Shown here piece by piece: positions 1 through 64,000 of a DNA stretch of 64,000 nt (within the stretch, counting starts at the first letter, position 1; the number at the start of each line of letters is the position of its first letter). The DNA comes from Cenococcum geophilum (lineage: Eukaryota). The position numbers were made by a program, and so were the translations under genes. Under the pieces are notes generated by a model, which made no database searches, was not told the DNA's origin, and saw nothing but the letters and a program-made list of their open reading frames with translations. The stretch covers positions 9,238,001 to 9,302,000 of the forward strand of contig CP158635.1 of NCBI GenBank assembly GCA_050273025.1. Direction: 5' to 3'.

Positions 1-1822
1 CTAGCGGGTTTAAGGCTTCGTATGTTATAATAGAGGACCGTAAATTGTTAATAAGGCCAGCTATGGTGTCTGCGGGCTTATAATAGGCGTATTTGCAGGG
101 TTCTATTTCCTAGTAAGCCGTAATAAGTTTATTATACAGAAAGTCGTCCGTTTAAAGCTTGATATTAAAACTGTGCTATAAGTGGCGGAGGTCTTTAATA
201 AGGATTTGCAGGTACTCTATGGTCGATTTTTTAGTATTTTTGTCCATTACAGTCCGTAACTTAGTCGCATTCTATTAGGTACGGATATTACGCTTATATT
301 CCGGTCCTTTAAAGTAGTTATATGTGGCTTCGTATAGCTTATTAAAGGGAACACCAAGGGGGTTATTCTTAAGGTTGGTATAGTAGTGGTTAAGTACTAG
401 GCCGCGCAGTATAGTAGAGTAGGCTTAACTAAACTCCTATTTAGGAATATCGGCCTTCTAATAGAGGTCCGTAAAGATAGTTAGTTTAAAGTTAAAGTTA
501 TCGTTTTCACCGCTATACTTAGATTTATCGGTATAGAGCTTAGCTAGGTTAGCTAGTTCCTTACTATAGGTCTTTACTTAAGTAGTTTATAGATCTGTAA
601 CTTAAGTGACAGAAGGGTTTTAGTTTATATTTTAATTTATAGAGGTATTACGGTCCGTAATTTGGGTTACGGGATTATTATAGTCCGTAACTTAAGTACT
701 AGGTATACTTTAGCCCGTAAAATTAATTCCAAAATCGCTTAGATTTATAGGACAAATTTAGTTAAGTAGGTTAGGTATAAGGCTAGTAATACTATTAAGT
801 TTAGGAGAAGTAAAGAGTTTATTAGTGGCTTTAACCTAGTTTAGGATTTCCTCTTTAGTCTATTCCATTTAGTTCTCCTCCTATATTGTGTTGTATAAGG
901 ACTATATAATAGTAACTCGTTTATCCTTTTTAACCCATACACCTTAGTAATATAAAAGGGTTTATAGGTTATGGATAGCAGTAGGGTTACAAGCCTTAAA
1001 AATAGCTTCTGTAAAGTCCGTAAAGTCTTCCTTATATTACTCCTATAGGCTATTATTTAGGAGCTTATAGTATCCGTATTTAAGGATTTTAAAATTAATG
1101 TAGTCGTTAACGCCGTCTGTAGACGTAAGGTCGACTCCCTAACTCTACTTTTTTTAACCTTTACTAATTTGCTTAGTTATATCTGCCATATTATGTAGCG
1201 TAGTATGTCTATATAAGCTGTAACGGGTTAAGAGGAGCTTGTAGCGGGTGGAAGTGGATTATAGCGGGTGGAGGAGGTCTTATAATGGTCCGTAAAATTA
1301 ATTAACGGGTCCGTAATAGTTTGAGAGATCTTGTAGTAGTCCGTAAAGGCGATTAATAGGTCTGTAATTATTTACAGGAGGGTAGGGGTTTCCGTAAAGG
1401 TCTATATTTATATCTATTACACTTTTAGTAAACCGTATTAAGACTTAAATAAGTATATAGAGTTAGTGATAGGTCCGTAATCCCTAACTTCCAACCTTAT
1501 AGTAGGTCGTACTAGGATTAAACGGGTAGTCGCTGTCGTGTATCGCTTGGGGGGGTGTTAAGTAATTGCTAATCTATGCGCGCTTACTAATCAGTATTTA
1601 TATTAATTTAATAATATAAGGCGAGTTATATCCAGGGGCACAAAATACGTATAGTATCGTATGCTCTTTTAGATGGTGGTAACTATCGATTCTATTAAGG
1701 TAGACTACGTAGTCTATATACTGACGCACCTCCCCCCTAATTAGTTAGTGCTTTATAAGTGCACCAGACGCGTAAGCGGGTGGTTAGTACACCGAACGCG
1801 TAAGCACGCAGTTAGTATGACA
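1..1822 (-). mobile_element. Ty1/Copia-type LTR retrotransposon, 5' part (5' LTR ~1460-1822 plus gag), running off the left edge; apparently inserted into Gypsy A
   Basis: The minus strand ~570-400 reads YSKELANLAKLYTDKSKYSGENDNFNFKLTIFTDL..KADIP, typical of fungal Copia gag. Candidate ATG at 1189. LTR-like end ...ATGACA at 1822. Inner LTR boundary is uncertain. Confidence 0.7.
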
Positions 1823-4800
1823 GGTGCTATAATTATACAGATACTAATAATATATTATCCTTTATTAACTATATAACTACGAATAAGTAAATAAAAGAGC
1901 TATTACCTATTAAAATTAAAATACAAGACGCTAAGATGTTTATAAAAATGGTAGTATAAGACCCTAATAAATACTACCGCCTTTTATAGAACTACTACCT
2001 AAAGCTTATATAAGCTAAGATACGTACTACCTAAGATTATAATATTATTTAAGACATATAAGCTTATAAGACGCTCGCTAATAACATATATTAAGAAACT
2101 AAAGAAACCTCCGTATATTTAAACATAACATTTAACAGTTAAAGAAGAATATAATTATATTAATTACTATAGTTACTAAAAAAAAGGCATAATTAAATAC
2201 CTATAATCTTAGCTTAATAAGTATATTCGTAATAACGCTAGATATCTCTCTACTATATATAATGCTACCTAAGTCTCTATACCTTTAGCAACTTTACCTA
2301 CTTAATACTTAATAGAGGGTTAGCGCTAAGCAGCTTTACCTAATAGGAACCCCTACTAAAGCAGCGATAATAAAAGCTATAATAATTGGACCTAAACCGC
2401 TACTATAGGGTCTAATATACGCTACCTTAATCCCTTAGTCTTTTAGGGAGACCGTAAGGAATATAGCTACTAAAAGATATAAATCCGTAAAAACTAACTT
2501 AGAACGCCTACCTTTTCCCTATAAAAGATATTAAGATTAGCTATATTATTAGGCAAATAAAGGGTATACTATTTAATAGACTCTTCGCCTAATAGGAGAC
2601 TAGTAGCCCCTAGAAGTAGTAGTCTTACTAAAAAGTCCTTAATAATCTTAACCTAATATACCATAACTATAACCTACTAGCTACTAACTAAGCTTAACTA
2701 TATACCCTAAAGATAAGCCCTACTAAATTATTTAATAAGTTTTATATTAAATTCTAGGAATATACTAAAGCCTTTACCTAAAATAATACTAAATATTAAG
2801 AGGATCTGCTTAAAAAAGTTACTTATTGCTTTAGCTACGTAACTACTAGCTATAACTATAATAATATTTATAAGATGGTAGCAGCTATATAGAAAATTAA
2901 ACAATAACTAAATTAGATTACTACCGCTAACTTTTACCTAAAGACCTCTCTATAGAAGCCCTCCGGGCCTATTAAACCTATATATACTAAGCCACTAATA
3001 CCTACTACCTTAAGTACTACTAGAGCTAATATTAACCTCTCTATACTAACCTTTTATAAAAACTCTTAAATAGAAAGCGCGAGCTACTCTAGAAACTAGG
3101 ACCCTGCTATAGATACTATTAAAAAAGTCTATTATTATAATAACCCAAACTACCTAATAGCTAGGTTTAGTATTTACTGCCTAATACCTAACCTAATGCC
3201 CTAAATACTAAATATATTGCTATATACTATTACCGTATAAGATAAAGATGTAGTAATAGTAGTAGAATTAGATATAGAAGTGGAAAACACTAAGTCTTAG
3301 CCCTAAATCGTGGGTTAGGACGCCCTAATAATAAAGGGATTTATATATCGGCCTACTTAATAGATAACTTAGTAAAAATAAATAAATAAAATAGATAGTT
3401 TTACCTATAATAGAAACTACTGCCAAAAAATAATATAAAAGCCGTTTTATAATTAACTGCGGAGCTATTAACTAATTTATAGATACCTAACTTATGCATA
3501 CTTATAACTTACCTACTTTACCCCTTACTAAAGCCCGCGCCCTATAACTCGCTAATAGTAGTTATACCGTATAGAAGATTACCTATATAATATAACTTTA
3601 CTTAAATATAAATAGGCACTAAGAAGAGCTCTAGGCCTATATTATACTACTTACTAACTACCCTATTATCCTTAAGATAAGCTAGCTTAAATAATATAAG
3701 CCTATTATTAACTAGGAAAAGAAAGAAGCAACCTTTAACTCTAAATACTATAGAGAGACTTGCCTAGGATATAGCCTAACTACCTCTATTTACTTACTAG
3801 AATATTAACTTAAAAAACCCCTTATTATTTTACCTATAACTAACTACTACTATATAAATATTATAGCCTTCTACCGTATAGTATATAGGAAAGGCTAGAC
3901 CGTTACTATAGCTTCCTAATTATAACTATATAAGCTTAATAAAGAAGAAAACTACGTCCTTTATAGTAATAGGATAGATATAGTTAACCTTTTAAAAGTT
4001 AACGCCCTTATAAAACTCTATAGACTTTTGCTTTTAAACTTTAAAAAGTTTATAAAGCTTAAAAAAGGACTTACTAATAAAGAACTCTATAAGCTCCTCC
4101 CTAAGAGGTACTATAACTTTATTAATATATACTTACAAAAGGGCGTAAATATACTCCCCCTACATTAACCTAATAACTATATTATTAATATTAAATAAGG
4201 AAAAACGCTACCTTATAAAAGACCCTACTTAATATTAAAAGATAAACTTTTAGTTATAAGAGAGTATATTAACGAGCACCTTAATAAAGGGTTTATTTAT
4301 CCTAGTATATTACTAGCAGCTACCCCTATCCTTCTCGCTAAAAGCTAAAAGGAGGTATCCAATTCTATATTAACTATAAAGAACTTAACGCTATTAGAAT
4401 TAAAAACTAATACCTAGTACCACTTATACGGGAGACCCTTAAGCGGCTTAGCTAAGCTAAAATCTATACTAAGCTTAATATTATTACCGCCTTTAACTAT
4501 CTCTAAATACAAAAAGGCGATAAATAGAAAACTATATTTATATTACGCTTCGGCTAATTTAAATATACTATTATACCCTTTAGCGTATATAACGGCCTAG
4601 GTACCTTTTAAAGCTATATTAATAACGCCTTATAGGATTACCTTAATGACTTCTACTTTGCGTACCTAGATAATATACTTATTTATAGCGATAACCCTTC
4701 TAAGTATACTAAGTACGTTTAAAAGGTCCTATAGCGCCTTAGGGACGTAAGGCTCTATATTAATTTAAAGAAGTGTAAATTCTTAGTTATAGAAGTAAAA

Positions 4801-5470
4801 TACCTTAAACTAATTATTACTACTAAAGATATCTGTATAAACCCTAAGAAGGTATATATAGTTATTAAATAGTAAGCCCCTAACTATATTAAGGATATAT
4901 AAGCCTTCCTTAGTTTTGTTAACTTCTATTAGAAATTTATATACAACTTCTTAGGCGTAGTAGCACTACTTATAGTAATAATATAAATAAAGGGCCTTTT
5001 TATAAAAGAAAGAAAAACGCATCTATACTTTACCTAGACGCTTAAATATAAGAAGGCGTTCTAAGACCTTAAAAATACTTTTATTAAAGCACCTATCCTA
5101 GCTTACTTTATACTAGGATAATAACTCTACCTTAAAACTAACTTTTTAAACTATATTAACACAAGCGTCCTTTCTTAGATAGGTAATAACGGTTTCCTTT
5201 ACCTAGTTATATTCTACTCGTCTAAGCTTATACTATAAGAGTATAACTATAAGATCTATAATAAGGAACTTCTTATAATTATATAAGCGTTTAAGGAATT
5301 CTAACTAGAACTCTCCTTAGTAGAACCTAATTAGCTAACTAAAGTCCTTATAGATTATTATAACCTTAAGTACTTTATAACTATAAAGTAGCTAAACTAA
5401 CGCTAAGTATACTAGAATAAGTTTCTCTCTAGTTTTAACTTTAAAATCGTATATAAACTAGGAGTATAAG

Positions 5471-5680
5471 TATAACGGCGCTACCGCACGTTATCTGCCA
5501 AATTCTACCATATTCTGCCGACCTGTGATTGGCCCGCCTAAAGCTAGCGCCTTAGCAGCTCACCCTATATATTTATTTATATCGGTTCTAGCAACCTATT
5601 TTCCTTCTCTTTAGCTTAGTATCTTCGTAATACAGCATTCTATAAGCTTTGGTTTAGAAGTATTTATACAAGTCGTGATA
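5471..5680 (+). repeat. 5' LTR of Gypsy B1
   Basis: Direct repeat of 16671-16880, 49017-49227 and 54978-55188. Termini are RIPed TGTAAC...GTGACA. Confidence 0.95.
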
Positions 5681-6969
5681 TTATACTAAGCTCACTCTAC
5701 CCTACCTAAGAAGGCCTCAATAATATCCCACCCTAAAAGAAACTTCGTCTATAATAACGCATCGACGCACTATACTTAAACACCAAAAAACAACTATATA
5801 CTGCCTAGGAAGGCCTAAATAATATCCCACCTTTTAAGCTAGATAGGACTAGACCTATACCCCCAGAATTAAAACTAAAGCGTATAATACTAATAAACCT
5901 AAGGAAGCTAATAATAGCACCTAAAGCTAGCTTATTTAAGAGAGCTGCCTTTACCTAAGAGGAACCTAAGATCTAATTAGGATTAGAAATTAAAGACAAT
6001 AATAACATTATAGACGTATACGAGTAGATCTGCGCCCTTATAGCTAACTAGGAAGCCAATTATCTAAAGGCAAGGAATATATAAGAGACCTTATAAAAGA
6101 TTTTAGAAAGCCTCGCGGCCCTATAAAATAGCCTAGCTTCCCCTTTTTAAAGCCCTAATTAACTTATTTACTCTACTAAATGCGATATACTAGGGAGTAT
6201 AGATATAATAACGAAGTAATTAAAGTCTATTAAGCTCCCTAATCCCCCACTACTATCTAATAGGATAGACCCTCCCTTTAAGAATTAGAGGATTTAAGTA
6301 TAAGGAAAGCTCTGCGTTAACTATAACTATTTCCTTTCTAAAGAAGTTAAAATACTCTACCTCTTTAGCCGAACCACTGGGGACGCCTAGTGGCACCTTT
6401 AAGCTAAGTTCGAGGACGATTCTCCTATTTAATTTATATCTATTAATAAGATAATATAGCACTTAGCGGCTATTTATATTAACCCGAATAAAGTACAGGA
6501 TGCCCGTTATAACTATAATCGCCTAATAATAAAACTAAACTAACCCTTTGCTAAATTTTAGACTTAATTCCTACACCTTATAGGAGAAGGCTAGGTTCCC
6601 TTTAAGAACTACTAATTAGACCTATACAATAAGCTAATAATCCAGCTATAAGTAAAGATTACTGTAACCTTAAATAACCTACTAACCTATAAAAGACTCG
6701 CAGCTTATTGCCTATTATTAGACTTAGAACTAAAGTAGATTAACGCCTACCCTAATTGGCAGAAGCAACTCTATAATAATTAAAACTTACTAGCTATACC
6801 TATAGGAGCTAAAGTAGGAAGATAAGTTACGACTACTCTTATACTAAAGGCGGTTATAACTACGCACTAGTAAGCCTTATCTAACTAGTTACGTACTACG
6901 CCATTAACTAGTATTTACTGTAATACTCCGGTTAACCCTACCTCGGCTATATACTATAACTGTAATATA

Positions 6970-9900
6970 ATAATAATTCATTGCTTAACGTCCGATTTGG
7001 ATCCCTATTAAACCCACGCGGACTACTCCTATATACATGTGGGGAGAAAACTCTATTTAAGAAAACCCCGTAATCTATCTCCCTGCCTTTTAGGACTCGC
7101 CTATAAGGCGCCTGCAAGGCGCCTGCGAGTCACCTATAGTGCTCCTACTATCTTACTTTTTAACCTCCTTAGGAACCACTGCTGCCGTAATAAGCCTACG
7201 GACGCGCTAGTATTGCAAACTTTACTCTACTACTATAGAGTCAATAGGGGGCACCCATTGCTCGCCCCCCTGCCTTTTATTGCTATTTCCTTTACAACCC
7301 AGAACTGGTTTAGTACATTTTAGCTAATAAGCCACTAGGTAACTGCCTTAAGGCCTTTTTATATTAAGAGCAGTGTCTTATAGTTCTCTATACCAGCTAC
7401 TAAGAGTATTACTTCTTAGTTAGTACGTAAGGGGCATAGCAGTATTACGTGCTTTAGTGTCTGTCTTGGCTAGCTATATTTATATCTTAGGCTACCTACT
7501 AAAACACCTACCTAGTAGAGCCAGTCTTTTAGTCCTATTACTCCTGTTCTTAAGAGTGTTGCCATTATATTTTCTGCCTTTATTAGGCCTTCTTAGAGCC
7601 CTAGAGTGTTTACCCCCCATAGCGTTAACTATACTACGGCTTAGGTTCTTCTTGCCTTAGTTAACCTCTATACCTTTAACTCCTATACGCCTCTTTAGTG
7701 TTAGTTTAGCCAGTATTATATTATAGTAGTTGGTTTCCCAGCGTTCTTTTATGCTTTACTTTAGCTCTTTTCTCTCTCTTACTGTTGTCCTTGCTGGCCT
7801 CTTACGCGTCTCCCTTCCTCCTTTATATAGGCCTGGGCCCTAAAGCAGCACTATTCTTCTTCTACTTTCTTTACTTATTTCTCTAATATATCTTCCCTGC
7901 TTTGGGGTTGTTGGTTTATTCTCTTATAAGGCGCCCTAGGGTCCCTCTATAGTTTATTTAGGCGTGTCTTAATATACTTTATAACATTAAAGTTGCGTTC
8001 CTTTTACGCCCTTTATATTGCAGCGGCTTTAATATATAGTTATAGGGGGGGAATATTAGCTTCCTTCTTAAGTAGTACTGTGGCCGTTTGCTTATATCCA
8101 CCTATTATACTCTAAAGGCAAGCTGTTTGGACCTTTTAGAGTGGTTTAAGGAGTAATTTAGGGGGGCCTTTTTTAGATTCTCTAATGGCCCAAATACTGG
8201 ACCTATACGTTATAGTTGGCCGGACAACTGCTATATATAGTAGGCGTGACCTTTAGAAGCATAGACCCTATATAGAATTAACGATTCTAAATAATATGAT
8301 ATACTATACTTAGCCCTTACGGGCCGCTTAAGCCGCATATGCGCTCTACCGGAGCTTATTATCTACCTATACTCCTAATACTCTTAGGCCCTAAACTAGC
8401 TAACCCCTAAAGCCTTAAATGCGAATTATATACTAAAGATCTGTAGATTGGTTACGTTTTCTTATAAAATAGATTAGCTAGTACTTCTCTGGTAAGAATT
8501 GGACTTTATATCGTCTTACCTATTCTATATAGGTGTTATAAGCTTTCTCTAGCGTTCTATAATTCTCTGCGGCTATTAGCCCGTATATAATTAGGTTTAT
8601 ATTATTAACGAAGCCTATCCCCTAGGTCGCCCCTTTCTTAAAGAAGTTAAGTAGGTTGCTTATAAAGAAAAGGAAGAGTATAGGCGAGAGGGGTAATCTT
8701 TATAGTATTCCTGTTGCAACTACGATTAGGGGGCTTTAGTATCCGCTAAAAACTAGCAATATTTCTTTTTAGCCTATAAACCCTTAAATAAATTATATAA
8801 TCTATTCTAGGAAGCCTTTTGCTCTAAGAATGTATAGGAGACGCTTATAGGGTATGTTGTTATAGGCGCCACTAATATCTAGGCTAAGCATTAATACTAT
8901 AAAGTCCCTTCGCATCGCCTATGCTGATTTAATGGTGGCAGCGAGTAACGTAAGTGCTGATAGTGTTAAGCGGTTCTTTCTTGCCCCTATTTAGCTTTAT
9001 AGTAGTAGGGCGTATTCCTCTACCATATCTGCTATATAGTCCGCTATTACCCTTTCTAAGATCTTACTAAGGGTATTCTCTAAGGCAATAGGGCGGTAGC
9101 TCCCTAGAAATAAGTAGTCTGCTTTACCTTCTTTATATAGGATAAACGTTGTTATAGCTCTTCCAAGTCTTAGGTAGTAGCCTATTATAAAGTATACTCT
9201 AGCTATATCCGCAAGCTAAGGTACTATTAGTAGTCCGCAGGTTTTTAGGGCTTTATTTAAGATCCCATCTAGTCCTAATACTATATTATTTAAAAGGCGG
9301 CTAATGGTTCTGGCCATTTCTTCGGTTGTTATATTACTGTTAACCCTTAGGTAAGTTACCGGTGCTTCGCCTGTAATATCACTAAGGTCTGCTAAAACTA
9401 GTTAAGGGAAGAATCTTTCTATAAGGATTTTTGCCTTCTTATTATTGTTGCTTATAGCTAGTAATTTACCTAGTCTTTGTAGGGGCGGAAGGTGTGGGTC
9501 TTCTACTAGATGTCCTGCCTTTCTCTTTACCTATTTCGCTATCCTCTAAAGACCTTTATTATAGGGGAGGCTTAGGTTAGTAATATACTTATTTATAAAC
9601 TATCTTTAGCTATTCCTTACTTCTTTTTTTAGGGTATTCTTTAGCTGGTTTCTTATATCTTTGTAATATCTCTCGTCTTTAGGATTATAGCTACTTATGT
9701 ATTTTCTTCTTACTTGTCGTTGGCTGGCGATAAGAACCGCGCATTATGTGGACTATACGTGTCGCGCGTAGGGGCCCGCTTTTAAGATTGGGTAGTGCTC
9801 TTCTAACCTATTTTTAATTGCTGCCTAGATCCTTTCTAGTCTTTAGTTGATTTCCTTAGGGGTAGCTACTAAGCCTCGCTTATTTAGTATCGGGTAAATT

Positions 9901-12194
9901 TCTTCTAGGTCTTAGAGTTATTGTTTAACTATATTAAGAAAGCTGTCTATCTTAAGCTTTCTTATTACGTATCTTTTGCTATTTAATTATGCCTTAATAT
10001 CTAGATCTAGCTGTATTTAGATAGGGATATAGTCTAAAGCAAGTGCCTATTCTTCTTCGGGGTTACACCTTTTAAGTCTCTGGTATAGGCCTTCGTCTAT
10101 AAATATAAGGTTAATTATGCTTCTAGCAGTGCCTCGTTGCTATATAATTGCTTCTAGGGGGGTGGCTAGCTTAAGGCCCTAGGTGTTTATAGCTTTTAGT
10201 AGGCACTTTACCTATTATTTAGCAGCAATATAGATACCCCCCCATTATAGGTGGTGGAGGTTTATATCTCTTAATAGGATAGACTCTGTGCCTTTGGTTT
10301 CTAGTAAGCTTATTACTAATATAATATTCTCTATTTATGGGACCCCTTCGACCCTAGGGTTATATATATTAATAATTTGTACCGGTCCCCTATATGTTTG
10401 GATTGTTATAACTATAATATCTAGGTTAACTGCCTGCTATAACTATAAGGATAGGCTAATTACCTTACTAATTATAAAGTACACGCGTATAGCTGCTTTT
10501 GGTTTATATAGGAGCTGAAATCCTCGGGGGCAGTATATTAATTATATATAGGCATTATAATACGGCTCTTATATAGTAAGGATATAGTATTTCTCTAGGT
10601 CTAAGCTGTCTAGCAAGGGCCTTGCAAGACAGTAGTTTGTATTACCGCAGTTATACTGTATAATGGATAGGTGGTGGACCCTTAGTGGGGGTCCTTTGCC
10701 TCTCCTTTATTCCTCACTTCCTCTGTTTTCACTTTCTCTAGGATATTTAGAGCTTCTATCTCTTGTGTCTATATTCTAGTTACTACTTATTTTATATGGA
10801 GCTTTCTATTCCCATATCTTGTGTTCCTAATAGCGCTTTTATATCTAAATTTATTATTATCTCCAGTTCCTCCCCTATTCTTGCTAGTTGGCTATATGCC
10901 CTTTAAGAGTCGGCTGTAAATATTATATTTGCCGCGTTAAGTCTAATTCTTAATTGTCCTGGTCTTAAGCTTACTATAGCTGTCTATAATAGTCTTCCTA
11001 CAGGGCGTCCTCTCCCTTATGTCCCCTGTGACCCTTATATCCCCTATAATCCTTATGTCCCTATACGGTCTAGTAATATCGCGCGGCGTCGCTTCTAGCC
11101 CGTTAAGGCTTGGGATGGCTGGCCTAGCCCCCCGGTATTAAAGGTAGGAAATGCTGAAAAGGCACCTGCGCCCCCCTAGCTTATCGCCTGTTGTTTCCAT
11201 TTATATAACCTAGCGTGTAGTTGTTCCCGTAGCTGTTAAGCCCTTACCTTCCGTCTCCTGTATTTAATGCAGTCTCCTCTCTCCTACGCCTTATATGTGC
11301 TTTGGTGGCAGTTTACGCATTTTATTTAGTCTTAATTTAAGCAGTTTCTTATATTGTAGGGGCCTGCATAGTGGCCGTAGCACACCTGTGCTGCGTATAT
11401 AGATTAGGTGTATCCCTATTATACGCAGCAGTAGTATTATTTTAGGCGGAGTTTATAGTTATAGAGCCTTGCGTCGTATATAAGGCCATTTATAATAATA
11501 CCTTTTTGGATGAGGAGTTTTTGCATTCCTGGTGTATGTGTGCTGATAATAAGGGAGCTATGCGTTTAACCGGCGTCTTCCTGGCGAGTCTCTGGCGACC
11601 CTTATATTCTTTTATTATTCTTGTTATATGCTTAGTTTGCATTTTCCTGTCGAAGCTATTAGATTTGGGTAATCTCAAGTCCTAGTATAAGGCGTTCCGT
11701 TTGTTTTACTATCTTTTATATAGTTGCTGTATTATCCGCCTAGCGTCCCTTTTTTACCCTAAGGCTTAGGGGAACCACTAGGACTTTAACTGGGTAATCT
11801 TTATAGAGCACTTTTATGCCAATACGTTCTCCTAGCCTGTTCCCTACCCTTATAACTTATTCCTTTGCCTGTTGGTCCCTTAGGGTGACTCTAATGTCTC
11901 CGCTCCTAAGGTGTCGGACTATAATGGCGTCGTGGACCTCTTTACGAATTTTTATAAGGACTTCTGTTTCTAATTGTCCCCTAAGCCCCTCTGCTTTCTC
12001 TATATTTAGTTATATTGTAATTATATATCCGGATATTGTCTTTAGGGGGGTAGGCTCCCTATGCTGTAGAGGCGCAGCTATGGCGGCCTAGGTGCGGTTC
12101 GCCGGTAAGGAGGGGTTTTGTTTATTTTCGATTTTGCTTAGCCGTTGGAGGATTTAGTTGAGGGTTTGCTAAAGGGGCGCCTGAGGTTCGCTGG
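6970..12194 (-). mobile_element. Tad1-like LINE (ORF1 with CCHC knuckles; ORF2 with APE endonuclease, RT and C-terminal zinc finger), probably 5'-truncated within ORF1
   Basis: 14-bp TSD ATAACTGTAATATA at 6956-6969 and 12195-12208, splitting the B1 gag zinc knuckle that is contiguous in B2. Short (TAT)n tail at the left end. Knuckles ~11270-11440 (KCVNCHQS.HKAW..GDC). RT G(IPQGS)PLSPILF ~8672-8711 and GFV(DD) ~8600-8615. C-terminal RQT(P)KHVILLC ~7434-7490. Confidence 0.92.
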
Positions 12195-15100
12195 ATAACT
12201 GTAATATATAGGGTTACTTTATTTTATTCTGCCCGGAGCCAAAGGATATAAGCAATATTAAGGAGATAAAGGAAGGAGAAACGTCTGATAAGTTAGGAAA
12301 AAAAGAACCCTAGGGAAAGACTCCCCCCTAGGGTACCCTATTAATCTTAAAGAGATTAATTTTAGTTAGTTAATGGGTGGAAAGCATTTTATAGTTCTAT
12401 ATATAGTATCTTAAAATAGATATAAAGTTAATATAACTGCCCTTATTAACACTAGAGCAAATAGCTTTACCTTTATAAATACTACCTATATAAGTAATAT
12501 TGCTAAGTTTTTAAATATAGAAGCCATCTAACTAGAGAAGCCTATCTAGATAAAAGGCTATAATAGCTAAGCCGGTTAGCCCGTTACCCACGTCTTAAAG
12601 TTATGTATTGCTCTTAATAGACGACGCTAATACGGTATCCCCTTTTATATCTTAGACCTAGGGTCCTATAATATAATCCTTAGACAAAAATAGATGCTCT
12701 GTTTTAATATTTGGTTAAATATATAATAAAGACAGTTTGTCTAGCTAGAGGATAGACGAAAGTTACCCTCTTTTATTAGGGAGATCTAAACTAATTATAA
12801 GACACTAGCTATAAGGGCTAACCCTACTTACTAATAGAATGTCTGGGCCTGTGACCTATCCTTTACCTAAAAAGATGCTTATTATAAAGCTAGAAAGAAC
12901 TCTATACTAATAAAGATACTTTTCTAAAGCGCTATATTTAAAGAGGACTCTACGTATAAAAGCGGGATAGATAATAATATAGACAATGTCTAAATTGTAT
13001 AGATATAACTGGTATAAAAAAGAACGTATTAATAGAATATAAGGGATAACCTCTAAAAGATGCAATAAGAGCTAAAAGGAGTAATGATAACGCTAGTACC
13101 CTAGAAGTCTCTAAAGTTATATACGCCCCTATTATTAGGTAACCCCCCTACTATAGATATTGCCGTAATTAGTGCTATAGCGTTTTACTTTAATATGTAC
13201 TAGAAGGATAATAAGGTCTTTATAATAAGCCTATATAAGATTAACCAAATTATTAATAATAGAGAGGAAAGACTAGCTAAGGAAACTAATAAGGAACTAG
13301 TTAAACGCCTTCTTTTTATTATTTATATAGATTATAAGGATATATTCTTAAAGGGGGCCTTAAATAAGTTACCCCCTTACTAGACATATAATTATAAGAT
13401 ATAATTAAAAGATAATAACTCGTTAGGCTATAGCCCCCTTTATTATTAATTAATGGATAAGCTAAAAGTAATAAAGTAGTACTTGATTAATAACCTAGAT
13501 AAAGGGTTAATTAAGCTAAGTTAAGCCCCTTTTACTTCCCCTATTCTATTTATAAAAAAGCTTAATAAAGACCTTTATTTTTATATTGACTATTAAAAGC
13601 TAAATACTATTACTTAAAGGGACCGGTATTCTATTTCTTTAATTAACGAGACCCTTATACGTCTAAGCTAGGTAAAGATCTTTACTAAACTTAATATCCG
13701 CTAAGCTTTTTACCGAATTAGGATAGACCCTATATCTAAAGATTTAACAACGTTCCGTACCTATTATAGTTCCTATAAATATAAAGTTCTTTTTTTAGAC
13801 TAATAAACGGACTGGCTATGTACTAAAGGTATATAAATAACGTTCTTTTTAATTACCTTAATAAATTTTATACGGTATACCTAGACAATATTCTTATATA
13901 CTTAGATAATAAACTTAAGTATTAAGTTTATATTAAAAAGGTTTTAGAGAGATTACAAAACGCGGGCTTATAAGTTAATATTAAGAAATATAAGTTTAGG
14001 GTAAAACGTATAAAATACCTTAGGTTTATTATAACTATAGAAGAAATTAAGGTTAACCTTAAGAAGGTAGGGGCAATTTATAACTAGAAGCCCCCTTATA
14101 TAGTAAAAGGAATCTAATCCTTCCTTAGCTTTTATAACTTTTACTGCTAGTTTATTTATAACTACAAAATTATAGTAAAACCTCTTATATAACTAACTAG
14201 GAAGGACACGCCTTTTATCTTTAATAATAGCTATATAGAAGCCTTTAAAGAGATAAAGGATTAGCTTATCTCTTCCCTAATCCCTTATTACTATAACCTA
14301 GACCTTAAATTAATACTAAAAATAGATGCCTCTAATAGGGTTATAGCAGGAATTCTATTACAGTTATATTTAGACGGCAAATAGTACCCTATAGCTTGCT
14401 TTTTAAAGATAATAAACCCGGCTAAGTATAACTATAAAGTATATAATAAAGAAATACTAGCTATTATTTAATTACTCTCCTAATAGCGCGTAGAGCTTAA
14501 AGATATAAACTTCTAAATTAAGATATATATAGATTATAAAGCCCTAGAGTATTTTATAACTATAAAGCAGCTTACTAGATAATAAGCCTAGTAGGCTAAA
14601 ATACTCTCCTAATTCTTTTTTATAATTATATATTATTCTAGTAAGTAAAACTTTAAGGCTAATGCCCTAACCTAAAGAGAATAAGATATAGGACCCTAAA
14701 ATAAGCTAAAGACCTAATATTAGACGCGCGCCCTCCTTTATTTAAAACAGTATAACCTACGGATCCTTAAGGAGCTAGACTCCTAGTAAAATAAGCTAGC
14801 ACTAATAGAGGAGCTTTTAGATAAGCTAATAGGGCTAATTAACTACCTCCTAACTATAAACCGCACGGCTAACGCCTTAAGGGCCCTTCGCGAATAAGCC
14901 GTAATAGGAGACCCCGATTTTAAGATAGAGGAAGGATTGCTTCTATACTAGGAGCGGCTTATAGTCCCTAATATTAATATTTATAAACTAAACTAATCTA
15001 CGAAGCTTATTGCTAAGTCTTTATAGTATACCCTAGTAAGAATAAAACCCGTAAAATTATTAACTGCCGCTATTATTAGCTAAGAATAGTTACGGATATT

Positions 15101-16670
15101 AATTAATATATATGAAACTGCGAAGACTACTAGAGAGCTATAATCCCATAGGGTAAGACCCTAGGACTACTTAAGCTACTTCTAATACTAAAGCGCCCTT
15201 AGCAGTATATCTTTATAGACTTTTATAAACTACCTAGGGACTATAACGGATACGATATGGTTATAGTTATAGTTAACTACTTTAGTAAACGCCTGTTTTT
15301 AATTCCCTATTATAAGAATATCGATATTAAAGAGGTAGCCTAGCTATATGTTTATTACGTCTACCAAATCTATAGACTACTAAATACTACTATATCTAAT
15401 TATAGGCTATAGTTTATAATAGCCTTCTAAAATAAGTTTACCTAGATCCTAGGTATTAAGTTAAAGCTTTTTATAGCTTATTACCCCTAGACAGACGGTT
15501 AGACGGAGATTATAAATTAGTACCTAGACTAAAGGCTTAGGCCCTTTATTAACTATTTCTAGGATAACTAGTTAGAACTATTATCTTTAATAGATTACGC
15601 GCAAGCAACCTTACCCTACAACTCTACTAGGTTTGCCCCGATTTAGCTAGAAATAGAATACTTACCCTATATAAGCTTTAACTAGAAAAGGCTAGAAGAA
15701 CCCTAGACTATATAAGAGAAGCTATTTTATACTAAGGCCTAACAGTACAAAATAATTGGAGGAAGCCTAAATAGTAGCCCACAAGAACCTAGAAAAAGCT
15801 TAAAAGTTAATAAAACAGCAGGCGAATAAACACCGTTAAGAGCCTAACTTTGCCCCTAGTAATATAGTCTAGGTTATAATAAGAAATTAGAAGACCGAAC
15901 AACCTAGCTATAAGCTAGATTACTAGATAGTAGGACCATATAAGGTTCTTAAGAAGGTAGGTAACTTATATAAGATAAAGCTCCTAGATTTAATTAGGGT
16001 TTACCCTATCTTCTTAATAGATAAGTTATAGAAAGCTATAAACAACCTATTACCTAGATAAAAGAATGAGCCTCCCCTACTAGTTTAAGTAAACGGTAAC
16101 AATAAATAGGAGGTTAATAAAATACTAGCCTATAAGATAGTATAGGGAGCGCTAAAATACCGTATTTAATAGAAAGGCTACAATCCTAACCTAACCTAGT
16201 ACCCTATGTAGAACTTTATAGGCTGCCCCTAAAAGCTTAAAGAGTTTTATAACTAATACCCTAATATACCTAGACCCCTAAAGTACCTAGATAAATAGAT
16301 AGAATATTAGTAGGATAGAGATAATAAGTTACTGGAAGAATATAGGGACAAAAACGCCCTAAAGCCCTAATATAGCTGTTTGCCGTTTTCTAACGTTTCC
16401 TGCTAGTACCGTAAAATTTTAGATATCTAGAAACTTTAACCGCCGGTTAAAGTTATCTAATTAGTTAGATCTGTGCTAAGACTTTTAGCGGCTACTTTTT
16501 CTAGCCTAGTGCTTCCGCTTAGCCTATAGTCGCCCTTTATACTTAGTCTGGACGTACTTATATCCCCTTTTATCTTCTTATCTTATTTTATAATTCTACG
16601 TTTATAAGCCTAGTACTACCCTATTTCTAACTAAGCCTAAAAGTAGGCTTTCTTTTAAAGAAGGGGGTAA

Positions 16671-16880
16671 TGTAACGGCGCTACCGCACGTTACCTGCCA
16701 AATTCTGCTATATTCTGCCGACCTATAATTGGCCCGCCCAAAGCTAGCGCCTTAGCGGCTTACCTTATATATTTGTTTATATCGGTCCTAGCGACCCCTT
16801 TTTCTTCTCTTTAGCTTAGTATCTTCGTAATACAGCATTCTACAAGCTTTGGTTTAGAAGTATTTATATAAGCTATAATA
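16671..16880 (+). repeat. 3' LTR of Gypsy B1
   Basis: Begins TGTAACGGCG after the PPT and is followed by TSD ATAAG. Confidence 0.95.
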
Positions 16881-18963
16881 ATAAGGTACTAAGCCTAATA
16901 GCCTAATACGCCGCTTATAAGACGTCCCTTAGTTAAAAAAGACCTTTATAATTAGTTCTAATAATAGATAATCCTAAAAGTTTAAAATTTAGCCCTAGGT
17001 ATACTACCTATAATAAAACTAACTAAACCTTAGCTTTATACTATAGAACTAAAGTTACCTCCTAAAATTAATAAGCTTATTACTACGGCATATAACACCT
17101 CTATTAACCTATTATTATATTAACTTATTACTATAAAGACCGCTAACACCTATATACTACCTATTAACATCTAAAGCTTAGGCTAGATTAATATAGCAGC
17201 CTTAAAAGTAAAAGAGAATAGGCTCTACTATAAAGGCCGCTTATTTATCCCTAACTTAGAAAATCTATAACGGTAACTAATCTAAATAGCCTATAACCTC
17301 TAATTAAGCGGCTACCTAGGTAGAGGAGGAACCTATAAGCTTCTTAGCTAATACTACTTTTAGCTAAAAATAATAGACTTAGTTAAACACTTTATAGGCA
17401 CCTATTACGGTTATAAGCGCGCTAAGGCCTTTAATATAAAGTACTAAGGACTACTATACCCTTTACTAGTACCTATATAACAATAGACAGATATCGCTAT
17501 AGATTTTATTATTAACTTACTACCCTATAAATAATACGGCTGTACCTATATGAATATCCTTATAATAATATACCAACTTATAAAAGAGCGCCACTACGTC
17601 CTAACTAAAGGCATAGCCATTAGCAATATTACTAACGCCTTCCTTTATAAAGTTTACTAACTACATAGGTTACCTAACTTAATTATATCCAACTAAGGTA
17701 TATAATTTAACTCTAATATATAGAGACAAATCTACTAACGCCTTAGTATCTCTCTTAAAATATCTGTATCCTTTTACTATAATACTACTAAATAACTAGA
17801 AAACGCTAATACTAGTATAAAAGCGTACCTATAATAGGTAGTCGCCTATAATTAAGATAACTGGGTAAGTTACCTCCTATTAGGTAAATTCGCAGCAAAT
17901 AACTACGTCTTAACTACTGTAGGACTTACCCCGTTCTTCGCGAATAATAGTTATTACCCCTAATCTAGTATAGAGCCACTAGAACCTATTAATAAAAAAC
18001 TACTATATAGAAAACGCCTTAGGATACTACTTATTAACCAGTATACAAACTATATAAAAAATCTACTTAACTACTATAAGGGAGAAATGGCCTAGGCTTA
18101 AGTAAAGTAGGCCTACTTTGCTAACCGTTATAGAATACCACTACTAAAGATATGTATTAGCGACTAGGTATAGCTAGATATATATAATATCTCTATATAG
18201 AGGCCTATAAAGTCACTTAATTATAAGAACCTTAGCCTCTATTTAATTAAATAAGTTATTAATAAGGGAGCTATATATAAGCTAAAACTCTTACCTACCC
18301 TAGCTACCTGTAGAATATAGCCTATATTTTACCTATAGCTACTATACCTTTATTAGCCTAACCCCTTACTAGGGTAGATATAGCCTAAACCCCTACTAGT
18401 ACTAATCTAAGATAAGAATAAAGATGAGAACTATAAGGAGTAGACTATTAAACAAATTATTAACTTTAAATATTTTAGTAAAGGTAAAGTACAACGGCTC
18501 TACTATAGAGCTATATATATAGGATTTAATATAAATTAGCCAGAATGGCAACTATAGGAAGACTTTAAAAATGCAAAGAATCTAATTAATGACTTTTACT
18601 ACGCAAACCTATAAAAACTAGGCCTAAGCAGAGATTTTATACCTAATCCTCTATAAAAGCCCTTATAGAGTTAAACCGTTATATATTACTATATAAGGGC
18701 AAATTGCTATTAGATTGCATTAGATTACGGTAAAGTATAATTATATAACCGGAATATTGTTAAGATATCTAGGAACTTTAACCAGCGGTTAAAGTTATCT
18801 AATTAGTTAGATTCTTAGATGCCAAGCCTTATTATATAATATTATTTTAAGCCTTTAGCAATACCCCCCTTTTTTCTTTATTTCTATACCTTAAGTATCC
18901 CTTTTATATATATATAGTATTCACAGCGTCGCCAGAACTCCGCCTTTATAGAAGGGGGAGTAG

Positions 18964-19156
18964 TATTACGGAACCCTACTATAAGGGCCTCTATAGGAGA
19001 GCCCCGTGCTCTTATATATACCTTATATATAGCTTATATTAGCTACGCGTAGGTATATTACCTCCTTACGCCCTTAACCCTTACGATTAATTGCGTAATG
19101 TCTTATAGTCTCCTTAAATACATACGCTCTATAGCCACTGCCTACGTTTTATAACA
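18964..19156 (+). repeat. 3' LTR of Gypsy A (~193 bp)
   Basis: Starts TATTACGG (RIPed TGTTACGG) just after the PPT and ends ATAACA. The Gypsy E chromodomain resumes immediately afterwards. Confidence 0.75.
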
Positions 19157-19372
19157 ATAGTAGTTTCTAAATAGTCTTATTATAGCCTATCGATTTAACT
19201 TTATACTATATTTATTCTTATTATTCTTATAACTAATAATCTTTAAAACTTACTATTTATCTTCTTTCTATCTTTTATATATATCTACTTTATAAAATAG
19301 TAGCTTAATATTTTTATATACTAGCTCTAGTATCGCAATATGCTATATAGGGTAGATCTTTATTTTAGCTAG

Positions 19373-19599
19373 TATTAGCGACTTAGTTAATCAAGATATA
19401 AGCACGGCAAAAGGGTCGCGCAAGCCTATACGATTGGATTGTCTATAAACGAGAATCTAAAGCTAAAAAAAGGAAAGGAGAAAAAAGGGAGCGCCGCTCG
19501 AAGCTATATACGATCTTCGCGTCACGTGACCACAATATACGGCAATCTGTGGCAACTTGCCGGTGTGTAGTTCTGCCAAGTTCTACTAGTGCCGTAACA
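19373..19599 (-). repeat. 3' LTR of Gypsy C
   Basis: Direct repeat of 25127-25353, adjacent to the PPT. Confidence 0.93.
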
Positions 19600-22500
19600 T
19601 TACCCCCCCCCTCTAAAAAAGCCTGCCCTTAGGCTTTACCGCTAAAAGTTTTAGTAAGAGAATCTGACTAATTAGACAACTTCAACCGCCAATTAAAGTT
19701 CCTGGATATCTTAGCACCTCACGTAACTAAGAAATTTCTGGGGCGTTTTTGTCCTTATGTTCTTCTGGTAGCTTATTATCTTTATTATACTAGCATTCTA
19801 TCCACTTATCTAGGTACTTTAGTAGTCTGGGTTTATTAGGGTAACGGCTGTGAAACTCCTAAAGCTTATAGGGGCTACCTATAAAGTTCTATATAGGGTA
19901 CCAAGTGGGGTCCAAGTTATATTTTTTCCAACTAATATGATACTTTAACGTTCCCTTTATAAGTTTATAGGCCAATATTTCTTTAATTTCCCATTTATTA
20001 TTATTGTTAACTTAAATTAGCAGGGGAGGTTCATTCTTTTGTCCGGGTAGTAGGTTATTTATAGCTTTCCGTAGCTTATCCGGTAAGAAGATAGGGTGGA
20101 CTTTAATTAAGTCTGGGAGCTTAACCTTATATAAGTTACCTACTTTATTAAAAATCTTATACGGTCCTGCTATTTTATAGTTTAGCTTATGGCTAGGCCG
20201 TTCTGTCTTCTAGTTCTTTGTTATAACCTAGACTATATCGCCTATAGTAAAGTTAGGCTCGCGCCTATACTTATTTGCCTACTGTTTTATTAATTTCTAG
20301 GCCTTTTTTAGGTTTATACGGGCTACTTTCTAGGCTTCTTTTAAGCGCTTAGCGTACTGCTAGGCTTCCTTATAAGATAGTTTTTCGCGTATAGTCTGGG
20401 GCCCTTCTAGTCTTTCCTAGTTAAAGCTTATACGGGGTAGGTAACCCATTTCTAGTTAAATAGGGGCAAATCCAGTAGAGTCGTGGGGTAGGGTTGCTTG
20501 GGCGTAGTTTATTAAGGGTAATAGTTCGGCCTAGTTATCCTAGAAGTAGTTAATAAAAGGCTAGAGTCTTTGGTCTAAGTATTAATTTATAATTTCCGTT
20601 TAACCGTCTGTCTAGGGGTAATATACTATAGAAAGCTTTAGCTTAATGCCTAGGATCTAGGTAAACTTATTCTAAAAGGCTAATATAAACTGCGGCCTGT
20701 GGTCGGATATAATAGTATTTAGTGGTCCGTAAATTTAATAGATATAGTGGATATACAGTCGGGCTGCCTCTTTAGCATTAATATTTTTGTGATAGGGAAT
20801 TAAGAACGGGCGCTTACTAAAGCGGTTAACTAGGATTATAACTATATTATATCCGTTATGGTCTAGAGGTAGCTTATAAAAGTCTATGGAGATATATTAC
20901 TAAGGGCGGTTGGGTATTAGGAGGGGTTTTAATAGTTTTAGGGTCTTATCTTATGGAATTGTAGACCTATAGCAGTTGTTGCAGTTCCGTATATAGCGGT
21001 TAATATCCATAACTATTCTGGGCCAGTAGTAGCGGTTGCTAATAATCCTATAGGTTTTATTCTTTCTAGGGTAGGCCGTAGAGACCTAGGTATGTGCTTT
21101 AGCAATAAGCTAAGTCCGTAAGTTCTGTTCCTTTACCACTACTAGCCGTTCCTAATACTTAAGTAATTTATTTTCGAGGGACTATAGGCTGGTAACGTTC
21201 TTTGCCTTTTTACGGTACTCCTGTAGAGAAGGGGCCGTACGGTTTGTTTGTAGCAATTTATCAATTAAGTTAAGTCCTAAAGGGTTAATAGGATATATCT
21301 CGGCGCCTAAGAAGTCTGTACTTAGTTCTGCCTATATTTAGGGGTTAAGGTGCTCTAGTTATAGTAGCGTCTAGGTCTATAATAAGATCTTCGCAGCCGT
21401 ATAGTCACTTAGGTCTTATTCGCGCCTAGTAAGAGTATTCGTACGGTTTATAGCGCCTGGTCTATATATAATTAAGAAGTTAAACTAAAATAGGATATCC
21501 GCCTAGCGTGCCTGCTAGGCCGTAAGGGCCTTAGTTATTATGAAGTATTCTAGGGCCTTATAATTTAATACTACTTTAATAGGTTTAGGGGTCCCCTCTA
21601 GCTGTACACGCCAGTGCTGAAAGCTAGAGATAATAGCTAGCATTTCTTTATTATAGATGTGGTAGTTTAGTTTAGTATCTATTATAGTCTTTAAATAGTA
21701 TACGACAGGGTGCTATTTTCCGTTTAGTTGCTTCTGGGAAAAAATACCGGCTATCGCGCTGTCTAAGGTATTAGTTTCTAGCGTTAAGGGCCGTTCTGGG
21801 TTAAAGTAGGTAAGTAGGGGGGCCGATACTAGCCGTTTTTTAAGCTTATTAAAGGCCTGCATACATATAGCGTTAAAGTAAAAGGGCTGGTCTTTCTTAG
21901 TAAGGCGGTTAAGAGGCCAGGTAATCCTGCTGTAGTTCTTAATAAAGCGTTAGTAGAAGTTATAGAAACCTAAAAATAATTATACCCCTTTTACGGTCTG
22001 TGGGGGCGTCTACTAGTTAATTACGGTTGTTTTCTCTGGGTCGGCCTTAATTCTATCTATGCTAATAATAAAACCTAGGTACTTTGTACACTTAACACTA
22101 AATTTTAACTTCTTAATATTAGCCTAGAGGCCAGCTTTGTGGAGCCGTTATAGGACTTTATAGATATGCTCCTCGTATTCCAGTTCGTTCTCTAAGTAGA
22201 TTATAATATTATCTAAATAGGCCGTATAGAAGTTGTTAAGGTAGTTAAAGAGTATATTATTTATATACCGCTAGTACGTAGCTAGTCCGTTAGTTAGTCT
22301 AAAAGGAAGTACCTTATATTTATACGTCCTATAACGGGTCTGGAATATAGTAAGATCCTTAGACCTGGGGTCTATCCTAATTTAGTAAAAGGCCTAGCGG
22401 ATATCAAGCTTTATAAAAACCTTAGCTCTATTTATTTAGGTAAGAGTCTTATTAAGTAAGGGCAGCGGGTAGCGGTTCTTATAGGTTATATTATTTAGCT

Positions 22501-25126
22501 TACGGTAGTTAATACAGAAGCGCAGTCCTCTATTTGGCTTTTTAATAAAGAGAATAGGTAAGTTAAAAGGGGCTTGGCTAGGCTTAATGAAGCCCTTATT
22601 TAGGTTGTTAATAAGGTACTATTTTATAGCTTATAATTTAGTAATAGATTATAGGTAGAGAGGGCTAAAGCTAAGGGTGCTTCCCTTATCTTGCTTAATC
22701 TTAATCTTATAGTTATATAGTTAGTGGGGTGGAAGTATATTAGACGCTGCCTTAGAGAATATGTCCTTGAATTTCCGGTGTTAATTAGGCAGTTTTTGCT
22801 CTACTAGTTCTTTATCTATAAGCCCACTTTCCTATCCGCTAAGCTCGCTTTTCTTTTCCTTAATTATTCGGTTAATTTTGTATAGGCTAGTTGTAAAGGT
22901 AACGGTATTAGGCTGAACTAGGTTCTGGTAAAATCCTATAGCGCTAATGTAGTAGACATTAACTGGTGGGAGGTCCGTAGGTTTCTTTAGCGTCTATTAG
23001 GCCGTAATTTGCGGTATAGGGTTTATGGTCTTCCTTAGCTTACGTTCTATTTTCCGTAAGTTATTCTTTCTATCTATTAGTTTAGTATAGCGTCCAATAT
23101 CCCTAGCTTTCCTTTATAGCTTTATAGGGTTCTCCGTAGGGAACTTAGCTAGATCACTACCGACTCTCTAGGTCTCTAGTACGGGTGGCGTAATATAGGT
23201 AGTTTGAGGGTGGTGTAGTATACGGATCTGTTATGGGTTAAGCTATACGTCCTTCTTAAAGGCCTGGTCTCTGCGTATAGTATTAGCCTAGTAAATAGTA
23301 TTAATCTAGGGCCGTATAAGGTTTTCTATTATAATGCTAATTTCTTTTATAAAGGAAGGGGTTAGGGGTAGAGTTTCGGGCCAGATAAGCTGTTTACTCT
23401 ATATTTTAAGCTATAAGCCTAAATAGGCTAGCTATTTTCTTCTTAAGATTATATTATGGCTTCCTAAGTCCGTAATGAGAAAGGGGACGTTATATTGCCT
23501 TCGTCCGTTAACGCGGAGGTAGATCCGTAAGATAGTTATAATAGGTGGCCCTATTTATCCGTTATAACCGTAAATAGGGATTGGTTTAGGTAGTTCTTTA
23601 AGGGGTATATTTAAAAAGTTAGCTAGTTTTGCAGCGCACTTTATGTTAATTAAGGTAAAGGCATTTATTTCTAAGTCAGCTAACGTAGAGGTTAAAACTT
23701 GATATCTATTGCGAAATAAAGTATAAGGGATAGTGTAGCTTCTTTTACTAACTAGCTGACCTAGATTAATATGTGATATATCGATCCCTTTTAACCCTAG
23801 AGAGGAGTTTTCCTCTAAGGTTTCTCTTTTTCTGGCTCTATACTATTCTCCTAAATTAATAGGACCTTGTTTATCTTTACCTTTATTAGGTAGTTCCTTA
23901 TAGGGTGGCCTATTTAACTATATAAAAAGCAAGCTCCTTAATCGCTAAGGGCCTGTATATAGGGGTCGCTATATATAGGCCGGGTGTATACCGGGCCTAT
24001 AGTAAGGGTAGCTGCGCGGCTAGCTGCTGGGTTAGCTATAGGAGTTGCTGATTATGCCAGGGCACTATAGGCCGTACTTGTAGTACTTATAGCCTAGTTT
24101 ATAAGGTTTCTAGTTTTTAGCTAGTTAGCGCGTGCCTTAATTTAACGGAGGCCTTAGTTAATAGCTAGGTAATGGTCTATAAGTTCCTTTAACGTCTATG
24201 CCGTAGTATAAGCTGTTAATACGGCCCGCTGTAGGTCTAGGGTAAGCTTGTTGAAGAGGTCTGGCAGTAGGTCTTCTTAGAGGATCTAGGCCGGTTTAGC
24301 TAGGTGTAGAAAGCGGGTTTAGAAGGCCGAAAAGGTCTCCATTGTTTTTATATTTAGGCTTTTATAGCTAAGGCGGGCGTTTTATACTTTAAAAGGGTTT
24401 TTATAAATAGAAGATAAGTGTTTAATTATTTCTTCTTTAGAGATGAAGGGGTCTGCTAAGTCTTTAGTGTATTGCGGGCGTAAATGCGTTTAGGCGTCTC
24501 CGCTAGTACGGCTGAAGATATAGGCCATTTTGGCTTAGGCGTTAGGGAAGTGGTCTATATTAACTTTAAGCTTGTCCTATAATTAAAGCTTCCAATTATT
24601 AAATATAGGGTCGGTTCCGTCTATAAGTAGTAGGGGGTCCGTGACCTTTGCTGACCGCTTTAGTGCGGTATAGGCCTTAGTAGATTTACTAAGGCGCTAG
24701 GATAGGGCCTAAAGGACTGTAATAAGTCTTTAGTTGTCTAATAATGACTTATTATTAGATATAGGGGTATTTCTAGCTTTAAGTAGCTCTCGCAATTATT
24801 TAATTTTGGTATTGGCAGCCGCAAGCTCCGCCTAGGGGGTTAAAACGTTAATTGTTTCTTTGTCTAAAGTATTTAAGGGTCCTGTAGCTGCTTTACCTAC
24901 TGCTATAGTTTGTGGCATAGTAGTAGGGGTATTGGGTAATTCTAGGTAATTTCTTTAGGGGTTCTGGTCTGTGTGTGTCTTATAGGTCCTTTTCTTAGGG
25001 TTCTGTTCTTTTCTTTTGGGTCCTGTCTTTGTGGTCCTGGTGATGTCCTTAGGGTCCTATTCTGTGTTCTTGTAGATATATTTAAGTTCCTTTTTAGGAA
25101 GAAAGAGTAGAGTAAGCTTTAGATAA

Positions 25127-25353
25127 TGTTAGCGACTTAGTTAATTGAGATATAAGCACAGCAAAAGGGTCGCGTAAGCCTGTACGATTGGATTGTCTAT
25201 AAACGAGAATCTAAAGCTAAAGAAAGGAAAGGAGAAGAAGGGGAGCGCCGCTCGAAGCTATATACGATCTTTGCGTCACGTGACCGCAATATGCGGCAAT
25301 CTGTGGCAACTTGCCGGTGTGTGGTTCTGCCAAGTTCTGCTAGTGCCGTAACA
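25127..25353 (-). repeat. 5' LTR of Gypsy C
   Basis: TGTTAG...GTAACA termini, adjacent to the PBS at 25115-25124. Confidence 0.93.
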
Positions 25354-25436
25354 GCTAGTAGGTTTAACTTAAATATAATTAGTAAAATCTATTATATAAA
25401 TTTAAAAGGTCCTAGTCTAATATAGTATAACTTTTT

Positions 25437-26331
25437 TGTTTTATTTTTATATCTATTATATTATACTACGTATAATACTACGCGTGCAGCCTCTAGGCTA
25501 TAGCGCTATAGTTCTATATATATAAATCCTTTTTAGGCAGTTTAATATATACTAGTAGCTACGTCCTAGTAGTTTATAACCCTTTAATTTAGGGGTTTAC
25601 CGCTTCCTAATAAAATACTGGCTTGCTAACAACTATTAGGTAATAAAAAATAGTAAAAAAACAGTAAAAAAAAAGGAAATCTTAATACCTATCCCTGTCC
25701 CATCTATAGTTTTATTTCTATCCTTTTACTTTCTATTATCTATCTACTAGGAGTTTAGTAGGAGTTACCTCCTTCTAGAGATCCTATTACTATTAGCCAC
25801 CTTCTAGTAGCTATTTCTACCCTACTTAAAAAGAGAAAGAGCGTCTCTCTTTTTTTTTGTGTGTGTGGGGGGGCTTTTTTAAGAAGAGAGAAGAGCCTAA
25901 TTGTCTTTATATTTCTCTTCTATTTCCCTAATATAGTCTGCATTTTAGTAGTAGGTATTTAGAAGTTTATATAGCGTTACAGTCTTTAAAGCATTTGCCT
26001 TCTTTATCCTTTCCTATTGTTTTAGAAAAAGATTTAAAGAAGCCTTTCTCTAATTTAAGTTAAAAGAAAGTTAATTATAGCCTTTTAGGATATTTATCCT
26101 TAGGGGCTTTAAGAGAAAAGGAGTAGTTTCCTTTATAGATTATAGTATAGTATTTTCCTTTGCTTTTGTTTTATTGCTAGTTATTTTTCTATTATTTTAG
26201 TATCTTTTCTCTTACTAGTCTCCCTATATAGGCCAAAGAGGTATAAAAAGATTATATATTTCTTTTAAAAAGGCCTTTTTTTACTAGCTTATCTGTTATT
26301 TTATTTTTATAAATTCCTAGGTAGTTAGAAA
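25437..26331 (-). mobile_element. 5'-truncated LINE family D fragment (end of RNase H, C-terminal zinc finger, 3' UTR, A-rich tail)
   Basis: Reverse complement of the 3' end of copies D1/D2 (GCAGCCTCTAGGCTATAGCGCTATAG). ~13-bp TSD AGT(A/T)TAACTTTTT at 25424-25436 and 26332-26344, one mismatch. Confidence 0.85.
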
Positions 26332-29300
26332 AGTTTAACTTTTTACTTAGTCATTAACTCCCAAAAATTTTATATAGTAGTTATACTTTATCTCCCTCCT
26401 TTAGATCTAGTCCCTTAGATCTCTTAGTATTATAGTACCTTTTTATTCTTTTTATACTTTTTTTTGCTAATTTAATAAGGTCTATATAAAGATTTATTAG
26501 TATCTTTATTCTTTACTTAGTTATACTACTTATTTTCTTTACTTATTATAATAATAACAATAATATTCTAGGCTTAGACCTATAGTTTACCTTAAATAGT
26601 AATATGCCTATTTTTTTATATAATTAGTAATAACGATACCTAATTATTCTGCGCGTAATTAATATAATATTTTAGATACTGTTCTAGTGTCTAATTCAGT
26701 CTTTCCGTTTATCTATCTATCTATAAATAATATGCTATTAATATTACTACGTAAACTCCTTATTCCGCTAAAAAAAACTTCCTAAAAAACTAGTATAAAT
26801 CTTAAATCTCTATCTAATATAATCCTTATTAATACTCTATATCTTATAAATACTTCTTTAATAGAGATTCTAGCTATATTTTCTACTAAGATTTATTTTA
26901 TATATACTATAAAGTAGCCTTATTTAGTTAACTTATCTACTATTATAAGGATTATATTATAATCCTATCTGGTAATAAGGTCTTTTAACTTTAGCAACTT
27001 TATAATAAAGTTCTATAATATTATCTCTTATAGACATCCTGGTATCTTAATAGGTTATTGCCCTCTATATAGCTTACACCTTATCGGTTTATTCCTTTAG
27101 TAATTTAGATACTTTTTTATAACTTATCTCGCTAAGCCCTAGATTTCTTAGATAATATACTCTTTTTAAGTCTTAATACTAAGTCTATAGCTCTGTTATA
27201 TCCTTATATTATTCCCTTATAGAAATATTTAATAAAATTTTCTATAATACTTTTTGGTATATATATTGCTTCTTAATTTTTATACTATTTAAAGTCTAAA
27301 TCCTTATCCTATACTTTATAAATCTTTTATAACTATATACTCTTTAGTACTTATAGGCCTGTTTTTCCTTAAGTTGCTATAATCTTTAAATAGTTATATA
27401 TAAGAGGCCAGCCTAATTAGAATATATAATTATCTAATTAGTAGTATAGAATGAGAGTTACTAGGAAGTAGAAGGCGAGTTAAAGGTAAAACGAGTTATA
27501 TATATTAAAGGACAAATGCTTTCTAACCTCTTTTATTTAGAGACTAATCGCTAGTTCTTCTTTATACGAAAACTAGCTCCATATATAATCCTTTTAAGAC
27601 GCTAGTAGAACCCTTTACCCCTTATCTATCTAACTATATCTTTTAGGACGTAGATAGAATATAGATAAAACCTCCTACTATCTTATCTAATATATACCTT
27701 CTAGGGGATTCCGTTATAATTGTCTCCCCTTTAAGGGTCTTGGTTCTAAGACTTCGCCTTTATTAAGCCTTTATAAAGTTCCGGCTAAAACTACTAGGGA
27801 AAATTCTTAGTAGAAAGGTACTTTATAATGCGGCTTATAGCTAGTTCTTTTCTAGCGTAGAACCTTACTTTATCTTTAGTTCCTCTACTCTTTTTCTACT
27901 ATAGCTCTTTATAATGCCTTTATAATGGAACTGTAATAATAATAATAATAATAAGATAGGATTTACCTTTTTTATTATAAAAGTTTGTTATAAGTTAATT
28001 TAGAGGTTGTCCTATATAACGCGTCTATTAGCTACTATCTCTATTTACCTAAAATAGGTTCTAATAATAATATCTTTATTTTCATTCTCTTCTAATTTAT
28101 AAGCTATCGCCTCTTATACATCTTTTTATTAATAACACTATTGGTTTTATCTTTTAGCAAACTGTTTTTACTATATTTTAGCTTTTAGCTTCTATATCTC
28201 TGGCTATTCTTTTATAACTGTTCTATTCTCTTTTTATAATACGCCTATAAGTAATAGGATCCCTATTTTATCTCTATTAATAATATTAACTCTATATAGT
28301 ATTCTCTTATATTAGCTTATAGTTGTGCTACGCGTCTTTAAACCAGTAGTGGTATTATTTTAATACCACCTTAAACTACCTCTATTGCTCCTATGGTAAT
28401 TTCTCTAAAGTATTACTATTATTATGTTTACGCGCTTACGCTAGACCCGTCCTATATCTATAAAATGCCTTATTCTAGTAAAAATTAATATAAGTATTTC
28501 TATTGCCGTAGTAGGAGAAAGACCTACGTTTTAGTATTTTCCATTTTATCCTATTCTAAATTTTACTAATTATATTAAATCCCCGCCATTTATACGCATA
28601 AGACTTATAAGCTTTAGTGCTATTTAGGATTTCCGTCTATATCTAAATAGTAATAGATAGGGATAGAAGGTATCTACCCTTACTTATAGGCTCTTTAATT
28701 TAATACGGTTTTCTACTACTATAGAAATATAGTAATCTTAGGTATATAGTATCTAAGAGCGTATATACAAGCAGCTTGGCTTTATAAATAATAATATTCA
28801 TACTTTTCCGCGGGCCTTTTTAGCTAAGTAAGTTTCTTTAGTAATATATTTAGGAACTATGCTAATTCTCTTAGCCAACAGCTTTTGGATTCCCACTTAG
28901 ATACTAATTTAGAGCTTAGGGATAATACTAAGGATAGCGATAAAATTTAAGATAAACGTTTTCCTTGCCGGTTTCCCGCCAGTACTAGTTCTTCTAGTTC
29001 CCGTTATTTTAAGAAGAATATTAGTAGAAGTACTAATGCTTTTAGGGATAGAAGTGCCGATAATACCGTTAATAATAACGTTAAGATAGAAGAGGGGGCT
29101 TCTATTACTACTGTTAGTATTTAAGTTATTATTTAGTTCTTTCCTTCTTCTTATAGAATAGTTTTATATAGTGCCTCTTAAGTGCCTCCAAAATGCCCTA
29201 TTATTAGGAATTAACTTTATACTTTAGGGATGCCTTTATTTTAAGCTTTAGTAATAATAAATTATATAAAGGCAGTGTACTACTATAATCCCCATATATA

Positions 29301-29429
29301 ATAAACGGGTAATATTTCTATAGGTGCTTTATAATTTTTTTAATTTTTTTAATTCTTTATAAGCTATCATTTTACTTTTTTTTATGCTATTAACTTTATT
29401 ATATATCTCTAGTGTTAGACTAAATACTC

Positions 29430-32400
29430 TCCTTTTATTCCTAGGGTTTTTTTCTAAATCCCTAAAACCTTTTCTTATATTACTACTACTTATTCTTAAA
29501 TAGCATCTTCTTTAAACAGTATCCCTAGTGGTTCTCCTATAGATTTTATAGGCTTCCCTTTATAGGGTTTTAGGATACCTATACTTAACCTTATAGTTTT
29601 AATTTATAGGGTCTTCCCTATTATCTTATCTATAGTATATTTGGAACTATTACTAAATCTTTACCTTTAGTCCTTAGGAAGGCTTTAATTACTATATCGT
29701 ATTCTAGCTAAAGGTACTCCTTAGGTTCCCAACTATTATATACCTAAAATATCCTTCCTAATAAACTAAAAATTCGCGCTTTTTCTAATGCTATCTTTAG
29801 TCTAAAATATTTTCTATATTCCATTCTAGTTCCCTATTAATTTCGCTAGGTAGTAGCAGTTCCGTACTATCTCTTATTTAGTATAGCTTTAATAAGAAAA
29901 TATAAAATATAGGATGTCTTAAATATAATTTTAGCAATTCTAATTTATAGGCTTAATTCCCTTTAGTTTTCCTAACTATTTTAAAGGGTTTAAGTTGCTA
30001 GCAATCTAGCTTCTTCTTAATATATTTTATTTAGATACTTTTTATAGCTAATAAGACTTCGTCTCCTATTTTAAATTCTTTTAGTATATATTTTTTATTA
30101 TAGTACCTTTTTTGCACAGCCTAGGTGTTTAGTAAGTACTTTTTAAGTTCTTCTTTGCGAATTCTTATTTACTTAATTTTTTCGGATGCTACTAGTGCCT
30201 CCCTTTTACGAATAATGTCCTTAACATTCAGGGGTTATTTGCTTTTACCCTAAATAATGCTTTATAAGGGGTCATTTTTATACTACTATAGATACTTATG
30301 TTATATACTTGTTACGTTAGAGCTAACTATAATATCTAATTATCCTGTTAATAACTAATATAGTAGCGGAGGTAGTGTTCTAATAACGTATTTAGACGCT
30401 CTATTAGCCCATTTATTTGCGGGTAAAAGGTAGTGCTTATTCTTCGCCGTATTTTTAATAAGAGATAGAATAAAAACTAGAATGCGCTGTTAAATATAGT
30501 ACCTCTATTAGACATAATTCCCCTTAGCATACTAAATAAGAGCTACTGTTTTAAAAACAGGTTTGCTAGTTCTGCTACTATAATTGTTATTATAATAGTA
30601 AAGTACCCTAATAACTTTGTATATCTATTAACGATTACTAGGATAGTGTTAGTAATCTCTTTAGTTCTTATTTTAGTAGGGTGTAAGCCTATTATAAAAT
30701 TTATTGTTAATTCTAATATATGTCCTTATAGAATAGGAAGTACTAATAACTCGCTATATAGGCGATATCTAGATATCTATCCCCTTTAGCATATATTATA
30801 TCTTAATATATAGTCCTTAACCTCTTTAGATATTCTATTTTAACTTCTACCGCATATACAACCTTACTAAAAGGTGGCGCCGCATTTTAAAACTTACGCA
30901 TACATATCTTCCTACTAAAAACAATTGATTTTCCGACTCTTAAGACCTAATTCCTACTACCTAGCAAGCTAGAGGTGTATTAATTTACCTTTTTAACCCC
31001 CTTTTATCCAAAAGAGAATTCTCTTAAGCTTATAAGCGAGGTAGGGGTAGAAATACCAAAACACTAAGGCATAGACTTTTCCTAGGTTTTTCTTCTATAA
31101 AAAGTAAAAGCCTAATAAAATAGGGGGTGTAGGTATTTTTCCATATCTCCTTTAATTAGATTTTCTTTAGTAAGAGAAGGATTGCCTTTTTAGGCTTTTT
31201 TGCTAGTAAAAGCCTAACAAGTCCTTTTTTCTAGTAGTTTTTTCTACTTCTAATAGAGAAGAAAATAACTACTATAGTCTTTTTACCTAGTTTTTCTACT
31301 ACCTTTTAGTCTAATTTCCCTAGAAGCTCTCTAGTAGAGTTAGTAAGGAAAAAGGATATAAAGGGATAGTAAAAACTAGGAAGGCTTTTTACCTAGTTTT
31401 TTACCACTATACTAGGAGATAAGAGACCTAAGGAGGTTATTATCTACTAAAAAAACTAGGAACCCCCCCTATGTAAGCTATAAGCTATATAATATATAAT
31501 GCTAAAGGTAAAGGCTACTAAGCCTAAAACAAAGCCTCCTATAGAGATAAGCGATAACGAACTCTTATCTACCTTATCTACTTATTCTACTTACTCTTCT
31601 CTATCTTCTCTATACCTATTTAGGAAAGATAAAAATATAGAAGAAGTAAATAAACCGTCTCTAGCTTATACAAAAAACTAAAGAAAAAGAAACCACCCCC
31701 TATTATCTCCTAAAAAAGACAGCTAAAATCTAAAAAGAAACCTAGTAAAAATAAGGTCTTTAATAGCTAGTTTATACTTCCCCCCTCCTTCTTTAAAACA
31801 ATTTCTATAAAAGGCCTTAGAAAGCCTAACCCAGGCCTATTTAAGGCTAAAAGGAAAAAGTAAGGAGCAAGTTAAATAAATTAGAGACAACTTATAGAGA
31901 ATTATAGTAAGAGAAAATCCTTCTATAAAAGAAACTAAAAAGGAAAAACAGGAGACAGATATCCTAAAAGGACTAGTAGAAGAAGTAAGAGCCCTCTATA
32001 AAGAGGTAGCCCCTAAAACCTATATAAAACAACTAAAGAAGGGCCTTTCTTCTTCTATTTACTCTTCTTTATCGTCGTCTTCTCCTCCTTCTACTACTTC
32101 TCCTGCTACTCCTTCTTCTTCTTTACCTCCTACCTCCTTAATTCCCTCTACTAGTAAGGGAGCTAGTAGTACTACCAGTCCAAACCCTACCTCTACTAGA
32201 GGGAAAAAGAAGCAGCTATAAGAAAGAAGATTAGTTTTAGTTATAGACTAAAAGGACTAGTCTCTAAATATCTTCTCTATATAAAATATAATGAACTAAT
32301 AATTTGCATCCAAACTGCAAATAGAAAAGCCTATTATAGCTTCTATAGCTAGATCTAGAGAAAAGCAGAATATTCTCCTTATAATAATAGAAGAATATAA

Positions 32401-35400
32401 TGCAGATTTTCTAGTTAAATATAAAGAAATCTGATATAGCTGCTTCTCCTTTAAAAGAGAATAAAAACTAGAACCCTAGGCTTAGATAGTAGCTTACGGT
32501 GTCCCTATCCCCCCATTCCTAAAAGAAAAAGGCTCTAGACTTCTAAAAGAAGAAATAAAGACTTTTAATCCTATTAGGATATAGGGACTACCTAAATAGA
32601 TCTCTTTTAGGGTAAAGAGATATAATCTATAGTATTTACTATAGAAAATAAGGAGAAAAGACAGGAAATCCTTAAGTAGAAAGAAATCCTAATTGCAGGG
32701 GTAGCTACTAAAGTAGTTAAATACCCAGAGGTCTCTCCTACTACACAGTATATAAACTGCTAAAAATTTGGCTATATAGGAGATAGATACTCTACTAGGG
32801 CCTATTAGTTTTATATAGTAGTATATCTATCTAAAGACTACTCCTGTTCTATTTGTAATATAATAGGTAAACCTTATAAGCATGCTAGCCCTCTTTACAG
32901 TAATTATAAAGAAAAAATACTTTACTAATAGCAAAGACTGCAAATCTCTTAAAGTAGCTAAACTAGTATATTAATAAGTATAAGCTTAGAAGGTTTTATA
33001 TAGGAAGAAAAAGAGATTTCTTTAGTTTCTAAAGTTAGAGGAGAAATCTCCTTTATATAGTATAATGTAAGGGGAAAAATAAGAAGTATAGCAAACCCTA
33101 CTAGAAATAGGATTTAGAAGAAAAATAAATATTATCCTAGTACAAGAACCTAGTACCTAGAAAGATAAATAAAAAGGATCCTACTTCTCTATTCCGCATC
33201 CTATATTTAACCTTATCCTCCCTAGCAACTTAGCTATTCGCCCTAGGGTAGCTATTTATATAAGGAAAACCAGTTCTAGCTTTCTATGATATAGAAATAA
33301 GGAGGACATCTATAAAGGCACAGATGCTATAGCATTAGAAATCTATGGCTAATTTAAAAGATTTTTATTACCTAATATCTATAATAAGAGATAACTAGAT
33401 AAGAACTCCGGAACTTAAGGAAATAGTATAACTACTATCTTTAGGGCCATTCTAGAACTAGAACTAGATCTCCCCTTTATACTAATAGGAGATTATAACC
33501 TATATTATATATAGTAAAACACATTAGCTAGAAACCTAACTAAAAAGGCTAAAGAACTAGTAGGCTGGCTAGATATACATAACTACTAACTACTAAATTT
33601 AGATAAATAAGAAGGGACTTTTTATAGATCTAATACAAGGGAAAAGTCTATTATAGACCTAGTCTTCTACTTAGGAAACTTCTAAGAAAATACCTAGAAC
33701 AATTAGACTATAATAGAAGAAACAAGATCTAACTATAAAACTATAGCCTTTTTCCTATTTACTAGAGAGATATAAAAATACTTAAACCCTCTTTAAAAAA
33801 ACTCCTTTCTCTATAAAAAAAAGTAAACTAGGAGCTCTTTTCTACTTCTCTAGTAGAGTAAGTTTAAGAACTAGAACTAGGAGCAAAGGTTTTAGTACTA
33901 GAGAAACTAGTAGGAGAAAACCCCTATATAGAGATAGGAGAAAAAGGCCTTTTAGCCTCCTTAGAGGATTTGTATAGAACTAGGGATAGAAACTTAAGTA
34001 TATTAGTAGATAACCTAATAGGAGATCTTACTAGCTATATAATGCTAGTAGTAGAGAGAGCTATCCCTAAATCTAAAGCCTATAAAATTTCTAAACTATA
34101 GTGGAATAAAGAGCTTCTATAGAAAAGACAAAAAATAGCAAAACTAGAAAGACTTTAAGAGAAATAACCTACTAGAAGCTCTAGACTAGAAGCTTATAAG
34201 CTAAAAATTAATACTTTTATATAATAAGAGAAGCTAAAGCTAGCTACTAGAATAGCTTCCTAGAAAAGGCACAAGGAAAAGATATCTTTACTACCCTAAA
34301 ATATATAAAGAATAAAATATTACAAATAATTCTTAGTCTAAAGTATAGTAAAGATAGGACTACAAGATTAGTAAAAAGCTTTAACAATTAGTATAAAGCT
34401 TTTATAACTACTTTATTTTCCAAACCCCCTTCTACTAGCCTTATAGAGTAGAAGGGCTATACTATAGATAGTAAATAGGAATGGCCAAAATTAGAGAAAA
34501 TAGAAGTTAAATAGATAATCTTCTCTAGCTCTAATAAAAAAGCTCTAGGGCTAGATAAAATATCCTTTATAATTAAATAAAAGGCCTACCCTATTATAGA
34601 AACTCTTTTATATAAAATCTACTAGATTTTATTTACCTTAGGCCATTAACTAAAAGCCTAAAGAGAAGCCTAAAGAGTTATTCTCCTTAAAGTAAATAAG
34701 GGGGACTACTTTTTACCAAAGTCCTATAGACCTATCTCCCTATTAAACTGCCTAGGAAAGACCCTAGAGAAGATCTTCGCTACTAAATTAGGATATCTAG
34801 CTAGTACTACTAGCTTACTTTAAGATTTATAACTAGATGGGAGAAGATAGCGGTCTGTAATAGACGTAGTCCTACTACTTTTAAACAATATCTAATCTAA
34901 AAATAGTAGGAAAAAAGCTAGATAAAGGATAGCTACTATATTATTCCTAGACGTAAAAGGGGCCTTTAACAATATCTCTAAAAACTAGCTTCTATCTATC
35001 TATAAGGAACTAGGACTACCTATAGTATTTATATAATAGGTAGCTACCTTTTTTAGCAATAGAAAGCAATAGCTCTCCTTTAATAGGCAAATATATAAAA
35101 AAAGTAGAATTAGAAATAGGGATACCATAGGGATCGCCTATATCCCCTATTTTATTTCTACTATATATACATAATATTTACAGCATATAGATAGAAGGAG
35201 CCTATTCTCTTAGCTACATAGACAATTTTATAATTATAGTTACTTTAAATTTAGCTAAATCTAATTATATAAAGCTAGAGATAGTAGCGCTAGAGCTAAT
35301 ATCTAAAGTCAAAAAAGCTGCTATTAGTTTTAACGTTAATAAAACAAAGCTTATATACTTCTATAGTAAACATACCACTATAGAAGAAGGGTTAAAGCTA

Positions 35401-37340
35401 GGGGACGTAGAAATATCCCCTAAACCCCTAGTTAGGTAGTTAGGGGTATTCCTAAACTCTAAGCTTACTTTTAAACAATATATAGAAATATAAATATTAA
35501 AAGCGAAGGCAGCCTTTTATTTAATTAGAAGACTAGGTAATATATAAAGAGGTCTATCTCTATAAGCCCTACGACGGCTCTATATAGCTTGCGTTACTAC
35601 TATAGCAGACTATAGAGTATAATGCTAGTAGAAAAGCAAATCTAGAGACTACCTACTAAATAGGTACCAATCTCTATAAAATAAAGCCCTAAAACTAATT
35701 CTAGGAGCGTTTAGAGAATCTTTTAGCCAAGCTATAGAGATTAAAGCCTCTACTCTTCCTCCTAGAATTAAAATTAAAAGGCTTTACAATAACTATGCAT
35801 TAAGAATCCTAAAATTTAAGGAAAACTACGTAATTAAGAAGGTCTATATAGAAGAGATTAACAAAAATAGGGATGAATTAGCAGCTAGTTCTAGCTCTAG
35901 TTTTAGCCCTAAAAACTCTACTATAAAGTACCTTTTACAGCTAAAGATATAGCTACTATCTCTATCCTCTAGGGTCCAGCAGCTAATTGAAAACTAGAAA
36001 ATAGAGAGAATCTCCTCCTATTTCTATATCCTTTTCTATCTTAAAAGGTAGTAAGGAAGAAGCTGTATAAGAACATCTAAGACTAGTAAAAAATCTATAA
36101 GAATCCCTAAAGTGGGACCTAGTAGATATATAATACATAGATGGCTCTAAAGATAATAAATTAAATATAGCTGCCGTATATAAAATAGGGGAGAGAAATA
36201 GGATTAAATATGTAATAAACTGGAATCTAGGACCCTATATAGAAATTATAAATATAGGGCTTTATGCAGTCTATTGGGCCCTAGAATACCTAAAATAATA
36301 AAGACTAAAAGAGAAATAAGTATATATCTTTATAGATAGCTAAGCGGCTATTAAGAGATTATAGCTTAATTCTCTTATAGGGGGGTAAGAACTAGTCTTT
36401 AAAATTACGTAAAGCTGTTCCTATTTAGCTAGTAAGGGGATCTCTATTAACTTCTACTGGGTTCCTAACCATTTAGGTATCTATAGGAACAAAATAGTAG
36501 ATAAGCTAGCTAAAAAGGGCCTTTCTAAAAGAAAACTATAATCTTCTTATACCTCTCTAGCCTATATAGGGAGAGTAGCAAGAGAAAAGATACTAAAATA
36601 GTGGGAAAATAACTAGCAGCAGAATAAGAATAAGGAAAAACACTATACTAGGATCTATAAAGGAAGCTATTCCTTTTCTCTTAAAGCCCCTAAGGATAAA
36701 TATTCTAAAAGGTTATTTTAAATCCTTCCTTAAAGTAATAGGGGAAGATAAAGACGGTAGATGCTTTAGGGAATATAGAGCACTATAAACCCCTAGGCAC
36801 CTATAACTAGACCATAACCTATATAGAGAAGAGAGAAGAGAAATGCAAAAGAAACTAGGCTCTTCTCTCTCTCTAAAGAAGCTATTTTGTACATAAAAAG
36901 GAAAAAAGTTCTTTTTTCTATTTCTAAGTAAGACAGAGATAGCTACTAGAAAGTGGCTAATAACAGCAAGATCTATAGAAGGAGGTAACTCCTACTAGGC
37001 TCCTAGTAAAGAGATATTAGTAAGTAAAAGGATAGAAATAAATTATAAAAGGACAGGGATAGGTGTTAGGATTTCTTATTTCTTATAGTTTTCTACTATT
37101 TTCTTATTCTTTAGTATTTTACTAAGGAACTATAAACCTCTAATTTAGGGGCTTATAAACTACTAGGACATAATTACTAGTACATATTAAGCTGCCCTAA
37201 GGGATTTATATATATAGGACTATAGCGCTATAGCTTAGAGGCTGCATACGCAGTATTGTACATAGTATAATACAATAGATATAATAATGAAAAATTCTAT
37301 TTTAAAAGTATTTCCTTTAAACGGCCTTAAGGGTTTTGTT
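29430..37340 (-). mobile_element. Gypsy/chromovirus element F, integrase plus chromodomain relic (29430-30843 and 37294-37340), split by LINE D1
   Basis: The minus strand reads NKTLKAV.RKYF(W)|N.(M)SKEVKDY(V).R(CD).(CQ)R across the D1 insertion. RRRIST.F(H)PQ..G..ER.N..LEHYLR ~30365-30450; chromodomain ELEWN(V)ENILD...EFLV.(W)EGY ~29745-29835; putative PPT ~29427-29440. Confidence 0.8.
30844..37293 (+). mobile_element. LINE family D, copy 1 (near full length: 5' UTR, ORF1 with CCHC knuckles, ORF2 APE-RT-RNase H-zinc finger)
   Basis: 12-bp TSD ATTCTATTTTAA at 30832-30843 and 37294-37305. ORF1 knuckles ~32745-32945; APE DII LVQEP ~33130-33150; RT YRPISLLNCLGK ~34725-34760, GIP(Q)GSPISPILF ~35119-35157, SY.D(D) ~35212-35226; RNase H Y(T)DGS ~36133-36147 and WVP.H.GI.GNE ~36458-36495. 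Confidence 0.93.
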
Positions 37341-38700
37341 TAGCAGCTAATTCAAAACTGGAAAATAGAGAGAATCTCTCTAAACTGGCAAAAACTGTAG
37401 TCTCTTTCTATTTCTACATTCTTTTCTATCTTAAGAGGTAGTAAGGAAGAAGCTGCATAAGAATATCTAAGGCTAGTAGAAAATCTATAAGATTCCTTAG
37501 AGTGGGATTTAGTAGATATATACTATATAGATGGCTCTAAAGATAGTAAATTAAGTGCGGCAGCTATATATAAAATAGGAGAGAGAAATAGGATTAAATA
37601 TATAACAAATTGGAACCTAGGACCCTATATAGAAATTATAAACGTAAAGCTCTACGCAGTCTATAGGGCCCTAAAACACCTAAAGCAATAAAGACTAGAA
37701 GAGAAAAAGATTATAACTAAATTCTCTTATAGGAGGGCAAGAACTAGCCTTTAAAATTATACAAAGCTGCTCCTATTTAGCTAGTAAAGGTATCTCTATT
37801 AACTTCTATTGGGTTCCTAGCCACTTAGGAATTTATAGAAACGAAATAGTAAATAAACTAGTTAAAAAGGGTTTCTCTAGAAGAAAAATTAATTCTTCTG
37901 ATACTTCTTTATCCTATATAGGGAGAGTAGTAAGAGAAAAGATACTAGAATAGTGGAAAAATAATTAGCAACAGAATAAGAATAAAGGAAAACACTATAC
38001 TAGGATCTGTAAAGGAAGCTATTCCTTTTCTCTTAAAGCACCTAAGGATAGATATCCTAAAAAGCTACAATCAGCTTTCTTTTAGCTAAAACTAAAAAAG
38101 GGTTACTTTAAATCCTTCTCTAAAACAATAGGAAAGGACAAAGAAGGTAGATGCTTTAGGGAATGTACTGCTATACAAACCCCTAAACACCTACGACTAG
38201 ACTGCAGCCTATATAGAGAAGAGAGAAAGAATATACAAAGGCAACTAGGCTCTTCTCTCTCTTTAAAGAAGTTATTTTACATAAAGAAAGGAAGAGAAGC
38301 TCTTTTTCTATTCTTAGATAGGATAAGGATAACTACTAGAAAGTGGCTAATAGTAGTAAGATCTTTAGAAGGAGGTAACTCCTACTAGGCTTCTAGTAGA
38401 TAGATAATAGGGAGTAAAATAATAGTAATAATTTACAAAATGGCAGGGACAGGCATTAAAATTTCTTATTTTTTAGAATCTTTTCTATTGTTTTCTTATT
38501 ACCTAATAGTTATTAGTAACCTAGTATTTTTACTAAGTAGCTATAAACTACTAGGACATAATTACTAGTATATATTAAGCTGCCTAAGAAGGATATATAT
38601 ATATAGAGCTATAGCGCCATAGCCTAGAGGCTGCATATGTAGTATTATACGTAATATAATACAACGGACCTAAAAAAATTAAAAATTAAAAAATTAAAAA
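37341..38700 (+). mobile_element. 5'-truncated LINE family D fragment (RNase H to 3' end, (AAAAATT)n tail)
   Basis: Colinear with D1 ~35977-37280. Ends ...ATACAACGGACC followed by an A-rich tail. No clean TSD found. Confidence 0.88.
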
Positions 38701-38799
38701 AGAGGTATACTTTTAGCAGCTATAAAGCTAAGTCACTTATATAAATTAAATATTGGTAATTAACCATTAGTACTATAACACACACTCCTTATACCTAGA

Positions 38800-41760
38800 A
38801 ATAATACCACATTATTTAATATATAATTAGCAATAATACAGCGAAGCTATTTATGGTATTTTTATACCCTTAAGAGTTACGGCGGCTTTTACCAATACCT
38901 ACGGTGTTATAAAAGGCGGCTGCTTAGCTATTAATACGTCTATAAAAAAGCATATAAAAAGAGATATAATACTCGCATATTTATTACGGCCCAACTACTT
39001 ATAATTTGCAATTAATTCTACTATTCTTACTAGTTAGATAACGCGTAATTATAACCGGACGGTATAAATATAGATACTAATAAGTATGCTCTAGTAGCAG
39101 TAAAATATAAGTAAAATGCCTATCTGGTACCTCTGTGCGTTATATTATTATTATTACTTAGAGTAGAGATATTTAATGCAACTAAGAATATAAAGGTAGG
39201 TAAACTAATTTTATATAAGACCAATAATAATATATAGTAAGTTAGCTAGATAATTTTAGATATTACTATATTATAACACGATAATAGCCAAAATATACTA
39301 TACAATCCTTTTTATTCGGAGTTTAATTATGCCTTTTTAATATAGCTATACCGTATTCGCTATATAAAGGGAGACGTTAATATACTACTTAAAGACACCC
39401 GCTTTAGCCTACTTTATAGCTTACTCAGCTTCTAATTTATAAATTAATAGGAAGAACTAATTACTGCTATTCTATTTAGTATATAAGATGAATAATAGCT
39501 CCAATTAGAGTATAAGGTAGAATTAAACATGAAAGGCTTTAAGTAGAGGTAATATTATATTCTTTACTAAAATATTATAAATATAATTACCTTTCTAATT
39601 GGCTATTAACCCTTTAAAGATGCACTAGTATATATATTAAAGAGACTTTACAAATGCCGAAAACTACTAAGTCTACAATAAGCTATATAGCGGTAACTAG
39701 TAGTAAAAGATATAAGGCAAGCTTCTTAGTAGTGTTATAGTAGTTCCTATACTTATAGTAGTTGATAAGACCTAGCTAATAATATACTATAGTAATAAAT
39801 CGGCCTAGCCAGTATATCTTACTATTAGTAATCTTAACTGACAAGTTTAGCGCCAATAAATATCCATTATAAATATCCTTATTGGCTTTATACTAGTTAT
39901 TAAAGAAAAGGATAATAATATAATAAGTGAAGCATATTATAAGGCAATAAGAGCTATCCTTAAACGTAAGTCCTGCTTTAGTATTCTAACGCTATATTCT
40001 ATTAACTAAAATATAATATTAATTAAACATCTTATAGAAAGCGGCGTAGACCTTTAATATACGGATAATTTTATATAATAATGTTATCTAATTATATATA
40101 GAATAATAACAGACTATAAAGAATAAGTGCTGCTTATAGGTGTTAAAAGCTAATAGCACTACACTATATGCTAGGTCCCCCCTCTAAAGTATAAAAACTT
40201 AACTAAGAAATAATACCCGCTACGCACCTATAAGGAGACGAGAAGATAGATTAAACGCTAGTAACTAAAGAATATTCTTTTATCCTTAGATAACTGGGTA
40301 TAACTAGTAGAATATTTTATATAGTACTATCGCCTATATAATATCTATAAGAGTATAATAGTAGATGTTCTATATTAGCTTCTAAAGAGTATTATTATAT
40401 AACTTATTAAATGGGTACGGAAACTAGTAGGCGATATTGTCTAGCTAAAAAGAAAGAAAAGAAAGATAAAGATAACTACAATAAATATATCTATAGAGGC
40501 TTAGCTTAATTAGCGTTTTAGATTAGTTTTGGCTTTTATAGGGCTAAAAAAGTTTAATAATCTGTTATTTACTAAAGTTACTTAATAGATAGGTAATAAA
40601 TAAAAAGCTATAGTTTGTTAACTTATTACTATACTAGCTCCACTACTATTATCTAGGGAACTATATACGATATATTTTACAAAAGCTGTATACAACTTTA
40701 TTATTATAGCTTAGTATTATACCTATAATAAGGAGACACTACGATATATATACTACGCCCTATATTAAATTAATATACTTAAAGGTGTGTTTTAAAGTTT
40801 CCGTTTAAAAGTAAAGGATTCTAATATAAGCTATTTTAATATACTAAAATTCCATGCTCTTATATATTTTAAGGAAAATATCCACCTATACGGATACGTA
40901 GATAGGTACTATACTGGCGTAAATAGCGAAGCTAGACACCGTTATATTATTAAAGCGTTTTATAACTTAATAAATAAATAGGATTTACTATCTTAAATCT
41001 GCTCTTATAATTTAAGATAGGTAGTAATACTAGTAATAGAAGACGAAATAGCTTTTATAAATAGTAATTCTATATTATAGTATGCTTAGTATCTAAAGGT
41101 ATAAGTTATTTAACTAATATAACATTTAGTAGTTATAAAGCTTTAGTAGCCTTTAGAAGATATAGATAGAGTAATAGATTTTATTTAGAGGCGTCTTAAA
41201 TTAAAGGCATGGCTTTATATATCTTATATAGTAAACTACTATAAAATTCTAGAGTTTCTAGACGGCATTATAGTATAGGCGAAACCTATAAGGTAAACGT
41301 GCCTAGAACTCCAATATAGACTAGAAAGATAAGGACCCTTTATAGGTTAATCGCCTGCTTATTAAAATATACCCATCTATTTACTATTAGAAATAAGATA
41401 GAAAAAATACAACTGACCTTAAGGGCTAAATTAGTGAGGTAGTATATTGTATACTAAATTAGTAATGTTTTAATTAGTAGAGGCGTGATTATGTATAGGT
41501 TTAAGAGTATGTAAATAACGGCGGCCGTATTAGAAAGGGCTGTACGCCGTTAGGTAGAAGACTTATAGGCTAGCTTTAGCTAATTATTACTATTCTAGAT
41601 ATTAAAAGGTTAGATAAGTATAGTGTATATATATAGTATAGTAGAGCTATAGTAGAGCTGCTTTAGCTATTAAATTATGGACTGCTGTATCTAATATATA
41701 GTATAGTTAAGGTAAAAAGGTGGCCGCGCTTAAGCATAAATACTAGGTAAGTACTTAGAG
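38800..41760 (+). pseudogene. Plavaka-type DNA transposase, RIP-inactivated, intron-containing
   Basis: De-RIP translation gives YNPFYSEF(D)YAF ~39301, (R)VYN(E)L(H)SG(DWWW)..(Q)GKL(P).(GAT)VVPIL...DKT 39668-39772, SA(W)PVYLTI(G)NL 39800-39835, GVDL.(CA)D.F..(R)CY(P)I......DY(E)E(Q)VLL ~40042-40135 and VDVL(HQ)LLK(G) ~40361. These match my recollection of the Plavaka transposase family. Ends are approximate. Confidence 0.82.
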
Positions 41761-41999
41761 GTAGTCGCTTTTATTTAATACTATCTATTCTATAAAGCGC
41801 GTATATTGTTTTAGCCGCTACTTCTTATCTAGACTTATACTACGTTAATAATTATATTAATTAAGACTAATATAATACTTTATACTTAAACAACTTTCTT
41901 AAAGAAGGAACTTATATTGCGTTATTATATAGAAGCTAGGGTAAATAGCAAAAGCGGCTAAGCTAGTATAGAACTTATAATATATAATATAATAATAAA

Positions 42000-42321
42000 C
42001 CTATATAAAACTATATAGGACTATATAAGATTATACAAGATTATATAAAATTATTTTAATCCTAATATATATTATAAGCTAGTATACTATAGGCTAAGAA
42101 AATAGTAAATTTTTATTTGCGTAATTAGTATATAACTTTAAAATAATATATTATATTACCTTAATTGCATATTAAGGAATATGCAGTTAGCTTTTAAAGT
42201 TATTAAGTAGGTTAACTGCGTATTATTTAACTTTTAAATATATTAAGTTGGTTAATTATATATTAAGTTTGTTAAGTTATATATTAAGTTGGTCAATTGC
42301 ATATTAATTATACGAAACGCG
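42000..42321. repeat. Subterminal short tandem repeats at the presumed 3' end of the Plavaka element
   Basis: ~10-bp units (ATTATATAAG-like) at 42000-42055 and ~20-bp units (ATATTAAGTTGGTCAATTGC-like) at ~42165-42310, ending ACGAAACGCG. Confidence 0.55.
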
Positions 42322-43900
42322 CTAAACAAAGTCTACTTAAATCTTATCCCTGAATATTTTCCTAATAAACTAGGGCTTTTCTTTTTTAGATTATTAGTGC
42401 AGTTATTACCCTACTTATTTTTCTAATAGAATTTACCTCTAGAGAAGTTTTCTTTTAACCTCTTAAAGTATTCCCGTAAAGGTGCCGGATAGGTATTAAG
42501 TTAACCCTAAAAGTCTTTCCTATTGCTTAAAATCCCTAACTTTAACCCATTAAAAGTTTTCTTTAAGAACGGCTTCTTTAAATGTTAGGTTTACCCTATA
42601 TTACTACTAAAGTGCCTATACTTTTAGTAATCCCTTAACTTTTTACAAGAAGAGGTTTAGTTCCTTACCGTATTCTTAGTATTTAGAACCGCTTGTTTAA
42701 AATCTATATATATAGTAATCCGTAGTAGGGCTCCTACGCGCTTTATTTTGTTATAAATTACTAGCTTAATTCTAGCCTAAATAAACCTAATCTTCTCCTT
42801 CTTATAAACGCTACCTTCCCTATTTCCAAAGGGCTTTAAATCTATCTATTAAGTATAAGTTTCTATAAAGTTTATAAACTAGCGGAAGTCTTAATAGTCT
42901 AACTATATACCATTCTAGGATTGTTCTATAATTGTTATATTATATAATATATAGATTTTAGGTCTAATCCTTTAGGAAGGTCTATAGCTATAGCTATATA
43001 ATAATTTACTCTTTATTAAGTTAATTAAGTGCGATTTAGTTTAGCGATCGGTTTTTAATATTATCAATAATCCAGTATATACGTTCTTCGGTATTATCTT
43101 ATATTATTAGCATCTTAAAAAGTTGTCTACCTTATAAACCTAATTATCTAGCTATTAGGCGTTAGGTTTATCACAAAGTTCTATATTATTAAAGGCCTTA
43201 GCTAGTTAGTTTATATCCTTTTTCCATTTATTATATAAATGCCTCTCTAAGTTTTCTATACCGATTTAGGTAGGTACTAGGTAGCCCCTAAAAAGCCCTT
43301 AGCCTTAGCTAGGTTATAAAAGTATTTATTTAGCCTAAATTAAACTTTACTAAATATAGATTTGCCCTTAAATGGTTCTAATATATTTATTAGTAGCTTC
43401 CTCCTATATAGCTTCTAAGAGCCTTATAACGGCTTCCTAATATCTATCTTAAAAAAGATTGGTATAGGGCTTTTAACCTTTTAAACTTAGGCCTAAGGAA
43501 GCTCTTTTTATAGAGGTAATATTAGCACTAATAACTAGTGTGGGTTTCCTAATAAGCCTTAGGTCTTAAGTTAGTGTTTAAGTTAGGTTTTTTTAAAGGG
43601 GTAGCCCTACTTAGCCTATAAGTAGTTTATATACCGCTACTATGCTAATTATAGGCTAGTGGTCTTCTAAGAGGGTTCTAGTTAGGTCCCTAGTTAGACG
43701 TATTAATATATTTCTTTCGCATTTCTAGCTTAAGGGAAGATCTTAAAGTTATCTTTAGCGCTTAATATTTTAATTGGCCTAGGTGGAATTATTCGGCCGT
43801 CTTACCTAGAGGTTTATATTATTGTAATCTCTTACTATTAAAGGGGCCTTCTTGCCTTAGCGTAACGGCTTTCTATAAGGTGTCTATAGAGTTTCTATTT
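42322..43900 (-). pseudogene. Unidentified RIP-degenerate coding relic
   Basis: The minus strand gives protein-like stretches whose stops are mostly RIP-type (e.g. IENLERHLYNKWKKDI..LAKAF; ARRSPTTDY.IYRF.TSGSKY.EYGKEL). I do not recognise the family. Confidence 0.35.
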
Positions 43901-44896
43901 AGGTTATTATAAGATTTTTAAAGGAGGATAGTAGATATAAATAAAAGATATAAATTAATAATCTAGTCCTTAAGCTAGCTGTCCTTTTAAATAAAGTAAA
44001 AAGTATTTAAATATAAGGGGACTTTATAAATAAGGGGCTATAAAAACACGATTATAGAATATAATACATTAGTAAGAGAGACGAATTCTTAAAAAGGTAA
44101 GGCCTCTAGAATTATAGAGACTATATACTATAGGCATATACCTTTAGCACGTAACCAGTAACTATTTAAGGGGTATCTAAGGGTTGTTTTAAGGGCAACC
44201 TAAGGTAACCGTATGTTATAGGACACCCCTATAATACCTTATATATATCCACCTATTTCCACTAACTTAGCAATTAGAGATTAACTGCGAAATAGCAATC
44301 TAATAGCAATCTAACGGCAACCTATGGCATTCTGCTATATTCTACTAAGTTCTGCTAGGACTATAACCTAAACCCTATCCTACCCTATATACGTATTAAC
44401 TAAATAACTACCTAAATATATATGGTGGTGGGAATGTATCTATTTTTAGGGGTTATTAGCCGCCGCTTTTGGCGGCGTTCTCACCTCGCTTAGACCCTAT
44501 CACATCGCCGCTTTAAAGAAGCTCTATTTACTTAAGTACTTCCTATTCCTATTATACCCCGTCTATTATTCTAGAGGGGTTAGAAATAGAACATAAGCTT
44601 TAATAAAGCTTATCGGCGCTTGCATTAATTTAATATAGTACAGCCTATATAAAAAAGCTAGCGTCTACTTAAAGAAATAGCCTACTCGCCTTCTCCCCGC
44701 ACTTCCTCCCTTTACTATCCTTATTCTACTTCCTCTCCTACAATTTAATCCTTATCTATAATGCTTACCTTACCTATTTAGTAAACTCGCCGTCGCTAAA
44801 ATAGTAGTATACCTATTAAAGTAGCTACTCCGGCTCACAGGACAGAGAGGGGGGGGGGGCACTTTACGCCGCCGCCGTTTATTAAAACTTAAATTT

Positions 44897-47385
44897 ATAA
44901 CTCTAAAGTCCAGACTTGGATATAAACACTAATCTAGATATATATATTCGTTTAGAAGATAGTATAGATTTAGATTTTAGAGAACTAGATACGGAATTAG
45001 ATATAAAATTAGATACGGAATTAGATGCGGAGTTTAATATAGAGTTAAATACGGGATTAGATATAGAATTAGACTCTAAAGCTAAGAAAATACTAAAAGA
45101 TATTACTAAATTAGAAGAGGAGGGACCCATAAAACTGAACCATACTTCTTATACTAAGAAACTATAAAAAAGAAAAGGCGAAATCTAGGAGATATAAATT
45201 ATAAAAATTTCCGCTAACTCATTATTATACCCTCTAATTACTATAAACTAGGTACTGCCTAAAGATTAAAAAGAAAACTAAAAAAAACCGCAGACGATTA
45301 GCTGCGTAAATACGCCCCAATAGTGTTTAAAGTATATCTTTACTGGCAAAAGAGAAATTTTTAAATTAAGAAGGAGAGCTTAATATAAAGCTATTAGAAA
45401 TAAATTAGCATATACTATATAGACCTTACACGCCATTAGATAGACAGTAATATCCTTAATAATGTTTATAATATAAGTTCCTATCCTTCCTTTAAGGTAG
45501 GCTAACAGCTATAAAAGTAGATCCTAAGCCTTAAGCTTAACAAGTTATAAAAGGAAAAGTACGCTATATTTATTTAAGACCTTTATACTATCCTCCACGC
45601 TCTTTAGATTAACAAGACTAAGCCACTCTATAGCTTTATTTAAGTCTAGATTTCGCTTCTTCTCCCACTTAGTATAGCTATAGCTATAAGACCAAGCGCT
45701 TTAGTAGAAAGCGCTAGTACTAAAGGCAGTAATAAAGCCGTCTGGTTTAAGAATATTAACATTATAATTATTCGCAGTAAGAAACACTCTAATAAAAGTA
45801 CAGTTATAGTAAATATAAACCTAGAATATATTAAGAATAAAGAAAAGGATAGTAAACCGTAAGCTTTATACTATATCTAAATAATATATCCTACTAACTA
45901 TAAATCTATAGAAAGAAATTTACCTTCCGTCTAAAAGACCTTCCTATATTCTATATTATTTCGCATATCTTAGCTATTAGCGTTAGTTAAAACGCATTCT
46001 AAGATAACTTTACGAGTATTTAAGACATCTTTAACCTTAAGGTACTGGCGCACCGTAATATACTATATATTAGGTAAAAGGACAAAGTACTAGATTAGCT
46101 ATTCTTCTACGACGTTAGCCATATAACTAGGGGTGGCAATATTATAAAAAAAAGGCCTTTCTATACGCCTAAGGCTTATTACTAGGTTTAAGGAGGCACT
46201 AGAGCTATACTAGCTACGACGGGCTTTAGGTAAAAACATTAACGGTAGGTCCGCTTAATAATTACCTTTAGACCTAGTTATATATTAATTATATAGATAG
46301 ACACTCTTACTCTAGAAAAGCGGAACTAGACTATAGGCTATCTTAGTAGTATATATAAGAGATATTATATACTAACGTATATTGTAAGCGATTACTAAAG
46401 CATCTATTTTGGAAGTCCTTTATAGAATCTCCTTATTAAATCTATCGCGAGAATAGGGCTGTTATAAGATCAATAAGCGCCTACAAAGCTTAATAACAAC
46501 CAGCTAAAAGAAGTCCGTAATAACCTTAAGCTTAAAGCGCTTTATAATAAATAAGAAAAATATAAAAACCATATCTATAATAAAGGCCTCTACCCTATTA
46601 CCAAGGCTAAAGGCACTAAATTATACCGGTAATATAAAGAGACTAAGCGGAATATTAGTATAACGTATTAAAGGTTGCAGAGGGAACAATTAATAACCGC
46701 TATTTATAAATTCTATAACTTAATTAACATAATTAAGATAGCCAGGCAACTTAGTAAAAAGGGCCCAAATAAGGTATTAACACTACTAAGGGTGGAATTT
46801 AAACTTTAAGAGCGGGCTACTATTACTAAAATACTCTTTACACCTTTTAAAACTAAAAAAGCCTAGGTTAAGTTTATTAAAAACCTAGCTTAACTATATT
46901 ATTAATAAGAAACGGCTTAACGCAAACCTTTAAAATAGAAGAAAATAGACTTTATTACCTTTAAAAGCGAGAAAATATCTTACGTGTAAAAGCAAAAGGA
47001 TATCAGTTTTAAAAGTACCTTAAATTACCAAACTCCCAACTATATATCCCTAAAGGAAGAGTCACCAAATAATAAAGATTATGGGACTATTTAATAAGAG
47101 CTTAGTACTTCAGACGCCGCTAAAGCTAAAACTATTTAGTTATACCCTATAGAGCTTTCCTACCTAGTATACCTTATTTATATAGGCAATAATAGGTTCT
47201 TATATAAAAAACGGATACGCTATATACCGTAAAAAGACGTCCTAAAGAAGCACGTAGATACCTATTTTTAACGCCCCAAATATTAAAAAGAGTTTTAATA
47301 TTGTTACCCTAAATATTCTATTAAGCTAGATAGCATAATATATTTTAAAAGACATGCATATAATGCGTATAAAGTGTCTTACTAA
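44897..47385 (+). pseudogene. DUF3435 tyrosine recombinase (Starship 'captain'), RIP-inactivated, with several introns
   Basis: Acidic N-terminus is the ORF at 44916-45167. (R)V(Q)ISLLL.LS.A.A(T)RP(G)ALVES at ~45641-45712; ELY(Q)LRRA.G at 46202-46231; RN(Q)T(M)G(H)L(G)S(T)Y(E)RYY at 46321-46368; C-terminal C2H2-type region RKDVLKKH...HF...(H)FKRHA..A(H).V ending TAA at 47385. GT..AG introns at ~45859-45911 and ~46245-46300. Confidence 0.88.
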
Positions 47386-47631
47386 TATATATAGACTCCC
47401 CTCCGTTAGTATATATTATAAGGGGAACGCATTATTATTACTATCTCTATATTTAAGATAACGAGCGAAAGAAGATAGGAAGGGAAAAAGGGAGGAAGGT
47501 AATAGTAGGTAGCTCCTTCTCTCTTTAGTCATAGATTATATTATATTAAGAAGTTTTCCTTTAGAGAGAATTCTTAATTAGAAGGAGTGGTAAGGGAAGT
47601 AAAAGAGATAGGGGGTAACTTAGCCGCGAAA

Positions 47632-47766
47632 GTCTATAATAAGGTCCTCTTTATAGCAAAAGGCATTAGTATTACCACCTATTTACCATCTATTCGGCAC
47701 TTACTTATTACTTATAATAAGTAAACAGCTTATATATAACATTTATTACTTATCTAGTTCTTTATA
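47632..47766 (+). pseudogene. Ferric reductase (FRE/NOX-like) NAD(P)-binding C-terminal fragment
   Basis: Y(D)KVLF(M)AKGI(G)I(AAH)LPSIRHLL......TA(RVRR)L(S)L(VW)F after reverting G->A/C->T changes, matching the GxGI..hLP...RR.hhVW signature. Confidence 0.7.
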
Positions 47767-49016
47767 GGAATTTTAATTGCTAATAAGCCGGCAAACTTAA
47801 ATATATATTAGAAAGAAGAGCGGATTTATAACATAGCTAAAACCAGCCTTATAATATAATGTAAATATATACCGCCCAAATAAGCGGATTGCCTTTTTTA
47901 CTCTTATCTACTTCGTATTCCAATAGCCTTAAACGCCTTATAGTTCTCGTTCCAGGTTTTAAAATATCTTCCCCTTAAACTTTAAAAGTCCTATAGATCT
48001 TACTTTACGCCTTTAGCTTATGCTACCTTAGCCTTACAGCCCTATATATACTAGGTTAAGGGATAGTCGCTTATAAATTAGCTTCTAGTTTTTATACTTT
48101 AAAAATTCTATATATAGTTACCTGTCCTATATATCTATTATACTAAAGATATATTAGACGTATTAATTCGTTAATCGTAGTAATACTCTCGCACTATTAT
48201 AGGTATAATAAATATATAAGAGGATTTAAGTAGTAGAGAATAGTATAATAAGACACAATCTATATAAAAGAAAAAGGACATAAATATAAAAAAAATTTTA
48301 AGAGAAAATAAAAAAAAGCAATATTCTAGGAAACCTAGATGGCTTAACAGATATAAGAAGATTAACCTAGGGTTCGCTAGAAAGCCACATATATAGTTTA
48401 TAAAAATCCTATTTACCGCACATACAACCTTACTAAAAGGTAGCGCCGCACTTCCAAACTTACGCATACCCGTCTTACTATCAAAAACTATCGTTTTCCT
48501 AACTCCTAAGACCTAATTCTGCCTACCTAGCGAGCTAGAGGTAGACTTGTTCCCCTCATTACCCCCTTTTGTTCTGCGATAGAGGCCTTAGTAAAAGGGG
48601 TCCTAGCATATAAGCGAAGCACGGACAAGAACACTAAAACTACTACTACTACTACCACTAATACCAAAACTACAAAATATAGACTTTTCCTAGGTTTTTC
48701 TTCTATAGAAAGTAAAAGCCTAATAAAATAGGGGGTGTAGGTACTTTTCTATATCTCTTTTAGTCAGACTTTCCTTAATAAGAGGAGGATTGCCTTTAGG
48801 GCTTTTCTGCTAGCAAAAGCCTAACAAGTCCTCTTTTTAGTAGTTTTTTCTACTTCTAAAAGGAAAAGAAAATAACTACGCTAGTCTTTTTTAGCTAGTT
48901 TTTCTACTACCTTCTAGCCTAGTCTCCCTAGAAATCCTCTAGTAGGATTAGTAAGGAAAAAAGGTAAAAAAGGATTGTAAAAACTAGCAAGGCTTTTTGC
49001 CTAGTTTTTTACCTCT

Positions 49017-49227
49017 TATAACGGCGCTATCGCATATTACCTGCCAAATTCTGCCATATTCTACCGACCTGCGATTAACCCGCCTAAAGCTAGCGCCTTG
49101 GCGGCTCACCCTATATATTTGTTTATATCGGTCCTAGCGACCCCTTTTCCTTCTCTTTAGCTTAGTATCTTTGTAATACAGCATTCGTTCAAGCTTCGGT
49201 TTAAAGGCATTTATTTAAGCCGTGACA
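49017..49227 (+). repeat. 5' LTR of Gypsy B2
   Basis: Direct repeat of 54978-55188, ending GTGACA. Confidence 0.95.
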
Positions 49228-52200
49228 TTATACTAAGCTCTCCCTACCTTACCTAGGAAGGCCTTAATAATATCCCACCCTAAAGAAACTTCGTCTGCAA
49301 CGACGCATTGACGCGCTATACTTAGACACTAAAACAACTCTACATTGCCTGGGAAGGCCTAGATAATATCCCACCTTATAAGCTAAACAGGACTGGACCT
49401 ATACCCCCAGAATTGAAACTAAAGCATATAATACTAACGAACCTTAGGAAGCTAATGATGGCACCTAAAGCAAGCTTATTTAAGAGAGCTGCTTCTACCT
49501 AAGAGGAACCTAAGATCCAATTAGGATCAGAAATTGAAGATAATAATAATATCGTAGACATACGCGAGTAGATTCGCGCCCTTATAGCTAGCTAGGAAGC
49601 CGATTATCTTAAAGCGAGAAATATATAAGAGACCCTATAAGAGATCCTAGAAAGCCTTACAGCCCTATAAAATAGCCTAACTTCCCCTTCTTAAAGCCCT
49701 AGCTGACCTATTCACTCTACTAAATACGATACACTAGGGAGTATGGATATAATGACGAAGTAATTAAAGTCCGTTAAGCTCCCTAACCCCCTACCACTAT
49801 CTAATAGAATAGACCCTACCTTTAAGAATTAGAGGATTTAAGTATAAGGAAAGCTCCGCGTTAACCACAACTATTTCCTTTCTAAAGAAGCCAAAATGCT
49901 CTACCTCTTTAGTCGAACCACTAGGGACGCCTAACGGCACCTTTAAGCCAAGTTTAAGGACGACTCCCCTGTCCGATTTATATCTATTAATAAGATAATA
50001 CGGCACCTAGCGGCTATCTACGTTAACCCAAATAAAGTACGGGATGCCTATTATAACTATAATCACCTAATAATAAAACCAAACCAACCCTTTACCGAAT
50101 TCCAGACTTAATTCCTATACCTTACAGGAGAAGGCCAGGTTCCCCTTAAGAACTACCAATTAGACCTATACAATAAGCTAACAATCCAGCTATAAGAAAA
50201 GATCGCTATAACCTTAGATAACCTACCAACCTATAAAAGACTTATAGCTCGTTGCCTATTATTAGACTTAGAACTAAAGCGGATTAACGCCCACCCTAAT
50301 CAGCAGAAGCAACTCCGTAACAATTAGAACTCGCCAGCTACACCTATAAGAGCTAAAGCAGGAAGACAAGTTACGACTACTCTTATACCAAAGGCGGTTA
50401 TAACTACGTACTAGCAAGCCTCGCCCAACTAGCTACGTACCACGCCATAATACTCCAATTAACCCTACCTCGGCCACGTGCTTCAACTGTAATAAGTAAG
50501 GTCACTTTATTTCATCCTGCCCAGAGCTAAAGGATATAGGCGATATTAAGGAGATAGAGGAAGGAGAAATATCCAATAAGTCAGGAAAAGAAGAACCCTA
50601 GGGAAAGACTCCCCCCTAGGGTACCCTATCGATCTCAAAGAGATTAATCTTAGTCAGTTAATAGGTGGAAAGCATTTTACGGTTCTATATATAGTATCTT
50701 AAAATAAATATAGAGTTAATATAACCGCCCTTATTAACACTAAAGTAAATAGCTTCGCCTTTATAAATACTGCCTATATAAATAATGTTACCAAGTTTCT
50801 AAATACAGAAGCTATCCAACTAGAGAAGCCTATCTAGGTAAAGGGCTATAACGGCCAAGCCGGTTAGCCCGTTACCCATATCTTAAAGTTATATATCGCT
50901 CTTAACGGACAACGCTAATACGGCATCCCCTTTTATATCCTAGACCTAGGGTCCCACAATATAATCCTCAGACAAAAATAGATGTCCTATTTTAATATTT
51001 GGTTAAACATATAAAAAAGACGGTTTATCTAGCTAGAGGATAGACTAAGGTTACCCTCCTTTATTAGGGAGATCTAAACCGACCACAAGACACTAGCCGT
51101 AAGGGGTAACCCTACCTACTAGCAGGATGTCCGGGCCTATGACCTAGCCTTTACCTAAGAGGACGCCCGCCGCGAAGCTAGAAAGAACTCCATATTAACA
51201 AAGATACTCTCCTAAAGCGCTACATTTAAAGAGGACTCTACATATAGAAGCGGGACAGATAATAATATAGATAATATCCAAATCGCACAGATCTAACCGT
51301 TATAGAAAAGAACGTATCAATAGGATATAAGGGATAACCTCCAAAAGATACAATAGGAGCTAAAAGGAGTAACAATGACGCCAGTACCCCAGAAGTCCCT
51401 AAAGTCACATACGCCCCTATTGTCAGTCAACCCCCCTACCGTAGATATCGCCGCAATTAGCGCTATAGCGTTCCACTTCAATATATACCGGAAGAACAAT
51501 AAGGTCTTTATAACAAGCCTATATAAGATTAACCGAATTATTAATAATAGAGAGGAAAGGCCAGATAAGGAAACCAACGAGGAACTAGTTAAACGCCCCC
51601 TTCCTACCATTTATATAGGCTACAAGGATACATTCTTAAAGGCGGCCTTAAATAAGTTACCCCCCTACCGGACGTACAATTACAAGATTTAATTAGAGGC
51701 CAATAACTTACTAGGCTATAGCCCCCTCTACCATTAATTAATAGATAAGCTAAAAGCAATAAAGCAGTACTTAATTAACAACCTAAATAAAGTGTTTATT
51801 AAGCCAAGTCAAGCCCCTTTTACTTCCCCTATTCTATTTATAAAAAAGCCTAATAAAGGCCTTCATTTTTATATCGACTATTAAAAGCTAAACGCTATTA
51901 CTTAAAAGAACCGGTATCCTATTCCTTTAATTAATAAAACCCTTGCATATCTAAGCTAGGTAAAGATCTTTACCAAACTTAATATCCGCCAAGCTTTCCA
52001 CCAAATTAGGATAGACCCTATATCTAAAGATTTAATAACGTTCCATACCCGCTATAGTTCCTATAAATACAAAGTTCTTCCTTTTAGACTAATAAACGGA
52101 CCGGCTACGTACCAAAGGTATATAAATAACGTTCTTTTTAATTACCTTAACGAATTCTACACGGTATACCTAGACGACATTCTTATATACTTAGACAACG

Positions 52201-54977
52201 AACTTAAATATCAAGTTTATGTTAAGAAGGTCCTAGAGAGGCTACGGAACACAGGCTTATAAGTTAATATTAAGAAATACAAGTTTGGGGTAAAACATAT
52301 AAAATACCTCGGGTTTATCATAACTATAAAAGGAATTAAGGTCGACCCTAAAAAGATAGAGGCAATCTATAACTAAAAGCCCCCTTATATAGTAAAAGGA
52401 ATCCAGTCCTTCCTTAGTTTTTATAATTTCTACCACTAGTTTATCCATAACTACGGAATTATAGTAAAACCTCTTATATAACTAACTAGGAAGGGTACGC
52501 CTTTCGTCTTTAATAATAGCTATATAGAGGCCTTTAAAGAGGTAAAGGATTGGCTTATCTCTTCCCTAATCCTTCATCACTATAACCTAGACCTTAAATT
52601 AATGCTAGAAACAGACGCCTCTAATAGGGTCGTAGTAGGAATCCTATTATAGTTATATCTAGACGGTAAATAGTACCCTATAGCTTTCTTCTTAAAGATA
52701 ATAGACCTAGCTAAGTGTAACTATAAAGTACACAATAAAGAAATGCTAGCTATTATTTAATTACTCTTTTAATGGCGCGCAGAGCTTAAAGGTATAAACT
52801 CCCGGATTAAGATATATACAGATTATAAAGCCCTAGAGTACTTTATAACTATAAAGCAGCTTATAGAGCGATAAGCCTAGTAGGCTAAAATACTCTTCTA
52901 ATTCTTCTTTATAATTATATATCGTTCTAGCAAGTAAAACTCTAAGGCTAATACCCTAACCCGAAGAGAATAAGATGTAGGACCCTAGGATAAGCTAAAG
53001 ACCTAATATCGGACGCGCGCCCTCCTCTATCCAGAACAGCTCGACCCGCGGATCCTTAAGGAGCTAGACTCCTAGTAAAACGAGCTAGCACCAATAGAGG
53101 AGTCCTTAGATAAGCTAATAGGGCTAATTAACCGCCTCCTAACTATAAACCGCACAGCTAATGCTCTAAGGGCCCTCCGCGAATAAGCCGCGAAAGGAGA
53201 CCCCAATTTTAAGATAAAGGAAGGATTACTCCTATACCAGGAGCGGCTTATAGTCCCTAATATTAACAATCTACGGACCAAACTAATCCGCGAAGCTTAT
53301 TACCAAGTCTCTATAGCACACCCTAGTAAGAACAAGACCCGTAAAATTATTAACTGCCGCTACTACTAGCCAAGAATGGTTGCGGATATCAATTAATATA
53401 TATAAAACTGCGAAGACTACTAAAGAGCTATAATCCCACGGAATAAGACCCTAAAACTACTTAAGCCACTCCTAATACTAGAGCGCCCTTAGCAGTATAT
53501 CTTTATAAACTTCTATAAACTACCTAGGGACCGTAACGGATACAATATAGTTATAGTTATAGTTAACCGCTTTAGTAAACGCCCGTTCTTAATTCCATAT
53601 CATAAGAACATTAATACTAAAGAGGCAGCCTAGCTATATATCTATTACGTCTACCAAATCTACGGACTACCAGATACTATTATATCCAATTATAGGCTAT
53701 AGTTTATATCGGCCTTCTAAAATAAGTTTACCTAAATCCTAGACATTAAGCTAAAGCTTTCTACGGCTTATTACCCCCAGACAGACAGTTAGACAGAGAT
53801 CGTAAATCAGTACCTAGACTAGAGGCTTAGGCCCTTTATTAACTATTTCCAGAATAACTGGTCTAAATTACTACCCTTAATAGACTACGCGCAAGCAACC
53901 CTACCCCATAACTCCACAGGGTTTGCCCCAATTTAGCTAGAAATGGGATACTTACCCCGTATAAGCTTTAACTAGAAAAGGCCAGAAGAACCCCAGACTA
54001 TACAAGAGAAGCTATCCTATGCTAAGGCCTAACAGTACGCCAAACAATTGAAGGAGGCCTAGATGGTAGCCTATAAAAACCTAGAAAAAGCTCAGAGGTT
54101 AATAGAACAGCAGGCGAATAAACACCGTCAAGAGCCCGATTTTGCCCCTAGCAATATAGTCTAGGTTATAATAAGGAATTAGAGGACCGAATAACCTAGC
54201 TATAAGCTAGACTACCAGATAGCAGGACCGTATAAGGTTCTTAAGAAGATAGGCAACTTATATAAGATAAAGCTCCCAGACTTAATTAGGGTTTACCCTA
54301 TCTTCTCGCCAGACAAGTTACGGAAAGCTGCAAACAACCTATTACCTAGACAAAAGAACAAGCCTCCCCTACCAGTTTAAGTAAACGGTAATAATAAATA
54401 GGAGGTTAATAAAATACTAGCCTATAAGATAGTACGGGGAGCGCTAAAATACCATATCTAATAAAAGGGCTACGATCCTAACCCAACCTAGTACCCTACG
54501 TGGAACTTTATAGGCTACCCCCAGAAGCTTAAAGAATTCTATAACTAATACCCTAATACGCCTGGACCCCTGAAGTACCTAGACAAATGGATGGAATGCT
54601 AGCATAATAAAGATAATAAGTTACTGGAAGAATATAGGGACAAAAACGCCCCAAAGCCCTAATACAGCTGTCTGCCAAATTCTGCCATATTCTACCATTT
54701 TCTACCAGTACCGTAAAATTTTAAATATCCAGGAACTTCGACCGCTGGTTAAAGTTATCTAATTAGTTAGATCCGTACCAAGACTTTTAACGGCTACTCT
54801 TTCTAGCCTAGTGCTTCCACTTAGCCCACAATCGCCCTTTATACTTAGTCAGGACGGACTCATATCCCCTTTATCTCCTCATCTTATATTTTTATAATCC
54901 TACATTTATAAGCCTAGTGCTACCCTATTTTTTCTAACTAAGCCTAAGGGCAGGCTTTTTTTCAAAGAGGGGGGTGA

Positions 54978-55188
54978 TGTAACGGCGCTATCGCACATTA
55001 CCTGCCAAATTCTGCCATATTCTACCGACCTGCGATTGGCCCGCCTAAAGCTAGCGCCTTGGCGGCTCACCCTACATATTTATTTACATCGGTCCTGGCG
55101 ACCCCTTTTCCTTCTCTTTAGCTTAGTATCTTCGTAATACAGCATTCGTTCAAGCTTCGGTTCAGAGGCATTTGTTTAAGTTGTGACA
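54978..55188 (+). repeat. 3' LTR of Gypsy B2
   Basis: Canonical TGTAAC...GTGACA termini; the least RIPed LTR copy. Confidence 0.95.
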
Positions 55189-58100
55189 CCTCTAGGACTA
55201 GGAGATAAGAGACCTAAGGAGGTTATTATCTACTGAAAAAACTAGGAAACCCCCCTATATAAAATGTTAAAGAATCCTTAGGCTACTAAGCCTAAAAAGC
55301 CTCCTAAAGACATTAATACAGAGACAAGTGATAACGAATTCACTTTCCCTTCCCCTCTTACTCCAGCCTATTTAGGATAGGAGAACCTTAGGCTACTAAG
55401 CCTTCTAGAGGTAAAGACACTATAGAGACAAGTAAGGATAAACTCTTAGCTATCTTACCTACCTTACCTACTTCACCTACCTTCTCTTCCTCTTCTTCCC
55501 CGCCCTCTCCCTGCCCATCTAGGGAGGACATAAAGAAAAAGAATAGAAGGAAAAGAAGGCAATCTTCTTCTAAAAATAGAAAAGAGAACCAAAACTAAAG
55601 AAGAAGGCTACTAATACCTAAGCCTATTTTGGCTAGTATACCTTTCTCTACCTCTTCTCTAAAACAGTACCTATAAATGGCTCTATATAACCTAAACCAG
55701 GCCTATATAGGGCTAAAAGAAGAAAAAGAAGAAAAAGAGCAAGTTAAATTACTAGGGGACTACGTACAGAGTGTCCTAGTAGGAGAAAATCCCTTTATAA
55801 AAGAAAAGGAAAGAAAGGAAAGAGATGTCCTAAAAGGACTAGTAGAAGAAGTAAGAGCTCTCTATAAGGAGGTAGCCCTAAAAACGTAAACCTATGCAGA
55901 GAAGCTAAAGAAGGGCCTCTCTTCTTCTACTTTTGCTCCTTCTTCTTCTACTACCTCTTCCTCTACTACCTTTTCCTCTCCCCCTCCCTCCTTATCTCCC
56001 CCTACTAGTTCTACTAGCTCTACCTCTACTAGAGGAAAAAAGAAGTAGTTATAAGAAAGGAGACTAGTCCTAGTTACAGACTAAAAGGACCAGCCTCTAG
56101 ATGTCTTCTCTCTACGAAATTAAGTCAATTAATTATTTATATCCAAACTGCAAATAGAGAAGCCAGTAATAGCTACCATAGCTAGAACTAGAGAAAAGCA
56201 GAATATTTTCCTTACAACTACAGAAGAATACGATGCAGAGTATTTAGTTAAATATAAGGAAATCTGGTCTAACTGCTTCTCTTTTAAAAGAGAATAAAAA
56301 CTAGAGCCCTAGGCTCAGGTAGTAGCTTATGGCGTCCCTATCTCCCCTTTCCTAGGAGAAGGAGGCTCTAAACTTCTAAAAGAAGAAATAGAGACTTTTA
56401 ATCCTATTAGAATATAGGGATTACCTAGATGGATCTTACCTAGGGAAAAGAGATATAATCCACAAACTAGGTTCGGCTCTATAGTCTTTGCTATAGAAAA
56501 TAAGGAGAAAAGACAGGAAATCTTTAAGTAGAAGGAAATCCTAATTGTAGGGGTAGCTGCTAAGGTAGTTAAATACCTAAAAGTCTCTCCTACTACACAG
56601 TGTATAAGTTGCTAAAAATTTGGCTATATAGGAGATAGATGCTCTACCAAGGCCTGTCGATTTTATGCAGCGGTATATTTATCTAAGGACCACTCCTGTT
56701 CTACTTGTAATATAATAGGAAGACCTTACGAGTATACTACCCCTCTTTGCAGCAATTGTAAAGAAAATCACTTTGCTAATAGCAAAGACTGCGAGTCTCT
56801 TAAAGCAGCTAAGCTAGTATATTAATGAGTATAAGCTTAGAAGGTTCTATATAGGAAGAAGAAGAGATCTCTCTAGTTTCTAAAACTAGGGGAGAAATCT
56901 CCTTTATACAATATAATGTAGGAAAAAGACAAGAAGTACAGCAAACCCTACTAGAAATAGGATTTAGGAAAAAAACAGATATTATTCTAGTATAAGAGCC
57001 TAGTACCTGGAAAGATAGACAAAAAAAATCCTACTTTTTTATTCCACATCCTACATTTAACCTAATCCTTTCCAGTAATCTAGCTATTTAACCTAGAGTA
57101 GCTATCTATATAAGGAAAACTACTTCCAGTATTCTATAATATAGAAATAGGGAGGATATCTGCAAAGATACAGATATTATAGTATTAGAAATCTATGGCC
57201 AACTTAAAAGATTTCTATTATTTAATATTTATAATAAGAGACAACTAGACGAAAACTCTAGAACCTAAAGAAGTAGTACAACTACTATCTCTAGGGCCAT
57301 TCTAGAACTGGAAATAGATCTCCCTTTTATACTAATAGGAGACTATAACCTATACCATAAACGGTGGAACGCGCTAGCTAGGAACCTAACTAGGGAGGCT
57401 AAAGAACTAGTAGACTGGCTAGACAAATATAACTGCTAACTACTAAATTTAGACAAATAGGAAGGGACCTTCTATAGATCTAATATAAGGGAAAAGTTTA
57501 TTATAGACCTAGCCTTCTATTCAGGAAACTTCTAAGAAAATACCTGGGATAACCGGACTATAATAAAAGAAACAGGATCTGATTATAAGACTATAGCATT
57601 CTCTCTATTTACTAGAGAGATGTAAAGATACCTAAACCCTCTTTAAGAAACTCCTTTCTCTATAAAAAAGGTAAACTAGGAGCTTTTCTCTACCTCTTTA
57701 AAAGAGCAAGTTCTAGAGCTAGAACTAAAAGCGAAACTTTTAGTACTAGAAAAACTAGTAGGAGAAAACCCCTATATAGAGATAGGAGAAAAAGGTTCCC
57801 TAGCCTCTCTAGAAGATTCCTATAGACCTAGGGATAGAAGCTTAAGTACACTAGTAGATAATCTAGTAATAGATCTTACTAGAGGTATAAAGCTAGTAGT
57901 AGAGAAAGCTATCCCTAGATCTAGAACCTACGAATTCTCTAAACTATGGTGGAATAAAGAGCTTCTAAAGAAAAGACAAAAATGGCAAAACTAGGAAGAC
58001 TTCAAGAAGAATAACCTACTAGGAGTTCTAGACTAGAAGCCTATAAAGAAGCTAAAAATCAATACTTCTACGCAATAAGAGAAGCCAAGACTAGCTGCTG

Positions 58101-60410
58101 GAATAGCTTCCTAGAAAAAGCATAAGAAAAGGAAGTCTTTACTGCCCTAAAATATATAAAGGAGAGAACATTGCGAATAATCCCTAGTCTATAGTATAGC
58201 AAAGACGGGACTACTAGACTAGTAAAAAGCTTTAAGGACTAGTACAAAGCTTTTACAACTACTCTATTCCCTAAACCCCCCCCCTCTACTAGCCCTATAG
58301 AGTGGAAGGATTATATAATAGACAATAAATGGGAATGGCTAGAACTAGAGAAAACAGAAGTTAAATAAGCAATTTTCTCTAGCTCTAATAAAAAGGCTCT
58401 AGGACTAGATGGGATATCTTTTAAAATTTTATAAAAGGCCTACCCTACTATAGAAGATCTTCTATATAGAATCTATAGGATTTTGTTTATCTTAGGCTAT
58501 TAGCCAAAGGTCTGGAGAGAAGCTTGAGGAGTTATTCTCCCTAAAGCAAATAAGGAGGACTATTCTTTACCAAAGTCCTATAGACCTATCTCCTTACTAA
58601 ACTGCCTAGGAAAGACTTTAGAAAAGATCTTTACTACTAGATTAGGATATCTAGCTAGTACTACTAGCTTACTTCAAGATTCTCAACTAGGAGGAAGAAG
58701 ATAGCGGTCTGCAATAGACGCAGTCTTATTACTTCTAAATAATATCCAATCTAAAAATAGTAGGAAAAAAGCTAGACAAAGGATAGCCACTATGTTATTC
58801 CTAGACGTAAGAGGGGCTTTTAACTATATCTCTAAAAACCAGCTTTTATCTATCTATAAGGAACTAGGACTACCTATAGCGTTTACATAATGGGTAGCTA
58901 CTTTCCTTAGCAATAGAAAGCTATAGCTCTCCTTTAATAGGCAAATATAAGAAAAAGTAGAACTAGAAACAGGGATACCATAGGGATCGCCTATATCCCC
59001 TATCTTATTTCTACTATATATACGCAATATCTGCAGCATATAAATAGAAGGAGCCTACTCTCTTAGCTATATGGACGATTTTGCAATTATAATTACCTTA
59101 AATTCAGCTAAGTCTAATTGTAAAAAGCTAGAGAGAATAGCGCTAGAGCTAATGTCTAAGGCTAAGGAAGCTGCTATTAGTTTCGACGTTAGCAAAACAG
59201 AGCTTATATACTTCTATAGTAAACGCACTACTATAGAAGAAGGGTTAAAGCTAGGAGACGTAGAAATATCTCCTAAACCCCTAGTTAGGTGGTTAGGGGT
59301 ATTTCTAAACTCTAAGCTTACTTTTAAACAATATATAGAAATACAAATCTCTAAAGCAAAAACAGCCTTCTATTTAATTAGAAGACTAGGTAATATATAA
59401 AGAGGTCTATCTCTATAAGCCCTACGACAGCTCTATATAGCTTGCGTCACCACTATAGCAGACTACGGTGTATAATGCTGGTGGAAAAGCAAATCTAGAG
59501 ACTACCTATTAGATAGGTACCAATCTCTACAAAATAAGGCCCTAAAACTAGTTCTAGAGATACTAGAATAGTGGAAAAACAACTAGCAGCAGAATAAGAA
59601 TAAAGGAAAACACTATACTAGGATCTGTAAAGGAAGCCATTTCTTTTCTCTTAAAGCCCCTAAGGATAAATATCCTAAAAGGCTATAATTGGCTTTCTTC
59701 CAGCTAAAGCTAGGAAAAGGCTATTTTAAATCCTTTACTAAAGTAATAGGAGAGGATAAAGAAGGTAGATGCTTTAGGGAATGTAGAGCACTACAAACCC
59801 CTAGACATTTACTACTAGACTGCAACCTATATAAGGAAGAAAGAAGAGAAATACGAAAGAAACTAGGCTCTTCTCTCTCTCTAAAGAAGCTATTTTGTAC
59901 ACAAAAAGGAAAAGAGGCGCTTTTTCTATTTCTAAGTAGGACAGGGATAGCTACTAGAAAGTAGCTAATAACAGCAGGATCTATAGGAGGTAACTCCTAC
60001 TAGGCTCCTAGAAAAGAGATATTAGTAAGCAAAAGGACAGAAATAAATTACAAAAGGACAGGGAAAGGCGTTAGGATTTCTTATTTCTTATAGTTTTCTA
60101 CCGTTTTCTCATTCCCTAGTAGTTGCTTGTAACTTAGTATTTTACTAAGGAACTGTAAACCCCTAGTTTAGGGGCTTATAAACTACTAGGACATAGTTAC
60201 TAGTACATGTTAAGCTGCCCTAAGGGATTTATATATATAGGACTATAGCGCCATAGCCTAGAGGCTGCATGCGTAGTATTGTACGTAGTATAATACAATG
60301 GATAAAAAAAATCCTATTTAACTCTAGGTAATAAAAACTAGTCAATACTAATAGAGGAGTAAGATATTAATTAGAGGCTTAAACTAAGTAGAATAAAGAG
60401 GATCTAAAAC

Positions 60411-61516
60411 TTAATAAAATTAGCTAGCAACTACAATAATAGTATAAATTGCCATAATAAGAACGCCTTTAAGCCAGTCTATTTTAGTATTAGTTATAAT
60501 AGATTACCTATATAAAAAGGAAAACTTACTAGATTTACTATTCTAGATAAGATAATTTACTAAGAGCACGGCAATAAACAAAACAGTAATTAGAAAAGTA
60601 TTAAAATAAAGCGTTATATAATTCTAGCCTATAATTTAACTAAGTATAATAATAAATAGGAGAACTAGAAGAGCGATTTATATACTAGATCCAATAGTAA
60701 TATTAATTACTAGATTTATTTTATCCTTATAAGCTACTATAACCACTATTATATACTCGGCAGCGTTCCTAATAATTAGGAGTAGGATAAGGCTAATAAA
60801 AGTAGTAGAGATAGTGCCGCTTGCCGTAATATTACTAATACTATTAACTATACACTTAAAACAAAAGGCGGCTAACGCAGTAAAGATTCTAAGGGTTATA
60901 ATTGCACCCTAGATCATTAATTAGGGCTCCTTAATCTTATTATCTTCCTTTTCTACGTTTAAATCCTACATAGGCTATTCTTGGTTTACTCCACCTCTAG
61001 ATATAGCCAACGCTCCAGCGCTAATCTATATAATACTATAAAGAGGTATACCCTACTTATAGGAGGACCTATACTTAGGAGCCCTTTAGCTTAGAGTATT
61101 ATACATTTTAGTATATAACTTTAATTAAAATATAAGGTAGCAAACGTATATAATTAAAAGGATAATAGCTATTCCATAGGAAAGCTCTAGATTAAGTATA
61201 GAGCTATTAGGGCTCGTAGCTGCGTAGGTTAATACCTATTATAGGTCTAAAGCTATTATTAAACTTACTTAATAGCGTAGAGTGGAAGGCGGTTAAAATA
61301 ATTAAACTACTAACGCATAGAGCTAGAAGACCGGCCGCAGTACCTGCTACTATTATATTAAAATGTTATTCCACCCAGTTAATACCTCTAAAAAAGAAGT
61401 ATATGCTAAGAATAAAGAGTAAGTTTAAAAGCATACTACTAATTAAGGAAGTTTTAACAATAGTAATCTAGCCCTTAGTTAGGGCTAAGATAGAGACAAT
61501 TAATTTAATAGCGTTT
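60411..61516 (-). pseudogene. VCX1: Vacuolar Ca2+/H+ exchanger (CAX family), RIP-inactivated, N-terminal exon(s) not found
   Basis: The minus strand de-RIP reads NA(VE)LIVSILAL...IVKTSLI(G)SML(S)NLL..L(GMC)FF.GIN(R)VE(Q)HFN, ELS(R)G(T)AIILL..Y..YL.F(Q)LK(SH), FI(G)LILL(P)I(VG)NAAE(H) (60753-60770), KDK(MD)L....IGSS(MQ)IAL.VL(P) and WL(E)GVL. Both CAX alpha-repeat signatures are present. Confidence 0.88.
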
Positions 61517-61637
61517 TTACGCTAACATCAGGAAATTTTTTTTGGGGCTCATTGTTGCGGTTTGCGGCAGGTGGATATAGTTAATAGCAATTTGCGTAAA
61601 ACGAACGTTTTATAACAAAATCGCAGCACCTAATAGC

Positions 61638-61815
61638 AAATTGCGGTAAAATACTACCCCTATAAATAAATTGCAGTAAAACGCTACCCTATAAATAAAT
61701 AGCGCGCAAACTATACAAATTATAAAAACTGTACGAATTATACGAATTGTAAAAACTGTATAAATTGTATAAATTGTAAAAACTGTACAAATTGCAACTA
61801 TATAAATTATAATTA
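61638..61815. repeat. Short tandem repeats (a ~30-bp duplication, then 9-bp TTGTACGAA-like units)
   Basis: AAATTGC(G/A)GTAAAA..CTACCCTATAAAT occurs twice, followed by repeated (C/T)TGTA(C/T/A)(G/A)AA. Confidence 0.75.
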
Positions 61816-61959
61816 TATTATATAATAACCAAATTATTATATATTTCCATAGATTTCTGTAGTATACTTTTAAATATATTTATATTATAACTATATAAAA
61901 TATAGAGCTATCTACTTTAGGCGTTAAGGGGGAAGCCTCTCGCAAAGGCTCTAAATCGT

Positions 61960-62238
61960 CTACCTACCTACCTGCCTGCCTACCTGCCTACCTACCTACC
62001 TACCTACCTGCCTACCTGCCTACCTGCCTGCCTGCCTACCTACCTACCTACCTGCCTACCTACCTGTCTACCTACCTACCTACCTACCTGCCTACCTGCC
62101 TACCTGCCTACCTGCCTACCTACTTACCTACCTACCTGTCTGTCCGTCCGTCTATACCTACCCATCTATGCCTACCTATCTATGCCTACCTGTCTATGCC
62201 TACCTGTTTGTGCCTACCTGTTTGTGCCTACCTGTCTA
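61960..62238. repeat. (CCTA/CCTG)n microsatellite grading into 12-bp TGCCTACCTGTC-like units
   Basis: Seen directly in the sequence. Confidence 0.95.
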
Positions 62239-62309
62239 TATCACCTTAATTCGATTAATCGATCGAATTGTTTATCGTGTTCGCTGGCTAGTCGTTCAAA
62301 CGGTTGTCG

Positions 62310-62820
62310 TGTGGCTCTAGCGACGGTTATATAGCAATAACGACGGTCATCTGGCTCTAACGGTCGTCTAGCTCTGGCGACGGTTATCTAGCTCTAACGA
62401 CGGTCGTCTAGCTCTGACGGTCGTCTAGCTCTAGCGACGGTCATCTAGCTCTAACGACGGTCGTCTGGCTCTGACGGTTATCTAGCTCTGGCGACGGTCA
62501 TCTGGCTCCGGCGACGGTCGTCCAGCTCTAACGACGGTCGTCTAGCTCTGACGACGGTCGTCTAGCTCTGACGACGGTCGTCTAGCTCTAGCGACGGTCA
62601 TCTGGCTCTGGCGACGGTCGTCTAGCTCTAACGACGGTCATCTAGCTCCGGCGACGGTCGTCTAGCTCTGGCGACGGTCGTCTAGCTCTAACGACGGTTA
62701 TCTGGCTCCGGCGACGGTCGTCTAGCTCTGACAACGGTCGTCTGGCTTTAACGGTCGTCTAGCTCTAGCGACGGTTATCTAGCTCCGGCAATAGTCGTCT
62801 GGCTTCAGTAACGGTCGTTT
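62310..62820. repeat. Minisatellite, 20-bp unit CTAGCTCTGGCGACGGTCGT with 17-bp variants, roughly 25 copies
   Basis: Seen directly; the variants are mostly C/T and G/A transitions. Confidence 0.95.
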
Positions 62821-62836
62821 ACTAGCTGTCATTCTG

Positions 62837-62944
62837 GTGTCTTCCTAGGTAGGATATAAAGAAGGGTAAAAAATAAGGTAGCTACCTAGGTATCTTCCTA
62901 GGTAGGATATAAGGAAGGGTAAAAAATAAGGTGGCTACCTAGGT
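62837..62944. repeat. ~54-bp tandem duplication
   Basis: TCTTCCTAGGTAGGATATAA(A/G)GAAGGGTAAAAAATAAGGT(A/G)GCTACCTAGG occurs twice. Confidence 0.9.
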
Positions 62945-63035
62945 GTATATAAGGGGTATACTTAGCAGAGGTACGTGTTGAGGCTATTGGGAATATAGCG
63001 GGGACCTAATAGTAGTATATCGCGCGCATACACAA

Positions 63036-63871
63036 AGGCTTTATGTAGAGCTTCGTATAAAGCCTCCGTACGCAGAGCTTCGCGCAGAGCCTTGTGTAGA
63101 GCTTTGTGTAGAGCTTCGTGCAGAGCCTCGTGCAGAGCCTTTATATGCAGAGCTTTGTGTAGAGCCTTATATAGAGCCTCGTGCAAAGCTTCGTGTAGAG
63201 CTTTGTGTAGAGCTTCGTATAGAGCTTCGTGCAAAGCTTCGTGTAGAGCTTTGTGTAGAGCTTCGTATAGAGCTTCGTGCAAAGCTTTATACAGAGCTTC
63301 GTACAGAGCTTTGTGTAAAGCCTTGTGCAGAGCTTCTATATATAGAGCTTTATATAGAGCCTCGTGTAGAGCCTTATGTAAAGCTTCGTGCAAAGCTTTG
63401 TGTAGAGCATTATGCAGAGCTTTGTATAGAGCTTCGTGTAGAGCTTTATGCAGAGCTTCGTGCAGAGCTTCGCGTAGAGCTTTATATAGAGCTTCGTGCA
63501 GAGCTTTATATAGAGCCTTATACAGAGCCTTAGTACGTAGAGCTTTGTATAGAGCCCGTAGAGCCTTATATAAAGCTTTATATAGAGCTTCGTGCAGAGC
63601 CTCGTGCAGAGCCTCTATATATAGAGCTTTATATAGAGCCTTGTGTAGAGCCTCGTGTAAAGCTTTGTATAGAGCTTCGTATAGAGCTTCGTGTAGAGCT
63701 TCGTGTAAAGCTTTATATAGAGCTTTGTGCAGAGCTTTGTATAGAGCTTTATATAGAGCCTCGTATAAAGCCTCGTGCAAAGCTTTATATAAAGCTTCGT
63801 ATAGAGCTTTATATAGAGCTTTATATAAAGCCTCTGTATATAGAGCTTTGTATAGAGCATCGTGCAAAGCT
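63036..63871. repeat. Minisatellite, 12-bp unit GTGCAGAGCTTC, roughly 65-70 copies
   Basis: Seen directly. It generates the low-complexity ORFs on both strands. Confidence 0.95.
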
Positions 63872-64000
63872 CAGTGATCTATTTGGATTGGATCCTTTTT
63901 GGCGTGGATGGTTGGAGCCGACTTGCATTGGCTGTGGATCTGCTGATTTTACTAGTGGCGCGGAGTGGATCTTAAGGCTTCGGAGCTCCAAGAGCGCCAG

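Follow-up and report, generated by a model that had tools for sequence, protein, structure and literature searches.

A palindromic motif common to the 3' ends of three RIP-mutated chromovirus families in Cenococcum geophilum

Results

Three families of Ty3/Gypsy retrotransposons are found in a stretch of 64,000 nucleotides of Cenococcum geophilum DNA (contig CP158635.1, positions 9,238,001 to 9,302,000; this whole stretch is the window, and coordinates below count from its first letter). Common to all three, 3' of the last gene, is a palindromic stretch of about 50 to 75 bases. The host elements are as follows.

5471..16894, plus strand: element B1, a copy of family B, 86-87% identical to B2 (self-BLAST)
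16895..19363, plus strand: a 3' fragment of element A, with B1 on one side and C on the other
19364..25353, minus strand: element C, with 236-nt LTRs that are 93% identical (self-BLAST)
49017..55190, plus strand: element B2, a full-length chimeric chromovirus

B1, which itself holds some 5.2 kb of foreign DNA (6968-12196), is inserted into element A, and C is inserted in the 3' LTR of A (the A-type LTR at L066, one of the metagenome loci described below, runs unbroken across the site that C occupies). The remaining fragment of A holds integrase, a chromodomain-like end, the UTR, a PPT at 18950-18960 and the start of the LTR. The gag-pol of C is a single frame of 1665 codons, now carrying 95 RIP stop codons. 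Its integrase region has Pfam matches to Integrase_H2C2, rve and SH3_Tf2-1, and 108 database proteins match the integrase-chromodomain part, the best of them 58-74% identical and most with the chromodomain PF00385; on the RIP-mutated window copies themselves Pfam detected no chromodomain directly, and the X-masked translation of A matched no family at E 0.01. Compared with B- and C-type proteins, the A integrase is no more than 24-29% identical (best tblastn match, 28% over 467 aa, E 1e-33), which makes A a distant lineage.

In B and C, a 10-mer within the LTR (AGCTTTAGAT or AGCTTAGTAT) is the complement of the sequence directly 3' of the 5' LTR (ATCTAAAGCT in C, ATACTAAGCT in B), and a search of the host elements for a tRNA-type primer-binding site found none. 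A 10-nt self-complement without a tRNA primer-binding site is, by a published account, the hallmark of Tf1/sushi self-priming elements; the same account describes Tf1/Tf2 and Tosmo1-3 as mosaic and recombinant, as the host families here are also (PMC10085805). With their H2C2, rve and Tf2-1-type SH3 domains, and a chromodomain in their relatives, the host elements resemble the Tf1/sushi self-priming chromoviruses of the Ty3/Gypsy group (Tf1, Tf2, Tosmo1-3). Bipartite tRNA priming like that of Ty3 was considered and rejected, the window being without tRNA genes and the elements apparently of the self-priming type.

The motif occurs four times in the window.

16422..16470, plus strand: motif copy in B1 (heavily RIP-mutated), covariance-model match of 86.4 bits; palindrome 16432-16454, second hairpin or inverted CCAAT remnant 16455-16470
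18764..18812, plus strand: motif copy in A (an unrelated chromovirus lineage), covariance-model match of 82.3 bits; palindrome 18774-18796, similarity to C over about 18759-18817
19662..19710, minus strand: motif copy in C, covariance-model match of 74.1 bits; palindrome 19678-19700
54724..54772, plus strand: motif copy in B2, covariance-model match of 84.9 bits; palindrome 54734-54756

All four had been placed at these coordinates and in these orientations by the initial annotation, and all are present: a RIP-tolerant pattern of 39 nt matches the window at these four places only, where 0.00 matches are expected by chance (100 dinucleotide shuffles). Two further statements of that annotation are borne out, namely that each window copy lies between the end of pol and the PPT and that the LTRs of A, B and C are unlike one another. 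In all three families the motif is oriented in the sense of its element. Its spacing varies: the pol stop precedes the start of the motif by about 65 nt (B), 17 nt (C) or 150 nt (A), and the motif precedes the PPT by about 190 nt, 45 nt and 140 nt, respectively.

Motif sequence before RIP

The window copies have TpA/ApT indices of 1.6-1.9 and (CpA+TpG)/(ApC+GpT) indices of 0.28-0.58, against 0.90-0.99 in the comparison loci L006 and L003; by customary thresholds, we take the window values to mean strong RIP-like mutation. Contigs from three DNA runs place tens of thousands of related pieces on 15600-20400, and the variant places listed for run X1 over that interval comprise 863 transitions and 57 transversions. 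The motif is best read in the lightly mutated loci L006 (51% GC, only two premature stops in gag-pol) and L080, where it is GATGTCCAGG-AACTTCGACC-GGC-GGTCGAAGTT-GTCTGATTGGTCAGAT. Its core is a perfect 11+1+11 palindrome, AACTTCGACCG-S-CGGTCGAAGTT, whose central base is C or G, and which is perfect in L006, L080, L025 and L072 once RIP changes are allowed for. Beside it lie a second possible small hairpin, TCTGA-TTGG-TCAGA, and an inverted CCAAT, CTGATTGGTC, in the unmutated copies L006 and L080, the flanks of which presumably fit the Y-box consensus. The annotation had placed a possible CCAAT box next to the motif; there is one, but on the opposite strand.

This reading changes the consensus proposed earlier, which was wrong at three positions: the least mutated copies have GATGTC and not GATATC, and GTCTGATTGGTCAGAT and not GTCYAATYAG..., so that the mutations there were G>A and not C>T. 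It follows from the comparison with L006 and L080 that GATATC and CTAATTAG, taken in the annotation for palindromes, are evidently products of TpG>TpA RIP mutation. Intermediate states survive in L025, L075 and L072 (GATGTC; CTAATTGG, the latter being the intermediate form of the inverted CCAAT in L072).

In an alignment of 11 copies (four from the window, seven from metagenome loci) the differences within the 49 nt are all transitions apart from a G/C change at the central loop base and a single C>A in L072. Of the four loop variants once listed as differing by other than RIP, AGC and GCT are RIP derivatives (GGC>AGC, GCC>GCT), leaving the central C/G as the one transversion.

Distribution among related elements

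For comparison, 80 metagenome loci were gathered by alignment of 14 RNase H-integrase-chromodomain proteins, the relatives being 52-92% identical to protein P0003, and a locus was called as carrying the motif at no more than eight substitutions against the RIP-tolerant pattern. Seven of the 80 carry it (L006, L025, L057, L066, L072, L075 and L080), five with copies of family B and two with copies of family C. The seven all carry one contig-name prefix. Their source may be the same fungus or one closely related, and they do not count as independent lineages. The other 73 loci are without it, counting six that end within 2 nt of the match, too early to judge. On these counts the motif does not appear to be widely conserved across related elements.

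When the window and the 80 loci (538 kb) are searched with a covariance model of the 11 copies, it recovers only those 11, at 74-88 bits; its other matches are reverse-strand echoes of the palindrome and two matches of at most 17 bits (best 16.9), and no free-standing copy was found outside chromovirus 3' UTRs in those 538 kb. Prokaryote genome contigs gave no match to a RIP-tolerant pattern of palindrome plus Y-box and none to the unmutated palindrome. Viral contigs gave two matches to a RIP-tolerant flank pattern, both dismissed as chance (AT-rich, phage-like DNA lacking the hairpin), and none to two stricter patterns. A cmscan of window positions 16000-20200 against Rfam 15, at E values up to 10, returned four weak matches, none over the motif copies; the earlier statement that no description of the motif is known stands to this extent, and the literature searched likewise held none.

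A permissive slot and a conserved hairpin before the PPT

Most relatives have next to no 3' UTR. In the majority of loci pol ends less than 40 nt from the PPT (typically 8-37 nt, with a few values below zero), against 119 nt for C and some 301 nt for B. In the usual arrangement the stop codon, often TGA, lies in or beside a hairpin, AAGCCT-GAGGRC-AGGCTT, followed by a T-run, the PPT and an LTR that starts with TGATGTTACGG. C has about 90 nt of extra sequence between the stop and this hairpin, and B has a patchwork of about 300 nt. Unrelated inserts occupy the same slot in four other lineages (96 nt in L039, 119 nt in L047, 126 nt in L045 and 587 nt in L068; one of them has a poly(A) run), which argues that the slot is permissive. 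In the window the hairpin is found at three places.

16633..16650, plus strand: pre-PPT hairpin of B1, AAGCCT-loop-AGGCTT, followed by the T-run and the PPT at 16657-16667
54940..54957, plus strand: pre-PPT hairpin of B2, with the PPT at 54964-54974
19619..19636, minus strand: pre-PPT hairpin of C, with the PPT at 19603-19614

To keep the stems out of the selection, 61 hairpin segments were chosen by the loop and the PPT only. All seven base pairs show two-sided changes, with 54 such cells against 9.9 in shuffles (0 of 500 shuffles reached this), and pairing holds in 88% of cells, falling to 30-62% once the partner strand is slid. It is the pre-PPT hairpin, and not the motif, that is the conserved structure at this position in the lineage.

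The initial annotation had proposed a covariation analysis of the motif. Over the 11 copies its stems have a covariation score of 0.115, where shuffles give 0.111 and 252 of 500 score as high or higher, so none is detected beyond shuffles. Six of the ten pairs in one stem and four of the five in the other never vary, and since the variation in the stems is all of the RIP type, the test has little power for the motif.

B and C share the motif by descent

B is a chimera, with a first 4.2 kb and an LTR that are like those of L030 and a last 1.4 kb of pol, approximately, that is like C. Over 4234 nt, B2 positions 128-4324 match L030 at 74.5% identity, and the B and L030 LTRs have blocks in common. 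B2 positions 4253-5650, encoding the integrase C-terminus and the chromodomain, are instead 75-78% identical to the crown-clade loci L005, L013 and L014, and match L030 only in patches of 149-191 nt at about 70%. The 3' breakpoint of B falls within the motif-bearing UTR. Because the integrase-chromodomain end of B is C-like, B and C share the motif by descent, and B is not independent of C.

If only transversions and indels are counted, which RIP does not make, B and C differ by 0.067 changes per site over the last 1500 nt of pol, and 35% of 52-nt windows of pol show at most one change between them. A single change in the 52-nt core around the motif is thus unremarkable, and the identity of the B and C motifs, once offered as a sign of selection, is not exceptional. 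The apparent conservation of the shared motif would be best explained by recency and by decay through RIP only, rather than by demonstrated selection.

C is closer still to relatives that have no motif: over the same 1500 nt it differs from the motif-less L016, L019, L013 and L003 by 0.014-0.024 transversions and indels per site, and a nucleotide tree of transversions only places it among motif-less relatives. (This tree was used because a tree of integrase proteins displaced RIP-mutated copies, setting L006 apart from the other two C copies.) Its internal nodes are weakly supported (34-59), so there may instead have been a single gain in the ancestor of B and C, with later losses. L080 sits on an unexplained long branch in the transversion-only tree.

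A patch shared by A and C

Around the motif, A and C agree over 59 nt without a transversion, or, with one small gap admitted, over about 78 nt (the longer span judged by eye); beyond the shared patch their flanks are not alignable. The annotation had called the flanking UTR of A unrelated, which is right of the flanks, but the similarity to C outruns the 49 nt. Agreement over 59-78 nt despite integrases only 24-29% identical points to lateral transfer of a short patch to A and not to retention from a common ancestor. Family A was read directly in one copy. One 170-nt contig of run X1 spans 18648-18806, from A's own UTR into the motif, and so at least one other A-like copy has the same junction.

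Similarity of the insert to U3

The C insert is colinear with the promoter-proximal U3 of an L003-type LTR, matching AGTCACGTGAG and then AACTTCGAGCGGCG. The best score of the C insert over 24 LTRs was matched by 6 of 500 dinucleotide shuffles (p about 0.012, corrected for the 24 LTRs), and an exact ACTTCGACCGGCG lies directly 3' of the TATA box in the LTRs of L015 and L027. The UTR of B repeats 26 nt of B's own U3 (z = 10, 0 of 300 shuffles). Against C's own LTR the C insert scores 20, which 15 of 300 shuffles reached and which is not significant, and no comparison of the reverse-complemented UTRs with the LTRs was significant. Taken together, these similarities are suggestive of an origin of the insert from U3.

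Discussion

We see about an even chance that the motif is the core of a young, lineage-restricted accessory insert, one that sits in a permissive slot and has been moved by recombination. Origin and spread by recombination, taken alone, appear highly probable; that the motif has no sequence-specific function for the element is close to a toss-up, leaning if anything the other way. The insert would lie downstream of the pol stop and ahead of the conserved hairpin, T-run and PPT in fungal chromoviruses of the Tf1/sushi, probably self-priming, type. It may have begun as a promoter-proximal fragment of U3 (a CACGTG box and ACTTCGAsCGGCG) that entered the slot when reverse transcriptase switched between non-homologous templates, after which a snap-back inverted duplication would have produced the perfect 11+1+11 palindrome. 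B gained its integrase-chromodomain end together with the motif from a C-like parent by recombination, and further template switches between co-resident families would have spread the insert; a stable, GC-centred palindrome may favor such switches by stalling reverse transcriptase or by pairing in trans. The initial annotation had favored a selected cis-element in three independent families, with a module swapped between families as its fallback. The former is not supported, given a B that is not independent, 73 of 80 loci without the motif and the absence of covariation; the latter is backed by the chimeric structure of B and by the 59-78-nt patch in A. Set against a mere passenger, retention of the insert in three high-copy families could reflect a possible advantage. 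Other observations that sit less easily with a passenger are the stable fold of the 49-mer, the inverted CCAAT/Y-box, the constant orientation and the similarity to U3, which is modest.

Two kinds of function have to be weighed against an inert insert. The motif might act in RNA, its palindromic hairpin of 10-11 bp and the adjacent 5-bp hairpin serving in packaging or dimerization of genomic RNA through a switch from hairpin to duplex; pairing and co-packaging between families would then explain the chimeras. We consider this rather unlikely. The unmutated 49-mer does fold stably (-19.7 kcal/mol, z -2.75, 2 of 200 shuffles), but the opposite strand folds about equally well (-17.1 kcal/mol, z -3.24), as is expected of any palindrome. 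The palindrome also reaches into the loop (G-S-C), which is useless to a hairpin and would pair in an extended duplex; the motif is always sense-oriented, and recombination between families is demonstrated in B and A. Palindromes are candidate dimerization sites in Ty1 and HIV, although the known dimerization and packaging signals sit in the 5' leader (PMC3592414). The stems of the motif lack covariation, most relatives replicate without it, and its spacing to the stop codon and the PPT varies, which makes roles in termination or in plus-strand priming unlikely too (the latter, suggested earlier, would have to bridge 45 to 190 nt to the PPT). We find quite improbable the more specific proposal that the 23-nt palindrome is a handle for recombination, pairing in trans to give heterodimers, co-packaging and template switching between chromovirus families. 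Alternatively, the motif may act in DNA, as an enhancer- or promoter-like module in which the 23-bp palindrome binds a dimeric factor next to the inverted CCAAT CTGATTGGTC; possible actions are antisense transcription or a boost to the adjacent LTR, for example in circular DNA forms. This, too, is unlikely. Perfect symmetry out to a central pair that flips between C and G is what a dimer binding site should show, the insert resembles promoter-proximal U3 sequence (the 26-nt repeat in B included), the unmutated copies hold ATTGG, and CTGATTGG or CCAATCA also occurs in the LTRs of L049, L030 and L045. Among neighbors of the motif are a CACGTG box in C and GGCAGAA-type repeats in B that are also found in U3 regions. 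On the other hand, CCAAT is present in 8 of 50 distinct LTR starts (first 150 nt) against a background of 0.28 per 150 nt, and so is not enriched; the 5' LTR receives no copy of sequence 5' of the PPT, which therefore cannot serve the main promoter in the ordinary manner; and the matches to factor consensus sequences are candidate sites. RNA run X21 shows no transcript starts, in a thin sample of 133 reads with no clusters of starts or ends (121 of them aligned in part and 92 below 90% identity), whose mean depth over the B1 and A motif copies is at most 0.35, with few reads over the C copy.

The remaining explanations concern origin. A remnant of a MITE or foldback element, or an excision footprint, might have landed independently in the same slot of three families; the core is indeed a perfect inverted repeat, and the slot tolerates unrelated insertions in other lineages. 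It is very improbable nonetheless: there is no target-site duplication, no direct repeats flank the palindrome, the shared segment differs by pair of families (59 nt for A-C, 8+52+23 nt for C-B), the 538 kb hold no free-standing copy and the orientation is the same in all three families. Scarcely credible, likewise, is a degenerate coding sequence, in which the C-type insert would be a C-terminal extension of pol, open from TAG to the ancestral TGA in the hairpin. L006 does have 32 open codons (SREVLRCPGTSTGGRSCLIGQILLPRLLAAKA) between TAG and TGA, a run expected by chance about one time in five by our estimate, and B reads the motif in the same frame. However, all three C copies have the TAG, even L006 with its few mutations, two more stops lie upstream in B, and the pol frame of A meets the motif in a different frame.

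The motif invites comparison with several known systems. The CTE and RTE export elements of simple retroviruses and IAPs lie between the last ORF and the PPT or 3' LTR, as the motif does, but the motif consists of two short perfect hairpins rather than a long, internally looped stem, and has no Rfam match at E values up to 10. The CTGATTGGTC is an inverted CCAAT whose flanks would suit the CCAAT/Y-box of NF-Y (HAP, AnCF), a candidate site; it lies inside the element, upstream of the PPT and not in a mapped promoter, in a lineage whose LTRs are not enriched in CCAAT. The classical position of retroviral PPT flanks (U-box or T-run) is held here by the pre-PPT hairpin and T-run, whereas the motif is 45-190 nt further upstream at variable spacing. 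Nor is the 49-nt motif a feature of the Tf1/sushi group, in which most of the relatives lack any 3' UTR; for the fission-yeast elements, the accessible part of the literature account gives a conserved TCTT upstream of the PPT and reports no hairpin or palindrome (PMC10085805). Like the DIS of HIV-1 and PAL1-3 of Ty1, the motif is self-complementary in genomic RNA and could pair two RNAs, and it is linked here to recombination between families. Those elements are palindromes of 6 nt, situated in the 5' leader or the gag region and supported by probing (PMC3592414), as against a 23-nt palindrome in a 3' UTR, without covariation.

If the insert is a passenger, it illustrates that RIP can lend a young shared insert the guise of a palindromic signal under deep conservation, and also how modular these fungal chromoviruses are, with B made from two parents and a slot that accepts foreign pieces. 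If the palindrome acts, whether through RNA pairing or as the binding site of a host factor, we would have an accessory cis-element that passes horizontally from one retrotransposon family to another. Should it serve as a handle for recombination, a small RNA element would be driving the modular evolution of co-resident retrotransposons (the B chimera, the A patch), and it would be a dimer-linkage site in the 3' UTR, a place where none is known for LTR elements. The strongly covarying hairpin directly upstream of the T-run and PPT, found in about 60 related elements, may prove a more durable result than the motif itself.

A covarying hairpin upstream of the polypurine tract

Nearly all related chromoviruses carry, immediately 5' of a T-run and the polypurine tract (PPT), a 7-bp hairpin whose GAGGRC loop is conserved. 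Within the window this hairpin is present in families B (copies B1 and B2) and C:

Pre-PPT hairpins in the window
16633-16650, plus strand, hairpin of B1
54940-54957, plus strand, hairpin of B2
19619-19636, minus strand, hairpin of C

The TGA of the pol stop codon often supplies the closing T of the hairpin together with the first two bases of the loop. An alignment of 61 segments from related metagenome loci (L003-L080) shows strong covariation, with double changes at all seven pairs and 54 double-change cells, vs. 9.9 in shuffles (0/500). No published description of this hairpin was found in the literature searched.

The space between the pol stop and the PPT varies in other lineages. In the sub-clade of L082, L047 and L039, pol terminates in strings resembling TAATTAG or CTAACTAATTAG, which place stops in all three frames just 5' of the hairpin. 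L068, from another lineage, carries a 587-nt insert between stop and PPT (about 4290-4850), the first 19 nt of which are an A-run; from its sequence, the insert looks like a captured polyadenylated segment.

Chimeric origin and U3 copy of family B

Family B, represented by B2 (49017-55190), is on sequence similarity a chimera of two parents. Its first ~4.3 kb and its LTR resemble locus L030 (74.5% over 4234 nt), while the integrase C-terminus and chromodomain resemble the crown clade, that is, relatives of C such as L005, L013 and L014 (75-78% over ~1400 nt). The 3' UTR of family B also contains a 26-nt copy of the family's own U3 (CTGCCAAATTCTGCCATATTCTGCCG; z = 10), located at 54669-54693 and matched to 49041-49066 and 55002-55027, with loci L057 and L025 also compared. 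In B1, some 20 nt of this copy have been lost through a deletion between TGCC repeats.

Priming

A tRNA-type primer binding site is absent from C and B2. In both, a 10-mer within the LTR is complementary to the 10 nt immediately 3' of the 5' LTR, an arrangement that, as read from sequence, may be like Tf1-type self-priming:

Complementary segments
25115-25126 and 25209-25218, minus strand, pair of C
49228-39 and 49159-68, pair of B2

Other sequence in the window and RNA evidence

B1 is interrupted by ~5.2 kb of inserted DNA (6968-12196) that has no open frame of at least 110 aa and, by self-BLAST of the window, no similarity to the window's other elements. A further repeat family, with copies 83% identical, has LTR-like repeats and lacks the palindromic motif shared by A, B and C. 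Several satellite arrays occupy the GC-richer window end.

Further repeats in the window
31711-35704 and 55577-59557, further family
25428-26331, 36000-38700 and 59558-60319, also further family
61960-63858, satellite arrays, within which:
CTAC, 44 copies
20-nt self-complementary unit GTCGTCTAGCTCTAACGACG, 25 copies
12-nt unit, 63 copies

Some reads from RNA sequencing run X21 align partially, with loose ends at 16977, 19142 and 19401. Their unaligned parts extend into relatives of the LTR regions of A and C that are richer in GC and apparently free of mutation, which suggests transcription of some related copies in organism B.

Follow-up and report, generated by a model that had tools for sequence, protein, structure and literature searches.

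The window analysed here, 64,000 nucleotides of Cenococcum geophilum contig CP158635.1, contains three gene relics between positions 44409 and 61525. The first is a DUF3435 tyrosine-recombinase (captain) pseudogene at 44976-47385 (+), which is inactivated by RIP and points into the element. Pfam DUF3435 (PF11917) clearly matches a stop-as-X reading at 46345-46761 (E 8e-20; score 71.6 bits, cut-off 25.8) and a second frame at 45575-46025 (E 0.0079). By tblastn, residues 122-847 of the 847-aa Pleosporales DUF3435 protein P0009 align to 44976-47382 in three frames with a summed E of ~3e-131. The closest intact relatives are DUF3435 proteins of Pleosporales, at 39-46% identity. The stop codon lies at 47383-47385, and 51 in-frame stops interrupt 767 aligned codons. 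A 53-nt intron (GTAAG...CTAAC...TAG) is placed at 45860-45912 by a switch of HSP frame at homolog residues 377/378, seen at the same position in the window and in sister loci. The tyrosine-recombinase motifs from which the first-pass annotation had recognized the gene are present: RPSA is aligned with RPGA of the homolog, LELY*LRRA follows in a shifted frame, and IGY...Y stands in place of MGH...Y, the MGH being mutated and the conserved Y residues following it. The catalytic residues of tyrosine recombinases are R...H-x-x-R...Y, and intact catalysis is excluded for the window copy because its captain is RIP-dead. In a de-RIP consensus of nine copies, GC rises from 0.32 to 0.49, captain identity to P0009 reaches 56-66%, and captain stops fall from 51 to 12. 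The literature yielded no match to the locus tag of one close homolog of the captain.

About 250 bp 3' of the captain lies a 5'-truncated remnant of ~70 residues (47596-47808, +) that resembles the NAD-binding domain of ferric reductases (FRE). A ferric-reductase fragment had been proposed here; the conserved piece is indeed present, and the FRE call itself stays below threshold. NAD_binding_6 is the sole Pfam match, both in the window (47635-47733; E 0.23; score 12 bits, cut-off 22.2) and in two sister ORFs (E 0.059 and 0.0074, again sub-threshold), covering profile positions 1-33 in the former and up to 49 in the latter. The remnant is 73% identical to P0139 over query residues 66-136. From the domain set of a ferric reductase (PF01794, PF08022 and PF08030), only the NAD_binding_6 part is found, and the sequence upstream has no space for the remaining domains. 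A phmmer search of 1.84 billion representatives returned three short ORFs alone and no full-length ferric reductase. At one locus (L026), a distant FRE-like relative from a related RIPed family directly follows a FAD_binding_8 match (E 1.1e-4). The piece is real as a conserved segment and weak as an FRE, and it is a homologous stump rather than a gene. It was already a stump of ~70 residues in the ancestor of the family.

The third relic is a RIP-inactivated pseudogene of a Vcx1-like Ca2+/H+ exchanger (CAX) on the reverse strand at 60387-61518. Pfam Na_Ca_ex matches its second repeat at 60423-60902 (E 2.1e-10), and comparison with yeast Vcx1 (4k1c) gives an E of 4.5e-22. These matches place it among the Vcx1 cation/H+ exchangers, which have two Na_Ca_ex repeats and a core of ~11 transmembrane segments. 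An intron lies near 61218-61263, and 361 aligned codons contain 17 stops. By tblastn, 61515-60387 matches residues 252-598 only of a 598-aa homolog, whereas sister copies keep residues 162-598. The gene is 5'-truncated in the window because this copy is broken at 61525. At 61525/61526 the element gives way to an unrelated high-copy, satellite-bearing repeat, and summed contig depth rises ~10-fold in the bin at 61393-62000. The breakpoint is exact in comparison with a 98%-identical locus (L019), and all sister copies lose similarity to the window at 61516-61525.

Captain and CAX are separated by an 11.9-kb nested insertion foreign to the element. Self-blastn delimits a LINE, D2, at 48415-60306 (+), which ends in poly(A) and is itself split by an LTR retrotransposon, B2, at 49017-55188 (LTRs at 49019-49227 and 54980-55188). 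The LINE is bounded by a 13-14-nt target-site duplication, AAAAATCCTATTT, at 48402-48414 and 60307-60319, in agreement with the insert first delimited at 48416-60306. RVT_1 matches the insert at 51960-52262 (E 1.4e-18) and 59044-59400 (E 0.005). An LTR element with reverse transcriptase is thus upheld for B2; the verification stops there, and the Gypsy label given to it goes further. Locus L019 joins 48415 straight to 60307 with a 14-nt overlap, at 98.08% identity over 37533-48415 and 98.85% over 60307-61525, and therefore an orthologous locus exists without the LINE insert. The joint 48401 to 60307, with 14 nt common to both sides, occurs in contigs of runs X1 and X10, and the joint 49010 to 55188 is present in all four runs. 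A further joint from 44348 to 49074, present in a single contig of X1 and a single contig of X10 (side 20), proved too weak and was set aside. With the LINE insert removed, the captain stop codon is ~1.1 kb from the 3' end of CAX, as the first-pass annotation had described for its RIPed VCX1, and the element sequence proper in the window amounts to ~5.2 kb.

RIP has marked this sequence heavily. The element has a GC content of 0.30-0.31, a TpA/ApT ratio of 1.59-1.71 and a (CpA+TpG)/(ApC+GpT) ratio of 0.38-0.40, indices well past the usual thresholds. When the window copy is compared with 16 paralogs, 4965 mismatches are counted, and 4457 of them (89.8%) are transitions.

The arrangement is not confined to the window. 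The FRE stump served as bait for 29 related metagenome loci, each fetched with 10 kb on either side. Captain (+), FRE stump (+) and CAX (-) recur in the window's order and spacing at 16 of them, which bears out the expectation that the three genes co-occur in other copies. Five further loci hold two of the three genes, four of these being cut by contig ends, and the remaining eight are members of another FRE-like family that is more distantly related. Homology to the sister copies covers the window from 44380/44414 to 48414 and from 60307 to 61525. No intact copy is found among the 21 close loci (GC 0.22-0.36). With CAX and the FRE stump syntenic with the captain at differing genomic sites, the three relics are best taken as one mobile unit.

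The 5' end of this unit can be placed from independent copies. It had been predicted at ~44370-44460, and in an alignment of 10 sequences from nine independent loci similarity vanishes upstream of 44409-44413. The terminus (44409-44450, +) includes the conserved block TAAATAYATGTGGTGGTGGG... from 44413, with the flank junction at ~44408/44409, and carries a small terminal inverted repeat, I3 (44411-44423 and 44438-44450). Matches of eight paralogs to the window start at 44380-44414. The left flanks of the nine loci are mutually unrelated, and eight of the nine have C at the junction position. The motif preceding the element is TTAC in two copies and TAAC in four; TACC, TATC and TTCC also occur. 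At two loci, L005 and L008, the element starts directly after TTAC and TTCC(T), and uninterrupted paralogs of the flanking repeats continue across the junction. Because such paralogs cross these junctions, the two copies can be read as insertions rather than duplications. The uninterrupted target at L005 reads TTAC, seven nucleotides and A.

The right end lies further out. Among sister copies, L001 is collinear with L017 from 769 to 13369 and with L008 as far as 11477, so that they run for at least 12.6 kb; no right end is reached before the fetched loci stop. Searches for an inverted copy of the 5' terminus, by a purine/pyrimidine pattern of the 29-nt terminus and by blastn-short of the first 100 nt of each copy against the locus it lies in, found none in the sequences searched and gave only chance-level matches of 9-15 nt. 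At L005 and L008, the target repeats that the element interrupts do not resume within the locus to mark a right junction. Copy-to-copy identity falls to 74-79% past L001 10480, and therefore the distal part (L001 10480-14202), which contains a relic of a FunK1-type kinase, might be common flank rather than element. Two candidate ends were rejected. A break at L005 18047, which looked unique and GC-normal, is a Harbinger-type insertion (DDE_Tnp_4, E 9.3e-15; Myb_DNA-bind_3), and a 7.3-kb unit ending at L019 14069 is contradicted by other copies that run on beyond it.

Taken together, these data make it probable, at roughly three chances in four, that 44409-61525 is a single dead copy of a Starship-type cargo transposon headed by a captain gene. 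Gene identities, synteny across copies, the common 5' end, RIP-type divergence and the nested insertion are established. The locus encodes a DUF3435-type tyrosine recombinase, identified by PF11917 and tblastn, and this gene is the first behind the 5' end at 44409-44413 and is transcribed inward, with its alignment beginning at 44976 (+). The captain, FRE fragment, CAX relic and insert reported by the first-pass annotation are confirmed by the DUF3435, Na_Ca_ex and self-blastn evidence, the FRE being the weak member. Its reading as one inactivated Starship survives as a dead Starship-type copy; it is not alone, being one of a family whose RIP-degraded copies number roughly in the tens. The term giant is not borne out by the size seen (at least 12.6 kb in sister copies, ~5.2 kb in the window), because no right boundary, terminal repeat or spanning empty site was found in the loci compared.

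Captain, FRE stump and CAX could instead be passengers, multiplied by segmental duplication or by another repeat rather than by the DUF3435 recombinase. Such a history would fit the failure to find a right terminus, TIR or terminal direct repeat in the sequences searched, and a copy number above the Starship norm. Three loci (L015, L016 and L017) share an identical 5' truncation at window position 47148, resembling duplication after damage, and L008 and L017 are 91% alike far rightward. Passengers would not be expected to begin at the same nucleotide or nucleotides in nine independent copies with unrelated left flanks, and at two of these the uninterrupted paralogous targets break exactly at the junction. 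An inward-facing recombinase first behind the 5' end is, moreover, the fixed layout of Starships as described in PMC9156397. This explanation is therefore considered unlikely.

Marginally less probable again is a compact tyrosine-recombinase transposon of ~13-20 kb and Crypton-like habit, which would have captured CAX and multiplied ordinarily without being a giant Starship. Tens of copies and a demonstrated length of only 12.6 kb speak for it, and within that length there are just the captain, one recognizable cargo gene of intact type and the stump. Cryptons are only a few kb long and are not known to carry cargo; the recombinase here is Pfam DUF3435 with its nearest relatives among Pleosporales DUF3435 proteins, and no copy ends inside the 12.6 kb. 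Chance adjacency of three unrelated relics in a repeat graveyard, suggested by a window that consists entirely of RIP-degraded repeat DNA, can be dismissed, since order, orientation and spacing recur at 16 of 29 loci and the 5' end is common.

For the Starship-type element, we infer recombinase-driven transposition, a target preference, a total size and an order of events. In the ancestor, the DUF3435 tyrosine recombinase would have come first among the genes, some hundreds of bases inside the 5' end and pointing inward, followed by the ferric-reductase stump next to it and then by the CAX Ca2+/H+ exchanger on the other strand. At least 7 kb of further sequence, visible in sister copies only, would have lain past CAX. 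The recombinase may have excised and rejoined the element as a single unit at short TTAC-like targets, often within other transposons, and such movement could have led to tens of copies per genome. RIP would then have struck every copy, because the element was repeated, leaving stop codons throughout captain and cargo. Later, a LINE would have inserted into the window copy and an LTR retrotransposon into the LINE, and the copy would have been broken within the CAX gene at 61525.

Copy number is approached through contig depth. In run X1, contig depths summed over the bins of captain and FRE come to 2112-4958, where single contigs have ~80-119; such depth is not itself a copy number. Ratios in X6, X7 and X10 are comparable. 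Single positions are covered by 15-35 distinct contigs. Contig depth in the four runs suggests tens of element copies per genome. More tentative is the proposal that a Starship lineage multiplied in a burst within a single genome, reaching tens of copies that were all later killed by RIP; the odds for it are a little short of even.

Several features of the family have precedents. Starships of the Pezizomycotina are described as invariably keeping their captain in the same position and orientation and as having FRE among their recurrent conserved cargo (PMC9156397), and the present family resembles them (PMC9156397, PMC11162782) in its inward DUF3435 gene placed first, its co-moving cargo, its FRE-type relic, its insertion into AT-rich or transposon sequence and its inactivation by RIP. 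It differs in that FRE is a stump only, in its demonstrated size of at least 12.6 kb, and in seemingly tens of copies per genome, where named Starships have 0-5 (Table 1 of PMC9156397) and are described with "low copy numbers" (PMC11162782). The starfish pipeline drops predictions below 15 kb (PMC11162782), and 12.6 kb falls under that filter with no end reached. No DUF3723, PLP or NLR gene was seen in the examined part of the element. RIP-dead Starship copies are termed derelict (PMC11162782), and such regions (PMC9156397, PMC11162782) share with the window a RIP-mutated captain and cargo that ORF-based annotation misses; here, in contrast, the whole family is derelict. Hephaestus-family elements, which have metal-ion cargo, target TTAC(N7)A (PMC11162782), and the present family resembles them in its target motif and in having an ion transporter as cargo; the present motif is degenerate, and an A at +8 is often expected in AT-rich DNA. 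VCX1 has been found in Starship-like cargo of Penicillium and Aspergillus (PMC12256816). The Vcx1-type gene is the shared feature; the present host belongs to another fungal class, and its gene is dead. The family is a Starship-type derelict, of a kind already known, and its copy number is its one unusual feature.

From raw sequence, RIP-dead Starship-type elements can be recognized and bounded even where gene prediction comes up empty. In the main text of the C. geophilum telomere-to-telomere assembly paper, "Starship" occurs in the reference list alone (PMC12910237), and therefore the element family seems undescribed in that text. Public C. geophilum gene models P0043, P0066, P0077, P0085 and P0018 appear to be RIP-degraded CAX or captain copies, which would inflate both gene families. 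If the proposed burst is true, it would surpass by an order of magnitude the number of copies recorded for any named Starship, and a compact element with a loose TTAC-like target in abundant AT-rich repeats might have helped it. Starships would then be a modest contributor to repeat expansion in this 178-Mb ectomycorrhizal genome, and the family would be a natural record of RIP capping Starship copy number. With tens of copies to draw on, the captain can be reconstructed well by de-RIP, which would permit its phylogenetic placement and a test of the interplay between copy number and RIP.

The putative Starship captain, a DUF3435 tyrosine recombinase, survives as a pseudogene damaged by repeat-induced point mutation (RIP) where the first-pass annotation had placed it. 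With stop codons taken as X, the stretch 46345-46761 gives a Pfam DUF3435 match (E 8e-20, 71.6 bits, cut-off 25.8), and a second frame matches weakly at 45575-46025. Residues 122-847 of P0009, an 847-residue Pleosporales DUF3435 protein, align by tblastn to 44976-47382 in three frames (summed E ~3e-131), with 51 stops in 767 aligned codons. A 53-nt intron at 45860-45912, with GTAAG, CTAAC, and TAG signals, accounts for one frame change, and the corresponding gap is present in sister copies. The recombinase motifs claimed for this gene are recognizable: RPSA aligns to RPGA, LELY*LRRA lies in a shifted frame, and IGY...Y stands opposite MGH...Y of the homolog. A word-indexed protein search with the captain returned 18 proteins, 17 of them DUF3435 proteins (E 5e-50 to 5e-33); 15 of these are from named Pleosporales (Pyrenophora, Alternaria, Bipolaris, and others), two lack an organism name, and the eighteenth protein is a Cenococcum geophilum model. 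Several sister-copy contigs (2-5 per run, all four sequencing runs) carry one more A than the window just after 46145, consistent with loss of 1 nt from the window copy; such a loss would account for the badly aligned, frame-shifted stretch at 46100-46290.

Second is a ferric reductase (FRE) fragment, the weakest of the three relics' identifications. A piece is present where the annotation put it, as a stump below the profile cut-off and not as a gene: the sole Pfam match on 47401-48414 is NAD_binding_6 at nt 47635-47733 (E 0.23, 12 bits, cut-off 22.2). No full-length ferric reductase was found by phmmer among 1.84 billion representatives; there were three short ORFs only (73, 37, and 74 aa). 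Two of these ORFs, P0139 and P0141, 73% and 52% identical to the window reading, likewise have NAD_binding_6 as their sole Pfam match, confined to the first positions of the profile and under its cut-off (E 0.059 and 0.0074). At the metagenome locus L026, a P0141-like stretch immediately follows a match to FAD_binding_8 (E 1.1e-4, 22.7 bits, cut-off 22), the order expected of a ferric reductase. The piece is most likely a ~70-residue stump of the FRE NAD-binding domain. Upstream of it there is no room for the remainder of the gene, and as a gene the piece does not qualify as a ferric reductase.

The third relic, a Vcx1-like Ca2+/H+ exchanger (CAX), had been read as a RIPed VCX1, and profile and structure searches agree. 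Pfam Na_Ca_ex matches lie on the minus strand at 60423-60902 (E 2.1e-10), and yeast Vcx1 (4k1c, E 4.5e-22) is the top match among solved structures. By tblastn, 61515-60387 aligns with no more of a 598-aa homolog than residues 252-598, and the 361 aligned codons contain 17 stops; in sister copies CAX extends to about residue 162 of the homolog, and the element continues.

The window is AT-rich end to end (GC mostly 0.26-0.41) and, by self-comparison, made up of nested repeats. These include two LTR element copies, B1 (interrupted, 5471-16894) and B2 (49017-55188), and two LINE copies, D1 (30848-37302) and D2 (48414-60319, split by B2); 44370-48413 and 60320-61900 have no second copy inside the window. 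A further LTR-bounded element at 19364-25353, with 236-nt repeats at 19364-19599 and 25118-25353, is 68-78% related to the B family in inverted orientation. The LINE/LTR insert proposed between FRE and CAX is borne out: the LINE body (48415-60306) has a 13-nt duplication on either side, D2 ends in poly(A) and gives a weak RVT_1 match (E 0.005), and B2 combines 209-bp LTRs with a reverse transcriptase (RVT_1, E 1.4e-18). Locus L019 is 98.08% identical to window 37533-48415 over 10,885 nt and runs directly on into 60307-61525 (98.85%); the two matches overlap by 14 nt, corresponding to the target duplication. By its sequence, L019 is the window's locus in another individual, before the LINE insertion. 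Because D2 and B2 (window 48415-60306 vs L019 10773-10786) are absent from this 98%-identical same-locus copy in a metagenome, their insertion is a recent polymorphism. The joint 48401 to 60307 also occurs in two X1 contigs and one X10 contig, and the joint 49010 to 55188, which marks LINE copies without B2, occurs in all four runs.

Evidence that the three relics form one unit comes from a metagenome scan baited with the FRE stump, which fetched 29 loci; in these, all three relics were then sought by tblastn. Sixteen loci share captain(+), FRE stump(+) ~220 bp past the captain stop, and CAX(-) ~600-800 bp beyond, the window's layout after LINE removal. This joint occurrence is decisive against the possibility that the three never co-occur. 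Five loci have two of the three relics, four of these being cut by contig ends; at L013, tblastn found no CAX within its 10 kb. The other eight loci (L020, L022-L024, L026-L029) contain a second, RIP-degraded, more distant FRE-like family (50-67% identity; for example L026 ~9700-10200), and neither captain nor CAX was found within 10 kb there. One of them, L029, shares a 103-kb contig with sister copy L001, ~76 kb away in the same orientation.

The left end is sharply defined. Eight paralogous copies begin matching the window at 44380-44414, and ten aligned sequences from nine independent loci have no similarity upstream of a conserved block, TAAATAYATGTGGTGGTGGG..., starting at 44413, inside the 44370-44460 interval proposed for the 5' end. 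The 400-nt left flanks are not common to different copies. At L005 and L008 the left flanks are repeats whose uninterrupted paralogs elsewhere run across the junction; the element directly follows ...CTTATTAC in L005 and ...ATTCC(T) in L008. These junctions argue for insertion events over block duplication. Duplication of a larger block is suggested for L015, L016, and L017, which share one identical 5' truncation point (window-equivalent 47148), as if a damaged copy had later been duplicated. Of the nine independent flanks, eight carry C at the junction position; in six the base before it is A, giving TAAC in four and TTAC in two. The uninterrupted L005 target is TTAC, seven bases, and A, the same as the TTAC(N7)A reported for Hephaestus-family Starships (PMC11162782), the final A being weak evidence in AT-rich DNA. 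The terminus also has an imperfect 13-nt inverted repeat (85% complementary, 14 nt apart, window 44411-44450) and a short GC-rich hairpin-like motif, CGCCGC...GCGGCG, near 44459-44478. Since both are retained in sister copies despite RIP, they could be a candidate recombinase-binding end.

On the right, the window and L019 part exactly at 61525|61526, and all sister copies lose window similarity at 61516-61525. Beyond 61525 the window has an unrelated high-copy repeat with ~tenfold higher summed depth and several satellite arrays: (CTAC)n at 61960-62137, a 20/60-nt array at 62306-62804 (GC ~0.52), and a 12-nt array at 63086-63858. At L016 and L017, arrays with weak similarity to these precede the element copies on their upstream side. 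The L019 sister copy is interrupted at 14069, and L005 at 18047 by a GC-normal Harbinger-type transposon (DDE_Tnp_4, E 9.3e-15). This Harbinger/PIF-type element (L005 18048-20210; DDE_Tnp_4 on the minus strand, Myb_DNA-bind_3 on the plus strand, E 7.4e-5) is apparently un-RIPed and is a candidate still-young transposon of this genome. Nested inserts aside, L003 and L005 follow L001 collinearly over its 769-10479; L001 10480-13369 is collinear with L017 (77-79%) and, to 11477, with L008 (74%). Because this latter collinearity ends only at the edge of the fetched locus, the shared sequence, as aligned, is at least 12.6 kb, the element's right end not reached; because identity drops over the last 3 kb, that part may instead be shared flank. 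At L001 13685-14176, ~13 kb into the sister copy, lies a protein kinase of fungal type with RIP damage (PF17667, E 1.2e-27), which may be cargo or flank. Pfam gave no match in L001 6101-13600, and the 5' terminus did not recur in inverted form in the window or sister loci. A 355-370-nt direct repeat (~80% identity) at L001 6617-6971 and 9665-10016, ~3 kb apart and also in L003, L005, L008, and L017, may represent the LTR pair of a small, old insertion.

RIP has marked the whole element. Its parts have TpA/ApT of 1.59-1.71 and (CpA+TpG)/(ApC+GpT) of 0.38-0.40; transitions make up 4457 of 4965 mismatches (89.8%) between the window copy and 16 paralogs, and 2681 of 2899 places over the whole examined stretch in X1. 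De-RIPing the captain, a check that had been proposed, gave a nine-copy consensus with GC raised from 0.32 to 0.49, P0009 identity from 39-46% to 56-66%, and stops reduced from 51 to 12, as descent of the copies from an intact captain gene would predict. Contig depth is not copy number and is read here only as an order of magnitude. Over the captain and FRE bins, summed depth was 2112-4958 in X1 (listed single contigs 80-119), 144-312 in X6 and 113-339 in X10 (nearly all listed contigs 6-11), and 237-667 in X7 (six of eight listed contigs 6-10, two at 43 and 58). At single positions, 15-35 distinct contigs overlap, and the close loci recovered by the FRE-stump scan number at least seven in one metagenome data set and at least eight in another. 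From summed depth the family is estimated at tens of copies in all four runs.

Taken together, the relics and their one-unit synteny largely bear out the proposed derelict Starship, a further element of an already known sort; the case for full membership is incomplete, lacking a right boundary, repeats, a size, and an empty site. In the literature, FRE, DUF3723, PLP, and NLR genes are recurrent Starship cargo, named Starships are listed with 0-5 copies, and degraded "Derelict" regions are described (PMC9156397); "derelict" is recommended for RIP-dead copies, low copy numbers are stated, predictions under 15 kb are filtered out, and some families target AT-rich DNA or transposons (PMC11162782). 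VCX1 is among the cargo of Starship-like regions (PMC12256816). Multiple Starship copies build up in some species, and RIP may cap accumulation (preprint 10.1101/2024.06.28.601215). Set beside these reports, it is an ordinary derelict Starship-type element, of unproven size, with copy number as its one unusual trait.

Among named proteins, Cenococcum geophilum gene models match the RIP-damaged readings best, so the window probably derives from this species or a close relative. Its recent complete-genome paper puts transposons at 78% and RIP-affected sequence at 73% of the genome, and in a term search of the main paper "Starship" occurs in the reference list only (PMC12910237). Four CAX models on four different large contigs (P0043, P0066, P0077, and P0085; "sodium/calcium exchanger", 293-385 aa) are 52-80% identical per aligned piece, and one DUF3435 model, P0018 ("hypothetical protein"), also matches. 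All five appear to have been predicted on other RIPed copies of the element, and are likely pseudogenes counted as genes.
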